Source: Candidatus Azotimanducus sp. (GTDB taxonomy: Bacteria; Pseudomonadota; Gammaproteobacteria; Pseudomonadales; Azotimanducaceae). Taken from it: a stretch of DNA of 64,000 bases. Positions within the stretch are counted from its first letter, which is position 1, and each line of letters begins with the position of its first letter. Below are positions 1-64,000 of this stretch, in pieces. Where the stretch lies: assembly GCA_965220185.1 (NCBI GenBank), contig OZ244807.1, positions 2,578,956 through 2,642,955 on the forward strand. Reading direction: 5' to 3'. The translations under genes and the position numbers were made by a program. Under the pieces are notes generated by a model. That model searched no databases. It was not told the DNA's origin and was given only the letters and a program-made list of their open reading frames with translations.

Positions 1-3000
1 AGCCTCCATCGTCCAACGTCCCGCCGCTTCGCTTTTCGAACGGCTCGCAAGCGGCGCCGATGCGAACAGTGCGTCGAGCCCGCCTTGCGCTCGGCTGCCA
101 TAGTCTTGGCGCAGGGTGAATGACAGCCCGCGATCTGTTGTCGGCGCTGGGTCGAAGGCAAGTGAGAAGGACAGTCCTTCATCCTTGAATCCATTGTCTT
201 CGTGCGTCAGCAGCGAGCGACCTGCCACGTCAAGGACGAGGCCGAACAGAGGTGCGCTCCAGGACAGTCCGCCGCCGAATTCAACGCCGAAACCGGTTTC
301 GGCGTCGCCGCCATCGTGACGCAGACCTGCCTCTAGGCGAGGCACGAGGCTGGCTCGATTCGCCAAGGATAGAGGCCAGCGACCCTCCAGACCGAGCCTG
401 AAACCGGTGATGGCGACATCCGACGCTGCAAGGCCGGGCGCATCTTCCGATGTCGTATGCGCCCACAGCGCATCTGAAATGACCGCCAGCGCCGGGCCTG
501 CGTCCGAAGGCGGCATGAGGTCGCCGCGCAGGCCAGCGGCGGCCATGCGCCAGTCCATATCGGCCTGATAGCGACCGCCCAAAGCAGGGGTAAGCCGCAC
601 TTCGCCCTGGCCTTGCCCAAGCGCCCCCCACACCCTGAACCGATCTGCGACCTGCATCGATGCATACGGCAGCGCGGCTGTCAATGTGGCTTCGACCTGG
701 CCATCGCCCTCGCCCTCGCCTTCGCCCACCGCCGCGCCGCTCATACGATGGTCGCCTTCGCTCGTGCTGCGCGTCACAGCGAGTCCCGCCAGATAGCGCC
801 CTTGTTGATAGTCCACTCCCAGCATCGACGTTGTCGTCTCGCCGTCGAGCGACAGGTTCGCCTCGCGGCCCGCGAAACCGCTCTGCGCCGACCGCCCCCA
901 CAGCGCTAGGCTACCCCCCCAATCGCCGCCCCTGCCCGTCAGCGTAAAGCTTGATGCGAGCAGCGCCTCGCGCAGCGTCATGCTTCGTGACTGCGCTGGC
1001 AAGGTGCTATCTGTATCTGGATATTCGCCGCCGAAAGACAGCGCATGGCCTGCGAAGCTACCCTCCATTCCAAGCTCGCGCGGCGCCTCTAGCCGCGCGG
1101 CGATGCCGGCGAGCGCCTGCTCGGCGACCGCGCGTCCGAAGCGCGCCAGGTACGCGCCCGGCAACGGATCGTCGTTGGTGATTGTTCCCACGCCCACCGC
1201 ATCGGCGATGGTGGCGCCTTGGGCGCGCGAAAGCACGAACTCGAAGGTTTCGCCGGAATCGCCGTGCGAGTCATCAAAGGCGTAGATCCAGAAATGCTGC
1301 TCGGTCTCGCCTGGCGCGAACGTCACCCACCGTGAATGATGTTGGTAGTCTTCGTTCTCGCGCGCCGACACCGGATTCGACTGCCGGGTGGCCGCCAGCA
1401 GCTTCACCGTGTCCTCGGCTGCTGGCGACAGCGTGATCGTGAACTTCATGGCCTCGCCTTCCGCCCCGATCGCATCGGAGACCGACAGCGCTGGGGCGGC
1501 TGCGGGCTCGTTTTCCTGTTGCATCGACGCCGATTGTGGCGCGCCGCCCTCTAGCGCCGTCAGCGCCGCCACCACCGGACTCCAGCGATCTGCCAAATAC
1601 TTGCCCGCATTGTCCCGCGCCTCGGCTGCCGTCATCGGCGTAAGGTCTTTGAACGCCGCATCGGTCTCGCCCAATGCCTTGAGCACCCTCTGCCAGCGTT
1701 TCACATGGGCCGGCCCGTTCCAGGTCTCCGCCGCATAGCCGCGCACATCGGCAATCAGGCTGGCATACGGATTGACGACCGGCTCGTCGTTGTCTTTCGC
1801 CACGACGCTAGCTGGGGCATCCTGCGCGGCGGAAATGCTCACACTGCACGCCTCCAAACGCTCCAGCTCCTCGCGCACTGGGCGCCAGCCAGACCATTTG
1901 CGCTCGCCCGCCCGCGCCTCTGCCGCCGTGTAAGGCGTAAGCGTCGCGTGTGTTTCTGCCCCGAAGGCAATCAGCACACGGTGCCAGTTCTCGCCGTAGC
2001 CGCGGTCCGCGCGGTGGCGGTTCGACTGCCAGTAGCCACGCACTGTGTCAACCAAGCTCGCCGAAGTCGCGGCGCAAGCGGGCGGCACGGCCTCGTCGCT
2101 CGCGCTCCTCGATTGCGCTTCTAGCAAGGTCAGTGCCGCCACCACTGGCGCCCAGCGCGTCCGATCTTGGTCGGCGTAGCCCTCAGCCTCGGTCGCGGTC
2201 ATGGCCGGGCCTTCCCCCTCGGTGCCGCTGCTCAACGCATACAGCACGCGACGCCAGCGCAGCACATGGCCCCAGCCGCGCTCGGTCTCGGAAGTGTAGT
2301 GGCGGACCTTATTGATCAGGGATGGTTCGACGATGGTGAAGCGGGTTTCGCTCAGCCCGTCTCTGGAAATGCCCGAGTTGACCGTCCTCGACAGGGTGGC
2401 AATCACGCTCTCCTCCGTCTCGTCCAGATCATCGTGCAGGAGCGTGATGTAGAAGCGGGCCAAGCTTGCGCCCGCGGTGAGCGCGGTGCCATCCGCCGCG
2501 CTGTTCGTCCGGGTGCAGCCTTCACTGTCCAATTTGGTGCGCCCGCGGTTGTGGCGGATTGAGTAGTCCGCGCCGGGCGTCGCGGTGCCGGTGAAGCACA
2601 GTCGGAACCCCCAGGCGTTCGGCAGATGCAAGCCATTGCCATCCGGCTTATAGGCAATCCGGTGAACGGTGAGCGTTCGCTGTGCGCCTTCGGCCAGCGC
2701 CTGCCCCGATACTTCGCTTCGCGACGGCGAGAACACAATGAAGTCTCGGTCGTTGATAACGGTGTTGGCTGTGACCGTGAAGCTAGAGCCACGGGCCGTG
2801 GCGTGGGGGTCCGCGCCGCCACCGACATTGCTGCCGAGGCTCGTGCGGTCGAAGCCGTTGGCGCCGGTACCATCTGGTCCCAGTTCGAACCGCAGCGTCT
2901 TGCCGCCGCTGCCGGTCGCGGCGGTCAGCACCAGCGTCGCCAAGCGAGCACCGGCACCGGCGAAGCGTAGCTGCGGCGTAGCGGTGGTGTCGCCGCTGAG

Positions 3001-5139
3001 CGCTATCCCCGCATTTAGTCCAGCGCCGGATTGCAGCACGAGAGACCAGTCGCTGGTAGTGACGTTGACACCGGACACGGCGAGCGGCACGTCGATGATC
3101 TCGCCCGCAACAAGTGCGCGACCAAGTGCGACCGTGAATACTGACGTTTCACCCTCGAACAGTGAGCCTCCGCCGGAGAGCGAGACGATCGTGGGATCGT
3201 CGTCGCGCACAGCGAGGGTGGCCGCGCTCGGCGCGCCGAGGGCGTAGCCGGAACCGGCGCTGATGCCAGTGGTGATCGACCAATCGGGTTCGTCCAGATT
3301 GTTGTCGGTTGCGGTCACGGTGTAGCTGTTGGTGGTGCTGCCGCCCGCGATGGTTGTGGCCGAGGCGCTCACGCTACCCCTCGCGGACACCGTCGGCTGG
3401 CCGTGGTCGATCGAGCCGTCCACGGGAATATCCGAAGTGACGACGATGGTGGCGGCAGCGCTCTCGTTGATGCGGGTGATACCGTTCTGCGCCGCCACTG
3501 TCAGCTCGGGCGTGTCGTCGTCGGTCACAGTCACCGTCACGCTTTCTATCGAGATGGCGTTGTAGGCGGTGTCGCTCGAGGCCGCCGTGTGGGTGATGAC
3601 CGAGCTGCGCTGATTGCCCACATCGTCGCGGCTGTTGTTGACGCCGGTGACAGTGATAGTTTGCAACACATTCCAAGCGCCGCTGCCGCTCGGCGTGAAA
3701 GTGAGCGTTTGCGTCTTGCCAGCCGAGCCTCCTGCCTTGTTGACGGTGGCCGCGCTGTCGGTGGCCGAACTGGCCGTGATGGTGACATTGTGGCTGGGCT
3801 GGGTGGCGAGCCGGACGGTGTAGGTGTCGCTGCCGCCGTTCTCGCCAACTGAGGTGCCGCCGTCCGACTCAACGATGAGCACCTCGGGCGTGTCGTCATC
3901 TTCAACCGTCACTGTGGCCGAGGCCGACGTGCCCAGGCTGTAGCCCGCGCCAGCCGTTAATGTCACTGTCACGTCGCCGTTCGCTTCGTCGGTATTGTCC
4001 GCCACAGTCGCGACGCTGTAGGCGGCCGATGCCTGTCCCGCCGCGATCGTCACGGTGCCGGCACCCTCATCGCCCGAAGCCACGAAGTCGCTGCCCGACG
4101 CATCGGCGACCGTGAGGCTCACCGCTAGCGCCGCCGTCGTCACGCCCGCGCGCGTCACCGTGAAACTCGCCGCCGTGCCTTCTGTCACCGGAGAGGTATC
4201 GCTCGCGATGGTGACGACTGGCAGGTCGTTGTCGTTGACCGTCACGGTCGCCGAGGACGGAGTGCCCACGCTGTAGCCGGTGCCGGCGGTCACGGTCACG
4301 GTCACCGCGCCGTTGGGCTCATCGGTTGTGTCGCCCACCGTCGCCACGGAATAGACTGCCGAGGCGGAACCGGCAGGAATGGTGAAGGTTTTGCCGCCTT
4401 CGTTGCTTGAGGCCACGAAATCGCGCCCGCCCGCGCTGTTCTCGGACACCGATAACTGCACCGCCAGCGCCGCCGTGGTCGCCCCCGCGCGGCTGACGGT
4501 GAAGCGCGCCGCCGCGCCTTCGGTGACTGGCGAGGCGACGCGGGCGATGGTGACCGCGGGGTCGGCGACCGCCGAGCCGTTGATGCGCAGCTTGAGGCTG
4601 GAGCGGACGATGTTGTTGGTCCACTGCGAGCCGTCCGCATTTAGCCGGAAGCGGTGCAGGTTGGCGATGCTCCAGCCGCTGGCGGCGCCGCTGTCTTCGT
4701 TCGTCGATGTGGTGACCCGCCAGTTGCCGATCCGGGTGCCGATATCGCCGGTCACGTCGAGGACGAGGAAGTACGATGTGCTGGCCGCAAGGGCGATGCC
4801 GCTGCCGGATGCCGAGAACGTCAGCACCGTGTCGGTCGTGAACGCGGTGTATGCGGGATTTTGCAAGGTGCCCACGACGGTTCCCGGCGCGCCGCTGGCG
4901 TTGGCGCGGATCGACACCGAAAAGGGGATGCCGGCGTCCAACCTGGCGAATTCGATTTCGACGCTGTTCAGCCGGTAGCCCCGGCTGTTGCCGCCGGTGG
5001 TGAATTGCTGGGCGTGGTCGATCCCGCCAAGGGAGCTGGCAATGGGGCTGGGGGATACAAAGTCCGCCTGGCCGATGTTGCTGACCAGCGCCTGCTGCGC
5101 GAGGGCGCCAGCGGGCCAGCCACACAGGACAAGCAGCAT
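1..5139 (-). CDS. Giant surface protein, paralogue of 47020..52188. It has an N-terminal beta-sandwich-like region, several Calx-beta-like repeats, three ~70-aa helical modules and an autotransporter-type C-terminal beta-barrel. The 3' end runs off the window.
   Basis: The gene is absent from the supplied track because no stop lies in the window. None of the listed minus-strand ORFs between 1 and 5165 is in the frame of ATG 5139..5137, which fits one uninterrupted frame. My translation gives PRLEAGLRHDGGDAETGFGVEFGGGLSW (about 250..345), against PRLEAGLRHDGGDAETGLGAEIGGGFAW in the 1735-aa protein. It also gives ITNDDPLPGAYLARFGRAVAEQAL (about 1100..1190) against ITNDGALPGAYLARFGRAVAEQAL, plus repeated ..TVTVNDND / TVTVEDDD / VTVTDDD repeat endings. 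The start codon is uncertain. Confidence 0.8.
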   Translation of the reverse strand, partial: MLLVLCGWPAGALAQQALVSNIGQADFVSPSPIASSLGGIDHAQQFTTGGNSRGYRLNSVEIEFARLDAGIPFSVSIRANASGAPGTVVGTLQNPAYTAFTTDTVLTFSASGSGIALAASTSYFLVLDVTGDIGTRIGNWRVTTSTNEDSGAASGWSIANLHRFRLNADGSQWTNNIVRSSLKLRINGSAVADPAVTIARVASPVTEGAAARFTVSRAGATTAALAVQLSVSENSAGGRDFVASSNEGGKTFTIPAGSASAVYSVATVGDTTDEPNGAVTVTVTAGTGYSVGTPSSATVTVNDNDLPVVTIASDTSPVTEGTAASFTVTRAGVTTAALAVSLTVADASGSDFVASGDEGAGTVTIAAGQASAAYSVATVADNTDEANGDVTVTLTAGAGYSLGTSASATVTVEDDDTPEVLIVESDGGTSVGENGGSDTYTVRLATQPSHNVTITASSATDSAATVNKAGGSAGKTQTLTFTPSGSGAWNVLQTITVTGVNNSRDDVGNQRSSVITHTAASSDTAYNAISIESVTVTVTDDDTPELTVAAQNGITRINESAAATIVVTSDIPVDGSIDHGQPTVSARGSVSASATTIAGGSTTNSYTVTATDNNLDEPDWSITTGISAGSGYALGAPSAATLAVRDDDPTIVSLSGGGSLFEGETSVFTVALGRALVAGEIIDVPLAVSGVNVTTSDWSLVLQSGAGLNAGIALSGDTTATPQLRFAGAGARLATLVLTAATGSGGKTLRFELGPDGTGANGFDRTSLGSNVGGGADPHATARGSSFTVTANTVINDRDFIVFSPSRSEVSGQALAEGAQRTLTVHRIAYKPDGNGLHLPNAWGFRLCFTGTATPGADYSIRHNRGRTKLDSEGCTRTNSAADGTALTAGASLARFYITLLHDDLDETEESVIATLSRTVNSGISRDGLSETRFTIVEPSLINKVRHYTSETERGWGHVLRWRRVLYALSSGTEGEGPAMTATEAEGYADQDRTRWAPVVAALTLLEAQSRSASDEAVPPACAATSASLVDTVRGYWQSNRHRADRGYGENWHRVLIAFGAETHATLTPYTAAEARAGERKWSGWRPVREELERLEACSVSISAAQDAPASVVAKDNDEPVVNPYASLIADVRGYAAETWNGPAHVKRWQRVLKALGETDAAFKDLTPMTAAEARDNAGKYLADRWSPVVAALTALEGGAPQSASMQQENEPAAAPALSVSDAIGAEGEAMKFTITLSPAAEDTVKLLAATRQSNPVSARENEDYQHHSRWVTFAPGETEQHFWIYAFDDSHGDSGETFEFVLSRAQGATIADAVGVGTITNDDPLPGAYLARFGRAVAEQALAGIAARLEAPRELGMEGSFAGHALSFGGEYPDTDSTLPAQSRSMTLREALLASSFTLTGRGGDWGGSLALWGRSAQSGFAGREANLSLDGETTTSMLGVDYQQGRYLAGLAVTRSTSEGDHRMSGAAVGEGEGEGDGQVEATLTAALPYASMQVADRFRVWGALGQGQGEVRLTPALGGRYQADMDWRMAAAGLRGDLMPPSDAGPALAVISDALWAHTTSEDAPGLAASDVAITGFRLGLEGRWPLSLANRASLVPRLEAGLRHDGGDAETGFGVEFGGGLSWSAPLFGLVLDVAGRSLLTHEDNGFKDEGLSFSLAFDPAPTTDRGLSFTLRQDYGSRAQGGLDALFASAPLASRSKSEAAGRWTMEA

Positions 5140-5307
5140 CGCGAGAAAGCGCTGCCAGCCGCCACGACTGGCAGGGCGAACTTCAGCGGTCGTGCATGCT
5201 GACTGCGAGCGTTGCTGATTGCTGATGTTTTTCAGTTTAAGGTCTGCGGTTATGTTGCCGATAAGAATAGTAATTCGCTAAGGAAGCTCTTGTCTGATTG
5301 AATTATG

Positions 5308-5340
5308 CTGTGGGCGCCCCGAATTCGGGGTCGCCCACAG
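5308..5340. repeat. Near-perfect hairpin in the IS 5' non-coding end
   Basis: The sequence is CTGTGGGCG-CCCCGAATTCGGGG-(T)-CGCCCACAG. A 9-bp outer stem flanks a self-complementary 14-mer, with one bulged T. Confidence 0.85.
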
Positions 5341-5469
5341 GCGGTGGCAGGACCGGGAAGCTCTCGTCCAGCATGGGACGTTATTCAGTGTGGTCACCAC
5401 CGCCTTTCCAATCGTCCTGAACAGGTAGGCGGACCGAGGGTCCGAAGACAAGAAGAGGAGAAGGAAAGC

Positions 5470-6456
5470 ATGGAACATGATACCCCGGAAGCGGCGCACA
5501 TTGGCGTCGACGTGTCGAAGGGCTGGCTGGACGCGCACGAGGTGCCGTCCGGCCGGTCATGTCGGTTCGAGAACAGCGCGGCGGGCTTCAGGGCGTTCCG
5601 GGCCTGGGTGGGCGCGGGCCCTGTGGGTCTGGTGCTGTTCGAGGCGACGGGGCCGTGCGACCGTGCGTTCCACGCGGCGCTGGGCGGCGAGCTGCCGCTG
5701 TGCCGGGTGAACGCGGCGTGGGCGCGGCACTTCAGGAAGTCGCTTGGCCGCGAGGCGAAGACGGACCGCGTGGACGCGGCGCTGCTGGCGGAGATGGCGC
5801 GGCAGCGCCGGGACCTGCGGCCGATGCCGGTGCGGCCGGAGTCGTTCCGGGCGCTGGAGGCGCTGTGGACGGCGCGCGACGCGCTGTCGCGGGACCGCGG
5901 GCGGCTGCAGGTGCGCGCCGGGCAGGAGGCGTGGCAGCCGCACCTGCGGCGGCGCAACGCGGCGCGGCTGCGGTGGATGGCCAGGGAGCTGGCGGGCATG
6001 GACGCGGAGATCGACCGCCTGCTGGCGCTCGACGGGCGCCTGACGCGCCGGCTCGAAGTGCTGTGCTCGGTGCCTGGCATCGCCCGGACGGTGGGGCTGG
6101 CGCTCGCGCTCGGCATGCCGGAGCTCGGCAGCGTCGGGGGGCGCCAGGCGGCGAGCCTCGCGGGGGTGGCCCCGTTCGCGAACGACTCCGGGGCGCGCCG
6201 CGGGCAGCGCTCGATCCGCGGCGGTCGGGGCCGCCCGCGGCGCGCGCTGTTCATGGCTGCCATGAGCGCGGCGCGGCACCATCCGGAGATGCGCAGGCTG
6301 CACGAGCGCCTGCAGGCGCGGGGCAAGCCGAAGATGGTGTCGCTGACGGCGGTGATGCGCAAGCTGCTGGTGCTGGCCAACACGCTGCTGCGGGAGGACC
6401 GCCTGTGGACGCCGGCGCCGCCGGCCGCGGGCGCACCAGCGCAGCAGCCGGCATGA
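5470..6456 (+). CDS. IS110 family transposase (DEDD/RuvC-like N-terminal domain, Transposase_20-like C-terminal domain)
   Basis: The N-terminus reads MEHDTPEAAHIGVDVSKGWLDAH..FEATG..KTDRVDAALLA. The C-terminus reads LCSVPGIARTVGLALALGMPELG...AGVAPFANDSGARRGQRSIRGGR. ATG 5470 is preceded by GAGGAGAAGGAAAGC. The track ORF starts earlier, at 5305. Confidence 0.9.
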   Translation: MEHDTPEAAHIGVDVSKGWLDAHEVPSGRSCRFENSAAGFRAFRAWVGAGPVGLVLFEATGPCDRAFHAALGGELPLCRVNAAWARHFRKSLGREAKTDRVDAALLAEMARQRRDLRPMPVRPESFRALEALWTARDALSRDRGRLQVRAGQEAWQPHLRRRNAARLRWMARELAGMDAEIDRLLALDGRLTRRLEVLCSVPGIARTVGLALALGMPELGSVGGRQAASLAGVAPFANDSGARRGQRSIRGGRGRPRRALFMAAMSAARHHPEMRRLHERLQARGKPKMVSLTAVMRKLLVLANTLLREDRLWTPAPPAAGAPAQQPA

Positions 6457-6479
6457 GCCTGCCGGAACCGCCAGCGCAC

Positions 6480-6580
6480 GCGCTCCCTGCCCTGCCGCGC
6501 CCGCAGCGCGGGATTCGGAGGCCGGAGCGTAGCGGAGGCCGGAGAATCATGCGCTGCGGGCGCGGCAGGGCAGGGAGCGC
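6480..6580. repeat. Perfect 30-bp inverted repeat with a 41-nt spacer in the IS 3' non-coding end
   Basis: GCGCTCCCTGCCCTGCCGCGCCCGCAGCGC (6480..6509) is the exact reverse complement of 6551..6580. The spacer contains GGAGGCCGGAG twice (6514..6524 and 6533..6543). Confidence 0.9.
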
Positions 6581-6710
6581 CAGGCGCCCGTTCCGGCCGC
6601 CTCCGCCAAGTTCGACAATAACTTTCTTCACATCTTTGGGGGGAGGCATGGGATATCGACAAAATCCATCCATTTGACATCATAGGTACTGAATAACAGA
6701 GCTTCCTTAG

Positions 6711-6828
6711 CGGCACATGGATGTGCCGCCGAATTCAGTGCCGCAAGGCATTGAATTCGCGAGCAAAGCTTCAATCACAATTGAAGCTTTGCGAGTCTGA
6801 ACAAGTCCAAGGACGGACTTGTTCAGAC
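6711..6828. repeat. Cluster of four consecutive palindromic (REP-like) hairpins abutting the IS right end
   Basis: H1 is CGGCACAT-GG-ATGTGCCG (6711..6728). H2 is imperfect, GCCGAATTCAGTGCC/GGCATTGAATTCGC (about 6727..6760). H3 is GCAAAGCTTCAAT-CACA-ATTGAAGCTTTGC (6763..6792). H4 is GTCTGAACAAGTCC-AAGGAC-GGACTTGTTCAGAC (6795..6828). Confidence 0.8.
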
Positions 6829-6895
6829 CATACCTTAGCAAAGCTGAGCAATCAGGTAGGATGCCTATCTTCTCTATTCTTGAAGGCTTGCGCAC

Positions 6896-7942
6896 ATGGC
6901 GACTCCAGATATTGCAAACGACCCCCGCATTGACCCGCGTCTCAAAACCCTGCTGATGAACATGCCACACATCGAGTTTGGCGATGTCGAAAGCCGCGAA
7001 GCGGCGGTCGCGGCGGCAGCGAGCGACGACGCGAAAGCGCGCAGCAACATGCTGGCCGCCTTCCTCGAGATGTTCGACAGCGAACAGATTGCGCCATCCG
7101 CCGGACTCGATATCGATACCAAGCTCGTCCGCTCCTCACCCGACGGCAACGAGATTCGCATTCAGTACATTCGTCCGCAGTCCGATGCGCCCTTGCCGTG
7201 CGTGTACTACATTCACGGCGGCGGCATGCAAGCCCTGTCCTGCTACTACGGCAACTACCGCGCCTGGGGCAAGATCATCGCCGCGCAAGGCGTCGCGGTC
7301 GCGATGGTGGACTTCAGGAACGCGCTGTCTCCTTCGTCGGTGCCAGAAGTCGCGCCCTTCCCTGCTGGTCTGAACGATTGTGTCTCCGGTCTCAGATGGG
7401 TTGTCACGAACGCGGGCAGCCTCGGCATTGACTCATCACGCATCGTCGTTGCTGGCGAGAGTGGTGGCGGCAACCTGACGCTCGCAACGAGCATGAAGCT
7501 GCTCAAAGATGGCGGCATAGGCATCGTGAGCGGTGTCTATGCCATGTGCCCCTATATTGCTGGCCGTTGGCCGCATGAGGACCATCCGTCGTCTGTTGAA
7601 AACAACGGCATCTTCTTGGATTTACACAATAACGCTGGCGCAATCATCTACGGCATCGAAGCCTTCGAGCGCGGCGACCCGCTCGCCTGGCCGGGCTTCG
7701 CAAGCGAAGATGATGTGCGTGGCCTGCCGCCGACAGTGATCAGCGTCAACGAGCTTGACCCCTTGCGCGACGAAGGCGTCGCCTTTTATCGGCTCTTGCT
7801 CGCCGCTGGCGTCCAAGCTCAGTGCCGACAAGTCATGGGCAGCATCCACGGCACTGAGATTATGCCGAGCGTCTGTCCCGAGGTGTCCAAGGAGACGGCG
7901 CGCAGCATCGCTGATTTTTGCCGCGGGGCGACCCTCGCCTGA
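6896..7942 (+). CDS. Alpha/beta hydrolase, family IV (hormone-sensitive-lipase-like) esterase/lipase
   Basis: 348-aa ORF with the oxyanion motif YYIHGGGM, the nucleophile elbow GESGGGNL and the downstream acidic motif DPLRDEG. Confidence 0.85.
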   Translation: MATPDIANDPRIDPRLKTLLMNMPHIEFGDVESREAAVAAAASDDAKARSNMLAAFLEMFDSEQIAPSAGLDIDTKLVRSSPDGNEIRIQYIRPQSDAPLPCVYYIHGGGMQALSCYYGNYRAWGKIIAAQGVAVAMVDFRNALSPSSVPEVAPFPAGLNDCVSGLRWVVTNAGSLGIDSSRIVVAGESGGGNLTLATSMKLLKDGGIGIVSGVYAMCPYIAGRWPHEDHPSSVENNGIFLDLHNNAGAIIYGIEAFERGDPLAWPGFASEDDVRGLPPTVISVNELDPLRDEGVAFYRLLLAAGVQAQCRQVMGSIHGTEIMPSVCPEVSKETARSIADFCRGATLA

Positions 7943-8235
7943 AGCGGGGGAAAGGGCTGAGAACGCCCTGTTCCGAAGCGGGAATCCGCGAAAAAGCGCG
8001 CCGGACCCCTCCTTCGGGCTTAACAAATGGAACAGCGCCTTAAGAAACTCAACTCTGCTGTCTTAACAGGGGATTGAGGTCTTGACAAAGCATCCACTCG
8101 GCACACACTTTCGGTCGTAACTCGCGTGACACAGGCAGCCGGTAATGCAATTCGAAACGGAATTAAAGACATGGGGCAGGTGCCCAGTAGCCAAAGTCAC
8201 AATCACAGAAGCAGCTTTCTCATCTGTTCTCACAT

Positions 8236-9207
8236 TCACCCAAACAATACCTGATTGAGCCAAGGCAGCCCAAACGCCAGCAGCACGCTGATAAGCAGGC
8301 CAGCGAGCGCCTTGGCCGCATCGAGCGAGACGGTCCTCAACGTGCGTTTGAACTCGGTATCTGCAAGGTACAAGGAGAGCGCGAACTCGCGTCCCGCGAG
8401 CAATCCCAAAAACACCCAGGTCGTGCTCATTGGGATATTGCTGAGTTCCTTGAACACCAGCAGCACGATCCCATAGATGAAGTCAATGATAGTGGCGGCG
8501 CGAATATCCGTGGTGTCCGTCTTTGACAGCACGATCTTCTGAATCGCGCCGCCGAAGGTATAGAAGATATAGCCCTGCATGGCGACCAAGGCAAGCACGC
8601 CGAAGGCCAGCCATTCGAGCGGAAGCTGCCGCGGCAGGTAGACGAAGATATTGGCGAGGTCCTGAATCAGCCATTGGCTCCAAAGGAACGCCGTTGAACT
8701 CCATTGGAGGAACACCCAGTATGTTGGGATGGACTCGCCCTTGGTTCGGTGGAAATACTCGGTGGCGCGGTGGAAGACCAGCCGAAACAGCACGATGGCA
8801 ACGATGAACGCCGTCAGGTAGCCAAGCGCGGACTTGGCGAGCATGGCGCCAATATTGCTGAAGGTGAAGACCGAGAGGACCAGAAACGTCGTGCTCACCG
8901 GCACACCCAAGCGCGTCAGAATCAGGAGCGCGAGGGGCGGTATCACATGCATCCAGCTGATGCCGCCATCGGGGGTCGGGAACCTTTCCAAGCGCCCGTA
9001 GGCGACATCGCCGTCATTGACCAGCCAGCCATAGGCGAGGACAGTGCAGAGAATTCCTGAGCCAAATATCCACAGCACCCACCAAGGGCGGTGGGCGTTG
9101 GATGAGAGGAAAGTGCCAAGCGTCTGAATCGAGTCGTTGGCAACAACCGCGTAAGCCGCCAGCAAGAAGCCGACGATCATGTAGATTTCGATGAGGGAAA
9201 TTGGCAC
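8236..9207 (-). CDS. Polytopic inner-membrane protein of unknown function (weak PiT/PHO4-like N-terminal motif)
   Basis: 323-aa ORF that is hydrophobic throughout, with at least 8 helix-length hydrophobic stretches. VVANDSIQTLGTF resembles the GANDvaN motif of PiT transporters only loosely. Confidence 0.65.
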   Translation of the reverse strand: MPISLIEIYMIVGFLLAAYAVVANDSIQTLGTFLSSNAHRPWWVLWIFGSGILCTVLAYGWLVNDGDVAYGRLERFPTPDGGISWMHVIPPLALLILTRLGVPVSTTFLVLSVFTFSNIGAMLAKSALGYLTAFIVAIVLFRLVFHRATEYFHRTKGESIPTYWVFLQWSSTAFLWSQWLIQDLANIFVYLPRQLPLEWLAFGVLALVAMQGYIFYTFGGAIQKIVLSKTDTTDIRAATIIDFIYGIVLLVFKELSNIPMSTTWVFLGLLAGREFALSLYLADTEFKRTLRTVSLDAAKALAGLLISVLLAFGLPWLNQVLFG

Positions 9208-9334
9208 AGAGCGAGAGTGCGACTTAACGCTTATTTTATACCGCTTGCCAGTCGTGTCCCACGAAAAAGCGGCTGATATGCAAAAGTTGACAGAATGCTA
9301 TCTCCGCCAATGCCCGATATGAGAGTCCATCACA

Positions 9335-10402
9335 TCACGCTAGGGATTCGAGCAACTCGCCAGCCCGCTGCATCAAAGGCTTCATTGAGCGCTTGGTTTC
9401 TTCCCAGGTTGCGTCGACCCGCTTGCCGCGCCTGTGCAAGCTCAGGTTAAAGCCAGTAATGATGGCGAACTTGTAGCACGCGAGCGCCCGATACCACGCA
9501 ATATCAGAGACGCTCTCTCCCCAGGCTTCAACGTAGAGGGCTTCAAGGCGTGCCGCGTCAAGAAAGTGGCCGCGGCCTTGGCCGGGCGTCCACGCCTGCC
9601 TATCGCTGAACGTGCATATCCAGCCGAGATCATTCAAGACTGCGCCGATGCCAGTGAGTTCCCAATCGATCACCGCTAGCAATCTTGGCTGATCTTGCGA
9701 GCAAAACAAGTTGGCCGACTGGAAGTCACCATGACACAGGCCGGTGTGGGCTTGCTTGGGACACTTCTCAAGCAAAAGCCCGCGCACGCTCGCGGCGCTG
9801 CCAAGCCTGTGCGCATCCGCAGCGCGCTCAAGGAAGGTATCCCAGCGCGTCACATCCTCGTCGAGCGGCACAGGCGCACCAAGATAGCCGACCCGATTTG
9901 TATCGATACGATGGATGCCAGCCAAGGCCCGCATCGCTTCACGCCCGATCTGCAAGAGTTGATCTTTCTTCAATCGCCCCGCCCACTCGCCCTTGCCAAG
10001 CCGCAGGACATCGCCCTGCAAAAGCTCGGTGACAAAGTATGGACTGCCAAACCACTTCTGGTCGTCGCCCGACCACTTGACGCTGCAATGCGGCACATCG
10101 CTGCCTTCAAGCGCATTCAAAGCCGCAACCTGACGCAATACATCCGCCGTGCCGCGCCAGCGCACGTTAGGCGGCGGCAAGCGAATGAACCAGGAATCGC
10201 GCGCATCTCCAGCCTGCACGGTAAATCCCCATGCGAAGCCAGCGTGACCGGGCATGACTTCGATATGTACGATCTCAGCAGTCGAATCGTCATATTTGTC
10301 GCGGCAGAACGCTGCGAGCCGCCGCTGCATCTCGTCGATGTCGAGGATATTGGCCAAGCTGTGCGCTTCGCTACTCAGGTGCGGGACCAGGAAAATCCTC
10401 AC
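9335..10402 (-). CDS. Phosphotransferase family protein (APH/choline-kinase fold)
   Basis: 355-aa ORF with the catalytic loop CHGDFQSANLF and the metal-binding motif VIDWELTGIG. It overlaps the upstream ligase gene by 32 nt; an alternative start is M25, at 10330. Confidence 0.8.
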   Translation of the reverse strand: MRIFLVPHLSSEAHSLANILDIDEMQRRLAAFCRDKYDDSTAEIVHIEVMPGHAGFAWGFTVQAGDARDSWFIRLPPPNVRWRGTADVLRQVAALNALEGSDVPHCSVKWSGDDQKWFGSPYFVTELLQGDVLRLGKGEWAGRLKKDQLLQIGREAMRALAGIHRIDTNRVGYLGAPVPLDEDVTRWDTFLERAADAHRLGSAASVRGLLLEKCPKQAHTGLCHGDFQSANLFCSQDQPRLLAVIDWELTGIGAVLNDLGWICTFSDRQAWTPGQGRGHFLDAARLEALYVEAWGESVSDIAWYRALACYKFAIITGFNLSLHRRGKRVDATWEETKRSMKPLMQRAGELLESLA

Positions 10403-11918
10403 GCAGCAATCGCTTCAAGATCTTGCCGCTTGGATTACGCGGAATGACATCGATGAACGCCATGCCTTTCGGCATCTTGAAGCGTGCGAGGCGGGCATCA
10501 AGAAAGGTCATGATGTCGGCTTCCGAAGGTCGCTTCTCAGCATCGGCGGCGACGAGTATCGCGAAGGGCGATTCGCCCCAGCGCTCGCTCGGCTGGCCGA
10601 TCACTGCGGCTTCGCGAACATCTGGATGTTCGATGAGAAGATTCTCGATTTCCGCAGGGTAGATGTTCTCGCCACCAGAAATGATCATGTCCTTCTTGCG
10701 GTCTTGGATGGTGACGAATCCATCCTCGTCCATAATCGCAATATCGCCCGTGTGCAGCCAGCCATCTTGCAGCGTCTGTTCGCTGGCTTCTGGCTGGTTC
10801 CAATAGGCATGCATGATGTGCGGGCCGCGCACAACCACTTCGCCCGGCATGTTCGGCGCACATTCGCTGCCCACCGCGTCGATAATTTTGACTTTGGTGT
10901 GGAAGAATGCCTTGCCCGTCGAACCCGCGCGACGAATAGCATTCGCGCCATCGATCACGCACGCCGGACCACAGGTTTCGGTGAGTCCGTAGATCTGGTG
11001 GATTTCTATGCCGCGCTTCGCGTATTGCTGAATCAGCGCCACCGGCACAGGCGCCGCACCGCTTAGCATCCAACGCAAGCTTGATGTATCGAAGGCGTCA
11101 TTGCCTGGCACCTGCATCATGAAGTTGAGCATGGCGGGGACTGCAAGACCTGTGTTGACCGATTCCTTCTCGATCAGTTCCCATGTGAGCTGGGGATCAA
11201 AGCTCCTCAACACCACCGAAGTCGCGCCCTGGTAGGTGTTCATCACTACCGGCGTCAAGGCCCCGACATGAAACATCGGCAACAGCGAGATGTACCTGTC
11301 CGCTGGCCGCAAGTCGAGGACTGGCGACATGGTGAGCACCGCCCAGAGCGATGTTCGATGCGAATGCACGACGCCTTTTGGTAGTCCGGTGGTGCCTGAG
11401 GTGTACATGATGTAGAGTATGTCCTCGTCGCCACAGGTGACTTCAGGCTCCGCTTCGCTCGCATCGGCCACAAAATCCGCATAGATGCGCGTTCCCGGCA
11501 GCGCGGTCGATGGCAGCACATGCAACCATTCGCGCACACTGGTTTTGTTCGCTGATTTGAGTGTTTCGACAGCTTCCACGAAGGGGTCGTCAAAGATCAG
11601 CCATGTGGCCCCGCTATCCGCAATAATGAATTCAAGCTCAGGGGCAGTTAGCCGCCAGTTGAGCGGCACTACGACAGCCCCGATCTTGGCAAGTCCTAGA
11701 TACGCTTCAACGAATTCGATGCCGTTCATAAGCAGGAACGCGACCCGCGTGCCGGGCGTGACGCCCGCCTCGCGAAAGGCATTGGCAAGCTTGTTCGCGC
11801 GCGCGTTCAGCTCGGAGAAGGTGTAGCGCGCGCCCGTCTCGCCTTGTACATAGGCTTCCAAGTCGGGCGAAAGCTGCGCCCGCCGCGTCAGTAGGCCACC
11901 TATATTGTGCTGCATCAA
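10371..11918 (-). CDS. AMP-dependent synthetase/ligase (long-chain fatty acid-CoA ligase-like)
   Basis: 515-aa ORF with the AMP-binding motif YTSGTTGLPKGV, followed by YGLTE and GWLHTGDIA...DRKKDMIISGGENIYP. Confidence 0.9.
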   Translation of the reverse strand: MMQHNIGGLLTRRAQLSPDLEAYVQGETGARYTFSELNARANKLANAFREAGVTPGTRVAFLLMNGIEFVEAYLGLAKIGAVVVPLNWRLTAPELEFIIADSGATWLIFDDPFVEAVETLKSANKTSVREWLHVLPSTALPGTRIYADFVADASEAEPEVTCGDEDILYIMYTSGTTGLPKGVVHSHRTSLWAVLTMSPVLDLRPADRYISLLPMFHVGALTPVVMNTYQGATSVVLRSFDPQLTWELIEKESVNTGLAVPAMLNFMMQVPGNDAFDTSSLRWMLSGAAPVPVALIQQYAKRGIEIHQIYGLTETCGPACVIDGANAIRRAGSTGKAFFHTKVKIIDAVGSECAPNMPGEVVVRGPHIMHAYWNQPEASEQTLQDGWLHTGDIAIMDEDGFVTIQDRKKDMIISGGENIYPAEIENLLIEHPDVREAAVIGQPSERWGESPFAILVAADAEKRPSEADIMTFLDARLARFKMPKGMAFIDVIPRNPSGKILKRLLREDFPGPAPE

Positions 11919-12074
11919 ATGCCACCTCGGCGAGCATGTTGCGGGCAGGCATTATATCCATTCGCTGCTTAAATTCTCCGCCGTGGCGCTGTGTATAATC
12001 GTCCACATGCGTGATACAAAAACTCTTCAAGTTGGAGGGTTGAGCACTACCGGCTATTCGCAATAGCGTCCCAC

Positions 12075-13268
12075 ATGTTCTTCAGTTCACTCGAATCCCT
12101 GCCACCCGATTCCATTCTCGGCCTGATGACTGCGTATCGGGCTGATCCGAGCCCTTGCAAGGTGGATCTGTCGGTGGGCATCTACCGCGAAGAATCAGGC
12201 GAGACGCCAATCATGCGCGCGGTGCGGCAGGCAGAAGAGCAAATCATCAACGAACAGGGCACAAAAGCCTACATCTCGCCCATCGGTATTGAAGGATTCC
12301 GTTCAGGCGTCGCTGATCTCGTGTTTGGTGACGACGCCAGAGCCTTGCGACCACGAACTGCCTGTTTGCAAACAATGGGTGGCTGCGGCGCTTTGCACGT
12401 CGCTGGCAGCATTTATGCTCGCGCAGTCAAAAATGGCGTGGCCTATGTCAGCACACCGACGTGGGGCAATCACTTCGGGCTGCTCGACGGCGCGCGGCTA
12501 GGTGTCAATGAATACCCCTATTACGACCCGCAGCGGCATCTGCTGCACATTGACCAGATGCTCGACTGCCTGCGCCGCGCGCGCGCGCGCAGCCTCGTTG
12601 TCCTGCAGGTGGACTGCCACAACCCGACTGGCGCCGACCCGAACGCCGCCGAGTGGGACGCCATACTCGATGTCATTGAAGAGCGCTCGCTGCTGCCGCT
12701 TTTCGACCTCGCCTATCAAGGCATGGGCACGAGCCTCGACGCGGATGCCCTGCCAGTGCGCAAGGCCGCAAAGCGCCTCCCGGAGCTCATGGTCGCGGTC
12801 TCAACCTCGAAGAACTTTGGCCTCTATCGCGAACGCACCGGCGCGCTCATCGCACTCGCCGAAACACCGTCGCAGGTCGAAGTCCTGGAAAGCCAAATGA
12901 AGGACATCACGCGCGGCATGTATTCGATGCCGCCTGCGCACGGCGCGTTGATTGTCGAACGCATACTTGGCGACGTTCATCTTCGCGCCGAATGGTGCCA
13001 GGAGCTTGAGGCCATGCGACTTCGCATCGACCAATACAGGCAGCGACTGAAGACAGCCTTGCAAGCCCGGCGCCCGGACCTCGATCTCGAATGGCTCACT
13101 GACCAGCGCGGCATGTTTTCGCTGCTCGGCATTGATCGCGGTGATGTGGAAACACTGCGCCGCGAGCGTCACATCTACATGATCGCGGACAGTCGCATCA
13201 ACATTGCCGGGATCAATGACGACAACCTTGAAGTCGTTGCCTCGTCCGTCGCACCGCTGCTGAAGTAG
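12075..13268 (+). CDS. Aspartate/aromatic amino acid aminotransferase (class I, AspC/TyrB type)
   Basis: 397-aa ORF with the PLP-lysine region SKNFGLYRERTGAL and the typical N-terminal motifs ILGL...DP...KVDLSVGIY. Confidence 0.9.
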   Translation: MFFSSLESLPPDSILGLMTAYRADPSPCKVDLSVGIYREESGETPIMRAVRQAEEQIINEQGTKAYISPIGIEGFRSGVADLVFGDDARALRPRTACLQTMGGCGALHVAGSIYARAVKNGVAYVSTPTWGNHFGLLDGARLGVNEYPYYDPQRHLLHIDQMLDCLRRARARSLVVLQVDCHNPTGADPNAAEWDAILDVIEERSLLPLFDLAYQGMGTSLDADALPVRKAAKRLPELMVAVSTSKNFGLYRERTGALIALAETPSQVEVLESQMKDITRGMYSMPPAHGALIVERILGDVHLRAEWCQELEAMRLRIDQYRQRLKTALQARRPDLDLEWLTDQRGMFSLLGIDRGDVETLRRERHIYMIADSRINIAGINDDNLEVVASSVAPLLK

Positions 13269-13314
13269 CGTTGCTGAAAGTCATGCGCCAGATTGAGCGG
13301 AGCGAAGCGACGCA

Positions 13315-14634
13315 ATGAACCGCAAAGGCATCGTCTATCCTTTTGCGTCGCAAGAAAGCACTCTTGAGATCGTCAAAGCCGAAGGCTCGTGGCTCTATAC
13401 GCGCGACGGCCAGAAGATCCTCGATGCTGGCGGCGGTGCGATCGTCTGCAATGTTGGACATGCGCGAGATGATGTGCTGCATGCCTATGTTGAAGGGCAG
13501 CGCGAGGGCTATGTGCTGCCGCCATGGCGTTCACCTGTTCGAACCGAGCTATGCGAGAGGCTTATCCGCGATTGGCTACCGCCGGGGATGACGCGCATGC
13601 AATTTGTCTGCAGTGGTTCTGAAGCCATCGAGACCGCTGCCAAAATTGCCTTGCAATATCATGCGGCGCGGGGCGAAAAGAGTCGCTGGCAATTTATTGT
13701 TCGCACCCCCTCGTACCACGGCACCACGCTCACGACCGCAGCGCTCTCCGGCCATCCGTCGCGGCGCGCAGGCATAGAAGCCGCACTCCACGAATATCCC
13801 CGGATCGATGCCCCCTACCCTTTACGGGCGCCAGCTGACATGCCCAAGGAAGAATTGTCCGATTTCTATCTCGATCAACTTCGAGATTGCATCGACACAA
13901 TCGGTGCCGAGCACATCGCCGCGTTTGTGGCCGAGCCGATTGTCGGTTCATCGGGCGGCATGATCGTACCACCCGATGGCTACTGGCCGGGCGTTCGCGC
14001 AATCTGTGACGCGCACGGTATTCTGCTCATCGCCGACGAAGTGATGACCGGATTTGCGCGCACGGGCACCAAGTTCGCACTCAATCATTGGCAAGTGCGC
14101 CCGGATATTCTGGTGGCGGGCAAGGGGCTCGCAGGCGGTCATGCACCGATCAATGGCGTGTTCGCGAGAAGCGAGATTGGCGAAACCATCGAAGCCGCTG
14201 GCATGACCGTCATGTTCCATACCTATTCCGCGCTCTCCGGACCGTGCGCTGCGGCCACCGAAGTCCTCGGCATTCTCGCGCGCGAAAAGCTCATCGAACG
14301 AAGCAAAGCGCTCGGCGCCAAGCTCATGCAGGACCTTCGAGAGAGCCTGTCCGACGTTCCGCAGGTCGCCGAAGTGCGCGGCAGGGGCTTGCTCATCGGC
14401 ATCGAAGTCGTGCAAGACCGGGATACTCTTGAGCGCTATGCTCGCGAGGATGCGATGTCTGACAAAATTCTCGCCGAAGCCATGCGACGCGACCTGTTCT
14501 TTTATCCCGGCGGCACTGGCGAGGTGCGCGACATACTCTGTCTCGGCCCGCCGCTCAATACATCGGCCACAGACCTTGATCGCATCTCCGGGATCATGCG
14601 TGATTCGATTCTTGCGGCAACGTCAAAAAGGTGA
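13315..14634 (+). CDS. Class III PLP-dependent aminotransferase (omega-transaminase-like)
   Basis: 439-aa ORF with SGSEAIETAAK, LLIADEVMTGFARTG and PDILVAGKGLAGG. Confidence 0.85.
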   Translation: MNRKGIVYPFASQESTLEIVKAEGSWLYTRDGQKILDAGGGAIVCNVGHARDDVLHAYVEGQREGYVLPPWRSPVRTELCERLIRDWLPPGMTRMQFVCSGSEAIETAAKIALQYHAARGEKSRWQFIVRTPSYHGTTLTTAALSGHPSRRAGIEAALHEYPRIDAPYPLRAPADMPKEELSDFYLDQLRDCIDTIGAEHIAAFVAEPIVGSSGGMIVPPDGYWPGVRAICDAHGILLIADEVMTGFARTGTKFALNHWQVRPDILVAGKGLAGGHAPINGVFARSEIGETIEAAGMTVMFHTYSALSGPCAAATEVLGILAREKLIERSKALGAKLMQDLRESLSDVPQVAEVRGRGLLIGIEVVQDRDTLERYAREDAMSDKILAEAMRRDLFFYPGGTGEVRDILCLGPPLNTSATDLDRISGIMRDSILAATSKR

Positions 14635-15909
14635 CCATTCGATCAGCCAGCCCTCGTCCTTGACGAAGGCATCGTCAATCGCGATGCCCGCAACCGACAC
14701 CAGATCGTCCCCAGCATACAGAAGCGGCCAGCGTTCACGCTGCCACGGCGGTACAGCAGCCTCCTGAAAGAGGCGCGAGACTTTCTTGCCCACGCCGCTC
14801 ACACGAAGTCGCTCACCACCCATTCTGAAGCGGATCTCAAGTTGCTCGAAATCTTGACCGATGCACGCGCGGCGCCGAGCTGCCTTCGCCTCGGCCCGCA
14901 GCTCGCCGTGCGGCAGGCGGAGCGCATCAGCAAGTTGCCATGCGTAGTCTGGCTCGATGTCCACCTGAGAGCGAGGGCGCAATACCAATTTGCCACCAAA
15001 CTGAGCAAGCTTCATCTCTGAGCCAAGTAAGAATTCGCCCGGGCGGCCGCTTGCGAAGCGCGTCAGCATTTCTTGCAGATGCCCTTGCGAGATCGCATGG
15101 ACGCCCATGGACGCAAGCGAACGCCGCAGCGCTTTTCCGCGCAGCGCTTCCGGCAAGGCCAGCAGCTGTTTGATTGACAAGCTGAACTCATCAACGCGAA
15201 CCTTCTCAGCGCTGCGAGAAACAAAGGCGTCATATGCCGCGAACTCGGCTTGCAAGGACTCGGCCGAGCGTGCAATCGACCTCACCGCATCTGGCCATCG
15301 CTGAGCGAGCACGGGCAGCACCTGGTGACGAATAAAGTTGCGATCGCGGGTCCGGTCCTGATTCGACGGATCTTCGAACCACTTGAGGCCATGCGCTGCG
15401 GCGTAGTCTTTGAGACGCTCGCGAGGCAGGTGAAGCAAGGGGCGCAGCAGCCTGCCCTCGGCATGAGCGCGCTCACGCGGCATGGCGCGCAGAAGTTCGA
15501 CGGGCGCCCCACGCATCAATCGCATCAGCAAGGTCTCGGCTTGATCATCGGCGTGATGCGCAAGCAGGAGCGTTTCACCGGGGGCGAGCACTTCTCCCCA
15601 GCGCGCGTAGCGAGCCCTTCTCGCGCCCGCCTCCATATTGCCCTTCTCAGGCACCCCAATGTCGTCACATTCGAAGGACACGCCGAATTCTCGCGCTACA
15701 TTTCGGCAGTGCAATGCCATGTCCCCGGCTTCAACAATAAGGCCGTGATTGAGATGATGCGCCGTCAGCCGTTCCTTCTCGCCCGCCTTTTCAAGTGTCC
15801 TTGCAGCAGCGTGAAGGAGCACCGTCGAATCCATGCCGCCGCTAAAGCCAATGCGCAGCCTGCCCTGCGGCAAGGCGCGCATTGCCGCTTCGATGGCATC
15901 ATGCGCCAC
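14623..15909 (-). CDS. tilS: tRNA(Ile)-lysidine synthase
   Basis: 428-aa ORF with the PP-loop motif IGFSGGMDSTVLLH. It lies immediately downstream of dnaE. Confidence 0.9.
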   Translation of the reverse strand: MAHDAIEAAMRALPQGRLRIGFSGGMDSTVLLHAAARTLEKAGEKERLTAHHLNHGLIVEAGDMALHCRNVAREFGVSFECDDIGVPEKGNMEAGARRARYARWGEVLAPGETLLLAHHADDQAETLLMRLMRGAPVELLRAMPRERAHAEGRLLRPLLHLPRERLKDYAAAHGLKWFEDPSNQDRTRDRNFIRHQVLPVLAQRWPDAVRSIARSAESLQAEFAAYDAFVSRSAEKVRVDEFSLSIKQLLALPEALRGKALRRSLASMGVHAISQGHLQEMLTRFASGRPGEFLLGSEMKLAQFGGKLVLRPRSQVDIEPDYAWQLADALRLPHGELRAEAKAARRRACIGQDFEQLEIRFRMGGERLRVSGVGKKVSRLFQEAAVPPWQRERWPLLYAGDDLVSVAGIAIDDAFVKDEGWLIEWSPF

Positions 15910-15913
15910 GAAG

Positions 15914-18900
15914 CTAGCTACGGTAGCTTAACTGCACGGCCTCGTCACCGAGCGCCTCGCGCAACAAGCTGAGATTTTCATCGCTCGGCAGGATCGAATA
16001 GCGCCGGTCGAGCGAGAGGCTCGCGCGCGCCTCGCCGTTATCGTAATGAATCAGCACGCGGCAGGCGCGCGCGCCGCCGTTCTCGCATACGGCATCGAAG
16101 GTGCCGCGCAAGGCATCGAGCGTTCTCCCGCCGTTGACATCAAGATTGATCGACCTCGCGAACTTATCACGCGCTTCAGCGATGGTGTAAGCGCGCGAAA
16201 CGCGAATGCGCGCGCCGAAGCCAGGCGTTGTGTCAACACGCTTGGAGCCTTCAACCAAGAGATACGCCCCTTCTTTGATCTTCTCGCGCTCGGCCTCAAG
16301 CACCTTGTCGTAGAACTGCGCTTCGGCGTAATCGATGCCGTTTTCGATGCGCGCCCATGTCTCTCCGCCTTCGCGTCCACGATGAAAGACGCGCGTGACG
16401 ATGCCCGCATAGGACACAGCCTTATAGCCCCGCCCGCTGCTGACCGACACCGATTGTGGGCGCTCTTCGCCTGAAAAGAGCAATTCGCATTCGTGCTTGT
16501 AGACATCCATGGGATGGCCGGTCAGATACAGGCCGAGTGCTTGGTTTTCAAGCTCAAGCCGCCGCAAATCGTCGAGCGGCGGACAGTCCGGGACTCCTAA
16601 GGTCGGCAGCTCGATGCCGTCATCGAACATATCGACCACGCCGGCCGAGCGGCTCTGCTCGCTTTGCGAGACCCATTGCAGGAGATCCTTGACCATGTGC
16701 GACATCTTGGCGCGCGACTCGTTTGCAGACCCTTCAAGCAACGCATCAAGCGCACCCGCATGAATAAGCTGCTGCAGGGCGGCTTCAGGCAGGTGCTTGC
16801 TGCCAACCCGCATGGCGAAGTCCGACATGCTGTCAAAGCGGCCGGATTGTCGCGCAAGCACAATCTGCTCGATGAGCGGCCTGCCGACATCCTTGACACC
16901 GCCAAGGCCGTAGCGAACACCCGCGCCTTCGGCACGGAAATTGAAGTGGCTCTCGTTGACATCCGGCGGCAGGCAGTCGAGCCCGAGCGCGGTCACTTCC
17001 GGCAGCAGCTTGCGAACGGCGTCCCTGCTGTTGCTGCCGTGCAGCTCGCTCGACAGCAGCGCCGCCATGAACTCGGCCGGATAATTGGCCTTCAGCCACG
17101 CCGTCTGGTACGAGATCAGCGCGTAGGCCGTCGAGTGCGAGCGGTTGAACCCGTAGCCCGCGAACTTGTCCATCAGGTCGAACACCTTCTCCGCCACCGG
17201 GCGACTCACGCCGTTCGCAACCGCGCCCTCCATGAACAGGCCGCGCTGCCGGTCCATGATCGCCTGGTTCTTCTTGCCCATCGCCGCCCGCAGCACGTCC
17301 GCCTGGCCGAGGCTGAACCCCGCGAGCACCTGCGCGAGCCGCATCACCTGCTCCTGGAAGAGGATGACGCCGGCCGTCGGCTCGAGCACCTCGCGCATCG
17401 CCGGATGCAGGTACTCCGCCTGCTTCCTGCCTTCCCGCACCGCGATGAAGTCGTCCACCATGCCCGACTGCAGGGGCCCCGGCCGGTAGAGCGCGAGCAG
17501 CGCCGTCAGGTCCGCGAGGTCCTTCGGCCTGATCTCAAGGATGTAGCGCCGCAGCCCGTCCGACTCCAGCTGGAACACCCCCTTGGTGCGCGCCTCCTGA
17601 AGGAGCCTGTAGGTGTCGCCGTCGTCGAGCGGGATGGCCTCGATGTCGATGTCGAGGCCATGGCGCTCGTTGACGCTGCGCACCGCGTGGTCGATCACCG
17701 TCAGCGTGCGCAGCCCGAGGAAGTCGAACTTGATCAGCCCGGCCTTCTCCACGTCCTTCCAGTCGAACTGCGTCACCGACTCGCCGTGCTCGCCCACCGT
17801 CACCGGCAGGTGGCGGCTCAACTCGGACGGCGCGATCACAATGCCCGCCGCGTGCCGGCCTTCGTTCCGCACCACGCCCTCGAGCCGGTGCGCCGCCTCC
17901 ATGATCTCGGCGCACTCCGGATCCTCACCGACCAGCCGGCGCAGCTCCGGCTGCCCGTCGAGCGCCTCTGAAAGCGTGATGTCGAGCTGGTTCGGGATCA
18001 GGCGGGCGAGCGTGTCGCCCATGCGGAACGGCTTGCCCTTGGCGCGCGCCACGTCGCGCACCACCGCCTTCGCCCCCATGGTGCCGAAGGTCACGATCTG
18101 CCCCACCGACCCGCGCCCGAAGCGCTCGGCGATGTGCCGCAGCACCTGGTCGCGCCGCTCCATGCAGATGTCGATGTCGAAGTCGGGCAGCGAGATGCGC
18201 TCGGTGTTGAGGAAGCGCTCGAACAAGAGCCCGTGCTCGATCGGGTCGAGGCCGGTGATGCCGAGCGCCCACGCCACCAGCGACCCCGCGCCAGAGCCGC
18301 GCCCGGGCCCCACCGGGACGCCCTCGCCCTTCGCCCAGCGGATGATGCTCATCACCACCAGGAAGTAGCCCGAATACTCCATCGAGCGGATGACGTCGAG
18401 CTCGGCGCTCAGCCTCGCCTCATAGACGGCGCGCGCATCCTCGCCCGCCGCCCGCACCTCGCGCAGCGCCCGCAGGCGCGCTTCGAGCCCCTCCCCGGCG
18501 AGGCGCGCCAGGTGGGCGTCGAGCGGCTCGTCCCCGGCGTCCGGGTACTTCGGGAAGGCGTGCTGGTGGAACGTCATCGGCAGGCTGCAGCGCTTCGCGA
18601 CCTCGACCGAGTTCCGCAGCGCTTCCGGCAGGTCGCTGAAGAGCGCGGCCATGTCCGCGCCGCCCTTGAGCCACATGTCCTCGGTGTAGCGCCGCTCGCG
18701 CGAAGGATCGTCGATGACGCGCTTCTCCTGCACGCACACGCGAATCTCGTGCATCTCATAATCATCCATGCGCGCGAACATGACCTCATGGGTGGCGACG
18801 AGCGGCACGCTCCGATTCGACGCCAGTTCGAAGAGTCCGCTTTCCATGCGCCCATCAACCTCGCGCCCACAGCGCATGACTTCCAAGTAGAAGCGATCAC

Positions 18901-19399
18901 GAAACGTACCCGTCCACGCATCGAGCCGGCCGTGCGCCAAGGCACTATCACCGCGCAGCAGCGCCTTGCCAACCTCGCCTTCCGCGCCGCCGGACAGCGC
19001 AATGACGCCCTTGGCATTGGCGAAAATCTCGTCTCGTGAAGAGACGCGCAGGCTCGTTTCCGCATCAATGCGAAGCCCGAAAATCACCTTCAAGAGACTC
19101 TGATAGCCGTCCGCGTCCATCGCGAGCAGCAGGCATTGGAAGATCTCGCCGTCGTCTCGATAGGGAACTTCGACACCTGCAATCGGCTTGACCCCAGCTT
19201 CCATGCAGGCGCTGTAGAACTTCAAGTACCCGCTTAAGTTTGCACGGTCGGTGAGGGCGAGTGCCGGGAGTCCAAGCTCGGCCGCTGCGCGCGCCAAGTC
19301 GCCCACATGGGCGAGGCCCGCGCTCATCGAGTATTCGCTGCGCACCCGAAGGTGCACGAAAGCGTTTGCGTTGTCCTGGTTGGCGGGCACTTCAGACAT
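15914..19399 (-). CDS. dnaE: DNA polymerase III subunit alpha
   Basis: 1161-aa ORF with an N-terminal PHP domain (FVHLRVRSEYS) and the polymerase core motifs (PDFDIDI..., GLIKFDFLGLRTLT). Length and synteny match dnaE. Confidence 0.97.
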   Translation of the reverse strand: MSEVPANQDNANAFVHLRVRSEYSMSAGLAHVGDLARAAAELGLPALALTDRANLSGYLKFYSACMEAGVKPIAGVEVPYRDDGEIFQCLLLAMDADGYQSLLKVIFGLRIDAETSLRVSSRDEIFANAKGVIALSGGAEGEVGKALLRGDSALAHGRLDAWTGTFRDRFYLEVMRCGREVDGRMESGLFELASNRSVPLVATHEVMFARMDDYEMHEIRVCVQEKRVIDDPSRERRYTEDMWLKGGADMAALFSDLPEALRNSVEVAKRCSLPMTFHQHAFPKYPDAGDEPLDAHLARLAGEGLEARLRALREVRAAGEDARAVYEARLSAELDVIRSMEYSGYFLVVMSIIRWAKGEGVPVGPGRGSGAGSLVAWALGITGLDPIEHGLLFERFLNTERISLPDFDIDICMERRDQVLRHIAERFGRGSVGQIVTFGTMGAKAVVRDVARAKGKPFRMGDTLARLIPNQLDITLSEALDGQPELRRLVGEDPECAEIMEAAHRLEGVVRNEGRHAAGIVIAPSELSRHLPVTVGEHGESVTQFDWKDVEKAGLIKFDFLGLRTLTVIDHAVRSVNERHGLDIDIEAIPLDDGDTYRLLQEARTKGVFQLESDGLRRYILEIRPKDLADLTALLALYRPGPLQSGMVDDFIAVREGRKQAEYLHPAMREVLEPTAGVILFQEQVMRLAQVLAGFSLGQADVLRAAMGKKNQAIMDRQRGLFMEGAVANGVSRPVAEKVFDLMDKFAGYGFNRSHSTAYALISYQTAWLKANYPAEFMAALLSSELHGSNSRDAVRKLLPEVTALGLDCLPPDVNESHFNFRAEGAGVRYGLGGVKDVGRPLIEQIVLARQSGRFDSMSDFAMRVGSKHLPEAALQQLIHAGALDALLEGSANESRAKMSHMVKDLLQWVSQSEQSRSAGVVDMFDDGIELPTLGVPDCPPLDDLRRLELENQALGLYLTGHPMDVYKHECELLFSGEERPQSVSVSSGRGYKAVSYAGIVTRVFHRGREGGETWARIENGIDYAEAQFYDKVLEAEREKIKEGAYLLVEGSKRVDTTPGFGARIRVSRAYTIAEARDKFARSINLDVNGGRTLDALRGTFDAVCENGGARACRVLIHYDNGEARASLSLDRRYSILPSDENLSLLREALGDEAVQLSYRS

Positions 19400-19500
19400 G
19401 CGGGCAAGTGTAACGCGAACTTGAGAATCTGCGCGGCGCCCTTGACCATACCCCGATCAAAGTCTTTTCGATTCCGGTGAAATCACCGTCTCACCGAGTG

Positions 19501-19529
19501 TTGACACAGGGTATGTGTACACTTATTCT
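19501..19529 (+). promoter_or_regulatory. Putative sigma70 promoter of vapBC with an embedded palindrome; predicts a leaderless or near-leaderless transcript
   Basis: TTGACA (19501..19506), a 17-nt spacer, then TATTCT (19524..19529). ATG 19536 lies 7 nt after the -10. The spacer/-10 region contains the palindrome GTGTACAC. Confidence 0.45.
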
Positions 19530-19535
19530 GTGCGC

Positions 19536-19769
19536 ATGAACATCACCCTTTCCATCAATGATCATGTGGTTGCCGAGAGCAGGCGCATTGCTGCGGCGCG
19601 TGGCACGAGCCTCAACCAGATGATTCGAGACCACCTTCAAAAGGTGACGAAACTCGATGACTTGGATGCCGTGGTTGCAGACCTCGAGCGGCGATGGGGC
19701 ATGGAAAACTACCGCTCCGACGATGCTTGGTCGCGAGAGGAAATTCATGAGCGATCAGAAGTTTCTTGA
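19536..19769 (+). CDS. vapB: Type II antitoxin (VapB-like, probable ribbon-helix-helix)
   Basis: A 77-aa protein from ATG 19536 (MNITLSINDHVVAESRRIAAARGTSLNQMIRDHL). Its 3' end overlaps the PIN toxin gene. The track ORF starts at 19515. Confidence 0.7.
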   Translation: MNITLSINDHVVAESRRIAAARGTSLNQMIRDHLQKVTKLDDLDAVVADLERRWGMENYRSDDAWSREEIHERSEVS

Positions 19770-20187
19770 TACCAATATCCTCATCTACGCGCACGATGGG
19801 AGAATTGCCGAGAAACAAGAGAACGCGCGCAAGCTTGTCAAGAAGCTGCTACAAGATCGACATGGTGTTGTTTCACAGCAGGTGCTTCAGGAGTTTTTTG
19901 CCGCCGCAACGCGCAAACTCCATATGCCAAGCGAGGTGGCTCGCGAGCATGTCCTTACTTATTCACGCTTTGAAGTAGTGTCTTTTTCGACCACAGACAT
20001 GATCGCAGCCATCGATCTGCATAGGCTGCACCAATTTTCCATATGGGATGCCCTGATCGTGCGCGGTGCCTTGAAAGCCGGGTGCGAGACGCTCTACAGC
20101 GAAGACATGCAAGATGGACGCAAGATCGATTCCCTGACAGTTCGCAACCCATTCGAATCTCAAGACGCTTGGCAAGTGCGCCCATGA
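19747..20187 (+). CDS. vapC: Type II toxin, PIN-domain ribonuclease VapC
   Basis: From ATG 19747 the protein reads MSDQKFLDTNILIYAHD (first PIN acidic motif) ... IWDALIVRGA ... LYSEDMQDG. It overlaps the antitoxin stop. Confidence 0.8.
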   Translation: MSDQKFLDTNILIYAHDGRIAEKQENARKLVKKLLQDRHGVVSQQVLQEFFAAATRKLHMPSEVAREHVLTYSRFEVVSFSTTDMIAAIDLHRLHQFSIWDALIVRGALKAGCETLYSEDMQDGRKIDSLTVRNPFESQDAWQVRP

Positions 20188-20204
20188 ATTAACAGGACGG
20201 GACA

Positions 20205-20777
20205 CTACGTACACGCTTTCACTGGCGCGAAGTCTCGGCGGTGCTGCGGGCATGGGCCGTGACGCTTGAGCGACTGCAAGTGCAGGCGGGTGCCATAGCC
20301 CTTGTGTCGCTCGAAGCCAAATTGCGGGTAGCTTTGAGCGAGTTCACGCATGATGCCATCGCGGTGCGTTTTCGCCAAGATCGAAGCTGCGCCTATGAGC
20401 GGCTCGCTGCCGTCGCCACCAACCATGGCTTGGCACGGCACAGGCACTTGCGGCACATGCAGGCCGTCAACGAGAATGAGCGTCGGCGTCACGCAGAGCC
20501 CGAGCACCGCCCGTCGCATGGCAATGAGTGTCGCGCCAAGGATATTGTGCGCTGCGATCTCATCGACATCAGCCAGGCCGAGTGCCCACGCGCCGGGGGT
20601 GTCACGGATCGCCGCCGCCAACCACTCGCGTTGCTTCGCTGAACATCGCTTTGAGTCTGTCACGCCATCGGGGAGATGTTGCATGGCGACCGCAGCCGCC
20701 ACGACAGGCCCTGCAAGCGCCCCGCGACCAGCTTCGTCAACGCCGGCGCAAAGAGAATTAGACGCGCGTTTCCGCAC
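20205..20777 (-). CDS. rnhB: Ribonuclease HII
   Basis: 190-aa ORF with AGVDEAGRGALAGPVVAAAV and the later DSKRCSAKQRE motif. Confidence 0.92.
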   Translation of the reverse strand: MRKRASNSLCAGVDEAGRGALAGPVVAAAVAMQHLPDGVTDSKRCSAKQREWLAAAIRDTPGAWALGLADVDEIAAHNILGATLIAMRRAVLGLCVTPTLILVDGLHVPQVPVPCQAMVGGDGSEPLIGAASILAKTHRDGIMRELAQSYPQFGFERHKGYGTRLHLQSLKRHGPCPQHRRDFAPVKACT

Positions 20778-21201
20778 AGGTCAGCGAGCACGAGGCAACA
20801 AGGCGCTCTGCCACCAAGGCTTCACAATCAAACTTGACCAAGCTGCGCCGGTAGGCGGTGAGCGTGGATTTCAAATCAAGCCGGTCGCCCGGCACTACGG
20901 GATGGCGAAAGCGCGCCTTCTCAACGCCTGCAAGGTAGTAGGCCACGCCGTCGCTTGGAAGTTTTCCAAGGGTCTTGAATCCGAGAATGCCCGACACCTG
21001 CGCCAAGGCTTCGACGATCAACACGCCAGGCATGACTGGATTGCCCGGAAAATGACCTTGAAAAAATTCCTCGTTGATGGATACGTTCTTGAAGGCGTCA
21101 ATCGACTCGCCAGCCTCGTAGCGGACCACCCCATCGACAAGCAGAAATGGATAGCGGTGCGGCAGGTGCGCCATCACCTCGTCGATGGACATGGCGGACA
21201 T
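20758..21201 (-). CDS. fabZ: 3-hydroxyacyl-ACP dehydratase
   Basis: 147-aa ORF with LPHRYPFLLVD and HFPGNPVMPGVLIVEALAQ. Confidence 0.93.
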   Translation of the reverse strand: MSAMSIDEVMAHLPHRYPFLLVDGVVRYEAGESIDAFKNVSINEEFFQGHFPGNPVMPGVLIVEALAQVSGILGFKTLGKLPSDGVAYYLAGVEKARFRHPVVPGDRLDLKSTLTAYRRSLVKFDCEALVAERLVASCSLTCAETRV

Positions 21202-21236
21202 TTGACTGCCCTTCGCTATGAAGCGATGCTCGGCGG

Positions 21237-21755
21237 CTACTGCTTGTCGTTGAGTTTTTCGGTCATTCGCCGCGTGATGTCGTGCTTGGGGTTGACAAAG
21301 GTGGCGACTTGGCGCTCGAAGACCATGTCCATTCCTTCAAGCTCAATGATGTCTGCGAGTGCCGCGTTCACCTTGGGCGCCATCTCTTCGAGCACTTCCT
21401 GCTGTCGCTCCTGTAGCGCACGCTGATATTTCTGCAATTCAAACTGAAAGTCGGTGCGATTTTCTTCCATGAGCTTCTGGTGCCGGCGACGCTCATCGTC
21501 GCTCATGATCTCGCCGTCGGTCTCAAGCTTGCCGCGCAAGCTCTCAAACTCTTCCTGCAGCCCTTCGAGCTTTGCCTGATCTTCGGCAAGTTCCGATTCG
21601 ATTTGCGCAAGCAGCGCCTTGCCTTCGTCACTCTCGCTAATCGCCCGCGCGGTATCGATAAATCCAATCACAAGCTGCGCGGATGCAGCGGATGAGACAC
21701 CCGAAGCTGTGGCAATGACCGCGAGGCCTAAGAATCTGGCAAGCCCTCTATACAC
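21237..21755 (-). CDS. skp: Periplasmic chaperone Skp (OmpH family)
   Basis: 172-aa ORF with a signal peptide and a Lys/Glu/Gln-rich coiled-coil body. It sits between bamA and fabZ. Confidence 0.85.
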   Translation of the reverse strand: MYRGLARFLGLAVIATASGVSSAASAQLVIGFIDTARAISESDEGKALLAQIESELAEDQAKLEGLQEEFESLRGKLETDGEIMSDDERRRHQKLMEENRTDFQFELQKYQRALQERQQEVLEEMAPKVNAALADIIELEGMDMVFERQVATFVNPKHDITRRMTEKLNDKQ

Positions 21756-21816
21756 CTGTATCGCTCCGTTTTCAGCAAAATAGCGAGGTATTCTACATGA
21801 CTTGACTTGCGTTCAA

Positions 21817-24177
21817 TCAAAACACGCGGCCAAGCTCAAATTGGAAGCTCTCGGTCTCGTCAAATTGCCCTTCGCGCAGCACCTTGGCGAGGGAAAACGT
21901 CATTGGGCCCATGGGCGAAAGCCAAGTGAAGGCGAGTCCGGTCGACGCGCGCAACTCGTCCCAGCCAAACTCAATGCAGTTGATCGCGGTAGACGCGCAG
22001 TGCGTCGAGAACACATTGCCAACATCGAAAAATAGCACTGGACGGAAGGAGGTCGTGTCATCAATGAACGGGAGGGGCACAATAATCTCGGCATTGCCTT
22101 CAACAAGCATGTTGCCGCCCAACGGGTCGCCATCCGGGTTGAATCCCAAGAGGTCCTGCCTCGGCGTCGTGCGCGGACCGAGTGAATAGCGCTCGAATCC
22201 GCGCACCGAGCCGTAGCCGCCGGCGAAGAAGTTCTCAAAGAACGGATACACGTCGGTCCCGCCATAGGCCTCGCCGTAGCCGAGCTTCGAACGTAGCTTC
22301 AAAGTGAATCCGGCAAAGAGCGGGTAGTAGATCTGGCCTTCGTATTGCAGCTTGTAGAAGAGCGTATCGCTGCCGGGCGCGGAGATCTCAAAGCCGAGTT
22401 CCTGCGAGTAGCCGCGCGTCGGGAAGATGCCGCGATTCAGGCGCACATTGGAATAGCTGCCGGTGAACTTGAGGTTGAGCGCCTCATCGCCCGCGGATTC
22501 CAAGTATTCGAGAATCTCGGCGGCCGTGTAGGTGCTGCTCGAAAGCTGCGTGTAGTCCACATTGAAGCCGAAGCGTAGTCGCATGGTTTCGCCAATCGGA
22601 ATGCCGTAGTTGGCGCCGGCACCAAACGAATCGGAAGAGTAGCGCACTAGATTGAATTCGTCGTAGTTGGTCTGACGGTAGTAGACGCTGAAGCCACGAC
22701 TGACGCCGTCGATGGTGTAGTAGGGATTGAAGTAGTTGACGCTCGCGATCTGTTGGAACTTGCTCCAGTTGAGGTTGATGCCAAAGCTGTTGCCGGTGCC
22801 GAAGAGATTGGTTTCCGAATAGCCAGCTCCGAGAATAAGCCCCGAATACTGCGCGTAGGCGACCGTGCCCTGAATGCTGCCCGAGGTCTGCTCCTTGACC
22901 GCGATGTTCACATCAATCTGATCATCGCTGCCCGCAACGGTCGGTGTTTCGACATTCACTTCGCTGAAGTAGCCGAGCCGTTCCAAGCGTACCTTGGAGA
23001 GGTCGATGAGCGCGGTCGATGCCCAGCCGCCTTCGAGCTGGCGTAGCTCGCGGCGCACAACCTCGTCCTGAGTCGTTTCGTTGCCGGTCACGGTGATGCG
23101 CCGAACGTAGGTGCGCCGGCCGGTATCGACAAAGAACTTGACATCCGCAGTGCCGTCGTTCTTGGTTTCAGGCACGCCAGAGACGCTCGCAAAGGCGTAG
23201 CCTGAATTGCCGAGCGCGGCGGTGATGCGCTCTTCGCTCCCGGTGACAAGTGCTTGCGAGTATCGGTCGCCGGGCGAAATCAAGATCAGCGACTCCAATA
23301 TATCCGGATCTTCATCGCCGATTTCACCGATGATCGACACCTCCCCAACGATGAAGTTGTCGCCCTCGCTCACATTGATGGTGATATAGACCTCCTCAAG
23401 GTTCGGCGTGATGCTGACGAGCGCCGAGGTCACTTCAAAATCCACATAGCCTTGATCGTGATAGAAGGACTCGACAGCCTCCAAGTCGCCAGCGAGCTTC
23501 TCTCGCGAGTACTTGTCGTCGTTGCGGAAGAAGGACAGCCAGTTGGGGTGCTTGAGTTCGAGTTGGTCGAGCAGCTCGGCATCGTCGAACAGGCTGTTGC
23601 CGACAAAATTGATTTGCCGGATCTTGGAGCTGTCACCTTCGACAATATCGATGCTGATGGAAACACGATTACGCGGCAGTTCCTCGACATTGGTGTCAAT
23701 AGTCGCGTTGTAGCGACCTTGGGCGACATACTGACGCTCGAGCTCAAGATCCATGCGCTCCAAGGTCGCAACGCGGAAGATCTCGCCTTCGGCCAGCCCC
23801 TGCTCGGAAAGCCCGTCAAGCAGCGCTTCAGTCTCGATGGCCTTGTTGCCATCAATGGTAATCGAGTCAATCGCAGGACGCTCTTCAACCGAGACAATGA
23901 GCACGCCGCCCTCGCGCGACATCTCCACGTCATGGAAATAGCCACTCCTGAACAGCGCTCGAATGTAGAAGGAGGTGTCGCCTTCGTCAAGGACATCGCC
24001 AACTTCAATCGGCAGCAAATTGAACACCGTGCCAGCGGATACACGCTGTAGCCCTTCAAGTCGGATATCGGTGACGCGAAACGATTCAGCGAACGCAATA
24101 GTCGATAAGGCAGCAAGCGCGATGAACCAAACCATCTGCTTGATGATGTGCTTGAACGGGCTGGTCATGCTGGCCAT
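21817..24177 (-). CDS. bamA: Outer membrane protein assembly factor BamA
   Basis: 786-aa ORF with N-terminal POTRA repeats (FRVTDIRLEGLQRVSAGTVF) and an Omp85 C-terminal barrel ending in ...FQFELGRVF. Confidence 0.95.
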   Translation of the reverse strand: MASMTSPFKHIIKQMVWFIALAALSTIAFAESFRVTDIRLEGLQRVSAGTVFNLLPIEVGDVLDEGDTSFYIRALFRSGYFHDVEMSREGGVLIVSVEERPAIDSITIDGNKAIETEALLDGLSEQGLAEGEIFRVATLERMDLELERQYVAQGRYNATIDTNVEELPRNRVSISIDIVEGDSSKIRQINFVGNSLFDDAELLDQLELKHPNWLSFFRNDDKYSREKLAGDLEAVESFYHDQGYVDFEVTSALVSITPNLEEVYITINVSEGDNFIVGEVSIIGEIGDEDPDILESLILISPGDRYSQALVTGSEERITAALGNSGYAFASVSGVPETKNDGTADVKFFVDTGRRTYVRRITVTGNETTQDEVVRRELRQLEGGWASTALIDLSKVRLERLGYFSEVNVETPTVAGSDDQIDVNIAVKEQTSGSIQGTVAYAQYSGLILGAGYSETNLFGTGNSFGINLNWSKFQQIASVNYFNPYYTIDGVSRGFSVYYRQTNYDEFNLVRYSSDSFGAGANYGIPIGETMRLRFGFNVDYTQLSSSTYTAAEILEYLESAGDEALNLKFTGSYSNVRLNRGIFPTRGYSQELGFEISAPGSDTLFYKLQYEGQIYYPLFAGFTLKLRSKLGYGEAYGGTDVYPFFENFFAGGYGSVRGFERYSLGPRTTPRQDLLGFNPDGDPLGGNMLVEGNAEIIVPLPFIDDTTSFRPVLFFDVGNVFSTHCASTAINCIEFGWDELRASTGLAFTWLSPMGPMTFSLAKVLREGQFDETESFQFELGRVF

Positions 24178-24192
24178 TCTATAGGGAACGCT

Positions 24193-25518
24193 TCAGTTGA
24201 TCAGGCTCAAGAAGTCGTTGTAGAGCGCAATGCTCATCAACAGCGCGATGAAGGCGATTCCGATGACGGCACCGACTAGCTGGACGCGCTGTGGCAGGCG
24301 GCGGCGTGTGATGCCTTCGATGCTCGCGAGCAGCACATGTCCGCCGTCAAGGAGCGGCAAGGGGATCAGGTTGATCAGACAGAGATTAATTGAAAGTAGC
24401 GCCAGCACCTGCAAGAACGTTGATGCGCCCATGAGCGCCGCATCGCGCGTCACCGACGCAATGGCGACCGGCCCGCCAACGCCCGAGGTGTCCATTTCGC
24501 GGGTGAACAGCTTGCCGATGAACTCAAACAAGAGGCCCGATAGCTCATAGGTCTCTTGCAGCGCGGCGGAAATGCCTTCAATCGGCCCGTAACGAACCTC
24601 CTGCAAGGCGAGGCCTACGCCGAGGAAGCCACGACCATCATCTTCGTGCGCGCCGAGGCGCACTTCGAGATCACGTGCCTGCCCTGCCCTGTCCACTCGT
24701 ATCACCATATTCTCATGCGGACGGCCTTGCAGGGCGGCGATTGTCTCGGAGACAGTGGCTATCGGCACGCCATCAATTGCCAGAATACGATCGAACGCCT
24801 GCATGCCTGCGGCTTCGGCCGCTGACCCTGCCTCGACCGTTCCCACAATATACTGACCTGAAAGCCGCAGCCCCAAGGACGCAAGCGGCGATTCCTGAGC
24901 TTCGGCTTGTGGCCAGTCGTCAATGTTGAGTCGATATTCGCGAATCGGCGCTTGCGGGCGTCCAAGCACGCCAGTTTGCAAAGTCAGTTGCCCGCCTTCG
25001 CCGATTCTTCTGATGACCGCTGTGCCGACTTTCCTCACCGTCTCGGTGTCGCGACCGTCAACACCAACGATCAACTCGCCGCTTCCAACGCCAGCGCGAT
25101 CGGCTATTGAACCGGGCGTAATCTCACCAGTGATTGCATAGGGCTGCATCGAACCAAGCAGAAGCACACCCCACATGGCGACCGCCGCGAGCACGAGATT
25201 GGCGAAAGGTCCGGCGACAGCAATAATGATCCGCCTCGGGGCGGAGGTTCGATCAAACGTCTGCGCTTCATCGCCCGGCTTAAAGTCGGCATCTTCGCTC
25301 TGCAGCATGCGCACATAGCCGCCAAGCGGTATCGGACAGATCACCCACTCGGTACCACTTGAGTCAATGTGCTTGAGGATCGGCCGGCCGAAGCCAATTG
25401 CGAATCTCAGCACGCGAACCCCGCAGGCGCGCGCTGCCCAGTAGTGCCCAAGCTCGTGGACAGCCACAAGCACGAGGATGACAGCAAGGAAAGCGATGAT
25501 GGATTCGATGATGACCAT
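24193..25518 (-). CDS. rseP: RIP metalloprotease RseP (site-2 protease)
   Basis: 441-aa ORF with HELGHYWAARACGV, PDZ-like central regions and the C-terminal NLIPLPLLDGGH motif. Confidence 0.93.
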   Translation of the reverse strand: MVIIESIIAFLAVILVLVAVHELGHYWAARACGVRVLRFAIGFGRPILKHIDSSGTEWVICPIPLGGYVRMLQSEDADFKPGDEAQTFDRTSAPRRIIIAVAGPFANLVLAAVAMWGVLLLGSMQPYAITGEITPGSIADRAGVGSGELIVGVDGRDTETVRKVGTAVIRRIGEGGQLTLQTGVLGRPQAPIREYRLNIDDWPQAEAQESPLASLGLRLSGQYIVGTVEAGSAAEAAGMQAFDRILAIDGVPIATVSETIAALQGRPHENMVIRVDRAGQARDLEVRLGAHEDDGRGFLGVGLALQEVRYGPIEGISAALQETYELSGLLFEFIGKLFTREMDTSGVGGPVAIASVTRDAALMGASTFLQVLALLSINLCLINLIPLPLLDGGHVLLASIEGITRRRLPQRVQLVGAVIGIAFIALLMSIALYNDFLSLIN

Positions 25519-25647
25519 GTGTACCGAAGTTGGATATGCGTGCGGACGCTCAGCAAGCTTGCTATATGGATTTCAGCGGTATTGTAGAGGCTAACTTGCG
25601 TCAGCGTGCATAGTGTGAACAAGACTTGTTTCGAGCATACTTAGACA

Positions 25648-28338
25648 ATGAGCAGCCTCGACTTGGGACTTCTGCCCTCTGGGCATCTGCACTGTTTTTC
25701 ATCGTCCGCTGACAATTCAGCGGACAAAACCCCACTCGGCAAAGCCATTGAAGAGGCTTTTTCGCAGAGCGCGGCTGAAGGCTTGTTCACCTTGGCATCA
25801 AGAAACAGCGACCAAGACCTCACCCCATCCATGCAATACTGGCGCAGCTTCGCCTGCAAGCATCTGAATGACCGCTGCCTGCTCGAAGAGGCCGATGCGG
25901 AGAAACCGCTGCCACTTGCTATCCCTGACGAAGCACAAAGCTCGGCCTGGATCATCAGTGCGCCGCCGATGAAAGGCGCCGAATACCTCTCAGCTGCCGT
26001 TCTCAGCAACATCCACGCCTCGCTTGATGATTGGGTGTGCGCACAAAGCAAGGCAAGCGGAGGGCTTGAAGCGCTGCTCGCCAAACGCGCCCCGCACTTC
26101 CATCAATTGGGGCGCGTCTGCTTCCATCTCGCTGAAAACAAGAACGACCCGGACTATCCATTCGCCTTCATGTCAACCTACGTCGATCAAGGCTCGAGCG
26201 GGCGCCGCAGCCAGCATCGGCCATTGAGTCGCGCACTCAAGGAATATGCTGGCGAAAACAACAAGCAGGCGCTCATACATCTGCTCTCCCCCATCCATCT
26301 CGCCGCCGAAGCGAGCCCTGTCATCAAGGACCTTGTTGATACGGGCGACATCTACCATCCGCTGGCCTGGTCGCCATCAGAGGCATACGAGTTCCTCAAG
26401 GATGCTGGCACGTATGAGCGCTGCGGCGTGCTGGTGCGCCTGCCGGACTGGTGGAAAAAACGCAGTCGGCCACGCGCAAGCGCCACCATCGAGCAGACAA
26501 GTCGCCACGGCCTGACAGCCAACTCAATGCTGGGCTTCAAAGTACATGTTGCGCTCGGCGATGAATCGCTCACCGACGCCGAGCTCGCTGCACTCATGGA
26601 AGCCGATGACGGCCTCGTGCAAATCAAAGGGCAGTGGGTTGAACTGAATCGCGAAAAACTCCGCGAAGCGCTTGCTCATTGGAAGAAGCTAGAGAAACGC
26701 GCAAGCGCAGGCGGCCTCACCTTCGCCGAAGGCATGCGCCTGCTTGCTGGCGCACCAGCCGACTTGTCGGATGATGAGCCGGAAGAGCGCATGGCTTGGT
26801 CCGAGGTGATGCCAAGCAGCCAATTGGCGCAAATGCTTGCCGAGCTGCGCACGCCAGCGCAGCTCAAAACGACCCTGCCCGGCAGCGCCTTGAAAGCGCA
26901 GCTGCGACCCTATCAACAAGAAGGCGTGAACTGGCTGTGGCTGCTCTCCGAGCTTGGCCTCGGCGCGTGCCTTGCCGACGACATGGGCCTTGGCAAAACC
27001 ATGCAGGTCATTTCACTATTGCTGATCCTCAAGAAAAGAGGCTGCGACAAGCCTTCGCTCCTCGTGCTCCCGGCGTCCCTGCTCGGCAACTGGAAGACCG
27101 AGCTTGAGCGTTTCGCGCCAACGCTGCGCACCATCTTCTTTCATCGCTCGCAGCTCGACAAAGACACCATGGACGCCATGGCAAGCAAAGACGCCGCTTT
27201 TGAGAACATCGATGTCGTCCTGACCACCTACGGCACGCTCATGCGTCAAGATGCGCTGCAAGATCAGACTTGGCAGCTATTGGTACTCGATGAAGCGCAA
27301 GCGATCAAGAATCCATCGGCGAGGCAAACGCGGACGGTCAAGCGCATCAATGCCAAATCCAAGGTCGCGCTCACTGGCACACCCATCGAGAACCGCTTGT
27401 CTGATCTCTGGTCGCTGTTCGATTTCCTGAACCCCGGCCTGCTCGGCTCGGCCGCGCGATTCAAGAAGTTCACGAAGTCCCTTGCCGAGCAGCAGAGCGA
27501 TCAATACGCGCCGCTGCGCAAACTTGTGAGTCCGTACATCCTGCGGCGCCTGAAGACCGACCGCTCGATCATCAGCGACCTGCCCGACAAGACCGAAGTG
27601 CTCACCTATTGCGGCCTCAGCCAATCGCAGGCGGCTCTCTATCAGCGCACTGTGGACGAGATGGCGATGGCGCTTGAGCGGCTCGCAGGCATGGAACGCC
27701 GCGGCCTCGTGCTCTCCTACCTCATGCGCTTCAAGCAGATCTGCAACCATCCATCGCAACTGATCGGAGACAATGAGTACGATGCGAAGAAAAGTGGAAA
27801 GTTTCAGCGCCTTGCGGCGCTCTGCGAAGAGATCGCATCGCGCCAGGAGAAGGCTCTCATTTTCACGCAGTTTCGAGAAATGACCGAACCCTTGGCCGGG
27901 TTCTTGTCACAAGTGTTTGCCCATCCCGGCCTCGTATTGCACGGTGGCACTGCCGTGAAGCGCAGGCAACGGCTCGTTGAGCGCTTTCAGGATGAACAAG
28001 GCCCGCCGTTTTTCATCCTCTCTCTCAAGGCAGGTGGCACAGGTCTTAACTTGACGGAAGCTTCCCATGTCATTCACTTTGATCGCTGGTGGAATCCAGC
28101 AGTGGAAAACCAAGCGACAGACCGCGCCTTCCGCATTGGACAAAAGAAGAACGTGCTCGTACACAAGCTGGTCTGCCAAGGCACGATCGAAGAGAATATC
28201 GATGCGTTGATCAAAGAAAAAACCGCCTTGGCCGAGGATGTTCTTGAGGTTGGCGCTGGAGCGCTTCTGACCGAGATGGATAACGACACGATCTTGAAGT
28301 TCGTGTCACTCGACATTGATAAGGCGCTAGCCGCGTAG
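25648..28338 (+). CDS. SNF2-family helicase with a long N-terminal helicase-associated region
   Basis: 896-aa ORF with LADDMGLGKT (motif I), LVLDEAQAIKN (motif II), LTGTPIENRL and C-terminal helicase motifs (SLKAGGTGLNLT, QATDRAFRIGQ). Confidence 0.9.
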   Translation: MSSLDLGLLPSGHLHCFSSSADNSADKTPLGKAIEEAFSQSAAEGLFTLASRNSDQDLTPSMQYWRSFACKHLNDRCLLEEADAEKPLPLAIPDEAQSSAWIISAPPMKGAEYLSAAVLSNIHASLDDWVCAQSKASGGLEALLAKRAPHFHQLGRVCFHLAENKNDPDYPFAFMSTYVDQGSSGRRSQHRPLSRALKEYAGENNKQALIHLLSPIHLAAEASPVIKDLVDTGDIYHPLAWSPSEAYEFLKDAGTYERCGVLVRLPDWWKKRSRPRASATIEQTSRHGLTANSMLGFKVHVALGDESLTDAELAALMEADDGLVQIKGQWVELNREKLREALAHWKKLEKRASAGGLTFAEGMRLLAGAPADLSDDEPEERMAWSEVMPSSQLAQMLAELRTPAQLKTTLPGSALKAQLRPYQQEGVNWLWLLSELGLGACLADDMGLGKTMQVISLLLILKKRGCDKPSLLVLPASLLGNWKTELERFAPTLRTIFFHRSQLDKDTMDAMASKDAAFENIDVVLTTYGTLMRQDALQDQTWQLLVLDEAQAIKNPSARQTRTVKRINAKSKVALTGTPIENRLSDLWSLFDFLNPGLLGSAARFKKFTKSLAEQQSDQYAPLRKLVSPYILRRLKTDRSIISDLPDKTEVLTYCGLSQSQAALYQRTVDEMAMALERLAGMERRGLVLSYLMRFKQICNHPSQLIGDNEYDAKKSGKFQRLAALCEEIASRQEKALIFTQFREMTEPLAGFLSQVFAHPGLVLHGGTAVKRRQRLVERFQDEQGPPFFILSLKAGGTGLNLTEASHVIHFDRWWNPAVENQATDRAFRIGQKKNVLVHKLVCQGTIEENIDALIKEKTALAEDVLEVGAGALLTEMDNDTILKFVSLDIDKALAA

Positions 28339-28350
28339 ACGGGAGAGCAC

Positions 28351-29127
28351 ATGCCAAGGAGACGCAATAGGCGCGACTGGGGATGGCCTCGCTATGTGCC
28401 GGTGGCGGAGCGTCGAGCGAAAGCAGCGCTCCAGATGCTCGCAAGGCGAAAGAAAGGGATCATAGATCAGCCGGTTGTGATTGAAGGGCGCAAGATCGCC
28501 CGCACCTTCTGGGGCGAGGCGTGGTGCAGCCACCTGGAGAAGTTCTCCGATTATGAGAATCGCCTGCCGAGAGGCCGGACTTACGTTCGAAATGGCTCCG
28601 TCTGTCATTTGACGATCTCCAAAGGCAAGGTGGAAGCGCTCGTCATTGGCTCTGATCTCTACAAGGTGAGCATCAACATCAAGCCGCTCTCGCAAAAGCG
28701 CTGGCAGCAGATTCAGAAGCGCTGCGCGGGTCAAATCGGATCGATGCTCGAACTATTGCAAGGCCGATTGTCAAATAACGTCATGGGGATTGTCACCGAC
28801 AAGGAAAATGGCCTGTTCCCTTCGCCTCGCGAGATCGAGCTTGGCTGCGACTGCCCCGATTGGGCGGAGATGTGCAAGCACGTTGCGGCTGTTCTCTATG
28901 GGGTTGGCGCAAGGCTCGATCATCATCCGGAGCTGCTCTTCGAGCTGCGAAACGTTGACCAGCAGGACCTGATTACGGCAGAACTTGAAATCGAGTCAGC
29001 GACCTCAAGCCAAGGCAAAAGGCGGCGCCTTGCGGGCGCCGGTCTCTCTGACGTGTTTGGCGTGGATATCGAGGAAGACGCCGACGAAGCGCCCGAGGAA
29101 CGCGCGTTTTCGTCAACGCTTACCTAG
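28351..29127 (+). CDS. SWIM zinc-finger protein
   Basis: 258-aa ORF with the CxCx(n)CxH motif CDCPDWAEMCKHVAAVLY. It starts 12 nt after the SNF2 gene, with a GGGAGAG SD. Confidence 0.85.
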   Translation: MPRRRNRRDWGWPRYVPVAERRAKAALQMLARRKKGIIDQPVVIEGRKIARTFWGEAWCSHLEKFSDYENRLPRGRTYVRNGSVCHLTISKGKVEALVIGSDLYKVSINIKPLSQKRWQQIQKRCAGQIGSMLELLQGRLSNNVMGIVTDKENGLFPSPREIELGCDCPDWAEMCKHVAAVLYGVGARLDHHPELLFELRNVDQQDLITAELEIESATSSQGKRRRLAGAGLSDVFGVDIEEDADEAPEERAFSSTLT

Positions 29128-29404
29128 GGCGTGTTCACACTATGCCCTAAATTGGTCATACCTTATCAGTGTCTGCGGGCAGGTTAAAGCGCAAGGCGCT
29201 TGCTGCACGGCTTTGCCTTGGAAACAGGCAACAAAATTTTCATTCTCCCTGAAGTAGAGGCTTAAGTCACACATGGAAAGCACCTGCGCGACGCAGAGGT
29301 GCAGCGTTGGTGTCGACGCACGGGCGATCTTATAAGCAGCTACTGGACAGAGGCTCAGACCACATCATCTCGGCTATCGATAAATCCAGCTTGGAATTGA
29401 AAGC

Positions 29405-29734
29405 GTGTACTCCTGTTTCCTTGCGCACGGCACGAATAGGGTGTTCCCTGACACGCCACAAAACAAGGCTGAAGTTGTGCGTGGGTTGAACGTTCTCGCA
29501 AACACGGGGTTTGGTAGACGGGATTACGATTCCCCCAGCAGTGATGCGTTCAAGAGCATGGTGTACCGCCTGCACGCCCAGCTTCAGACTGATCAAGATT
29601 TCAAAGCCAACTTTGAGAACGCCGTCAGTTCGCCCCACAGAGCGACAGCCATTGACGCTGAGCTACGCCTCAATCGACAAATCAATCTCGCCATTGAGAA
29701 AGCGGAACAGGCGCATAGTGTAAGCACGCCCTAA
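29405..29734 (+). CDS. Hypothetical protein (109 aa, GTG start)
   Basis: This is only an ORF with plausible amino-acid composition. It lies in a lower-GC 0.6-kb segment bracketed by an imperfect inverted repeat. No recognisable motif. Confidence 0.3.
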   Translation: MYSCFLAHGTNRVFPDTPQNKAEVVRGLNVLANTGFGRRDYDSPSSDAFKSMVYRLHAQLQTDQDFKANFENAVSSPHRATAIDAELRLNRQINLAIEKAEQAHSVSTP

Positions 29735-29741
29735 CGCTCCA

Positions 29742-30182
29742 TCAAGCTAATGATGGAACATTATTCGAAAGTCGATGGAACACATAGCCCGCGAGCGCGC
29801 CAGCGACGACTTGACTCGCCATGCCAGCGGCGAAGCGCGTCGCCGGCACGGGATGCATCCCGAACACGGCGAACATGATCATGTGCAGCGCCCACAGGCC
29901 AGCCGCACCGCCAATGACATACCCAAGCCACCTCGGTAACGGCGCGAATTTGAGCACCAGCATGGAAACAGGCATGGCGACGGCAAAGCTCACCGCGACA
30001 AGCGGCAAATACACATTCACCATCCCCGCAAGGTCAAGGAGGCTTGTCTCGATACGCATAGCCAGCGAGACTGCCATGCCGTAGGATGCCACTTCCTGCA
30101 ACGCAACCTGAGCGATCAGCACCACAGACACAATGTATGCGGCGGCAATAGCAGCGATGAATGCGAGAATGCGCCTGATCAT
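29742..30182 (-). CDS. Small integral membrane protein (about 4 TM helices), unknown function
   Basis: Hydrophobic ORF. The probable start is MIRRILAFIAAIAAAYIV at 30182; the track start is 30209. Confidence 0.6.
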   Translation of the reverse strand: MIRRILAFIAAIAAAYIVSVVLIAQVALQEVASYGMAVSLAMRIETSLLDLAGMVNVYLPLVAVSFAVAMPVSMLVLKFAPLPRWLGYVIGGAAGLWALHMIMFAVFGMHPVPATRFAAGMASQVVAGALAGYVFHRLSNNVPSLA

Positions 30183-30320
30183 GCGGACGTTCCAATGAGT
30201 TACGCACAAACATACCAGCCACGCGCGACAAATGAAAGCTGGCGGCTTGGGAATGAGCGTCTGTCACGGTGCAAGTAACAGAAACCCTGTAAGCTTTCGT
30301 GACCAGTTGAAGCAGCAGAC

Positions 30321-31436
30321 ATGACAGCCATGTACCCACGCACTCTCGCCGTCGCACTCCTTGCGCTCGCCCTGAACTTGGCACATTCGGAGGACTACCA
30401 ACTCACGCCGGTCGCGAACGGTCTCGACCACCCTTGGTGCATCGCGTTCCTGCCCGATGGCGGCTATCTTGTCACCGAACTCGGCGGGTCGCTGCGCGAA
30501 ATTTCGCAATCCGGCGAAATTGGTGAGCCCATTGAAGGCGTCCCTGAGGTCTACCACCGCAGCCAAGGCGGACTCTTCGATGTCCTCCTGCACCCAAACT
30601 TCGCCGACAATCAAACCTTGTTCCTTTCATATGCCGCGCCGCCCGCAAGAGACAATGCCACCGAAATCCTGCGCGCCAAGTACATTGACGGTGCCCTCAC
30701 CTCCGCGCAGGTCATTTTCACCGTATCGCCGCGCAAGCCGACACCCGTGCATTACGGCGGTCGCATGGCGTTTCTCAAAGACGACACGCTGCTGCTGACC
30801 AGCGGCGATGGCTTTGATTTTCGCGAGTCGTCGCAAGACCTCGCAAGCGGACTCGGCAAGGTCATGCGCATTCACACCGATGGCAGCGTACCCGACGACA
30901 ATCCCTTTGTGAAAACGCAAGGCGCACTTCCCGAAATCTTCACCTACGGGCACCGCAATCCACAGGGACTTGTGGTGGCATCAGACGGGCGCGTGTACCT
31001 GAATGAGCATGGCCCGCGCGGAGGGGATGAGACGAACCTGCTCGTTGCCAGCGCGAATTACGGCTGGCCAGCCGTCACCTTCGGCCGCGAATACAGTGGC
31101 GGCACCATTTCTCCATTCACCGAAGGCCCCGGCTTCGAGCCACCGCTCAATCACTGGACACCGTCCATCGCGCCATCCGGCCTCGCCGTGTATGAAGGCG
31201 AGCGCTTCCCCGATTGGCAGGGCGACTTGTTTGTCGGCGCATTGGTGGACAAGGAGGTGCGGCGGCTCGATCTTGAGGACGGCGAAATCGTCGCCGAGCA
31301 AGCGCTTTTTGGCAACCTTGACCGCCGCATCAGGGATGTGCGCACACACGATGGCTACATCTATGTAGTCGAAGACGGCGCGGACGCTACGATTTGGCGC
31401 GTCGAACCCGCAGTAAACTTGTCCAAAGTTCTATAG
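30321..31436 (+). CDS. PQQ-dependent sugar dehydrogenase (soluble aldose sugar dehydrogenase, YliI-like)
   Basis: 371-aa ORF with a signal peptide, HPWCIAFLPDG..., YGHRNPQGL and NYGWP. These motifs are typical of the six-bladed propeller sGDH family. Confidence 0.85.
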   Translation: MTAMYPRTLAVALLALALNLAHSEDYQLTPVANGLDHPWCIAFLPDGGYLVTELGGSLREISQSGEIGEPIEGVPEVYHRSQGGLFDVLLHPNFADNQTLFLSYAAPPARDNATEILRAKYIDGALTSAQVIFTVSPRKPTPVHYGGRMAFLKDDTLLLTSGDGFDFRESSQDLASGLGKVMRIHTDGSVPDDNPFVKTQGALPEIFTYGHRNPQGLVVASDGRVYLNEHGPRGGDETNLLVASANYGWPAVTFGREYSGGTISPFTEGPGFEPPLNHWTPSIAPSGLAVYEGERFPDWQGDLFVGALVDKEVRRLDLEDGEIVAEQALFGNLDRRIRDVRTHDGYIYVVEDGADATIWRVEPAVNLSKVL

Positions 31437-31445
31437 GCAACATTC

Positions 31446-32387
31446 ATGAATTCCAGTAGATTGTCAGCGCTGGTGCTTTTCGCAGCGCTCGTGTTCGCAC
31501 CGAAGGCGCTCGTACACGATGCCGTCAGCGTCCAAGCGTTTGCATCCCAGGTTGGCTGGGATTTCGATGCGCCGGTGAGTGTCGAACAATTGAGTCCCGC
31601 CTTGTCGGTCGTGTTCGGCGTTGGCGGCAACGTGACTGTCTCAATCGGCGATCAGGGTGTGCTGATCGTCGACGACCAGTTCCCGCAAACCATCGGCAAG
31701 ATTCAGCAGGCAATCGCCGATGCGGGCGGCGGCGACATCGACTTCGCCGTCAACACGCACTGGCACTTCGATCATGCCGACGGCAATCCGGTGCTCGGCG
31801 CCGAAGGCACCTGGCTGGTCTCGCACGCTGCGTCGCGGCGCATGATGGTGAGCGAGCAACTCGTTGATCTTGCGGTGGTGAATCTCATCCAGCAACCCTA
31901 CCCGGCGGAAGGCTTGCCGGTGATCACCTTCGATACAGCCATGCAGTTCCACTTCAACGGCGAGAAGATCGAGCTCGTCCATTTCGGCCCCGCACACACC
32001 ACCGGAGACGCCGCTGTGATATTTCGGGGATCGAACGCCGTGCATCTCGGCGATGTTTTCAACAACGCCGGCTATCCGTTCATCGATGTGCACAATGGCG
32101 GCGACCTAGACGGCATGATTCGATTCTGCAAAGATGTCTTGTCCAAGATCGATGCTGACACGCACGTGATTCCGGGCCATGGGCCGATTGTCGGCATCGA
32201 AGCGCTTGAAGCATATATCGACATGCTTGAAGTGACGAGAAAGCGCATCTCGCGCATGATCGATGCTGGCATGAGCCTCGCCGATGTGGTCGAAGCAGAG
32301 CCCACCGCCGACTATGACGAACGCTACGGCGATCCGACGATCTATGTGAATCGCAGCTACGCTTCGCTCGCGCGCAAGGGCGGATAG
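31446..32387 (+). CDS. MBL-fold metallo-hydrolase, secreted
   Basis: 313-aa ORF with a signal peptide, the metal motif HWHFDHADGN, and later HTTGD and PGHG. Confidence 0.85.
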   Translation: MNSSRLSALVLFAALVFAPKALVHDAVSVQAFASQVGWDFDAPVSVEQLSPALSVVFGVGGNVTVSIGDQGVLIVDDQFPQTIGKIQQAIADAGGGDIDFAVNTHWHFDHADGNPVLGAEGTWLVSHAASRRMMVSEQLVDLAVVNLIQQPYPAEGLPVITFDTAMQFHFNGEKIELVHFGPAHTTGDAAVIFRGSNAVHLGDVFNNAGYPFIDVHNGGDLDGMIRFCKDVLSKIDADTHVIPGHGPIVGIEALEAYIDMLEVTRKRISRMIDAGMSLADVVEAEPTADYDERYGDPTIYVNRSYASLARKGG

Positions 32388-32508
32388 AGAGGATTGAAGT
32401 TATCGGCAAACCGGTGCGTACAGCATCAAATTTTGGGACCTATATACGTTTGCCTTACCACGGCAAATATCGTAAGCTGAGAGCAGCCACAAAATTGGAG
32501 TGCTCCAC

Positions 32509-33174
32509 ATGACACGTTCACCCCCCCCCCCCCCCCCCCTCACTAAATTAGCAACCTTCTTTCTGCTGGCAGTGCTTGCGGCACCGCTAGCGGCGCAGAC
32601 GACCGTCACCAGCGGCGGGCGAGACGGTCCGACCACTTGCATGGGTGAACAACAGGAGGTCAATGCTACGGCTTTCGACATCACGAGCATAACAACAAGC
32701 CTCATCAGGTACACGACTCCGGCTGTCACATGGGGCCAATACACCGGGCGGCTCGGCGATCTCTCAGCACCTATAAGGGCCAGTGTGTATGCCGCTCTTT
32801 ACAATGCCAAAACTCAGGCAAGAGTAGGCCAGGCGAGTTTAGGTGACATATCAAGCACGCGGAACATTAGTGCTCGAAGTACACCACTAGCCAGAACAGT
32901 TTCTGCGAAAACTTCCTATTACCTAGAAATTAACGCGGCTGCGACAGGCTCCATTCCGAAGCAGGTGTTCGCGAGACGCTGCTTCATGACCGGCGGCACC
33001 TACACCATGAATGTCGCCCCTGGAACTGAAGGCCGGAGCAGCGGGTGCTTCTCGATCAGCCCCTTTACCCAACAGGATGTCCGCAACTGCTGGTGCGGGC
33101 GCAGGAACAACCTGCCCCTATTCAGCTCAACACAGGGCAACACCGATTGGCACAACATGTGGGGATGCCGGTAG
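32509..33174 (+). CDS. Small secreted protein, poly(C)-leader family member A (tract in frame)
   Basis: ATG 32509 has GGAG 9 nt upstream. The product begins MTRS-PPPPPP-LTKLATFFLLAVLAAPLAA/QTTV, a signal peptide. The mature part is Cys-containing with no recognised domain. The track ORF starts at GTG 32500. Confidence 0.7.
   Translation: MTRSPPPPPPLTKLATFFLLAVLAAPLAAQTTVTSGGRDGPTTCMGEQQEVNATAFDITSITTSLIRYTTPAVTWGQYTGRLGDLSAPIRASVYAALYNAKTQARVGQASLGDISSTRNISARSTPLARTVSAKTSYYLEINAAATGSIPKQVFARRCFMTGGTYTMNVAPGTEGRSSGCFSISPFTQQDVRNCWCGRRNNLPLFSSTQGNTDWHNMWGCR
32521..32539 (+). repeat. Homopolymeric C19 tract
   Basis: Counted directly: 19 consecutive C between A32520 and T32540, within codons 5-11 of the gene. 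Confidence 0.95.
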
Positions 33175-33176
33175 CG

Positions 33177-34068
33177 GCCCCTGCCGGACACGGGCGTGGC
33201 GGCATCCGGACCGCCCCTGTCGTTGCGGACCGCCGCCGCCCGTCCCTCCGGATGCGGAGGGCGTTGACAGACTTGTCTCGCCGTTCATGGGCGGCGGCTC
33301 GGTGAGATCGCCTGCGCGAAGGAGCTTGGCATTGACGTGCTTGCTTACGATGTGTTCGATATTTTGTGCACGTATTGGAAGTGCCAGCTGCGCACCCCGG
33401 ACGCGCTCTACAAGCGGTTGCTTGAACTGCCTCCGAACCGCGACACATTCAAACGTGTGAAAGAGCGGTTGAAGCGCCACTGGACGGGCGTTGAGCGGAT
33501 GCACTATCAGGATGTGGCCGCGCACTACTATTTCAATTCAAACACATCCTACGGTCCCCACTTCCTTGGCTGGCCGTCGGATGTCTATCTGAGCGATGCG
33601 CGATACTCAGGGATGATTGAGAAGGCAAGGGCGTTTTCAGCGCCGTCATTGCGCGTGGAGTGCGGGCGCTTCGAGAACACCATGCCTAGCAGCCTGTTGA
33701 AAAAGTCGATTTAGTGCCACTTTGACCATAAACGCGAAAATATAACTCATTGATTATTCAGAATATTTATTTTTTGAGATGTCGGTTCCGGGTGTCTGTA
33801 GGTGGTTTTTCAACAGGCTGCTAGGCACAAGGGCGAGCTTCTGTACTGCGGCCCACCCTACTACCTTGACGAAGGCAAGACGTTTGTCGGGATGTACCCG
33901 CACCGGAACTTCCCTATCCACCACAAAGGATTCCGCCATGACCTGCTGCGCGATCTGCTGCTCGCGCACAAGGGCGGATTCATCCTCTCGTACAACGACT
34001 GCGAGACGATTCGCGACTGGTATTCCGATTGCGAGATGTTCGAACCGCAAGGGTACGATGGCGCGTGA
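33177..34068 (+). pseudogene. Decayed D12-class (Dam-like) N6-adenine DNA methyltransferase
   Basis: Motif I, LVSPFMGGGSV, lies in one frame and ends at 33304. The text continues as EIACAKELGIDVLAYDVFDIL...AAHYYFNSNTSYGPHFLGW...RFENTM in the +2 frame, consistent with a missing G in GTG(G)AG. It is then interrupted by an inverted-repeat element, and resumes as HKGELLYCGPPYY...GGFILSYNDCETIRDWY. Motif IV reads GPPY instead of (D/N/S)PPY. Neither the N-terminus nor the C-terminal end could be reconstructed. Confidence 0.55.
33683..33827. mobile_element. 145-bp MITE-like element: 22-bp perfect terminal inverted repeats around a 101-bp AT-rich core
   Basis: TGCCTAGCAGCCTGTTGAAAAA (33683..33704) is the exact reverse complement of 33806..33827. 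The element sits inside the methyltransferase reading frame and introduces a stop (TAG 33712..33714). Confidence 0.6.
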
Positions 34069-34193
34069 ACAGGCACCATTTCGACAAGGCGCCGAGGGAC
34101 GAGCCTACGCTAGGAGTCTGCGCCGTAGGAAGTTGCGCAAGGCGAAATTCGTGAACGTGCCCCCATGCTAAAATCAGAACACCTTTCAGGTAC

Positions 34194-35429
34194 GTGTTCA
34201 GTCGTTTGATGCGCCAGTTCAACCCCACCGCCCTTCAAGCCTATATCGATGAACGTGACCGCCAGTCACCGCTGTTTTTCACAGGCCGTCAAAACGAGAT
34301 TGGCATGGCACAAGTGACATTTCACAATGTACAAGCCGGAAAAACACAAGGGAACACCGTCGTTTTTCAAGGTGCACCCGGTGCAGGCAAAACCGCATTG
34401 CTCGACCACCTGCAAAAAACGCTACAAGGCGAATGCGATACCGCGAAATTGAAAGCGGCTTCAGTACGACGCCCACATACCGCATTGCTTGAAGTGCTGA
34501 AGCAACTCAACCCGAAACAAGCCAAGAAAATCAGAAAAGGTCGTCATGTGCGACACCGATCTGGTTTGAATACCCCCTTGGAATTAGGACGGGACATCAC
34601 CACAACCGACAATCCGAAATCGATCAGCACAGTCGAAGAACTGATGGCATTACGAAAACGTAAAAAGCCATTGCTCTTGTTCCTTGACGAAGCACAAAAC
34701 GCCAACGGCGATGAGCCTGATGGAACAAGCTCAATTCTTCAGGAACTCCATGAAGGGGACGTCGGAAATGTCGCATTGATTGCGGGCGGGTTGTCTGATA
34801 CGAGCACAACGCTCAAATCCCTTGGCATCTCAAGACTCGCATCCGATAGCAAAACGACCTTGCAACCACTCGGCGAAGCGCATGTACGAGAAGCACTTGA
34901 TGCGTTCCTAGCGCACACACCGTTCGGCATTGATTGTCACGGGCACGATACATCTGCCCTGCAACAACTCGTTGTGAACGAATCTTTTGGGTGGCCACAA
35001 CACCTCACAAACGCACTGCGTTCATTGGGCGAAGAATTGATTCGGGTAGGCGGACGACTTGCCGAATGCGACCTGCACGCGGTGCAGCAGGCATCACAGG
35101 CTCGCAGGGAGTCGTATTACGGCGAACGCGCAGAAGGTATCAGCTCACATCTACTTCGAGCGGTCATTCAAACCGTCCCCCGAAACGGGACCGTGTCGTC
35201 TGAGGCGGTGAAAGACGCGATTGCCGAGGCGTATCAAACCAGACCGATTATGGAAGATGAACTACCCCGAAAAGAGGCGTGGCGACACCTCGTGCATCGC
35301 GGCATCTTGGAACCGGACGCACACACTGACCAAGTACGTGTGCCGATTCCGTCCATGCACGACTACATCGCCGAAAGAACACGGTCACAGACACAAGAGA
35401 CGCCCGCAGAATCAGACCTTGGGTATTGA
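34194..35429 (+). CDS. P-loop NTPase (ORC/Cdc6- or AAA_22-like), paralogue of 55806..56954
   Basis: 411-aa ORF with FFTGRQNEI, Walker A QGAPGAGKTALL and Walker B LLLFLDEAQ. The motifs SFGWPQHL, SYYGER and VPIPSMHDY are shared with the paralogue. The start is GTG 34194 or ATG 34209. Confidence 0.8.
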   Translation: MFSRLMRQFNPTALQAYIDERDRQSPLFFTGRQNEIGMAQVTFHNVQAGKTQGNTVVFQGAPGAGKTALLDHLQKTLQGECDTAKLKAASVRRPHTALLEVLKQLNPKQAKKIRKGRHVRHRSGLNTPLELGRDITTTDNPKSISTVEELMALRKRKKPLLLFLDEAQNANGDEPDGTSSILQELHEGDVGNVALIAGGLSDTSTTLKSLGISRLASDSKTTLQPLGEAHVREALDAFLAHTPFGIDCHGHDTSALQQLVVNESFGWPQHLTNALRSLGEELIRVGGRLAECDLHAVQQASQARRESYYGERAEGISSHLLRAVIQTVPRNGTVSSEAVKDAIAEAYQTRPIMEDELPRKEAWRHLVHRGILEPDAHTDQVRVPIPSMHDYIAERTRSQTQETPAESDLGY

Positions 35430-35519
35430 TAGCGCCCTGCCCTCCCTTGGGACGTATAGACATTTCGATGTGCGCCACGACAAAGTCATAGGCATCTCGC
35501 GACAGGTATTCAGACCCCC

Positions 35520-35954
35520 TCAACATTCGGGCGCGGATTTTTTCAGCAGTATCTCCTCGATCGTTTCGATGCTGATTCCGGTCTTGGCTTCTTTCTCGTT
35601 GGAGAGCGGCGATGCGCTCACCGCACGCGTGCCGAAGAATGATATGGGGACACCGTGTCTACTAAACAAAAAGCCCTGTCCGGCATAGACTTCAAGGCCA
35701 GTGATTTCCTCTCGCTTCTCCATTTCACCGAAGCCTGAAAACAACTCCGACAAAGGCATGTCCGCATGTTCGAGCTCATCAAAGAAAAGACCGATATCTG
35801 TGCTATGCCTGTGCCTCCATCGCGCCGCGAGCACGCTGCCGCCACCCATTCTGTAGCGTTCACGGCTTGTCCAGCAATCAAGCACTCGCACAAACCATTG
35901 CAATGGTTCCAGCAAATGCGAGGCGAGATGGAGGACGGGCTGCATGAACATCAA
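35520..35954 (-). CDS. Putative nucleotidyltransferase-fold protein (AbiEii-like toxin candidate, short)
   Basis: 144-aa ORF. GGGSVLAARWRHRHSTDIGLFFD resembles the GGtAL...R.S.DiDlf motif of AbiEii/DUF1814 nucleotidyltransferases. It overlaps the upstream gene in an ATGA arrangement. Confidence 0.4.
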   Translation of the reverse strand: MMFMQPVLHLASHLLEPLQWFVRVLDCWTSRERYRMGGGSVLAARWRHRHSTDIGLFFDELEHADMPLSELFSGFGEMEKREEITGLEVYAGQGFLFSRHGVPISFFGTRAVSASPLSNEKEAKTGISIETIEEILLKKSAPEC

Positions 35955-36388
35955 ATCCTAGAACTCAAGTTCCACGTTCGATAGTGCTCTCGCTGCGGCA
36001 GGTAGCCGGGCACATGCCCATTGATCCAGTCGCCAAGCAGATGATGTCGAACGTCACACGCGATCATCGCTCTTGCGATCTGATAACGAGAAACGCCGCA
36101 ATACATCAGGAAGCGACGCATGTCCTCGCAGTCGAACTGCATGAGCAATCCACGCAGGTAGGAGCGTTCGTCTACATCGAACCGCCCGGCGAGAATCATC
36201 TGGCGTATCTGCGCGGGTGAACGCCGGACCGCGGAGCCGGCCATACGGCTTGTGCTGATGGCGGAAATCTTGTCGGGATGGAATTCGCTGAGATCGTGCA
36301 TGCCCGGCCTGTCAAAGTCTTCGAGCGGCAGAACTTCAACCGGAAGTCGCCAAGCGAAATGCTTCTCTTTGAACATTGAGGAACCCAT
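35951..36388 (-). CDS. Hypothetical protein with a possible HTH (antitoxin or regulator candidate)
   Basis: 145-aa ORF, translationally coupled to 35520..35954. The segment FLMYCGVSRYQIARAMI looks like a helix-turn-helix. Confidence 0.4.
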   Translation of the reverse strand: MGSSMFKEKHFAWRLPVEVLPLEDFDRPGMHDLSEFHPDKISAISTSRMAGSAVRRSPAQIRQMILAGRFDVDERSYLRGLLMQFDCEDMRRFLMYCGVSRYQIARAMIACDVRHHLLGDWINGHVPGYLPQREHYRTWNLSSRI

Positions 36389-36469
36389 ATCGAGGAAACC
36401 ATGTGAAGGAGCGCGCTTGATCGCTATTTTACTTGCGCTTTGATAGAGTGGATTATCAACTTTTTCTAT

Positions 36470-36493
36470 GGGAATTACATGGCAAAATCCGCA
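36470..36493 (+). repeat. Half-copy of the 24-nt arm of the 52290..52389 inverted-repeat element
   Basis: GGGAATTACATGGCAAAATCCGCA matches GGGAATTACGTAGCAAAATCAGCA (52290..52313) at 21 of 24 positions. It lies about 150 nt upstream of ATG 36645. Confidence 0.6.
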
Positions 36494-36654
36494 GAGCCAG
36501 GCCCGCGACCGTCTGCGGCGGCAAAAAGCATCTCTCCATGCTGAGACAAGCGTTTTCTGAACGGCTTAATCGATTGCTTGCCAATCATTTTATGGTGACT
36601 GCTGACTTGTTCCGATTCCCACTCTTATCTGAGGCAAACGACACATGAAACGAA

Positions 36655-37185
36655 TTGCAAACTCACCCCGCAAAGAAAATTGCTGCACTGCTGGCAATGA
36701 TGATTATCGCGCAGCCAGCCAAGGCGCTCGTTGGACCGGGAGCTTGCACATCACACCATCCAGGAGTGAGCACGTGTGTGCAATCAAAAGGCAAAAGATG
36801 CTATCCAGATTGCGGTACCTACATAGCCCCGAAACACAATTTCGCACGGGTCGCTGTACTTGACTTTCACTGGCCTGAGGTGCCTGCGGTGGCTGCGACG
36901 TCTACGACGCCTGGGAAACCCGCAGAACCCGCTTACTTTGAACCGGTAGAGGTGGGGGTGGTGTCGAATGATTCCCGATTGGGCGCAGGGCTCGTAAGTA
37001 GTCAGCGACTTGGCACACTCGTAGATCAGGGTGGGAATTCCAACACACTTTCCAATTGGTACCTTCCGTTCAGTGGCCTCAAGCCGAGCCATTACTATGC
37101 ACTGGTAATTTACGATCCTCGTGTCGGCCCTTCCCAACCCTTTTCCCGCAAATGCTTCCTGACGGATCGCGATCCAGGCTCGTAA
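36655..37185 (+). CDS. Small secreted protein, leader family member B. The ORF body starts at TTG 36655; the RBS-associated ATG 36645 is 1 nt out of frame.
   Basis: The signal peptide reads (M)QTHPAKKIAALLAMMIIAQPAKA/LVGPG. ATG-AAA-CGA at 36645 (GAGG 9 nt upstream) is identical to the start of the 54119 gene, but it enters the ORF frame only if one C of the C4 run (36666..36669) is removed. Confidence 0.6.
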   Translation: MQTHPAKKIAALLAMMIIAQPAKALVGPGACTSHHPGVSTCVQSKGKRCYPDCGTYIAPKHNFARVAVLDFHWPEVPAVAATSTTPGKPAEPAYFEPVEVGVVSNDSRLGAGLVSSQRLGTLVDQGGNSNTLSNWYLPFSGLKPSHYYALVIYDPRVGPSQPFSRKCFLTDRDPGS

Positions 37186-37270
37186 GTTAAGACATCGGAC
37201 GGGGCGGAGCAGCGGCTCACCTCATCCGGGACCTTTCCAACTAGCGGTTCCGGCGGCTTCGGGTGCTTTG

Positions 37271-38158
37271 CTATGTGATTCCCTTTTCTATCGCATTCAA
37301 CGCCGGGTGCTGGCGTTCACTACAGCGCATCTTCTCAGGAAGATGATCGCGGACATATTCGATCATGTCGTCTTTCCGTGGGTCTTTGTGCCATGCCTGC
37401 GCCAGTCGATGGCCCACGCGATTGAAACCTGATTCGCGCTGTGCCATTACGGTCAAAGTTCTCTGTATTTCATCGAGAATATCTTGATGAGCGGGGGCAC
37501 CGTGCAGCGGCCATGATGCGCCCAAAACAATGTGATACAAGAACAGCAATCCCGTCTCGGTTGCATAATTCTCATGCAGAAAAGCGTCCTGTTCAAAGAG
37601 GAAGTATGGCTCTTCGATGTCAAAGGTCGTTGCGTTCTGCGCAGCCCATTGATGGATCTTGGCGTGATCCATATTCGCGTCACTCGTGATCAGAATTTTC
37701 GTGTTGGTCGCGAGCGCTTCCGAGACAATGACAGCATCGGCATGGTCGGCAGTGTCAATCCCCATTTTCAGGTCGGGGAAAGCGCTCCTATCCAGCGCAT
37801 CGCAAATTGCTTCCGCTTTCTCCTGTTCGCGAGCGGACAGCAGTCGGACTTGATACAGGCTATCCGTATCTAGAAATGCGTTCGCCCACCACAGAATACT
37901 TTGCCCCCATCTGCGCTGCTTGGGCGTGAGGGTATTCGCTTGAGCGTGCAGTGCCTTTTCCGTAGCTTCGATACCAAGCTCGATTGAATATGGATTGATC
38001 CTGTTGCCCGTCAGTTCGCCAGCGATTTTGGGAAGCAGGTACACGGGTTCGCCTTCAAGTTCCCGCCAGCACGCATTGAATTTCCGCTGCGTGACTTTTC
38101 CAAGTCTGTTGGTGTCGAAGGTAAGCATTGCATAAAAGTTCAGCGTGAAGGCGTCCAC
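37271..38158 (-). CDS. PIN-like domain protein with a C-terminal extension
   Basis: 295-aa ORF with the N-terminal motif LTFDTNRL, then DHADAVIVSEALATNTKILITSD. This matches the acidic-residue pattern of PIN nucleases. Confidence 0.55.
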   Translation of the reverse strand: MDAFTLNFYAMLTFDTNRLGKVTQRKFNACWRELEGEPVYLLPKIAGELTGNRINPYSIELGIEATEKALHAQANTLTPKQRRWGQSILWWANAFLDTDSLYQVRLLSAREQEKAEAICDALDRSAFPDLKMGIDTADHADAVIVSEALATNTKILITSDANMDHAKIHQWAAQNATTFDIEEPYFLFEQDAFLHENYATETGLLFLYHIVLGASWPLHGAPAHQDILDEIQRTLTVMAQRESGFNRVGHRLAQAWHKDPRKDDMIEYVRDHLPEKMRCSERQHPALNAIEKGIT

Positions 38159-38400
38159 TCGGCTTTTGCGTCAAGTGTGCGTCGAGTAGTCTTTTCTAAG
38201 CGGGCTTGATCGCTCGGTGAGCGCATAGGGTAATCCTCTTTCGACAGCAGGTGTTCGGGGTATTCTCGCCCCTTGCAGAGACCTAAAGCCCCACGTTGAC
38301 GCTTTCGCCAAGCCTGTGGAATCCACGCTTCGATGGCTTCGGATGTCCATCGCTTGCGCCTGACCAGAATTTCTTCGATGGATTCGCCATCACTCATCAC
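38140..38400 (-). CDS. Small hypothetical protein upstream of, and overlapping, the PIN-like gene (antitoxin candidate)
   Basis: 86-aa basic ORF that overlaps 37271..38158 by 19 nt. No recognised motif. Confidence 0.35.
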   Translation of the reverse strand: MMSDGESIEEILVRRKRWTSEAIEAWIPQAWRKRQRGALGLCKGREYPEHLLSKEDYPMRSPSDQARLEKTTRRTLDAKAEWTPSR

Positions 38401-38485
38401 GGACTGTTCCGTCGGATATGTGTGGTCGCGATTATATCGAGAGCGCGTGCGTGGTCGGGTAATCCAGAGGATTTCGCCGCAATTC

Positions 38486-39433
38486 TCACACCAAATTCAT
38501 CGCTTCCCCTCGCAAATACGCCTCGATGTTCTCAATCGTCATGCGGCTTAAGCTTCGCTGCGCCTGCAAGCCTGCGAAGGCAACGTGTGGCGTGACGATG
38601 ACATTGGGACGACCGCTGATGCGCATGAGCGGCGAGTCGGGTGGTGGCGGCTCGACTGGCGCGACATCGATGCCGGCACCGGCGATCCAGCCTTCTTCAA
38701 TCGCCTGACAAAGTGCGTCGCCATCGACGATCTCGCCGCGTGCCGTGTTGATCAAGAGCGCGCTCGGTTTCATCAATCGAAGCTGCTCTTCATTGATCAG
38801 TCCATAGGTGCGCGCGCTCAGGGGCGTGTGACAGGAGACGATGTCTGATTCGGCGAGCAGCGTCTCGAATGCAACGCCCTCGATATCCGTGCGCCTGCTC
38901 GGACTGTGGAACATAACCTTCATGCCGAAGACGCGGGCGCGCGCCGCCACAGCCTTGGCAATCGCGCCGCTGCCAATCAGTCCGAGCACTGAGCCATTCA
39001 GCTCCAGAATCGGCCGGTTGAAGAAGCAGAACTGGCCGGAGTCCTGCCATGCGCCCGCCATCACTTGCTGTCGATACTCAAAAAGATTTCGCCTAAGGCT
39101 CAGCATGAGCGCCAGCGTATGTTCGGCGGCTGAAGTCTCGGCGTAGCCAGGCACGTTGCACACCGCAATGTCATGGCGGCGAGCGGCTTCGATATCAATG
39201 ATATTGGTGCCTGTGGCAATCACCGCAATGAGCGTGAGGCTCGGCAATGCCTCCATGTGCATGGCCTGAATAGGCACCTTGTTGGTGATCGCAACTTCTG
39301 CGCCCTGCAAACGCTCGATGACTTGCGCCGGCGCGCTGCGCTCGAACTCGTGCCAAGCGTGCGCAAAGCCGGGCGGCGGAATTTCGACATCGCGGCTGAT
39401 CGTGCCGCGGTCAAGAAAGACGATTTTCGACAT
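38486..39433 (-). CDS. D-isomer-specific 2-hydroxyacid dehydrogenase (glycerate dehydrogenase / hydroxypyruvate reductase-like)
   Basis: From ATG 39433 the protein begins MSKIVFLDRG. It has the NAD-binding motif GLIGSGAIAKAVA, and the catalytic region NTARGEIVD...DVAPVEP...TPHVAF. The track ORF extends to 39670. Confidence 0.88.
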   Translation of the reverse strand: MSKIVFLDRGTISRDVEIPPPGFAHAWHEFERSAPAQVIERLQGAEVAITNKVPIQAMHMEALPSLTLIAVIATGTNIIDIEAARRHDIAVCNVPGYAETSAAEHTLALMLSLRRNLFEYRQQVMAGAWQDSGQFCFFNRPILELNGSVLGLIGSGAIAKAVAARARVFGMKVMFHSPSRRTDIEGVAFETLLAESDIVSCHTPLSARTYGLINEEQLRLMKPSALLINTARGEIVDGDALCQAIEEGWIAGAGIDVAPVEPPPPDSPLMRISGRPNVIVTPHVAFAGLQAQRSLSRMTIENIEAYLRGEAMNLV

Positions 39434-39639
39434 GGGGGCAAGTCCGTACAATATGCTTCTTTGTTTCGCGAGCTCAGCGGAGGCCGCCTGATGATGCCAT
39501 CGCCGCACGCGCTCGATGCGCACAAGTTCGCACGGCAAGCCCCGCTCGTGCAACAGCTTGCGCGCGAGATATGGAACGACTTCCCGCTGGCGCCTGCCTA
39601 CGCGCAGGTCGGCAACATCGAACTGCTGAGAAGCGTCGC

Positions 39640-40818
39640 ATGAGCGAATTCGATTTCGACACGCGCTCAAATCGGGGCGGAACGGGAGCTGTCAAGTGGA
39701 CGCGCTACGGGCCTGACAACCGGGATGAGATGCTGCCGTTTTGGGTGGCGGACATGGACTTCAGAATTGCGCCCGTCATCCAAGAGGCGCTGCGAGCGCG
39801 CCTCGACCATGGCTTCTTGGGGTACTCCGAACCGACGGCAAGCTTGTCCGAAGCGTTCATCGAATGGCTCCGTGCGCAGTACGCCTGGCAGGTGCATGAA
39901 GACTGGCTGGTGTGGATTCCTGGCGTGGTGCCAGGTTTCAACCTCGCCTGCGCAGTGCTCGAAGACCAAGGCGCGTCCATCATGATGAACACGCCGGTCT
40001 ACTACCCGTTTCTCGATGCGCCGCAGAACATGGGGCATCGTCCGATCTATGCGCCCTTGGCCCAGGACGCATCGCGACCAGCCGAGATCGATTTCGAACT
40101 CATGCGCACGCGCATTGAGAAGGACACGCGCATGTTTCTCGCCTGCAATCCGCAGAACCCAACCGGGCGCGTGTACTCGGAAGATGAACTCAAGGCCCTC
40201 GCCGAGTTCTGCATGACGCACGATCTGCTCATTTGCTCGGATGAGATTCACTCGCCGCTCGTGCTCGATACCGAGCGCGCGCACCACACGATTGCGACAG
40301 TCGTGCCGGACATTGAATCCAAGCTCATCGCCCTGTTCGCGCCGTCCAAAGCATGGAACTTCGCGGGCCTTGGCTGCGGCGTCGCGGTGATTCCCGATGC
40401 GGGCCTGCGCACAAGATTCCGCGCCGCGCACAACGGTTTGGTACCGATGATGAATCCGATGTCTATGACCGCAGCCGAGGCTGCATACCGGCACGGTGAA
40501 CCTTGGCGACAAGCGCTCTTGGCGTACCTGCGCGAAAATCATCGAATCTTGCATGACCGAGTGAACAGGCTTTCCGGCGTTCACATGCACGCCGTCGAAG
40601 GGACCTACTTGGCTTGGATTGACGTGTCGTCTTTGCAACTCAACTCGCCCGCCGAGTGGCTGCGGTCTTTTGGCATCGCGCTTTCGGAAGGCGCACAGTT
40701 CCAAGGACCGGAGTATGTCCGCTTCAACTTCGCATGTCCAAGATCCATGCTGCGGGCAGGCATTGACCGATTCGAGACCGGCATTCGCGCAGCCATTGAA
40801 CAGAGAATTCACACATGA
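39640..40818 (+). CDS. PatB/MalY-type PLP-dependent C-S lyase (cystathionine beta-lyase-like aminotransferase class I/II)
   Basis: From ATG 39640 the protein begins MSEFDFDTRSNRGGTGAVKWTRY...MLPFWVADMDF. The PLP lysine region is FAPSKAWNFAGLG. Confidence 0.85.
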   Translation: MSEFDFDTRSNRGGTGAVKWTRYGPDNRDEMLPFWVADMDFRIAPVIQEALRARLDHGFLGYSEPTASLSEAFIEWLRAQYAWQVHEDWLVWIPGVVPGFNLACAVLEDQGASIMMNTPVYYPFLDAPQNMGHRPIYAPLAQDASRPAEIDFELMRTRIEKDTRMFLACNPQNPTGRVYSEDELKALAEFCMTHDLLICSDEIHSPLVLDTERAHHTIATVVPDIESKLIALFAPSKAWNFAGLGCGVAVIPDAGLRTRFRAAHNGLVPMMNPMSMTAAEAAYRHGEPWRQALLAYLRENHRILHDRVNRLSGVHMHAVEGTYLAWIDVSSLQLNSPAEWLRSFGIALSEGAQFQGPEYVRFNFACPRSMLRAGIDRFETGIRAAIEQRIHT

Positions 40819-42308
40819 GCACGGTTCTTGCCCTTGATCAGGGCACATCAAGTTCGCGCGCGATTGTGTTCAACACCAGCGGCGAAATTCTCGGCATCGG
40901 CACTCAGCCGCTTGCATCGCACTACCCTGCACCTGGCCATGTCGAGCAGGACCCAGAAGCGATTTGGCTAGGTACGCTCCAATCGGCGCGGGATGCGATT
41001 GACAAGGCGGGTGTGAAGGCGAGCGATTTGCTCGGCATTGGTATCGCCAACCAGCGTGAGACCTGCATTTTCTGGCACCGTCAGACCGGCGAAGCACTTA
41101 GGCCTGCAATTGTCTGGCAAGACCGGCGCACGGCCGAGACGTGTGAACGGATGCGACGCGATGGCTTGGCGCAGACGGTCTCGGAGGCCACAGGATTAGT
41201 GCTCGACCCCTACTTTTCGTCAACAAAGATCGCGTGGCGCCTGAATCAGGACGCACATCTCAAAGTGCTCGCCGAAAAGGGCGAACTATGCTGCGGCACC
41301 ATCGATGCCTTTTTGATCGCACGCTTGACCGGCAAGCACGCCACCGACGCGACCAATGCCTCGCGCACGCAGCTTTTTGATATCAATCGCCAAGTTTGGC
41401 ACCAGGACTTGCTCGACTATCACCGTATCCCGGCCTCAATCCTGCCTGAAGTGCTCGATTCCACAGACGACTACGGCACAACACCCCGCGAACTGCTCGG
41501 CGCGCCTCTGCCCGTGCTCGGGGTCGCTGGCGACCAGCAAGCAGCATTGATCGGCCAGGGCTGCTTCTCAGTCGGCGCCACCAAGGCCACCTACGGCACT
41601 GGCTGCTTCGTCATGAGCAACACCGGCCACGAACGGCTGGCATCTCAGCACCAGCTGTTGTCAACGATCGGCTACCGTGTGAATGGGACAACCATCTATG
41701 CGCTCGAAGCGAGCCTATTTGTCGCGGGCATGGCAATCAAGTGGCTGCGCGACAACATTGGCCTCATCGACAGCGCCGAAGACACCGAAGCCTGTGCGAG
41801 AGAGACCGGCGGCGATACCGGCGGCGTCTTGTTCGTGCCAGCGCTGTCGGGGCTTGGCGCACCGTATTGGCAGCCGAATGCTCGCGGGCTGATCCGTGGC
41901 TTGAGCCTCGATACCACACGCGCCCAGCTCGTCACCGCCGTGCTCGCCAGCATCGGCTATTCGACCGCCGAATTGCTCGATGTCATGGCGCAGGACGGTG
42001 CGACCACCGAGGCGCTGCAGATCGACGGCGGCATGGTCGTCAATAGCTGGCTTTGCCAGTGGATCGCAGATATTTGCCAAGTGCCGGTTGAACGCCCGAA
42101 GGTTGCCGAATCCACGGCGCTCGGTGCGGCAATGCTGACGTTGCTTGGCGCGGGCGAGTATTCATCGCTTGACGAATGTACCGCCATGCGACAAGTTGAT
42201 CAGGTTTTTGTAGCGCGCCCAATGCCTGTGGACGCGCGTATGCGTGCATGGCGCAAAGCCGTGAAAACGGTGATATCCGACGGTCTAGCGACGCACGCGA
42301 ACACTTGA
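40815..42308 (+). CDS. glpK: Glycerol kinase
   Basis: 497-aa ORF with the N-terminal motif LALDQGTSSSRAIVF, then IANQRETCIFW and GAPYWQPNARG. Confidence 0.93.
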   Translation: MSTVLALDQGTSSSRAIVFNTSGEILGIGTQPLASHYPAPGHVEQDPEAIWLGTLQSARDAIDKAGVKASDLLGIGIANQRETCIFWHRQTGEALRPAIVWQDRRTAETCERMRRDGLAQTVSEATGLVLDPYFSSTKIAWRLNQDAHLKVLAEKGELCCGTIDAFLIARLTGKHATDATNASRTQLFDINRQVWHQDLLDYHRIPASILPEVLDSTDDYGTTPRELLGAPLPVLGVAGDQQAALIGQGCFSVGATKATYGTGCFVMSNTGHERLASQHQLLSTIGYRVNGTTIYALEASLFVAGMAIKWLRDNIGLIDSAEDTEACARETGGDTGGVLFVPALSGLGAPYWQPNARGLIRGLSLDTTRAQLVTAVLASIGYSTAELLDVMAQDGATTEALQIDGGMVVNSWLCQWIADICQVPVERPKVAESTALGAAMLTLLGAGEYSSLDECTAMRQVDQVFVARPMPVDARMRAWRKAVKTVISDGLATHANT

Positions 42309-42437
42309 AGCACGCACCAGCGCTTCGACTTCGGCGATGTGGTCGATCTCGTGGCGCTTTGCCCGCAGACAGCCGGACCGGGAACGCAAAACGCCTGCTT
42401 GGTGTAAGGTGCGCCATTCCTGCTTACGAGACGCACG

Positions 42438-44078
42438 ATGAGCACGAATTTCCACTTGGCCAATCTCTTTGAAACCGTCGCCGACGCCTACCCGGACCGC
42501 GCCGCCATCATTGCCTGCCACGAGCACCGGCCAACGGACGTGCGCACATGGGGCGAGCTTGACGAGCGCGCATCGCGCATCGCAAGCCTGCTCGTTGAGT
42601 CGGGACTCAAGCCGCAGTCCAAGTTCGGCATCTATATGCGCAACCGCGCTGAGTACATGGAAGCGCATCTCGCAGGATTCAAGGCGCGCATGGTGCCGAT
42701 CAATGTCAACTACCGCTATCAAGCCGAAGAGCTTGTCTACCTGCTCGACAACGCCGACGCCGAGGCGGTCTTCTTCCAAGAGGAGTTCGCGCCCCGCATC
42801 ACGGAAATTCGCGAGAAACTGTCGAAGGTCAGGACATATGTGCAGGTGAACGATGATGGCACCTCGCGGGCAGACTGGGCACTGGCGTATGAAGCGGCGC
42901 TCGCGAGCGCCAGTCCGATGGCGCGCATCGAGCGACCGAGCTCCGATGTCTACATGCTCTACACCGGCGGCACCACGGGCATGCCGAAAGGTGTCATGTA
43001 TTCGCAAGGCGAGTTCACCGCCCGCCTGAGCCTCGGTCTGATGCTGCGCGGCGTCGCACCACCGACAAGCCTTGATGAAGTGCCCGGACGAATCGAACAA
43101 CTGGCGGGCGTTGAAGCGCAGAACGTGAGCCTGTGCGCCTGTCCCCTGATGCACGGCACCGGCATTTGGCTCGGCCATATCGCGGTCGCATATCTCGGCG
43201 GCACAACGCTCACCATGTCGCACCCCCGTTTCGATGCCGACACCTTGTGGCAACTCGCCGAAGAGCACGCTGCCACGGACATTGTCATCGTCGGCGACGC
43301 CTTCGCCAAGCCCATGCTCACGGCGCTGCAAAGCGCTGCCGAAGGCGGCCACCCTTACAATATCAGCAGCGTCAAACGCATGATCTCAAGCGGTGTCATG
43401 TGGAGCCGCGAAGTCAAGGATGCCCTGCTCGAGTTTGGCGAAATGTACCTGATGGATGCATTTGGCTCATCCGAAGGCGGCATGGGCATGTCCATCTCCG
43501 CACGCGGCGCGGCAGCCGAAACCGCGAAGTTCGCGCTCAACCAGGGCGTCAAAGTCTTTGATGAAAACGACGAGCTGATCGAACCTGGCTCAGATGCGAT
43601 TGGCATGGTCGGCCTCTCCGACGGGGTGCCGCTCGGCTACTACAAGGACGAAGCCAAGTCGGCGAAGACGTTTCGTGAGATTGACGGCGTTCGCTACAGC
43701 TTCCCCGGCGACTTCGCCAAGGTCGAAGCAGACGGCTCGGTGACATTGCTTGGCAGAGGCAGCAACTGCATCAACACCGGCGGCGAGAAAGTGTTTCCGG
43801 AGGAAGTCGAAGAAGCCTTGAAACGCAACCCGGATGTGCTTGACTGCCTCGTCGTTGGCGTTGCCGATGAGCGTTTCGGACAGCGCATCGTCGCTGTGAC
43901 GAGCCTTGCCGAAGGGTCGAGTCCGACGGCCGATGAGATTGTCGCTGCGACCAAGGCGCACCTGTCCGGCTTCAAGCTGCCAAGACAGGTCATATTAGTC
44001 GATCAAGTGCAGCGCGCGGTCAACGGCAAGGCCGATTACGCTTGGGCAAAAGACGTGGCGGAAGCGGCCGCCGGGTAA
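42438..44078 (+). CDS. Acyl-CoA synthetase (AMP-binding, FadD3-like)
   Basis: 546-aa ORF with YTGGTTGMPKGV, GSSEG and GRGSNCINTGGEKVFPEEVE. Confidence 0.88.
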   Translation: MSTNFHLANLFETVADAYPDRAAIIACHEHRPTDVRTWGELDERASRIASLLVESGLKPQSKFGIYMRNRAEYMEAHLAGFKARMVPINVNYRYQAEELVYLLDNADAEAVFFQEEFAPRITEIREKLSKVRTYVQVNDDGTSRADWALAYEAALASASPMARIERPSSDVYMLYTGGTTGMPKGVMYSQGEFTARLSLGLMLRGVAPPTSLDEVPGRIEQLAGVEAQNVSLCACPLMHGTGIWLGHIAVAYLGGTTLTMSHPRFDADTLWQLAEEHAATDIVIVGDAFAKPMLTALQSAAEGGHPYNISSVKRMISSGVMWSREVKDALLEFGEMYLMDAFGSSEGGMGMSISARGAAAETAKFALNQGVKVFDENDELIEPGSDAIGMVGLSDGVPLGYYKDEAKSAKTFREIDGVRYSFPGDFAKVEADGSVTLLGRGSNCINTGGEKVFPEEVEEALKRNPDVLDCLVVGVADERFGQRIVAVTSLAEGSSPTADEIVAATKAHLSGFKLPRQVILVDQVQRAVNGKADYAWAKDVAEAAAG

Positions 44079-44083
44079 GCGAC

Positions 44084-45259
44084 ATGCCAGGACCGCTTGC
44101 CGGCGTTCGCATCATCGACCTGACGAGCATGGTGTCAGGGCCGGCCTGCACCATGCTGCTCGCCGATCAAGGCGCCGATGTCATCAAGGTCGAGCCGAAA
44201 GAAGTCGATTTGGTGCGGCGCATGTCTGATCGTGGCCATGGCATGTCAACGGGTTTCATTTCCTTGAATCGCGGCAAGCGCTCGATCGCGCTTGATCTGA
44301 AGAGCGATGCAGGCAGAGAGGCGCTCGCCGACCTCATTCCAACGGCGGATATCTTTGTGCAGAATTTCAGGCCCGGAACGATTGAACGCATGGGGTTTGG
44401 CGAAGAGACAGTTCGCGCGCTTCGCGACGACATCATCTATGTGTCGATCAGCGGCTTCGGCTCAGAGGGCCCGTATGCGGCGAAGCGCGTTTACGACCCA
44501 GTGATCCAAGCGCTTTCCGGCCTCGCCGATATTCAAAGCGATGGCGCGACGGGCAGGCCGAAAATGATGCGCACCATCATTCCCGACAAGACCACAGCGC
44601 TCGCCGCCGCTCAAGCTGTGACCGCAGCGCTCTTTGCGCGGGAAAGAACCGGGATTGGTCAACATGTGCGCCTCGCCATGCTTGATGCCATGGTCGCGTA
44701 TCTTTGGCCCGAGGGCCTCGTGGGTCACACCCTCGTGGGCCGCGAAGTACACGGCTCGCGCGCGCAGTTCGCGCAAGACCTTGTGTTCGAGACCGAGGAC
44801 GGCTATATCACTGTTGGCGCTGTCTCCGATATCGAGTGGCACGGTCTCTGTCGCGCCACGGGCAAAGACGAATGGCTTACGGACGAGCGCTTCAAAACGA
44901 CCTCCGGACGCGTCAAGAACGCGGCGGCGCGCATTGAACTCTTGCAAGCTGTGCTGCGCGACGGATGTAGCGAAGAATGGCTGCGGAAGTTCGATGAAGA
45001 AGGCGTCCCGTGCGCGCCCATATTGCGGCGCGAAGAGGTCTACACGCACGAGCAAATCAAGGTCAACGACCTGATGCGCGAGTTCGATCATCCAGTGGTT
45101 GGCCGCGTGCGCCAGCCGAGGCCCGCGGCGCACTTTGATCGAACGCCGGAAGGCATCGCCAGCCCGGCGCCTAGAATCGGCGAGCACGGACGCGAGATCC
45201 TTGAGTCGCTTGGCTATTCGCCAGAGCGGATTGCAGCGAGTTTGTCGGCCGGTACTTAA
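44084..45259 (+). CDS. CoA-transferase family III (CaiB/BaiF)
   Basis: From ATG 44084 the protein begins MPGPLAGVRIIDLTSMVSGPACTMLLADQGADVIKVE, followed by FISLNRGKRSIALDLK. The track ORF starts at 44042. Confidence 0.88.
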   Translation: MPGPLAGVRIIDLTSMVSGPACTMLLADQGADVIKVEPKEVDLVRRMSDRGHGMSTGFISLNRGKRSIALDLKSDAGREALADLIPTADIFVQNFRPGTIERMGFGEETVRALRDDIIYVSISGFGSEGPYAAKRVYDPVIQALSGLADIQSDGATGRPKMMRTIIPDKTTALAAAQAVTAALFARERTGIGQHVRLAMLDAMVAYLWPEGLVGHTLVGREVHGSRAQFAQDLVFETEDGYITVGAVSDIEWHGLCRATGKDEWLTDERFKTTSGRVKNAAARIELLQAVLRDGCSEEWLRKFDEEGVPCAPILRREEVYTHEQIKVNDLMREFDHPVVGRVRQPRPAAHFDRTPEGIASPAPRIGEHGREILESLGYSPERIAASLSAGT

Positions 45260-45296
45260 ATCATAACCTGAGAGCAGACAACAAAAGGAACGCTAA

Positions 45297-46940
45297 ATGG
45301 GCATGCAACGAATCCCACTATTGATGTCCACCTTGATGGAGAACGGTGCGCGAGTCGCGCCGGATGTTGAAATTGTCACCGCCACCGCATCAGGTGCCAA
45401 GGTGCTGAACTACGGCCAGGTCCGCACTCGCGCCCACCAGCTTGCGCACGCGCTTGCCGCGGCAGGCGTCAAGCAGGGCGACCGCGTTGGCACTTTCCTG
45501 TGGAACGAGCACCGGCATCTTGAGTGCTACCACGCCATCTGCAGCATGGGCGCGGTCTTGCACACCATCAATATTCGCCTTGGGGCGGCGGACCTCGAAT
45601 ACATCATCAACCACGCCGAAGACAGCATCATCATCGCGAGCGCCGACCTGCTGCCAGTGCTTGAGTCGATCGCAAGTCAACTTGAATGCGTGCGCAAGGT
45701 CATTGTCGCTGTCGATGAGGGATTTGAGAATTGGCAGACGAGCCTGCCGGACGCCGAAGATTACGAAGCATTCATTGCCCCGCACCCTGACAAGTACGAT
45801 TGGCCAGTGCTCGACGAGAACGCGCCGCTTGGCCTGTGCTACACCAGCGGTACCACCGGCCACCCCAAGGGGGTTGAATATGAGCACCGATCACAATATC
45901 TGCATACCTTCGCGCAGTGCATGACCGACGCCATGTCGCTCTCGGCCACCGACTGCATCATGGGCATCGTGCCGATGTTCCATGCGTTTGGCTGGGGCAT
46001 TCCCTTCGCAGCGACCATGCTCGGTGCCCGCCAAGTGCTGCCGAGCCGCCACATGACACCAGCTACGCTCTGCCGCCTGATGGCCGATCAAGAGGTGACG
46101 ATTTCCGCTGGCGTGCCGACGATTTGGCAAGGCTTTCGCTCCGTCTATGAGGCCAATCCCGAGGCCTACGATTTTTCACATCTTGAGCGCGTCACCTGCG
46201 GCGGATCAGCGCCGCCGCCCTCGCTGATCGAGTGGTTCTGGAACAGGCTTGGCGTCGAAATGATTCAAGGCTGGGGGATGACGGAAACCTCGCCGCTCGC
46301 AACACTCTCGCGAAACCAAATGAAGTATACCGACAAGGCGCTTTCCGACGAGCAGCGCTTCGCAAACATGGCGAAGGCAGGGCAGGTCATGGCGGGGCTT
46401 GAAGTCGAGATCTTTGATGAGTCCTTTCGCCCTCTTCCACACGATGGCGAGACCGTTGGCGAGATTCTCATTCGCGGGCCGTGGATCTGTTCCGAGTACT
46501 ACAAGAACCCGCAGCCGGAGAAGTTCCACGATGGCTGGCTCGTCACCGGTGATGTCGGCATGATCGACGAGGCGCAGTACCTGATTATCAACGATCGTTC
46601 AAAGGATCTCGTCAAAAGCGGTGGTGAATGGATTTCCTCGGTCGATCTTGAGAATCACATCGTTGCCCTCGAAGGCGTCGTGCAAGCCTGCGTGGTTGCC
46701 GTGCCGCATCCCAAGTGGGACGAACGCCCGGTGGCTCTGGTCGTGCCAAGCTCGACAGGCTCGGTGGAAGCCGATGCCATCATCGCCCACTGTGCCGAGA
46801 AGTTTGCCAAATGGCAGTTGCCGGACGATGTGATCTTCGTTGATGCGGTGCCCTTGACCTCAACCGGCAAGATGGACAAGAAGGTCGTGCGCGCCGACCT
46901 GCAAAGGCAGGGCTACCTGCTGCCGGACTTACGGCAATAG
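45297..46940 (+). CDS. Long-chain fatty acid-CoA ligase (AMP-binding)
   Basis: 547-aa ORF with YTSGTTGHPKGV, GWGMTETSP and DRSKDLVKSGGEWISS. Confidence 0.9.
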   Translation: MGMQRIPLLMSTLMENGARVAPDVEIVTATASGAKVLNYGQVRTRAHQLAHALAAAGVKQGDRVGTFLWNEHRHLECYHAICSMGAVLHTINIRLGAADLEYIINHAEDSIIIASADLLPVLESIASQLECVRKVIVAVDEGFENWQTSLPDAEDYEAFIAPHPDKYDWPVLDENAPLGLCYTSGTTGHPKGVEYEHRSQYLHTFAQCMTDAMSLSATDCIMGIVPMFHAFGWGIPFAATMLGARQVLPSRHMTPATLCRLMADQEVTISAGVPTIWQGFRSVYEANPEAYDFSHLERVTCGGSAPPPSLIEWFWNRLGVEMIQGWGMTETSPLATLSRNQMKYTDKALSDEQRFANMAKAGQVMAGLEVEIFDESFRPLPHDGETVGEILIRGPWICSEYYKNPQPEKFHDGWLVTGDVGMIDEAQYLIINDRSKDLVKSGGEWISSVDLENHIVALEGVVQACVVAVPHPKWDERPVALVVPSSTGSVEADAIIAHCAEKFAKWQLPDDVIFVDAVPLTSTGKMDKKVVRADLQRQGYLLPDLRQ

Positions 46941-47019
46941 ACAGGCGCATTGCGAATGCGGGCGAGAGCGCAATCCGCCCCTGCGGACTGAGCCTCGCAC
47001 CGACATACCGTGCGAAACA

Positions 47020-50000
47020 TCACCAGCGCAGCGCGATATCAAACCCGATGCCGTGCTCAGCTGCGGCCGCACCGCCTTCCCTGCGGGTTGCCGTGAGACC
47101 AACCGACAGGTCGGGCGCATTCACGGCCTCCGGTGCCAGTCGCCAGCCGATGCTGTAGTCGCGCCATAGCTGGGAGTGCCCGAACCCGATCTGCGGGCTG
47201 GCGGTGAAGCGACCGCCGAAGGCTGCGAAGCCCCAGCCCGCCTGCATCGACCAGCGCCCTGCCGCCGCGTTCGCCGCAAGGCCCTGCGTGCGGTGCTCTA
47301 GCGACGCCGACGCGAACAGGGCATCTAGCCCTCCTCGCGACAAGCCGCCATAGTCCTGTCGGAGGCTGAATACCGGCCCCCTGCCCGTCGTCGAGTCCGG
47401 GTCGTAGGACAGCGAGACGGAAACGCCCGAATCCTCGAAGCCGCTGTCCTCGTGCGTCACGAGCGTGCGTCCTGAAACATCAAGCGCGAGGCCAAGCGAC
47501 GGCGCGGTCCAAGCGAATCCACCGCCTATTTCCGCTCCTAGGCCGGTCTCGGCGTCGCCGCCGTCATGGCGCAGGCCCGCTTCCAGCCTAGGAACGATCC
47601 CGGCACCGTTCGCCAGCGCCATCCGCCAGCTGCCTTCCAAGCCGAACCTGAACCCGGTCACGGTGGTATCCGATGCCGAAAGGCCCTGCACCTCATCCGA
47701 AGAGGTCCGCGTCCACAGCGCGTCCGACACCACCGACAGCCCTGCGCCGCCAACGGATAGCAGTTCGCCCCGCAAGCCCGCAGCCGCCATGTGCCAGCGC
47801 GTGTCCGCAGAAAGATCCTCGCCAGCCCCTGTTTTCAGGCTCACTTCGCCTTCGCCAAGGCCCGCCGCGCCCCATATCCTCAAACGCTGCGAAAGCCGCG
47901 CCGCCGCGTAGGGAACCGCCGATGTCAGCGTCGCCTCAACGTCGCCAGCGCCTACCGCAAGGCCGCACGGCGCCGCAGCCTCCGCGCACTCCGGGTTGCC
48001 GGACAGGGGTGCGATGCCTGAATCGTGGTAGCTGCCCTCGCTCGCGCTGCGCACCAGCGCCAGACCTGCCAGCCAGCCGTTGCGGGCGTAGTCCGCGCCC
48101 AGTAGGCCCGTCGACACCTCGCCACCTAGCGACAGGGAGTCCTCGCGACCGTCAAAGCGAGCGTGCGAGGCGCGACCCCAGAACGCCACACTGCCGCCCG
48201 AAGCGTCGCTCTCGCCAGTCAGCGAGAAGTTCGACCCAGCCAAGGCATCGCGCAAGTCCATTGCTTCGGAACGCACCGCCGCGGGTTGCCTCGCCAGCTC
48301 GCCGTAGCCGTAGACTCCGAGGCGCGGCGTCCCGCGGCCTGCCGCCGCCCCGAACGGCGCACTGGCGTCCGCGCCTATTTCCGGGGACGGGCCGAAGCCG
48401 AGTGCACGGCCTGCGAAGCTGCCCTGCATTCCCGGCGCGCGCTCCGCATCGATACGGTCAGCAATGCCGTCGAGTGCCTGTTCCGCCACGGCCCGACCGA
48501 AGCGGGCTAGATACGCCCCCGGTAGCGCGCCGTCATTCGTGATCGTGCCCGTGGCCACTCCGTCGGCGACGGTCACCTCAAAAGTCTCATCGTGCCCCAC
48601 GACCACCAGGTGAAGCACCACCTCGAAGGTCTCACCATCGTCGTTGTGCGCATCGCGCAATGTCGAGACCGATATCTTCTTCTCGGTTTCCCCCTTGCGG
48701 AAGGTGGCCATCGACAACCGGGCACCTTTGTAGTCCACGCCTTCCGTCGCCGATGCCGGCGATGTCTCCCGCGTCTGCCAGAACACATGGGCTTTGCCCG
48801 GCGAGGGCGCCGAAAGGCGCATGATGAATTCCATCGCGGTGCCCTCATCCGCCTCGGCGTCGTCCACCGAAACCGTCAGCGGCACCTCGGCGGCCAAGGC
48901 CGGCGCCCGCTGTGCCTCGACCGGATCGTCGTCGTCCAAGATGTCCACCGCCAGCGAGGACTGCGTACCCACCGTATAGCCGTCCCCTGCGTTCAGCGTC
49001 AAAGTCACCGAGCCGTTCGGCTCGTCCGCGCTGTCGCCCACAGTCGCTACCGTCAGCGTCGCGCTGCCGGTCGCAGGGATGGTCACCGTGCGGTCGCCAG
49101 TCGTCACGCCGTAGTCGCCCGCCGCCGTTACCGTCACGCTCACCGCAAGGCTCGACGCCGGCGCTGGCGCCGCCGTCAGCGTGAAGGTGGCATCGCCGCC
49201 CTCGGTGCCGCCGGAGGCCGCCGTGATGTTCACCTCCGGGGGTTGCGGCGCCGGTTCTTCGGCCTGCTGCCCAGCGGAAACGGTGCACTTGGACGAATCC
49301 CCACCGTCGCACGCCGCCTTGCGCTCAAGCTCCGTCACCACTGCAACCCATCGGTCCCAGCCCTTATCGACATAGCTCTGGGCCTCGGTCACCGTCATCG
49401 GCTCGTCGTCGCCCTTCTCCTCCCCGAGCGCGATCAGCACCCGCACCCAGCGGTACGAATGCAGCGAGCCGTGTTGCGTTTCATTCAGCCACTCCCGGAT
49501 ATTCGCCACAAGTTCCGCGTTCGGCACGAAGGCGGATGCTGGTGCTAGCGCCTCCTGCTTCTTCAGCGCCGCAATCACTTCTGTCCAGCGGTTGCTCTGC
49601 GCGGTGTCCTGTTGAGCGATCCCCTCCGCCTCGCTAGAGGTCATCGGCGTCAGGTTAATAAGGTCGACCTTGATCGGGCCCAATGCCTTCAGCACCCGCT
49701 TCCAGCGAGTTACGCACTCCGAACTGCACGAGGTCTCGCGCGTCCAGCCGCGGATCCGCGTCACCAGATCCACCTCGTCGTCGTCAATAAACAGCGTGTG
49801 CCACGACACAAGGCCGAGGTCATAGTGATCGGTATCCGTCAGGATCAGCTTCACCGTCTCCAAGGGCTCGTATGCGTCATCGTCAATCATGGTCACCGGA
49901 ATGTCCACATAGGTGGCATCCTTGGCCACTGCGACCGTGTCCGCCACCGTGAAGTCCGCATTCCTCGTCGCCGCCCACTTGGTGTCGCCCAACGTGTACT

Positions 50001-52188
50001 CGAGCGTCAGCGATGCGGCCGGGGCCGGGCTGAAGTTGACCCGCACGTTGTGCGTGCCGCCAGCCTCGTTCGCACTCGACGAGGTCGACTCGAAGCTCGC
50101 CACTGGCACCACGTCGTTGTCCGACACCGCCACGCTCGCCGAAGCGGAACTGCCCACCGTGTAGCCATCGCCGGAGGTCACGGCGGCATCGATCGAGCCG
50201 TCCGCCTCGTCGACGGCGTCGTCGTCGGTCGCCACCGTGAAGTCCGCCGTGCCGCCCGCGCCCACCGTCACCGTGCGCGTGCCCGTCTCGCCCGAGGCGG
50301 CGAAGCTGCCCGTCTCGGATACCGTCACCGACACCTGAATGTCCGAAGCGGGCGCCGGCGTCGCCGTCAGCGTGAAGGTGGCATCCGCACCCTCCGTTAC
50401 TGGCGAGCCGCCGGAGATGCTAATCTCTGGAGTCTGCGGCACCAGTTCGGACCGCTGCCCGACGGCGGGGATGCATGCCTCAAGGCGCTCTAGCTCCTCG
50501 CGCACCTCGCGCCAGCCATCCCACGCCTGCTCCCCGACTCGCGCCTCCGCCGACGTGTAGGGCTGCAGAGTCGCGTGCGTCTCCTCCCCGAACGCGATCA
50601 GCACGCGCAGCCAGTTTTCGCCGTGGTTGCGCTCCGCGCGCCCGCGGTTCAGTTCGTAGTAGCCGCGCACCTTCTTCACCAGCTCCGCCGAGGTCGCCGT
50701 ACACGCCAAAGGTGGCACAACCGAATCCAACAGGGCTGGCGCGACCGGGTCGTCGTCGTCCAAGATATCCACCGCGAGCGAGGACAGCGCGCCCACCGCA
50801 TAGCCGTCCCCCGCGTTCAGCGCCAGCGTCACCGAGCCATTCGGCTCGTCCGCGTCGTCGTCCACGGTCGCCACCGTCAGCGTTGCGCTACCGGTCGTGG
50901 GGATCGTCACCGTGCGGTCGCCAGTCGTCACGCCGTAGTCGCCCGCCGCCGTCACCGTCACGCTCACCGCAAGGTTTGATGCCGGCGCTGGCGTCGCCGT
51001 CAGCGTGAAGGTGGCATCGCCGCCCTCGGTGCCGCCGGAAGCTGCCGTGATGTTCACTTCCGGGGTTTGCGGCACCGGTTCGTTCTGTTGCCCGGGGGTG
51101 CCGCTGAGAGCGCTCCCGCAGGCTTCCAATCGCTCCAGCTCCGCGCGCACCGGACGCCAGCCCGACCTCCATATCGCCTCGCCCGCACGGGCCTCGGCCA
51201 CCGTGTAGGGCTGGAGTGTGGCGTGCGTCTCCGCACCGAAGGCAATCAGCACCCGCAGCCAGTTCTCGCCGTAGTTGCGATCCGCGCGGTTACGGTTCGC
51301 CTCGTAGTAGCGGCGAACCTCCTGCACCAAGTCAGCCGAGGTTGCGGGGCAGGATCGATCGTTGTCATACACTCGAACATATCGCAGAGTTTCCGTTTGT
51401 TTTAAGTAATATTTAGAGTTAGAAGATAGCAGGAGTTCGACAACAATGTCGTCGTAACCCTCGCGGGCGGGCACATCGTCATCCAAGGTAGACATCGAAA
51501 AGGTGATCGAGGACTGTCCAGCCGGGAAGACGACGCACTTTGTTCCTTCATCCTTCTGCGCAAGGAAGTTGCCATTGCCGTAGCGCGAGTCCCGCAGATG
51601 AAGGCAGACTTGGAAGCTCTCCTTCGGAGCCTGGCCCTCCGCTTTGATGGTGAAGTCCACGGTACCGCCTTCGTCAACCCAAGTGTGGTTCCAGTAATCA
51701 GGTATCTCCGGCGCTTCGCTCGTGAGGCTCAAGATGGGGCGGTCGCCTGAGTCGTTGTCCTTCACCACTATCCATATGTAAGGCCTCCAGCCGTTACCGG
51801 AAAAGCCGGCACGGGTGCGTAGCGGCTTCGTGCGGCCAGTGTACGGCGTCACGCCTATCCGCCTGTCATTCTCATCCACTTCGTTGTCGACCGTGGGGAC
51901 GCTTGCAGGAAGTTCGCGCGTGCCAGCCGGTATGGTGTAGTTGATGAATCCACGGCCATCTTCGATAAGCACGGGCACCACCAAGTCCACCTTCTGCACC
52001 GGCGTGACCCGAAGGGTGAAGGTCATAGGCTCGCCTTCCGTGACTGCGGGACCGGCCTTGATCTCAATCTTCGGGAGGTCCCAGAAACTGACTTTGGCGC
52101 TAGCTGCCGGCGCGAGGGCTGCCAGCAGCGGCAACCAGAGGAGGACGGCAAGAATGCCAATGCGGGAGAAGCTTCTTTCGCTCATCAT
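47020..52188 (-). CDS. Giant Calx-beta repeat autotransporter (about 1720 aa)
   Basis: The probable start is ATG 52188 (MMSERSFSRIGILAVLLWLPLLAALAPAASA, with AAGG 7 nt upstream); the track ORF starts at GTG 52227. The passenger has Calx-beta-like units ending ..ILDDDD, ..VSDND and ..MIDDD, and four helical modules. The C-terminus is an autotransporter barrel (...GFRFGLEGSWRM...LRHDGGDAETGLGAEIGGGFAW...GIGFDIALRW). Confidence 0.9.
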   Translation of the reverse strand: MMSERSFSRIGILAVLLWLPLLAALAPAASAKVSFWDLPKIEIKAGPAVTEGEPMTFTLRVTPVQKVDLVVPVLIEDGRGFINYTIPAGTRELPASVPTVDNEVDENDRRIGVTPYTGRTKPLRTRAGFSGNGWRPYIWIVVKDNDSGDRPILSLTSEAPEIPDYWNHTWVDEGGTVDFTIKAEGQAPKESFQVCLHLRDSRYGNGNFLAQKDEGTKCVVFPAGQSSITFSMSTLDDDVPAREGYDDIVVELLLSSNSKYYLKQTETLRYVRVYDNDRSCPATSADLVQEVRRYYEANRNRADRNYGENWLRVLIAFGAETHATLQPYTVAEARAGEAIWRSGWRPVRAELERLEACGSALSGTPGQQNEPVPQTPEVNITAASGGTEGGDATFTLTATPAPASNLAVSVTVTAAGDYGVTTGDRTVTIPTTGSATLTVATVDDDADEPNGSVTLALNAGDGYAVGALSSLAVDILDDDDPVAPALLDSVVPPLACTATSAELVKKVRGYYELNRGRAERNHGENWLRVLIAFGEETHATLQPYTSAEARVGEQAWDGWREVREELERLEACIPAVGQRSELVPQTPEISISGGSPVTEGADATFTLTATPAPASDIQVSVTVSETGSFAASGETGTRTVTVGAGGTADFTVATDDDAVDEADGSIDAAVTSGDGYTVGSSASASVAVSDNDVVPVASFESTSSSANEAGGTHNVRVNFSPAPAASLTLEYTLGDTKWAATRNADFTVADTVAVAKDATYVDIPVTMIDDDAYEPLETVKLILTDTDHYDLGLVSWHTLFIDDDEVDLVTRIRGWTRETSCSSECVTRWKRVLKALGPIKVDLINLTPMTSSEAEGIAQQDTAQSNRWTEVIAALKKQEALAPASAFVPNAELVANIREWLNETQHGSLHSYRWVRVLIALGEEKGDDEPMTVTEAQSYVDKGWDRWVAVVTELERKAACDGGDSSKCTVSAGQQAEEPAPQPPEVNITAASGGTEGGDATFTLTAAPAPASSLAVSVTVTAAGDYGVTTGDRTVTIPATGSATLTVATVGDSADEPNGSVTLTLNAGDGYTVGTQSSLAVDILDDDDPVEAQRAPALAAEVPLTVSVDDAEADEGTAMEFIMRLSAPSPGKAHVFWQTRETSPASATEGVDYKGARLSMATFRKGETEKKISVSTLRDAHNDDGETFEVVLHLVVVGHDETFEVTVADGVATGTITNDGALPGAYLARFGRAVAEQALDGIADRIDAERAPGMQGSFAGRALGFGPSPEIGADASAPFGAAAGRGTPRLGVYGYGELARQPAAVRSEAMDLRDALAGSNFSLTGESDASGGSVAFWGRASHARFDGREDSLSLGGEVSTGLLGADYARNGWLAGLALVRSASEGSYHDSGIAPLSGNPECAEAAAPCGLAVGAGDVEATLTSAVPYAAARLSQRLRIWGAAGLGEGEVSLKTGAGEDLSADTRWHMAAAGLRGELLSVGGAGLSVVSDALWTRTSSDEVQGLSASDTTVTGFRFGLEGSWRMALANGAGIVPRLEAGLRHDGGDAETGLGAEIGGGFAWTAPSLGLALDVSGRTLVTHEDSGFEDSGVSVSLSYDPDSTTGRGPVFSLRQDYGGLSRGGLDALFASASLEHRTQGLAANAAAGRWSMQAGWGFAAFGGRFTASPQIGFGHSQLWRDYSIGWRLAPEAVNAPDLSVGLTATRREGGAAAAEHGIGFDIALRW

Positions 52189-52289
52189 CAATACCTTTTC
52201 GATTCGGCCTATGTGTGGCAGCGCCACTATGGGTCAAATGATACACGCCTATCACTCATCCTGAAAAACCAGACGCAATGTTTCATTTT

Positions 52290-52389
52290 GGGAATTACGT
52301 AGCAAAATCAGCAACGATCTCGCCCGTCGTTTGACGCTTCACAGGCAGGGCAACCCCGCTGCCTCTGCTGATTTTGCTACGTAATTCCC
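52290..52389. repeat. 100-bp element with perfect 24-bp terminal inverted repeats (MITE or structured RNA candidate)
   Basis: GGGAATTACGTAGCAAAATCAGCA (52290..52313) is the exact reverse complement of 52366..52389. The 52-nt core contains a further GGCAG/CTGCC stem. Confidence 0.8.
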
Positions 52390-52461
52390 TCTCCTTTCTT
52401 CTTCGCCAGAACGTCACAATCCGAGAAACGAACCAGCTCCTATATGAGCTTTACTCTAACT

Positions 52462-52506
52462 ATGACTTGTCTAAACATGACTTGTCTAGACATGACTTGA
52501 CGAATA
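52462..52506 (+). repeat. Three tandem 15-bp direct repeats upstream of the 52593 ATPase gene
   Basis: The three units are ATGACTTGTCTAAAC, ATGACTTGTCTAGAC and ATGACTTGACGAATA, with a period of 15 nt. Confidence 0.8.
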
Positions 52507-52592
52507 GCGCAGCGCGGCGCATACTTCCGGCATCACTTCAGTGAGAGAATAAATGAGCCATCCTGCCCCGCGACCAGCACACAGATTACGCC

Positions 52593-53999
52593 ATGTCTGA
52601 GTTCATCGGCCGCAGTTCGGAACTCGATGCGCTTGAGGCGGCATTTGCGTCCAAGCAATCCGAGTTCATTCCGGTGTATGGCAGGCGTCGAGTTGGCAAG
52701 AGCGAGCTCATCCTACAGTTCATGAAAGGCAAGCCCGGCATCTATTACCTTGGCCGGCAATCACCGAGCGGCCTGCAGGTGCGCGAATTTCTTATGGAAG
52801 CGGCGCACACTCTCAACATGCCGCTACTCGCCGAACTCGGCATCAAAGATTGGCGCAAGGCGCTGACAACTGTTGTCGATCAGTGGACGCTCACGCATCC
52901 CGACTCGAAACTGATATTGGCTCTAGACGAATTTCAGTGGATCGCGGCGTCGGAGTCCGGTCTCGTCGCGGACTTGCAGCACAACTGGGATCGTCAATGG
53001 AGAACCAGCGGCAATGTGCTGCTGTTGCTTTGCGGCTCCTACATCGGATTCATGGAACGGGAGGTGCTCGGTCAATCAAGCCCGCTATTCGGTCGCCGCA
53101 CGGCGCAAATTCATCTGCGTCCATTCGGTTACTTGGAAGCCGCCGAATTTCATTCGAGATGGTCGCTCGTTGACCGAGCGTGCGCCTACTTTCTCGTGGG
53201 CGGACTGCCGCAGTACCTGCTGTGTCTCGATGACCGTCTTTCTGTGAGAAGCAACATTCGTCAAAACCTGCTTGACGAATATGCGCCGCTCTTTCATGAA
53301 CCTACCTTTCTGCTGCGAGAAGAGCTACGCGAGATCGCGCCGTACCACGCCATTTTGTTCGCAATTGCCGGTGGAAGCAGTACTGTGCGGGCGATTGCGG
53401 ACACCACTAGCCTGCCAGAGCGCAACCTGCACTACTATTTGCGGCAACTGTTCGATTTAGGCTATGTGCAACGGCGCTACCCGCTTGATGGCCGACGCGC
53501 AAATCCGAAGCAGTTGCGTTTTGCGATTCGAGACCCATTGCTCCGTTTCTGGTTCCGATTCGTGTTCCCCAACAGCAGCATCATCCGCAGCGCTGGCCCG
53601 TCCCGCGCCTTCAACGAGCGCATCGCACCTTCGCTCGATGCCTGGTTTGGCAATGGATTCGAACATCTCTGCCGCGAGGCCTTGCCACTCATTTATGCCC
53701 ATGAGGGCGTGGCCGCGGGGTTCGAAGTTGGTGAGTATTGGAACTCGAAAGCACAAATCGACATTGTCGGCCTGCGCGACGACAATTGGACCGACTTGGG
53801 AGAATGCAAATGGGGCCAGTGGGGAAAGATACGTTCGCCAGCCGCGTTGGAAGCGGAACTTGAGCGCAAGGCAGAATTGTTTCCGAACAATCGTGGCGCA
53901 ACGCTAGGAAAGCGCTATTTTGTGCGCCGCAAGCCGACAGGACGCCAAAACACGCCGAACTGGTATGGGCTAGAGGATCTGTACGCACTGTCTCTCTGA
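52593..53999 (+). CDS. ATP-binding protein of the Arch_ATPase (PF01637-like) type with a DUF234-like C-terminal domain
   Basis: 468-aa ORF with FIGRSSELDAL, Walker A YGRRRVGKSE and Walker B LILALDEFQW. The C-terminal segment AQIDIVGLRDDNWTDLGECKW is typical of the DUF234 end. Confidence 0.8.
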   Translation: MSEFIGRSSELDALEAAFASKQSEFIPVYGRRRVGKSELILQFMKGKPGIYYLGRQSPSGLQVREFLMEAAHTLNMPLLAELGIKDWRKALTTVVDQWTLTHPDSKLILALDEFQWIAASESGLVADLQHNWDRQWRTSGNVLLLLCGSYIGFMEREVLGQSSPLFGRRTAQIHLRPFGYLEAAEFHSRWSLVDRACAYFLVGGLPQYLLCLDDRLSVRSNIRQNLLDEYAPLFHEPTFLLREELREIAPYHAILFAIAGGSSTVRAIADTTSLPERNLHYYLRQLFDLGYVQRRYPLDGRRANPKQLRFAIRDPLLRFWFRFVFPNSSIIRSAGPSRAFNERIAPSLDAWFGNGFEHLCREALPLIYAHEGVAAGFEVGEYWNSKAQIDIVGLRDDNWTDLGECKWGQWGKIRSPAALEAELERKAELFPNNRGATLGKRYFVRRKPTGRQNTPNWYGLEDLYALSL

Positions 54000-54056
54000 G
54001 GAAGAGCCTCCGAAGGGTGAACCGGCGTTCCGCTCGCATGACTGCGTGAACACGCC

Positions 54057-54084
54057 TTGACAAAAAGCGAAATCTGTTTATTAT
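54057..54084 (+). promoter_or_regulatory. Near-consensus sigma70 promoter for the 54119 gene
   Basis: TTGACA (54057..54062), a 16-nt spacer, then TATTAT (54079..54084). GGAG at 54109..54112 lies 6 nt before ATG 54119. Confidence 0.6.
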
Positions 54085-54118
54085 GCCTGAGCATCATTCA
54101 GCTTATTTGGAGAAAGCT

Positions 54119-54683
54119 ATGAAACGATTACCCCCCCCCCCCCCCCCCACCCCCCCCGCTCGCTAAGTTAGCGGCGTTCCTGTTGCTGACAGTATTTGCT
54201 CTGCCTGCATGGGGGCAAGCAGAGTATTTTGCACCCAGGAATACAAGCGCTGTCGCGAAAAGTCAGAGCGACGAGCAACTCTGGGGCGATAGAGTCTGTT
54301 TTTACGCAAGGATAATCGAAATCTCAGATTCAAGCGCAGTAGGGACCGTGCAGTTCTACTACCCTTTAGGTGGCGAATCAGACTCTCTTGCTCCGACAGC
54401 CCCAGAACAAGATGTTGAGATCTGGACCTTGGCACTTAATACAACGGACTATCCAGCCAATCAGTTTAGGGGCAACAAGGCTGGATATGATCATCTTGGA
54501 GGGATCCATCTCATATCGGACAACGATCAGGTGAAACTCTGGAAGCCCTCCTCCCATTACGGCGTCAACTGGGTGCGGCTGGAAATGGATACCCCAAAAC
54601 TCAGGGTCCCTGGTCAGCAACTCAGTCCCGGTTCACCACCTACTTCCGGAAGCGCATGTCGGAACGAGGGTTGGGGATTTTAA
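54119..54683 (+). pseudogene. Small secreted protein, poly(C)-leader family member C, 1 nt out of frame within the tract (phase-OFF state or homopolymer length error)
   Basis: As assembled, ATG 54119 reads MKRLPPPPPPTPPAR and stops at TAA 54164..54166. The 166-aa ORF body (track 54183..54683) is open from 54123 in the +1 frame. Removing one C gives MKRLPPPPPPPPPLAKLAAFLLLTVFALPAWG/QAEYF..., a signal peptide homologous to member A. Confidence 0.65.
54131..54157 (+). repeat. Interrupted homopolymer C18-A-C8
   Basis: Counted directly: C at 54131..54148, A at 54149, C at 54150..54157. Confidence 0.95.
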
Positions 54684-54715
54684 TTTGAGTAGAATCGGCA
54701 CATCGCAGATTGAAC

Positions 54716-54743
54716 AAAAGGCGGCCTTCGGGCCGCTTTTTTT
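54716..54743. terminator. Rho-independent terminator, potentially bidirectional, between convergent genes
   Basis: The sequence is AAAAG-GCGGCC-TTCG-GGCCGC-TTTTTTT: a GC stem with a tetraloop, flanked by an A-run and a T-run. Confidence 0.75.
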
Positions 54744-54834
54744 CATGGTGAGGAATTGAATTTTCGCTTGCGCAACTTCCTGCGGCGCAGACTCCTAGTG
54801 CTCTGAAGCAGAACCTTGAAACACGAATCTGGAT

Positions 54835-55692
54835 TCACTTGCTTGCGAATTCGAGCACCTCGTCCACGCGCCGGCGCAATTGATCAATGCCGCCCACGCC
54901 AAGCGGAACGATGAGCTGATCGACGCCAAGTTCCCGATAGGCTTGGAAACTAGCCCGATCAATGGATTCGGCATCCGGACCAATGAACAATTCGATCTCA
55001 CCTTGCGGCCTGCCCGAGCGCCGCAGGTGGCTCTTGAGCCGCTCGATGCCTTCGGCCGCTGACGACGGACTGCGGTTGAAGCCGTACCAGCCATTCCCGT
55101 GCGAGGCCACGCGAGCGAAGGCGGCCTCGGATTCGCCCCCAAAGATGATCGGCGGGTGCGGCTGCTGCACCGGATTCGGGTTGGCGTAGCAGGGCTGCAG
55201 CTGGTATGTCTCGCCCTTGTACTCAGAGACGCCGCTTGTCCACAGCGCGCGCATGACTTCAATGTACTCAATTGTCCGCTTGCCGCGATCAGCGAAGCTC
55301 ATTTGCAAGTTGTCGAACTCCTCCTCAAGCCAGCCAATGCCGATGCCAAAGTCAAAGCGCCCGCCCGACAGATAGTCAAGATCGGCCACCACGCGCGCCG
55401 TGTAGACGGGATTGCGCTGCGGCACAAGGCAGATGCCGGTGCCGAGGCGCAGGCGCTCGGTCACGGCGGCGGCGAACGTCAAGGCCGAGAAAGGGTCGAG
55501 AATGCCTTTCGGATTGCCGGGAATCTTGCCGTCCCGCGCATACGGATAGCGCGAAGCGTATTCAGGAAAGAACAATACATGCTCCGGTGCCCACAATGAG
55601 TGGATGCCTGATTCATCGAGGTATCTCGCCGCCTCGATGATGTACTCGCGCGTCGTGAAATGCCCGAAGGCCATGTGTGCTCCGATTTTCAT
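54835..55692 (-). CDS. LLM-class (luciferase-like) flavin/F420-dependent oxidoreductase
   Basis: From ATG 55692 the protein begins MKIGAHMAFGHF...SLWAPEHVLFFPEY, followed by GRFDFGIGIGWLEEEF. These motifs are typical of luciferase-like monooxygenases. The track ORF starts at 55740. Confidence 0.8.
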   Translation of the reverse strand: MKIGAHMAFGHFTTREYIIEAARYLDESGIHSLWAPEHVLFFPEYASRYPYARDGKIPGNPKGILDPFSALTFAAAVTERLRLGTGICLVPQRNPVYTARVVADLDYLSGGRFDFGIGIGWLEEEFDNLQMSFADRGKRTIEYIEVMRALWTSGVSEYKGETYQLQPCYANPNPVQQPHPPIIFGGESEAAFARVASHGNGWYGFNRSPSSAAEGIERLKSHLRRSGRPQGEIELFIGPDAESIDRASFQAYRELGVDQLIVPLGVGGIDQLRRRVDEVLEFASK

Positions 55693-55805
55693 GAGGCTGC
55701 ACCTTGCTGTGTGTTGGCTGTGTTGGCAGTGTATCCGCAATGGCAGTCAGGCGGCACACAAGTGTCGGTATACTTCCATGCGGGCATCAAAGCTCGCGCA
55801 CTGAC

Positions 55806-56954
55806 ATGACATTTGATACAGAACTTGCCCGAAAGCTTACATTTGACGACCGTGATGTGGCGCCATTCTTTGCTGGGCGGCAAGCGGAAATCAAGTCATT
55901 TGAGAGCGCCCTCGAATCGGCAGAAGAAAAACCGCAAGCGGTCTTCCGTATCTATCAAGGCGCACCTGGGTGCGGAAAAACCTCATTGGCCTTTCATCTC
56001 CCCAAGATGACAGCGGAGACCACGATATTCACTCGCTTCTCCGAGACCGACAATTTTGACAAGGCAAGTTTGGCAGTCGCCATCCATGATGCGATCGCCG
56101 CCGAAAACAAACCTGCCGAACTCGTGAAAGAAATGATGGAATTGGCCCTGTCTTTGATTGGCAAGGGCGAAACGGCTCAGATGATCAAAGCAGGCAGAGT
56201 GAAGCGTGTCCCTAAGAGCGCCCAGGTGGTCATTCATATTGATGAAGCGCATTCCATGGGCGAGAAGTTCGACGGCTTTCTCAAAGCGCTTCACGTCAAG
56301 GGGGTTGGCTGGCCGTGCGTCGTGCTGCTGACAGGTCTCAATCAAACCAGAAGTCGCGTGGTCGGCATCAAGGGGCTCTCTCGTTTAGCGAAAGATGTGA
56401 CCATCAACATGGGCGCAATGGCGCATGAGGAATGTGCTGCATCGACGATGGATATGCTCGATGCCATTGGCGCCATAGGCAATCGCGAAGGCGCCGCGAG
56501 CCGAACCGCCTCTCTCTCATTCGGCTGGCCGCAGCACCTGACGACCGCGCAGGAAGCGTTGCGCGACGAACTGATCCGTGAAGAAATTGCAGGCGACCTC
56601 GGAAAAGCCGACTTTGCTCGCATCAAACGTCAGTCAGACGAAAGTCGTGCCAGCTATTACAAATCGCGGATTGAACATGGACTGCCCTCGCAGAACAAGG
56701 CGCTGACGCTGCGTATGCTTAATGCGCTGAGAACCCATCAAACATGCATGGACATCCGGGAGCTAGGCGAGCGGTGCGCGCAGACAATCGAATCCCATCC
56801 TCAGACCGGACGTTTCCAAATCCTCCCCGACCAAGGATTGGATTTCGCAGAGGCGCTTGTGCAAAAAGGTGTTGTTGTCGAAACTGACCGGGGGTTTGAA
56901 ATCGCGATTCCTTCAATGGGCGATTGGGCGGCAGACTTGTCAAACACCGCCTGA
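55806..56954 (+). CDS. P-loop NTPase (ORC/Cdc6- or AAA_22-like), paralogue of 34194..35429
   Basis: From ATG 55806 the protein has FFAGRQAEI, Walker A QGAPGCGKTSLAFHL and Walker B VVIHIDEAH, plus the shared SFGWPQHL, SYYKSR and IAIPSMGDW motifs. The track ORF starts at 55704. Confidence 0.8.
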   Translation: MTFDTELARKLTFDDRDVAPFFAGRQAEIKSFESALESAEEKPQAVFRIYQGAPGCGKTSLAFHLPKMTAETTIFTRFSETDNFDKASLAVAIHDAIAAENKPAELVKEMMELALSLIGKGETAQMIKAGRVKRVPKSAQVVIHIDEAHSMGEKFDGFLKALHVKGVGWPCVVLLTGLNQTRSRVVGIKGLSRLAKDVTINMGAMAHEECAASTMDMLDAIGAIGNREGAASRTASLSFGWPQHLTTAQEALRDELIREEIAGDLGKADFARIKRQSDESRASYYKSRIEHGLPSQNKALTLRMLNALRTHQTCMDIRELGERCAQTIESHPQTGRFQILPDQGLDFAEALVQKGVVVETDRGFEIAIPSMGDWAADLSNTA

Positions 56955-57043
56955 CCATCGAGACGCGGGAATGAACGCCCTTGACTTCACCGCCAAGATT
57001 ATGGAATCTTAGCAACACGCGCGATTGATCGCGCTTCACATCA

Positions 57044-57126
57044 CCTGAGGGGCGGCGAGAGCCTGAGATGCCGACAATCGGCAGACCCTTGGAACCTGAA
57101 CCAGATAATGCTGGCGGAGGAACAGG
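57044..57126 (+). promoter_or_regulatory. TPP (THI-box) riboswitch
   Basis: Conserved elements appear in order: GGGGCG, CTGAGA (57063..57068), ACCCTTGGAACCTGAACCAGATAATGCTGGCGGAGGAA. The P1 candidate is CCTG (57044..57047) pairing with CAGG (57123..57126). The SD GGAGG (57116..57120) of the downstream gene lies inside the aptamer 3' side. Confidence 0.85.
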
Positions 57127-57129
57127 CCT

Positions 57130-59202
57130 ATGTTCAAAAATATCCCTATCGTGCTGACTGCTCTGCTGGTCGGCGTTTTGCCTTACCACGGTCTTCTTGC
57201 CGAGGATGATCAGCGCGTCGAGGAAATCACCGTCTACGGCGAGCTGCGCGAATCGAGCATCCTTGAGCTGCCGACGAGCGTGACCGTGCTAGACGACGCC
57301 TTGATTGATGCAAGAAGCGCGACGCATCTTGAAGAGATCTTGGCCGCAAGCGCCAACATCAACCTTGCGAGCGGCGCTTCGCGCGCGCGCTTCTTTCAAA
57401 TCCGCGGGGTTGGCGAGCGCGGTCAGTTCATTGAGCCGCTGAATCCGTCGGTGGGACTGCTCATCGACGGCGTTGATTTCAGCGGCATTGGCGGTGCTGC
57501 CACCCTCTTTGACATCGAGCAGGTGGAGGTGTTTCGCGGGCCGCAAGGCACGCTCTACGGGGCCAATGCGCTCGCCGGGCTTATTTCTCTCAAGAGCCGC
57601 GCCCCGACATTCGAGACCAACGGACGCCTTCGACTGGAAGCTGGCGACCACGGCACCCAAGGGCTCGCGGGCGCTTACGGCGGCGCACTCTCAGAGCATG
57701 TCGCTTTTCGCACATCCCTCGCCCATCACGCGAGCGATGGGTTCATTGACAATACCTTCCTTGGCGCAGACGACACCAACAACCTCAGCGAGACAACTTG
57801 GCGAGGCAAGCTGCGCTTTGATCTCTCAAGCGCCGCCCGCTTTGATGTCGGCCTCGGACTGGTCTCGCTCGACAATGGCTACGATGCCTTTTCGCTTGAC
57901 AACGACCGACGCACGCGCTCGGACAGTCCGGGCGCGGATACGCAAGACAGCGTCTTCGGAACGTTGAAATTCACGCGTCAAGGACATGCGTTCGACACGG
58001 AATTGAGCCTCGCGGCGCTCCGCTCGGACTCCGAATACGGCTATGACGAAGACTGGACTTTTGACGGATTTCATCCGTCGGGCTACGCATCGACCGACCA
58101 GTACAATCGCGAACGCGAGACGTGGAGTGGCGAGATTCGGCTCACTTCCAGCGAAGAAGGCAGTCTGTTCGGAGGGCGCACGGACTGGGTGGCTGGCCTG
58201 CGCGCGCTCAATCAAGCCGTCGATTTCGTGCGCGTCTATACCTATGCGGATGCTGATTTCACAAGCGACTTCGAGATTCAGCGCATCGCGGGCTACGCGC
58301 GCACCGAAACCATCCTCTCGCAGCGGGCGAGCCTGACGCTCGGCGTGCGCCTCGAATCGCACGAGTCGCGCTACTCGGATTCAGCCGCACTCGCCTTCAA
58401 TCCCGACGAAAATCTTTTCGGCGGGCGCCTTGCCTTGGATTACGCGCTTCGCGAAGACCTGTTCGCCTATGCGAGCCTCGCGCGCGGCTACAAGGCGGGC
58501 GGTTTCAATACTGATGGCACGCTTGATGCCGCGCTTCGAGAATTCGATGCGGAGTACCTTTTGAACTATGAACTTGGCCTCAAGGGCTCGTGGCCAGCAC
58601 TGGGATTAAGCCTCCGCCTCGCCGCCTTCTGGATGCAGCGCGATGATGTGCAGATCGATAGTTCGATCACGCTGGTGAGAGCGGATGGCAGCAGCGAGTT
58701 CATCGACTTCACCGGCAATGCTGCAGAAGGCGTGAACCAAGGGATTGAAGCTGAGCTCGACTGGGCGCCGAATGATCGGCTGAGTCTCGCAGCGAGCTTG
58801 GGCCTCTTAACTAGCGAATACGAGAACTACGTCAATGCAGAGGGCGAGGACCTTGATGGCCGAGAGCAGGCGCACGCACCGGGCTATCAATACCACCTCG
58901 CTGCGTATATCGACATCACCGAAGGGCTATCCCTCAACCTGACGCTTGAAGGCCGAGACAAGCACTTCTTCTCGGACAGCCACAATGCCAAGTCGAGCGC
59001 CTATGACCTCGTTCATGCATCGCTTGCCTACCAGTGGCGGGACTGGACGATTCGCCTCTGGGGACGGAATTTGGGCGACGAGGACTACTTTGTGCGCGGC
59101 TACTACTTTGGCAATGATCCGCGCGATGACTACGAATCCAAAGCCTATACGCAACTCGGCGAGCCGCGCCGCTTCGGTGTGACGGTGAAAATTGAGATTT
59201 AA
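57130..59202 (+). CDS. TonB-dependent outer-membrane receptor (thiamine or thiamine-precursor uptake candidate)
   Basis: 690-aa ORF with a signal peptide, a TonB-box-like EEITVYG, the plug motif FRGPQGTLYGANALAG and a C-terminal barrel ending FGVTVKIEI. It lies directly behind the TPP riboswitch. Confidence 0.9.
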   Translation: MFKNIPIVLTALLVGVLPYHGLLAEDDQRVEEITVYGELRESSILELPTSVTVLDDALIDARSATHLEEILAASANINLASGASRARFFQIRGVGERGQFIEPLNPSVGLLIDGVDFSGIGGAATLFDIEQVEVFRGPQGTLYGANALAGLISLKSRAPTFETNGRLRLEAGDHGTQGLAGAYGGALSEHVAFRTSLAHHASDGFIDNTFLGADDTNNLSETTWRGKLRFDLSSAARFDVGLGLVSLDNGYDAFSLDNDRRTRSDSPGADTQDSVFGTLKFTRQGHAFDTELSLAALRSDSEYGYDEDWTFDGFHPSGYASTDQYNRERETWSGEIRLTSSEEGSLFGGRTDWVAGLRALNQAVDFVRVYTYADADFTSDFEIQRIAGYARTETILSQRASLTLGVRLESHESRYSDSAALAFNPDENLFGGRLALDYALREDLFAYASLARGYKAGGFNTDGTLDAALREFDAEYLLNYELGLKGSWPALGLSLRLAAFWMQRDDVQIDSSITLVRADGSSEFIDFTGNAAEGVNQGIEAELDWAPNDRLSLAASLGLLTSEYENYVNAEGEDLDGREQAHAPGYQYHLAAYIDITEGLSLNLTLEGRDKHFFSDSHNAKSSAYDLVHASLAYQWRDWTIRLWGRNLGDEDYFVRGYYFGNDPRDDYESKAYTQLGEPRRFGVTVKIEI

Positions 59203-60038
59203 CGCCCTTTGTAGACAGGCTTGCGCTTCTGCATGAACGCGAGCGGGCCTTCGCGGGCATCTTCGGTTTGAAAGACCGGCTCGGAAAACTTGCTTTCAAG
59301 TTTCAATGCCTCGGCCTCGGGCAATCCCAAGCACTCGCGCGCCGACTGGCGGATGGCCTTGACGGCGATCGGCCCGTTAGCGGCGATCTTCTCGGCGATT
59401 TCCATGGCTTTGGCGAGCACCTGATCGGGTTCGACCACATAATTGAGGAAGCCGCAATCGAGCGCGGCCTTGGCATTCATCAGATCGCCTGTCAGCAACA
59501 GTTCCATGGCCTTGGCGAAGCCGACTTGCAGCGGAAGGCGCACCGTTGAGCCGCCCGCCGGAAAGATCGCCCACTTGACCTCCTGCACGCCAAAGCGCGC
59601 CGCAGCAGTCGCCACGCGAATATCTGTCCCCTGCACAAGCTCCATGCCGCCAGCAATCGCATGGCCGTTGATGGCGGCGATGACCGGTTTCTCGGGATTG
59701 AAGTCTCGCAGTAGTGCGCCTGCCGCGATGCCTGGGTTCGCGACGACGCGCTCATCCCATTCGTTTTCCGGCTTGCGAGCACCGGACATCAGAGGGATGA
59801 GTTGACCCAAGTCCGCCCCTGCGCAGAAGCAATCGCCCGTGCCGGTGACAACGCCGACACGCACCTGATCGTCGTCTCTGATTGACATCCAGGCATCATA
59901 GAGCCCGACCGCGACCTCGGGGTTCATAGCGTTCTTCGCCTCGGGGCGATTCAATGTCACCCGTGCGACATGGCCTTCAACTTGATATTCGATTAGGGAC
60001 ATATGACGTTCCTCGCTCTCTATGTGTTCTGTGCTCAT
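59199..60038 (-). CDS. Enoyl-CoA hydratase/isomerase family protein (crotonase fold)
   Basis: The protein has VARVTLNRPEAKNAMN, CFCAGADL and AAINGHAIAGGMEL. ATG 60038 overlaps the upstream stop in an ATGA arrangement; an alternative start is ATG 60002. Confidence 0.88.
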   Translation of the reverse strand: MSTEHIESEERHMSLIEYQVEGHVARVTLNRPEAKNAMNPEVAVGLYDAWMSIRDDDQVRVGVVTGTGDCFCAGADLGQLIPLMSGARKPENEWDERVVANPGIAAGALLRDFNPEKPVIAAINGHAIAGGMELVQGTDIRVATAAARFGVQEVKWAIFPAGGSTVRLPLQVGFAKAMELLLTGDLMNAKAALDCGFLNYVVEPDQVLAKAMEIAEKIAANGPIAVKAIRQSARECLGLPEAEALKLESKFSEPVFQTEDAREGPLAFMQKRKPVYKGR

Positions 60039-61774
60039 TGATTTGGATTGGAAGCCAAATCTCGCAAGGCTTGCGCACGCGCCGCTGCAAACTCATCCGC
60101 CGGATGCCAGGACGGCATCTCATCGGCTTGCGCGATGAGATAGGTGGTCAAAAGCGCGAAGCGCGCGTCCGCCACCATACCATCAAACACCCAGTCGTCT
60201 GTGAGTTCATCGCTTGGCTGATGATAGTGCTGCTCGGTCCATTCGCGGATACGATCTCGACCCCATCCTTGCGGCTTGCCGATGATCTGGACACCGCCGT
60301 CAAGATACATACCTGGCACGCCGATCTTCGCGAAACTGAATTGGTCGGAACGGTAGTAGTAGCCGCGATCGGGGAACTGGTCGCCGTGCAGCCTGCGCCC
60401 TGTGTACTCGGCGACCGTCTCCGCTACGGCATCGAGCGAGGATTTGCCGAGCCCGATAAAGATCATGTCGCTCGCTTCGCCCCAGATGTTGGCGCCGTCT
60501 AGATTGACGTTGGCAGCGATTCGCCCCGCATGAAAGGTCGGATGCTTGGCATAGTATTCTGAGCCCAACAGCCCTTGCTCTTCAGCGCCAACAAGCGCAA
60601 ATACAATCGAGCGCCGCGGCGGCTCTGGCAAGGCTTTCATCGCCTTGGCAATCGCCAAGATTTGCGCCACGCCGGTCGCGTTGTCGAGTGCGCCGTTGTA
60701 TATGACATCTTCATCGGCGCTCGAAGCCTCGCCCTGCCCGAGATGATCGTGATGCGCGGTGAGGATGACGGCTTGCTCGCTGAGCACCGGGTCGCAGCCT
60801 TCAATGACCCCAAGCACGTTGGCAGTTTCGGTTCGATCAAGCTGCGCAGTTAAACGCAAGCTCGAGCTCGCACCGAGCGGAACGGGCACAAAATCGCGCG
60901 AGCGCGCCGACTCGGTCAAGTCGTCAAGCGCATGGCCTGCGGAGGCGAGCAGGCGCTCCGCCGCATCTTCCGTCATCCAAGCCGACGCTTGCAGTCGCGG
61001 CTCGCCTTCTGCAGGCAACTCAAATTGCGGCCCTGACCATGATGTCGCAACCACCTGCCAAGGATAGCCAGCCGACGGTGTGGTGTGGATGATGATGGCC
61101 GCGGCCGCCCCGAGCTTGGTGGCAATCTCGTACTTGTATATCCATCGACCATAATAGAGACGCCGCTCGCCTGCAAAGAGGTCGGCATCCCAGTCAGGAT
61201 CGTTGTTGAGCATGACCAGCACCTTGCCACGCATATCCATGCCTTTGTAATCGTCCCAGTCATATTCGGGTGCTTGAATGCCATAGCCGACGAACACCAT
61301 CTCGGCGTCTTGGAATGCCGCGGTTTTGGCCTGATTGCCCGCATTAACAACGAACTCGCTGACAGGTTCGGCGGTAAAGCCGGTTGAAAACGACCAGTCG
61401 CCGTCAATCGCGCTCGTCACACCAACAAGGTCGAACGACTGCTGGTAGCCTTCGCCCGTCCCGGGCGCAACGCCTATCGAGGCGAATTCATCAGCGAGCC
61501 ATTGCCGCGCCTTGATATCACCAGCGCTGCCCGGGCCGCGCCCTTCATAGGCATCGCTTGAGATCTCGGCGACAACTGCTCTCAGGTATTCGGCTGTCAC
61601 CTGAGAAGACATGCTGTCCGCGTGTGCGAGCGCCCCACTCGCTTCGCGTGGGCCACAGGGCTGTGCCTCGCGCTGCTCGAACTCCGCCAGTGCGTCGCGG
61701 TTGATCGGCGCGAAGACGACAACAAGCGCGAGCGCACCAGCGAACAACATAGATATCCGTAATCCGTAATTCAT
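60035..61774 (-). CDS. M28-family aminopeptidase with a PA domain, secreted
   Basis: 579-aa ORF with a signal peptide, and the M28 motifs LTAHHDHLG, GAEEQGLLGS, SDQFSFAKIGVP and HYHQPSDE. Confidence 0.85.
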   Translation of the reverse strand: MNYGLRISMLFAGALALVVVFAPINRDALAEFEQREAQPCGPREASGALAHADSMSSQVTAEYLRAVVAEISSDAYEGRGPGSAGDIKARQWLADEFASIGVAPGTGEGYQQSFDLVGVTSAIDGDWSFSTGFTAEPVSEFVVNAGNQAKTAAFQDAEMVFVGYGIQAPEYDWDDYKGMDMRGKVLVMLNNDPDWDADLFAGERRLYYGRWIYKYEIATKLGAAAAIIIHTTPSAGYPWQVVATSWSGPQFELPAEGEPRLQASAWMTEDAAERLLASAGHALDDLTESARSRDFVPVPLGASSSLRLTAQLDRTETANVLGVIEGCDPVLSEQAVILTAHHDHLGQGEASSADEDVIYNGALDNATGVAQILAIAKAMKALPEPPRRSIVFALVGAEEQGLLGSEYYAKHPTFHAGRIAANVNLDGANIWGEASDMIFIGLGKSSLDAVAETVAEYTGRRLHGDQFPDRGYYYRSDQFSFAKIGVPGMYLDGGVQIIGKPQGWGRDRIREWTEQHYHQPSDELTDDWVFDGMVADARFALLTTYLIAQADEMPSWHPADEFAAARAQALRDLASNPNQ

Positions 61775-61783
61775 AAACCCCTC

Positions 61784-63121
61784 CTACAATGGCTCGAATT
61801 CAAGTTGCGCGCCGAGGCTTCGGCGAGCGAGCCCGTCACCGTCGTAAGCGACTTCTCCATTGACCCAGGTGCCTTGCACCGAAGAGCGAAATGAGCTGCC
61901 AGCGAATGGCGTCCAACCGCAGCGCGCATAGACGGGCGATTTATCGACATCTGTTCCAATCCGCGTGGACACCCGCACAAGATCAGCGAAGTAGCCCTCG
62001 CGCAGAAAGCCGCGTTCGCGCACGCCGAAGCGAATCGCTGGCGCATGGCACATTTTCATCACGAGCTTCGGCAGATCAAGTCGGCCAGCACTGACCAGTT
62101 CCATGCCAATGAGGAGGTTGTGCTGCGCGAGCGGCAAACCCGCCAGCGTTTCAGTGTAGCCGCCCTGCTTTTCTTCCCAGGTGTGCGGCGCATGGTCGGT
62201 GGCAATGATGTCAATGCGATCTTCCGCGAGGGCATTGATCAGCGCTTCTTGATCCTCAACGCGCTTGATCGAAGGATTGCACTTGATGAGCGAGCCTTTG
62301 GATTCATACCAGGACTCGTTGAAAAAGAGATGGTGGCCACAGACTTCCACCGTGATTTGCTTCTTCTCGATTGGTCCGGGCTCGAAAAGCTCAAGTTCTC
62401 GCTCCGTCGTCAAGTGCAGCACATGCAGCCGCGAGCCGTGCTTTTTGGCGAGTCCGACGGCAAGCGAAGAGGATTTGTAGCATGACTCGGCGGAACGAAT
62501 GCGCACATGTTCGGCAAAAGGGATGTCCTTGCCGAACTTCTCAAGCGCTGCCGCCTCGGCTGCCTGAATCATCGGCGTGTCCTCGCAATGGGTGGTGATG
62601 ATGAGCGGCGTGCCAGCGAAGATGCCTTCGAGCGTAGCCGGGTCGTTGACCAGCATGTTGCCGGTCGATGCGCCCATGAATACCTTCACGCCACAAACAA
62701 GCGTGTTGTCCACGCGCTTGATGGCCTCAAGGTTATCGTTGGTGGCGCCAAAATAGAAGGCGTAGTTGGCCATCGAGTCGCGCGCGGCGATGGCGAGCTT
62801 GTTGCGCACGGCGTCAAGAGTGATGGTTTGCGGACGAGTGTTCGGCATCTCCATGTAGCTCGTGATGCCGCCGGCGACAGCCGCCCGCGATTCAGTCGCG
62901 ATGCAGCCTTTGTGCGTGAGCCCGGGCTCGCGGAAGTGTACTTGATCGTCAATGACGCCCGGCAGCAGAAGATCGCCCGCGAAGTCCACTTCTTTGGCGG
63001 CGCTCGGCACGACAAAGCCAGAACCAATGGCAGCGATGCGCGAGCCTTCGACCATGAGATCACCTTCGGTGATGTAGCCCTCATTGACAATGCGGGCGTT
63101 TTTGATGCAGAAGCTAGGCAT
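61784..63121 (-). CDS. pyrC: Dihydroorotase (long, class I/allantoinase-like type)
   Basis: 445-aa amidohydrolase with LPGVIDDQVHFREPG, VKVFMGASTGN, THCED and ATDHAPH. Confidence 0.8.
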   Translation of the reverse strand: MPSFCIKNARIVNEGYITEGDLMVEGSRIAAIGSGFVVPSAAKEVDFAGDLLLPGVIDDQVHFREPGLTHKGCIATESRAAVAGGITSYMEMPNTRPQTITLDAVRNKLAIAARDSMANYAFYFGATNDNLEAIKRVDNTLVCGVKVFMGASTGNMLVNDPATLEGIFAGTPLIITTHCEDTPMIQAAEAAALEKFGKDIPFAEHVRIRSAESCYKSSSLAVGLAKKHGSRLHVLHLTTERELELFEPGPIEKKQITVEVCGHHLFFNESWYESKGSLIKCNPSIKRVEDQEALINALAEDRIDIIATDHAPHTWEEKQGGYTETLAGLPLAQHNLLIGMELVSAGRLDLPKLVMKMCHAPAIRFGVRERGFLREGYFADLVRVSTRIGTDVDKSPVYARCGWTPFAGSSFRSSVQGTWVNGEVAYDGDGLARRSLGAQLEFEPL

Positions 63122-63365
63122 GGGATGAAGAATCTGGAGGATAGGGTTGAGGATAGCCGAAAAGGCTAGGCGGTGGAGCGACCAGCAGGCCGCGCATCTC
63201 GTCTATTGTCTCTACCTGACGATAGGCTGATATCCACGATCATCCTTGCAATGGTCGCGCTCTTCATCCCCCCTTTTACCCTCATGTAGCGTTGGACAAC
63301 TCCGACTTGAACTTGGAGTTGAGATGTCTCAGAATGCCTCAAGCCATTGCATTTGGAGAATTTTA

Positions 63366-63992
63366 ATGAAGGCAAAATTTTTCCCTGCGATATTTGCCGC
63401 CTTCACGCTGGCAAGCGGGCTAGCCGCAGCTTGTGGAACGGAAGATCAGGGTGCGCCTCATCCCAATGGGGGCGGATGGGTTGCCAGCACAGCACAGGTT
63501 GACAGTGATGTCTACGTTGGTCCCAGAGCATCTGTTTGCGGTAATGCCAAAGTATCCGGCCTTGCCACCACGGTATCCGACCATGCCCAAGTATTCGGCA
63601 ATGCGGTTGTCCGCGGAGGCAGCAATATTCTGGATGATGCTCAAGTTTATGGCAACGCCAAGGTCATTGATTCGCTGGTTTTGGGGGAAGTTTACGGAAA
63701 TGCAAGAGTCCTGGATGATGCGCAGGTCTCCGGCAGGGCAAAGGTTTACGGGAATGCCAAGGTTGCGGGAATAAATACTTATGTTTCTGAATACGCTGAA
63801 GTTTTTGGAGATGCGGTTGTGCGTGGTTCAGTCATCAGGGCATACGGAAAGGTCAACTGCGGGCGCTGGATCGGAGTCAAAGTCTTTGACGATCAAACCA
63901 AACTGGCAAGTGCGGAAAGAATGGCCAAGAAACATGGAAGAATAATGGCCCGGACACAAACGGCAGTGCCGAAAACATCGGCGATGAACTGA
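63366..63992 (+). CDS. Secreted protein or possible lipoprotein built from short (A/Q)xV(Y/F)GNAxV repeats (beta-helix-like)
   Basis: From ATG 63366 the protein begins MKAKFFPAIFAAFTLASGLAAAC. It then has at least 8 repeats of the type AQVYGNAKV, ARVLDDAQV and AEVFGDAVV. The track ORF starts at 63246. Confidence 0.6.
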   Translation: MKAKFFPAIFAAFTLASGLAAACGTEDQGAPHPNGGGWVASTAQVDSDVYVGPRASVCGNAKVSGLATTVSDHAQVFGNAVVRGGSNILDDAQVYGNAKVIDSLVLGEVYGNARVLDDAQVSGRAKVYGNAKVAGINTYVSEYAEVFGDAVVRGSVIRAYGKVNCGRWIGVKVFDDQTKLASAERMAKKHGRIMARTQTAVPKTSAMN

Positions 63993-64000
63993 GCAACCCG

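What the first reader, a model, noticed from the sequence alone, without database searches (positions are those of the whole stretch)
32496..32545. C19 homopolymer inside the signal-peptide coding region of a secreted protein (currently in frame)
ATG 32509 has GGAG at 32496..32499. It is followed by ACA CGT TCA and then 19 consecutive C (32521..32539), read as six Pro codons. After that comes LTKLATFFLLAVLAAPLAA/QT, a normal hydrophobic core with a signal-peptidase site.

A 19-nt homopolymer is far outside chance expectation for DNA of this composition. It sits exactly where a +/-1 slip would switch the whole 221-aa secreted protein on or off. The same design, a G/C tract in the signal-peptide coding region, is the known phase-variation switch of Neisseria pilC. 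I am not aware of it being described for a leader family like this one.
Basis: partly seen in the sequence, partly recalled or inferred. Interest (0 to 1): 0.75.

Follow-up and report, generated by a model that had tools for sequence, protein, structure and literature searches.

The report
Poly-C switch in secretion leader
A run of 19 cytosines sits inside the export signal of a small secreted protein, so gaining or losing one base turns the protein on or off. The same switch-bearing leader is on dozens of gene copies in several unrelated bacteria that appear to live in marine sponges, and most copies are currently off.

Summary
The C19 tract is real (window 32521..32539), in frame, and about 1e-7 expected by chance.

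It is not a one-off:
- A second leader of the same design lies at 54119..54171 (C18-A-C8), out of frame by one base.
- The 221-aa protein belongs to an unannotated, multi-copy family. Its members sit in MAGs of several alpha- and gammaproteobacterial orders with sponge-type names.
- Among 71 such leaders, tracts run from C6 to C33 and only 11 are in frame.
- 52 of 71 have stops in both wrong frames within 15 nt of the tract.
- Most out-of-frame copies keep an intact ORF. Pairwise dN/dS between them is 0.4-0.7.

The key comparison is a syntenic ortholog in a nearly identical genome. It has C18 (off) where the window has C19 (on), and this is the only indel in about 2.8 kb of cleanly aligned sequence.

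Verdict: this is a slipped-strand phase-variation (contingency) locus. The mechanism matches Neisseria pilC and opa and Helicobacter outer-membrane proteins, but the protein family and the ecological setting are new. Switching within a population was not shown, because no reads were available. RNA-level slippage remains a partial rival.

The parts
32428..32508 (+). Conserved upstream block (putative promoter and 5'UTR) duplicated together with the leader
   Evidence: It aligns nearly base for base with paralogous cassettes L098, L005:4013 and L005:1062. BLAST homology to the paralogs starts at 32428. No consensus sigma-70 site was found here.
32497..32500 (+). Shine-Dalgarno GGAG, 8 nt before the ATG
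   Evidence: Read directly from the sequence.
32509..32520 (+). Start codon and n-region of the signal peptide (M T R S)
   Evidence: The same MTRS n-region is found in L005 and L098.
32521..32539 (+). C19 homopolymer, the proposed slipped-strand switch, currently in frame (ON)
   Evidence: The ortholog L105 has C18, the paralog L098 has C18, and the related cassettes in L005 have C9 and C33.
32544..32551 (+). TAAATTAG: TAA and TAG stops in the two wrong frames. In the right frame it reads as the conserved K-L.
   Evidence: Read directly from the sequence. The motif TAR-NN-TAR occurs within 18 nt of the tract in 51 of 71 leaders, against 0.35% of random 18-mers.
32539..32595 (+). Hydrophobic core and signal-peptidase site (LTKLATFFLLAVLAAPLAA|Q)
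   Evidence: The boundary before QTTVTS is conserved across the family alignment. This is by inspection only; no signal-peptide predictor was available.
32596..33174 (+). Mature secreted protein: FN3-like beta-sandwich plus a Cys-rich C-terminal part, six conserved Cys; range includes the stop codon
   Evidence: Alignment A2. AlphaFold2 model with pLDDT 84. Weak Ig/FN3/C2 fold matches. Remote profile hits fall on multi-FN3 proteins. No Pfam or NCBIfam family.
54057..54084 (+). Promoter-like site TTGACA-16-TATTAT for the second leader gene
   Evidence: 11 of 12 consensus matches.
54109..54130 (+). Second locus: GGAG (54109..54112), ATG 54119, n-region M K R L
54131..54157 (+). Second switch: C18, A, C8 (an interrupted poly-C). 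Currently out of frame (OFF); it needs -1 or +2 nt.
   Evidence: The tract is identical in a 99.5%-identical strain (L102).
54164..54171 (+). TAAGTTAG double off-frame stop of the second leader
   Evidence: The ATG frame ends at TAA 54164..54166.
54159..54683 (+). Out-of-frame hydrophobic core (LAKLAAFLLLTVFALPAWG|QAE) plus an unrelated small secreted cargo protein
   Evidence: no similarity to protein A. The three homologs also carry poly-C leaders: C10 ON, C13 OFF, C14 OFF.
54721..54743 (+). GC hairpin (GCGGCC-TTCG-GGCCGC) followed by T7: an intrinsic-terminator-like end of the second gene
   Evidence: Sequence, T7 run. The scan flagged the same hairpin on the other strand.

Best explanation
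The C19 tract is a hypermutable simple-sequence repeat that splits a Sec-type signal peptide into two parts. Upstream lie the promoter, the SD, the ATG and a short basic n-region. Downstream lie the hydrophobic core, the cleavage site and the cargo protein.

Slipped-strand mispairing during replication changes the tract by one or more bases. Only one length class in three (here C16, C19 or C22) fuses the two halves. The other two classes hit a stop within about 4 codons (TAA/TAG in TAAATTAG) and produce only a 12-13-residue peptide. Because the variable proline run is removed with the signal peptide, length changes do not alter the mature protein.

The locus is one of many: a multi-copy family of FN3-like, Cys-rich secreted proteins, plus other small secreted cargoes carrying the same leader module. 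Most copies are off in the consensus sequence. This gives a population a stochastic, heritable and combinatorial set of secreted or surface proteins.

Shown here: the anatomy, the family-wide conservation, the frame logic, and length differences between close relatives. Inferred: replication slippage as the cause, reversibility, a high switching rate, and the benefit (escape from host recognition or from phage).
For: **Tract and frame**
- The tract is real and in frame.
- A second leader of the same design in the window is out of frame by one base, yet it has its own strong promoter, SD and terminator.

**Family-wide pattern**
- 71 leaders were found in 80 related loci plus the window. Tracts are C6-C33, always C on the sense strand, 2-8 codons after an SD-ATG.
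- Only 11 of 71 are in frame (binomial test against 1/3, p = 0.001).
- Both wrong frames stop within 15 nt in 52 of 71. TAR-NN-TAR occurs in 51 of 71, against 0.35% in controls.
- Only 6 of 60 off copies have any alternative start in the cargo frame upstream of the tract.
- Of the 71 leaders, 65 (54 of the 60 off copies) keep an intact cargo ORF. Pairwise dN/dS between off copies is 0.44, 0.72 and 0.39 for the N-terminal, middle and C-terminal parts.

**Comparisons between close relatives**
- The syntenic ortholog L105 has a backbone with about 1 mismatch per 1-2 kb. It has C18 where the window has C19, and this is the sole indel between 30.35 and 33.17 kb.
- Cassettes with nearly identical 130-nt upstream regions and leaders carry C19, C18, C9 and C33.
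- L098 and L005 are 97.3% identical over 1353 nt but have C18 versus C9.
- Recent paralog pairs differ: C13 vs C12, C11 vs C16, C15 vs C9.

**Not a platform artefact, not selection for prolines**
- Tracts also occur in MAG contigs named NODE_..._cov_ (SPAdes style, which I take to be short-read assemblies), with C9-C14.
- CCC makes up only 21% of Pro codons in the window's genes, so a pure CCC run is not what selection for prolines would give.
Against: - No reads were available, so heterogeneity within a population and reversibility are untested.
- The exact length of an 18-19-nt homopolymer in a long-read consensus may be off by one. A sister assembly shows a 1-nt indel in a non-repeat context.
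- Not all tracts look unstable. Many C9 = C9 paralog pairs persist at 3-6% flank divergence. Locus B is identical in a strain differing by 0.4%.
- An in-frame share of 15%, below the 33% expected by chance, also fits partial decay of the family.
- C9, the modal length, equals the RNA-DNA hybrid length (my own knowledge). RNA polymerase slippage could therefore blur the DNA-encoded state.
Confidence: 0.7

Rival explanations
1. Slippage at the RNA level acts as a dimmer. RNA polymerase slippage on the C run (9 nt or longer), or ribosome slippage on CCC codons, yields a fixed fraction of in-frame product from every copy. The DNA frame then matters little, and the tract sets a low expression level rather than a heritable on/off state.
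For: The modal tract is C9: 25 of 71 leaders, and 24 of those are out of frame. C9 is the shortest run that fills the RNA-DNA hybrid (my own knowledge). C9 tracts are stable between paralogs. Off copies stay intact and under constraint.
Against: - The shift needed is not uniform: 36 copies need -1/+2, 24 need +1/-2, and 11 need none.
- Orthologs and near-identical cassettes differ in DNA length and frame. Programmed slippage sites instead keep a fixed out-of-frame arrangement.
- The in-frame share rises with tract length: 2/31, 3/27 and 6/13 (Fisher p = 0.003). This suggests the DNA frame is seen by selection.
- This rival is not exclusive of DNA-level switching.
Confidence: 0.15
2. A decaying gene family with a mutational hot spot. 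The poly-C is an expansion-prone sequence inherited with the leader. Most copies are dead pseudogenes, and the in-frame state of locus A is incidental.
For: Only 15% of copies are in frame, below the random 33%. A few copies have shortened ORFs: L024, L061, L063, L064, L067, L074 and L075.
Against: - 54 of the 60 off copies keep an ORF of at least 480 nt.
- Pairwise dN/dS between off copies is 0.39-0.44 in the conserved parts.
- Off-frame stops directly after the tract are conserved across different junction types.
- The off copy at locus B keeps a consensus promoter, SD and terminator.
- The design recurs on unrelated cargoes and in different bacterial classes.
Confidence: 0.08
3. Consensus artefact in length. 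The tracts exist but are fixed in length. The observed differences (C18 vs C19 and others) are homopolymer calling errors of long-read assemblies.
For: Contig names such as ctg..._181x_rc point to a long-read metagenome assembler. One sister contig has a 1-nt indel against the chromosome's protein.
Against: - Differences of 5-15 nt (C9, C18, C33; C11 vs C16; C15 vs C9) are far beyond calling error.
- No other indel is seen in 2.8 kb of clean alignment around locus A.
- Contigs I take to be short-read assemblies (NODE_..._cov_ names) carry C9-C14 tracts in both frame states.
- Two assemblies agree on C19 at locus A, and two agree on C18-A-C8 at locus B.
Confidence: 0.05
4. The run encodes a functional poly-proline spacer or sorting motif in the signal peptide, selected at the protein level.
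For: In-frame members read PPP to PPPPPPP between the n-region and the hydrophobic core.
Against: About 85% of copies do not translate the prolines in frame with the cargo. All the codons are CCC although CCG is the preferred Pro codon, at 53% against 21%. The proline number varies from about 2 to 7.
Confidence: 0.02

Closest known systems
Neisseria pilC1/pilC2 poly-G tract in the signal-peptide coding region (my own knowledge)
   Same: A G/C homopolymer lies a few codons after the ATG, inside the leader. A change of 1 nt switches the whole exported protein on or off. There are several paralogous copies.
   Different: There is no sequence relationship to PilC (no Pfam or NCBIfam hit). The run here is C on the sense strand. 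There are dozens of copies per genome rather than two. The same leader serves unrelated cargoes and is found in different bacterial classes.
Neisseria opa genes (CTCTT repeats in the leader) and Helicobacter pylori outer-membrane protein genes such as oipA, sabA and hopZ (CT repeats in the signal sequence) (my own knowledge)
   Same: These are multi-gene families of surface proteins, each with its own repeat inside the signal-peptide coding region. Most copies are off at any time, and the repeat-encoded residues are removed with the leader.
   Different: The repeat unit here is a homopolymer rather than a penta- or dinucleotide, although some members add (CA)n or (TC)n. The cargo is a small soluble-looking FN3-like protein, not a beta-barrel. 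The hosts are environmental, animal-associated bacteria, not human pathogens.
Campylobacter jejuni poly-G/C contingency loci (my own knowledge; papers listed, e.g. PMC8437040 and PMC5380846, not read)
   Same: There are tens of G/C homopolymers of about 8-13 nt per genome in genes for surface structures, with stochastic phasotypes.
   Different: In Campylobacter the tracts sit at various positions in enzyme genes. Here they sit at one fixed position in a shared leader module, followed by a conserved double stop.
Transcriptional slippage on homopolymers: IS-element and dnaX recoding, and rescue at poly(A) tracts in insect endosymbionts (my own knowledge)
   Same: Runs of 9 nt or more can give mixed-length RNA. 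This would let out-of-frame copies leak product.
   Different: Those cases have a fixed DNA arrangement and are mostly A/T runs. Here the DNA length and frame differ between orthologs and recent duplicates.

Membership tests
SSR-mediated phase-variable (contingency) locus, translational type | A simple-sequence repeat long enough for slipped-strand mispairing (homopolymer of about 8 or more) inside the 5' coding region | tested here: met
   C19 at 32521..32539, starting 4 codons after the ATG. About 1e-7 expected by chance.
SSR-mediated phase-variable (contingency) locus, translational type | A one-unit change moves the start codon in or out of frame with the full ORF, and the wrong frames end early | tested here: met
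   C18 gives MTRSPPPPPPSLN* (seen in ortholog L105). C20 gives ...PH*. Both wrong frames stop within 15 nt in 52 of 71 leaders.
SSR-mediated phase-variable (contingency) locus, translational type | Tract length differs between close relatives while the flanks are conserved | tested here: met
   C19 versus C18 at the syntenic ortholog, as the only indel. C19, C18, C9 and C33 in near-identical cassettes. Paralog pairs also differ. Counter-example: locus B is unchanged in a 99.5%-identical strain.
SSR-mediated phase-variable (contingency) locus, translational type | Length heterogeneity within one population, and reversible switching at a high rate | not testable with these tools
   No reads, isolates or expression data were available.
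SSR-mediated phase-variable (contingency) locus, translational type | The product is secreted or surface-exposed | tested here: met
   By inspection only: a basic n-region, a hydrophobic core of 17-19 residues, and a conserved small-residue site before QTTVTS across 44 aligned members. No signal-peptide predictor was available.
PilC/PilY1 proteins (homology to the pilC example) | Sequence or domain similarity to PilC/PilY1 | tested here: not met
   No Pfam or NCBIfam family for the protein. The resemblance lies in the switch design only.
Programmed transcriptional-slippage genes | A fixed out-of-frame arrangement conserved among orthologs, always needing the same shift | tested here: not met
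   Frame states are mixed: 36, 24 and 11 of 71. Orthologs differ in frame.
Programmed transcriptional-slippage genes | Mixed-length mRNA from one DNA template | not testable with these tools
   No RNA data were available.
Fibronectin type III (FN3) domain proteins (the cargo) | A Pfam fn3 match above the gathering score | tested here: not met
   No hit for protein A. A distant family member scores 18.5 bits against a cut-off of 25.
Fibronectin type III (FN3) domain proteins (the cargo) | A beta-sandwich fold and remote profile similarity to FN3 repeats | tested here: inconclusive
   The AlphaFold2 model shows a beta-sandwich at residues 58-167. Foldseek matches are weak (E about 2e-3 and up, TM about 0.28 on the query) and mix Ig, FN3 and C2 folds. 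Family-profile positions 85-165 hit repeats of proteins that Pfam calls fn3.

The most novel reading that the evidence does not exclude
The unit is a portable switch-leader module: upstream block, SD, basic n-region, poly-C, double stop and hydrophobic core. It moves between unrelated secreted cargo genes, and by horizontal transfer between bacteria of different classes sharing one animal host. The result would be a community-wide, combinatorial secretome-variation system.

In this reading, short C9 copies act as parked silent cassettes and long-tract copies as the active ones. Paralogs also exchange segments by gene conversion, possibly helped by G-quadruplex formation on the G-rich strand of long tracts. 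That would be a hybrid of opa-type phase variation and pilE/pilS-type recombination in non-pathogenic symbionts.
Probability: 0.3. Interest if true: 0.85.

Novelty: new member of a known kind. Interest (0 to 1): 0.7.

Why it matters
- **A new setting for contingency loci.** Repeat-driven on/off switching of surface proteins is a hallmark of host-adapted pathogens. Finding it at this scale would point to strong, fluctuating selection on what these bacteria display to the host or to phages. Here that scale means dozens of copies per genome, several cargo types, and both alpha- and gammaproteobacterial lineages whose names point to sponges.
- **A directly testable idea.** Public reads could show which copies are on in which host individual.
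- **A practical annotation problem.** Gene callers truncate or miss the off copies. Examples are a 62-aa call at the ortholog, and many family proteins that start just before the cleavage site. This part of the secretome is therefore largely invisible in current annotations.

Tried and rejected
- **Metagenome DNA-pattern scans** for poly-C plus the leader junction. The first found nothing and the second found only unrelated, mostly AT-rich or eukaryote-like hits. No population-level series could be built this way.
- **Family search in viral contigs.** No relatives, so no sign of phage carriage.
- **Pfam, NCBIfam, PDB sequence search and Foldseek for the cargo.** No family. The fold is only a generic Ig/FN3/C2-like sandwich.
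- **Rfam on the leader region.** Nothing.
- **Idea that an AAA_16 ATPase is part of the system.** Paralogs lie near both window loci (28% identity), but relatives occur near only about 4 of the other loci. I treat this as a loose neighbourhood, not a component.
- **Comparing paralog L098 with its chromosome copy.** P0030 could not be located.
- **Naming the window's organism.** Cluster look-up gave no names.
- **Sigma-70 promoter scan upstream of locus A.** No site.
- **Literature.** Eight searches and two papers checked found no description of repeat-driven phase variation in sponge-associated bacteria. The library is incomplete.

Full report
**The observation**

The window reads GGAG (32497..32500), an 8-nt spacer, ATG at 32509, ACA CGT TCA, and then exactly 19 C at 32521..32539. 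Everything else in the description is correct.
- Eighteen C are read as six CCC codons. The nineteenth starts CTC.
- The ORF continues as LTKLATFFLLAVLAAPLAA|QTT... to the stop at 33172..33174, giving 221 aa.
- With 30.7% C, a run of 19 is expected 8e-6 times under independent bases and about 1e-7 times under a first-order model.
- Apart from one other site, no homopolymer in the 64 kb is longer than 7.

**A second copy of the design in the same window**

The other site is C18-A-C8 at 54131..54157. Its anatomy matches locus A:
- GGAG at 54109, ATG at 54119, and the n-region M K R L, followed by the tract.
- After the tract comes LAKLAAFLLLTVFALPAWG|QAE. This is about 75% identical in DNA to the locus A leader over roughly 45 nt.
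- This gene is out of frame by one base. The ATG frame stops at TAA 54164, and the 174-codon ORF lies in the +1 frame.
- It still has a near-consensus promoter, TTGACA-16-TATTAT at 54057..54084, and a GC hairpin followed by T7 at 54721..54743.
- The two cargo proteins are unrelated.

**The protein family and where it lives**

- Protein A has no Pfam or NCBIfam family.
- It has 137 relatives in the large protein collection and 164 cluster representatives among 1.84 billion. It is a small, habitat-restricted family.
- A scan of species-representative genomes found 150 coding stretches. The 80 best come from MAGs labelled Paracoccaceae, Aestuariivita, Rhodospirillaceae, Arenicellales, Candidatus Poriferihabitans/Poriferihabitaceae, Pseudomonadales and Thiotrichales, with up to 14 or more copies per genome.
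- The names, and papers that report Arenicellales in sponges, point to sponge symbionts. I could not confirm the host for the window's own record.
- Nucleotide identity of 75-87% between alpha- and gammaproteobacterial copies indicates horizontal spread.

**The tract is a property of the leader, not of one gene**

- In the 80 loci plus the window I found 71 distinct leaders built as SD, ATG, 2-8 codons, a C run of 6 or more, then a hydrophobic core.
- Tract lengths are C6-C33, with a mode of C9. C is always on the sense strand.
- Seven leaders carry cargoes other than family A, falling into at least five types. All are small Cys-containing secreted proteins without Pfam hits.
- The three relatives of the locus B cargo also have poly-C leaders: C10 in frame, C13 and C14 out of frame. 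They occur in both an Arenicellales and a Paracoccaceae genome.
- Tracts of C9-C14 occur in contigs named NODE_..._cov_. I take these to be short-read SPAdes assemblies, so the feature is not an artefact of one sequencing platform.

**Frame logic**

- Only 11 of 71 leaders are in frame with their SD-ATG (15%; binomial test against 1/3, p = 0.001). Of the rest, 36 need -1/+2 and 24 need +1/-2.
- In 52 of 71, both wrong frames stop within 15 nt of the tract.
- The motif TAR-NN-TAR follows the tract within 18 nt in 51 of 71, against 0.35% of random 18-mers. In the right frame it reads as the conserved K-L.
- Only 6 of 60 off copies have any start codon in the cargo frame upstream of the tract. 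An off copy therefore cannot make a signal peptide.
- 54 of the 60 off copies keep an ORF of at least 480 nt.
- Pairwise dN/dS between off copies is 0.44 (N-terminal part), 0.72 (variable middle) and 0.39 (C-terminal part). These are not long-dead pseudogenes.
- CCC makes up only 21% of Pro codons in the window's genes, against 53% for CCG. The pure C run is therefore a DNA-level feature, not a by-product of selection for prolines.

**Comparisons between close relatives**

- *Locus A ortholog.* The syntenic region of a 2.42-Mb circular contig (L105, labelled 2209x) matches window 27493..36398 with about one mismatch per 1-2 kb outside a few patches. Its leader is identical except that it has C18. 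It reads MTRSPPPPPPSLN*, and the 212-codon cargo ORF is intact in the other frame. This is the only indel between 30.35 and 33.17 kb. The gene caller there reported just a 62-aa fragment.
- *Near-identical cassettes.* Cassettes that share a nearly identical 130-nt upstream block and the MTRS leader carry C19 (window), C18 (L098), C9 and C33 (L005). The C33 copy has a different cargo.
- *L098 versus L005.* They share only a 1353-nt cassette at 97.3% identity, in different genomic contexts, with C18 versus C9.
- *Recent paralogs.* They differ as C13/C12, C11/C16 and C15/C9.
- *Against uniform instability.* Many C9 pairs are unchanged at 3-6% flank divergence. Locus B is the same C18-A-C8 in a strain 99.5% identical over 6.3 kb.
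- *Length and state.* The in-frame share rises with length: 2/31 for C6-9, 3/27 for C10-13, and 6/13 for C14 or more (Fisher p = 0.003). I read this, as inference, as long tracts marking loci in active use and C9 copies being comparatively parked.

**The cargo**

- The AlphaFold2 model (pLDDT 84) shows a beta-sandwich at residues 58-167 followed by a short helical, Cys-rich C-terminal part. Six cysteines are invariant.
- Foldseek gives only weak matches to Ig, FN3 and C2 sandwiches.
- The family profile's weak hits fall on repeats of large proteins that Pfam calls fn3.
- The function is unknown. A binding or adhesion role is a guess based on the fold.

**Mechanism and rivals**

*Best explanation (0.7).* This is a slipped-strand contingency locus. 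Tract length decides whether the n-region and the hydrophobic core are fused. Placing the repeat in the cleaved leader makes the proline number harmless to the mature protein.

*Main rival (0.15, not exclusive).* RNA polymerase or ribosome slippage on the C run gives leaky expression from every copy.
- For it: the C9 mode equals the RNA-DNA hybrid length (my own knowledge), and C9 tracts are stable.
- Against it as the sole mechanism: the required shifts are mixed, orthologs differ in DNA frame, and frame state correlates with tract length.

*Minor rivals.*
- Neutral decay (0.08) is contradicted by the intact, constrained ORFs and the conserved double stops.
- Pure length-calling error (0.05) cannot explain differences of 5-15 nt. 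It could still affect the single C18/C19 call. A sister contig does carry a 1-nt indel relative to the chromosome's protein.
- A functional poly-proline motif (0.02) fails because about 85% of copies do not translate it with the cargo.

**Comparison with what is known**

- The design matches Neisseria pilC (a G tract in the leader), Neisseria opa, and Helicobacter outer-membrane protein genes (repeats in the leader of multi-copy families). The scale resembles the poly-G loci of Campylobacter. All of this is from my own knowledge.
- It is not homologous to any of those proteins.
- What is new is the protein family, the ecological setting, the number of copies, and the use of one leader module on unrelated cargoes and across bacterial classes.
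- Eight literature searches and two papers checked gave no prior description. The library does not cover subscription journals.

**Verdict**

It is a new member of a known kind of switch, found at unusual scale and in an unexpected group of organisms. Interest is 0.7. The missing piece is read-level evidence of heterogeneity and reversibility.

Noticed in passing
window 33000..33400 versus L105 5585..5800: Between two genomes that are otherwise about 99.9% identical, the 3' end of gene A and its 3' flank form a patch of dense differences (45 in 400 nt). The ortholog's patch is 96% identical to the 3' end of a paralogous family member (L098/L005). This looks like gene conversion between paralogs.
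   Followed up: partly
window 30000..30600, 35000..35200 and from 36200 onward, versus L105: Further short patches of dense mismatches sit in an otherwise near-identical backbone. They suggest localized recombination.
   Followed up: no
window 34194..35429 and 55704..56954: Two AAA_16-type ATPase paralogs (28% identity, sharing the motif FGWPQHLT) lie 1-2 kb downstream of the two poly-C leader genes. Relatives lie near leader genes in L014, L032, L078 and L099, but not in most loci.
   Followed up: partly
window 33337..33714 and 33802..34068: The second of two adjacent same-frame ORFs (125 and 88 aa, separated by an in-frame stop) matches the C-terminal part of a D12-class N6-adenine DNA methyltransferase; the first has no Pfam hit. 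The same split is annotated in the related genome L105. This may be a conserved pseudogene or a two-part gene.
   Followed up: no
L100 2683..4423 (Paracoccaceae OZ244919): A locus-B-type poly-C leader gene (C13, off) and a 2OG-Fe(II) oxygenase gene are inserted inside the ribosomal protein operon, between the L16 and L29 genes.
   Followed up: no
L069 294.., L071 3917.., L008 3771..3779 (minus strand): Some leaders have compound repeats: poly-C followed by (CA)n, which translates as PPPHTHTH, or by (TC)6. These add a second slippage-prone unit.
   Followed up: no
L025 6051..6065 and L034 6132..6143; also L029 4913, L033 4754, L101 2800..2819: Some long poly-C tracts lie outside leaders, in intergenic positions. 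The recently duplicated pair L025/L034 differs there too (C15 vs C12). These may be promoter-spacing repeats.
   Followed up: no
L005 1062..1094: The longest tract seen is C33. It sits behind the same upstream block and MTRS leader as locus A but is joined to a different Cys-rich cargo, and it is out of frame.
   Followed up: partly
L098 2860..2875 (ERZ25072144 contig_19): There is a 1-nt difference (GGCCCGG in the contig; GGCCGG is implied by protein P0030 from the chromosome). It frameshifts the mature domain in one assembly only. This is either an assembly error or a real variant, and it is a caution for exact homopolymer lengths.
   Followed up: partly
window 47020..52227 (minus strand): A 1735-aa protein with Calx-beta domains, a large adhesion-type protein.
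   Followed up: no

Follow-up and report, generated by a model that had tools for sequence, protein, structure and literature searches.

The window analysed in our study is a stretch of 64,000 nucleotides with a G+C content of 60%, and locus B occupies nucleotides 54057–54743 of it (Table 1). The putative promoter contained a -35 element, TTGACA (54057–54062), and a -10 element, TATTAT (54079–54084), separated by a 16-nt spacer; in shuffled sequences, promoter-like sites were expected by chance at 1.1 per 1.5 kb. The start codon was followed by the codons AAA, CGA and TTA and then by the poly-C tract, which lies inside the open reading frame near its 5′ end, about 10 nt past the ATG codon. The tract contained a first block of 18 C nucleotides (54131–54148), an A nucleotide (54149) and a second block of eight C nucleotides (54150–54157). 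A tract of this length would be a candidate for hypermutability; the interrupting A nucleotide may lower its mutability. The original prediction had placed a promoter, a GGAG, an ATG at 54119 and a C18-A-C8 tract at this locus, and all of them were found at those positions.

Table 1. Features of locus B and of the related locus A in the 64,000-nt window.
Feature	Position	Strand	Basis
Putative sigma-70-type promoter, TTGACA-N16-TATTAT	54057..54084	+	consensus match, 11/12 positions
Shine-Dalgarno GGAG, 6 nt before ATG	54109..54112	+	sequence
Start codon ATG of locus B; signal-peptide n-region MKRL next	54119..54121	+	sequence, aligned leaders
Poly-C switch tract C18-A-C8 (candidate), encodes poly-proline	54131..54157	+	sequence
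TAA ending the ATG frame in the OFF state, 15 codons in	54164..54166	+	sequence
TAG closing the third frame; with TAA forms a two-frame stop trap within the conserved GCTAAGTTAGC motif	54169..54171	+	sequence
Remaining signal peptide in the body frame, LAKLAAFLLLTVFALPAWG	54159..54215	+	translation, leader alignment
Mature protein B (predicted), 155 aa + stop, beta-rich, no Pfam/NCBIfam family	54216..54683	+	translation, family searches
Intrinsic terminator GCGGCC-TTCG-GGCCGC, then T7	54721..54743	+	hairpin scan and sequence
Locus A, same leader type, C19 tract 32521-32539, in frame (ON)	32509..33174	+	sequence, translation

As assembled, the tract of locus B contained one C too many, and the body of the gene was found in the +1 frame. 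The ATG frame was translated as MKRLPPPPPPTPPAR followed by TAA, in agreement with the stop that had been read at this place before. The +1 frame was open from nucleotide 54123 to the stop at 54681–54683, and the deletion of one C, which had been put forward as a repair, gave a 187-aa pre-protein (MKRLPPPPPPPPPLAKLAAFLLLTVFALPAWG/QAEYF...). In the repaired frame, the interrupting A occupies the third position of a proline codon (CCA), which leaves the entire tract poly-proline. A body of 166 aa, open from 54123, had been claimed for this frame; the open frame was found but its length was different, namely 186 codons. The figure of 166 aa describes only the stretch from the first TTG (54183).

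The body without its stop extended from 54159 to 54680. In the repaired frame, the leader MKRL-(P)n-LAKLAAFLLLTVFALPAWG/Q was found by inspection to have the features of a Sec signal peptide, that is, a basic n-region, a hydrophobic h-region of 10–15 residues, small residues at the -3/-1 positions and no lipobox Cys. Signal peptidase I is predicted to cleave after AWG, before Q. The cleavage site and the secretion features were judged by eye (-3/-1 rule), and the related aligned leaders were found to end in A-x-A/Q. The terminator hairpin was listed on the minus strand by the scan, and the T-run of the plus strand was read directly. Since a promoter, a Shine-Dalgarno sequence, an ATG and a terminator were all present, the gene of locus B would be a self-contained transcription unit. 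A megablast search of nucleotides 52000–56000 against plasmids returned no match. The sole Rfam match in the window was a TPP riboswitch at 57038–57139.

Protein B was found to have four close homologues (P0001–P0004) with 72–80% identity. An exhaustive HMMER search with the body of protein B returned only five representatives, including a distant addition with 35% identity (P0149), which indicates that the B family is small. Residues 21–56 of protein B showed a weak phmmer match to the repeats of a Big_3_5 (Ig-like) protein; the Big_3_5 model did not reach the Pfam gathering score in protein B, which was without any Pfam match. The AlphaFold2 model of protein B, built on a 5-sequence alignment, was unusable (pLDDT 41).

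The window contained only three C runs of at least eight nucleotides, and all of them were found in the two leaders, those of locus A and locus B. At the composition of the window, about 2.5e-5 C18 runs would be expected in 64 kb by our own arithmetic. After the tract, the leaders of B and A matched at 16 of 21 nucleotides, as the original prediction had noted for this stretch, and the similarity continued through the hydrophobic core. The two loci had been called paralogous; this applies to the leaders, which are homologous, but not to the mature proteins, between which blastp found no similarity. The cargo of locus A is a protein of 221 aa with six conserved Cys residues and a beta-sandwich, unrelated to protein B. 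It was 100% identical to one database protein, and 137 homologues of it were found; two other A-family proteins, P0034 and P0038, belong to the genome of the window. The structure model of protein A was confident (pLDDT 85) and showed the beta-sandwich together with Cys-rich C-terminal helices. Foldseek matches of protein A in the PDB were generic Ig/FnIII/C2-like beta-sandwiches, and no function could be assigned from them (best E 3e-3, query TM 0.31 or less). ATPases of the AAA_16/AAA_22 type lie downstream of both window loci and were considered as a part of the system; this was rejected, as such genes were near only three other loci (L001, L016 and L033) and no informative family match was found for these neighbouring ATPases.

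In MAGs from several alpha- and gammaproteobacterial orders, the same leader cassette preceded small secreted proteins of at least five mutually unrelated families. GGAG(G)-N6-8-ATG preceded the tract in almost all related leaders. Further cargo unlike A or B was present behind the leader at L007:7961 (C11), L008:1062 (C33) and L020:2286 (C11), and no Pfam or NCBIfam family was found for proteins A and B or for these three cargo proteins. L008:1062 shared its 5′ cassette with locus A of the window. Its cargo family contained 17 homologues, some of them with poly-proline leaders and many present as truncated calls beginning with 'MAEQC...'; one such truncated call (P0153) comes from the genome of the window itself. 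L003:3800 (C20) was set aside as a further cargo family, as its downstream open reading frame looks low-complexity. A second leader type, MSxxxIRMFPVAML, without a C tract, was found in two alphaproteobacterial MAGs on members of the A, B and L008:1062 families. The A and B members with this leader contained a perfect 13-nt tandem repeat, in 5.4–13.4 copies, upstream of the Shine-Dalgarno sequence and ATG; the L008:1062-family member (P0161) was seen as a protein only. A search of JGI metagenomes with the leader DNA pattern gave 24 matches, all of them chance matches without leader or cargo.

The homologues of A and B came almost only from MAGs, whose source labels included Paracoccaceae, Aestuariivita, Arenicellales, Candidatus Poriferihabitans, Pseudomonadales, Rhodospirillaceae and Thiotrichales. 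The ENA records of the relatives had OZ accessions with contigs named ctgN_NNx_l or _rc; others were named JAPO... or NODE_..._cov, which we take to be SPAdes-style names typical of Illumina assemblies. The ctgN naming fits the output of the PacBio HiFi and metaMDBG pipeline that was used for sponge genome notes and from which MAGs of this type come (PMC12859430). From the taxon names, this pipeline and the NCBI MAG series, the bacteria carrying the leader, including that of the window, are probably sponge symbionts. In a full-text literature search, we found no account of this leader, and none of poly-C tracts or phase variation among sponge symbionts.

When representative genomes were scanned, 131 A-family loci were obtained and 80 of them were retained; a single genome contributed as many as 10 paralogues to this set. 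Start codons were chosen by their proximity to a Shine-Dalgarno sequence; at L018, the gene caller had taken an upstream ATG without one. Loci with a Shine-Dalgarno sequence and ATG, followed after 6–33 nt by a tract of C8–C23, were counted (n = 58), and 11 of them were in frame, 30 were at +1 and 17 were at +2. The counted loci include paralogues, which do not represent independent samples. Once related copies were collapsed, the deficit of ON copies was weak (p = 0.058). The four orthologues of locus B also differed in frame: L001 had C10 and was in frame, L002 (C13) and L003 (C14) had the body at +1, and L004 had C14-T-CC in frame plus a second frameshift in the body. It had been suggested to see whether orthologues differ only in tract length, and this was not the case, as the B orthologues were 72–80% identical.

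In the leader family, near-identical alleles were found in which the tract was the only indel. L018, L112 and L113 represent one syntenic locus, 99.0–99.7% identical over 2.6 kb, and the sole gap among the three alleles was the tract (C13, C12 and C16, respectively); L112 and L113 were separate contigs from one sample, two co-assembled haplotypes that would be at most an indirect sign of mixed tract lengths in one population. Identical n-region DNA was found with differing tracts, namely C9/C19/C33, C16/C18, C12/C13 and C9/C23, and also with C8 (ON) against C9 (OFF in four paralogues). Among the members of protein clusters with at least 90% identity, proline counts of 3 vs 7, 4 vs 5 and 5 vs 7 were present, and the same clusters included N-terminally truncated calls starting inside the signal peptide. 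Of the runs of at least nine nucleotides counted on the gene strand in 771 kb, 84 consisted of C, 11 of G, 3 of A and none of T. As judged from these aligned alleles and leaders, the length of the leader tract is changing faster than the flanking DNA. At locus B, the sole direct comparison was between two assemblies, and no variation in tract length was found between them.

In 54 of 66 leaders (82%), stops in both off-frames were found no more than 21 nt past the tract, at a median of 12 nt. The corresponding values for random positions within these genes were 4.7% and 96 nt. The stops belong to a conserved motif, which was GCTAARTTAGC in one leader type and ATAAGTTAAG in another, and the motif uses the Leu codon TTA despite the G+C content of the window. 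At locus B, both stops of the trap were within 14 nt of the tract. From the enrichment over the control, we infer selection on out-of-frame translation, which would mean that the OFF frames are really used.

Taking these observations together, locus B is quite probably a slipped-strand translational switch, or contingency locus, which is currently OFF. The expression of the small secreted protein B would be set by the length of the poly-C tract, which separates the basic n-region from the hydrophobic core in what appears to be a Sec signal peptide. Slipped-strand mispairing in replication would add or remove C nucleotides, as in known homopolymer contingency loci. The full pre-protein would be made only if the ATG at 54119 is in frame with the CTC at 54159, that is, with a first block of C17 or C20. 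In either of the remaining frames, translation would run into the TAA (54164) or the TAG (54169) soon after the tract, and length changes that keep the frame would alter only the proline count, in a signal-peptide segment where a change in length is tolerated. The majority state of locus B in the sequenced population would be OFF. The original prediction of two contingency loci with a shared leader, one ON and one OFF, is supported by the comparative data on frame states, intact bodies and tract differences between alleles. We infer that the switch is reversible, that the protein is secreted and that it has a role in the interaction with the sponge host.

The OFF call would have a different meaning if it were an artefact of assembly or polishing. 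The true tract would then be in frame (C17 or C20) and the gene constitutive. HiFi indel errors concentrate in long homopolymers, the contig names of related assemblies point to HiFi data, and C18 is long. Such an error is unlikely at locus B, as a contig from another sample (L085 of ERZ25072152, 5x coverage), 100% identical to nucleotides 51040–56999 of the window, carried the identical C18-A-C8. This counts against a random consensus error, and a systematic bias could give the same wrong length in two assemblies. In the A family, the out-of-frame state was commonest at C8–C9, where 21 of 23 copies were OFF and an error is improbable; it was also found in Illumina/SPAdes MAGs (3 OFF, 1 ON). 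In-frame calls were present at C19, C21 and C23, which indicates that long tracts are not always miscalled, and the conserved stop trap would imply that the wrong frames are really translated.

The frame of locus B could also be restored during expression. In this case, polymerase slippage or a +1 shift of tRNA-Pro on CCC-C would produce the protein, and the tract would tune its expression and not switch it. CCC-C is a known +1-prone site, poly-proline stalls ribosomes, and +1 was the commonest state of the A family; its excess over +2 was not significant (p = 0.08). Gamper et al. in 2015 reportedly dealt with EF-P and m1G37 in +1 shifting on CCC-C, and Tamas et al. in 2008 are said to have described transcriptional slippage by which frameshifted genes with long homopolymers are rescued in insect endosymbionts. 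At programmed recoding sites, orthologues share a single, fixed arrangement of frames, whereas the alleles, paralogues and orthologues examined here were found in all three frames, in frame included; the arrangement is thus not conserved as in programmed recoding. No stop or rare codon was present directly past the slippery run, the zero-frame stop being at least two codons later, and no Rfam element was found at or near locus B. We regard recoding in place of switching as rather improbable; it could possibly be a source of leaky expression from OFF alleles.

The bodies of the OFF copies give a further line of evidence. In the A family, 45 of the 47 OFF copies contained an intact body of about 210 open codons, and additional lesions of the kind expected in an ordinary pseudogene, which had been named as a possible refutation, were present in the B orthologue L004 but not in these 45. 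The pairwise dN/dS of the A family was high (median 0.55, up to about 1) and equal for ON and OFF copies, which by itself may be compatible with relaxed constraint. At a dN of ~0.2, several stops per pair would be expected under neutrality by our own estimate, and as the bodies are open, they appear to be under selection. Six Cys residues and motifs such as RRCFMTGG were invariant in the family. That locus B is a decaying pseudogene, in which the frameshift is an ordinary inactivating mutation of a gene being lost, would fit the extra frameshift of L004, the dN/dS near 1 of many close pairs in the sister (A) family and the out-of-frame state of most copies, but is highly improbable given these open and conserved bodies, the 174-codon body frame of locus B without a stop, its preserved near-consensus promoter, Shine-Dalgarno sequence and terminator, and the L018/L112/L113 alleles, which have no lesion outside the tract.

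With locus B read as a switch, the presence of its leader on many genes would give several to a dozen independently set switches per genome, mostly OFF. Some pairs of A-family genes from Alpha- and Gammaproteobacteria had a dS of about 0.2, which suggests recent transfer of these genes between the two classes. For the leader as a whole, we lean somewhat towards a horizontally exchanged, phase-variable secretion leader, composed of promoter, Shine-Dalgarno sequence, ATG, poly-C tract, stop trap and signal peptide, which would be shared by sponge symbionts of different classes and joined to several unrelated cargoes, some of them Ig-like. Each cell would then express a random, heritable and reversible subset of the cargoes.

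Contingency loci have been described chiefly in bacteria that live with vertebrates, as host-adapted pathogens or commensals. The closest parallel is the opa family of Neisseria, which contains CTCTT repeats in the region coding for the signal peptide and has about 11 loci per gonococcal genome. In both systems, the repeat lies within the coding sequence of the leader peptide, and the mature protein is in or out of frame depending on the repeat number; both are multicopy and combine a conserved leader with mature parts that vary, and the opa copies switch independently and are mostly OFF. In contrast to the opa pentamer, the repeat found here is a homopolymer (C8–C33). The opa products are outer-membrane beta-barrels of human pathogens, whereas the cargo here is small and soluble-looking, contains Cys residues or a beta-sandwich, and is encoded by uncultured, probably sponge-associated organisms represented by MAGs. 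One leader was found here on at least five unrelated cargo families in two proteobacterial classes, unlike in opa.

An ON/OFF frameshift at a 5′ repeat is also shared with oipA/hopH, hopZ, sabA and sabB of H. pylori (CT repeats) and with the poly-G genes of Campylobacter jejuni. The tract lengths of Campylobacter are typically 8–13, as in most copies here, but the tracts of H. pylori and Campylobacter do not belong to a leader cassette that is shared and transferable. To our knowledge, no stop trap that closes both wrong frames and is conserved throughout a family has been described. The vlp, vsp and vsa genes of Mycoplasma resemble the present families in joining a conserved 5′ region and signal peptide to divergent mature parts in many copies; they vary by poly-A in the promoter or by site-specific inversion and have lipoprotein leaders, whereas the repeat here is translated and no lipobox Cys is present. 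The 7-bp repeats between promoter and start of hmw1A and hmw2A in Haemophilus influenzae resemble the 13-nt repeats of the second leader type, with a different unit; this upstream-repeat architecture was absent at locus B of the window. The slippage-rescued genes of Buchnera and Blochmannia share long homopolymers in open reading frames, a host-associated setting and out-of-frame copies that are intact; their tracts consist of A/T, lie in housekeeping genes and have no fixed place in a leader, whereas those found here consist of C, at one conserved position and in three frames. The mechanism would be that of a classical translational contingency locus, with four differences, namely the homopolymer tract, the sharing of one cassette by unrelated cargo families, the spread across bacterial classes and the host setting.

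If the modular leader is confirmed, no contingency-locus system would have been described in sponge symbionts before it, and it would be a candidate for the means by which symbionts evade host recognition and phagocytosis or modulate them. Should the loci really switch, the cargo proteins would be concrete candidates in the long-standing question of how symbionts vary exposed or secreted proteins towards a phagocytosing sponge host; in this case, C-run frameshifts in these MAGs should not be 'corrected', nor should the genes be called pseudogenes. Such C-run frameshifts are the reason why many of the database entries for these families are gene calls with a truncated N-terminus.

The longest C tract among those seen was a C33 at L008:1062-1094, a locus fetched from a related assembly. 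Ahead of it, both the 5′ cassette and the n-region (ATGACACGTTCA, the basic part of the signal peptide) were identical in type to those of window locus A. The cargo behind this tract was a Cys-rich protein of the AEQCNASHI... family, unrelated to the cargo of locus A, and was out of frame at +1. An out-of-frame tract (C13) was also present in the locus B homologue of a Paracoccaceae MAG (OZ244919). This homologue and a 2OG-Fe(II) oxygenase gene were flanked by rplP (L16) and rpmC (L29) at L002:3134-6124 and thus lay within the ribosomal-protein operon, an unusual insertion site.

Many public gene calls of the leader-bearing families, such as MLAGPAVAQTTV... and MAEQCNASHI..., begin within the signal peptide (database proteins P0009, P0012, P0016, P0019, P0150, P0153, and P0157-P0160, among others). 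At the loci for which the DNA was read, an out-of-frame leader accounts for this start position. Genes of the leader families are systematically shortened by annotation pipelines.

The poly-C leader was absent from the A-family and distant B-homologue cargo genes of two Alphaproteobacterial MAGs. These genes contained a perfect 13-nt tandem repeat directly 5′ of the SD-ATG, with CTCATACCGGGGC, CTCTTCACGGGGC or CTCTCACCGGGGC as the repeat unit and 5.4 to 13.4 copies. The repeats may represent a different, second repeat-based control of the same cargo genes.

Comparison of the mature coding regions of A-family copies from Arenicellales (Gammaproteobacterial) and Paracoccaceae (Alphaproteobacterial) MAGs gave a dS of only 0.17-0.27 (pairs L025/L038, L025/L058, and L039/L040). 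Such low divergence points to a recent movement of A-family genes between the two classes.

Features of the window and of the 13-nt repeat loci
Feature	Location	Strand	Context or source
AAA_16/AAA_22 ATPase, ~410 aa	window 34194-35429		downstream of locus A
AAA_16/AAA_22 ATPase, ~410 aa	window 55704-56954		downstream of locus B
tRNA-Val(CAC), 84 nt	window 43077-43160	-	ARAGORN
1735-aa repeat protein with Calx-beta domains	window 47020-52227	-	
TPP riboswitch	window 57038-57139		Rfam RF00059, 69 bits
13-nt tandem repeat region	L046:3719-3892		upstream of SD-ATG
13-nt tandem repeat region	L036:3823-3892		upstream of SD-ATG
13-nt tandem repeat region	L042:3817-3888		upstream of SD-ATG
13-nt tandem repeat region	L087:1842-1976		upstream of SD-ATG

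The two ATPases of the window were paralogues with 28% identity, and their relatives adjoined the fetched loci L001, L016, and L033. No informative family match was found for these ATPases, and their association with the leader loci may therefore reflect island context instead of function.

The second assembly (L085) departs from the window only in a cluster of differences spanning about 300 nt of the Calx-beta repeat gene (50738-51039), which could be due to repeat variation or to repeat collapse in the 5x assembly. The tRNA-Val(CAC) call falls within a long ORF (42438-44078) and is possibly spurious. The TPP riboswitch was present immediately 5′ of a 690-aa ORF (57130-59202).
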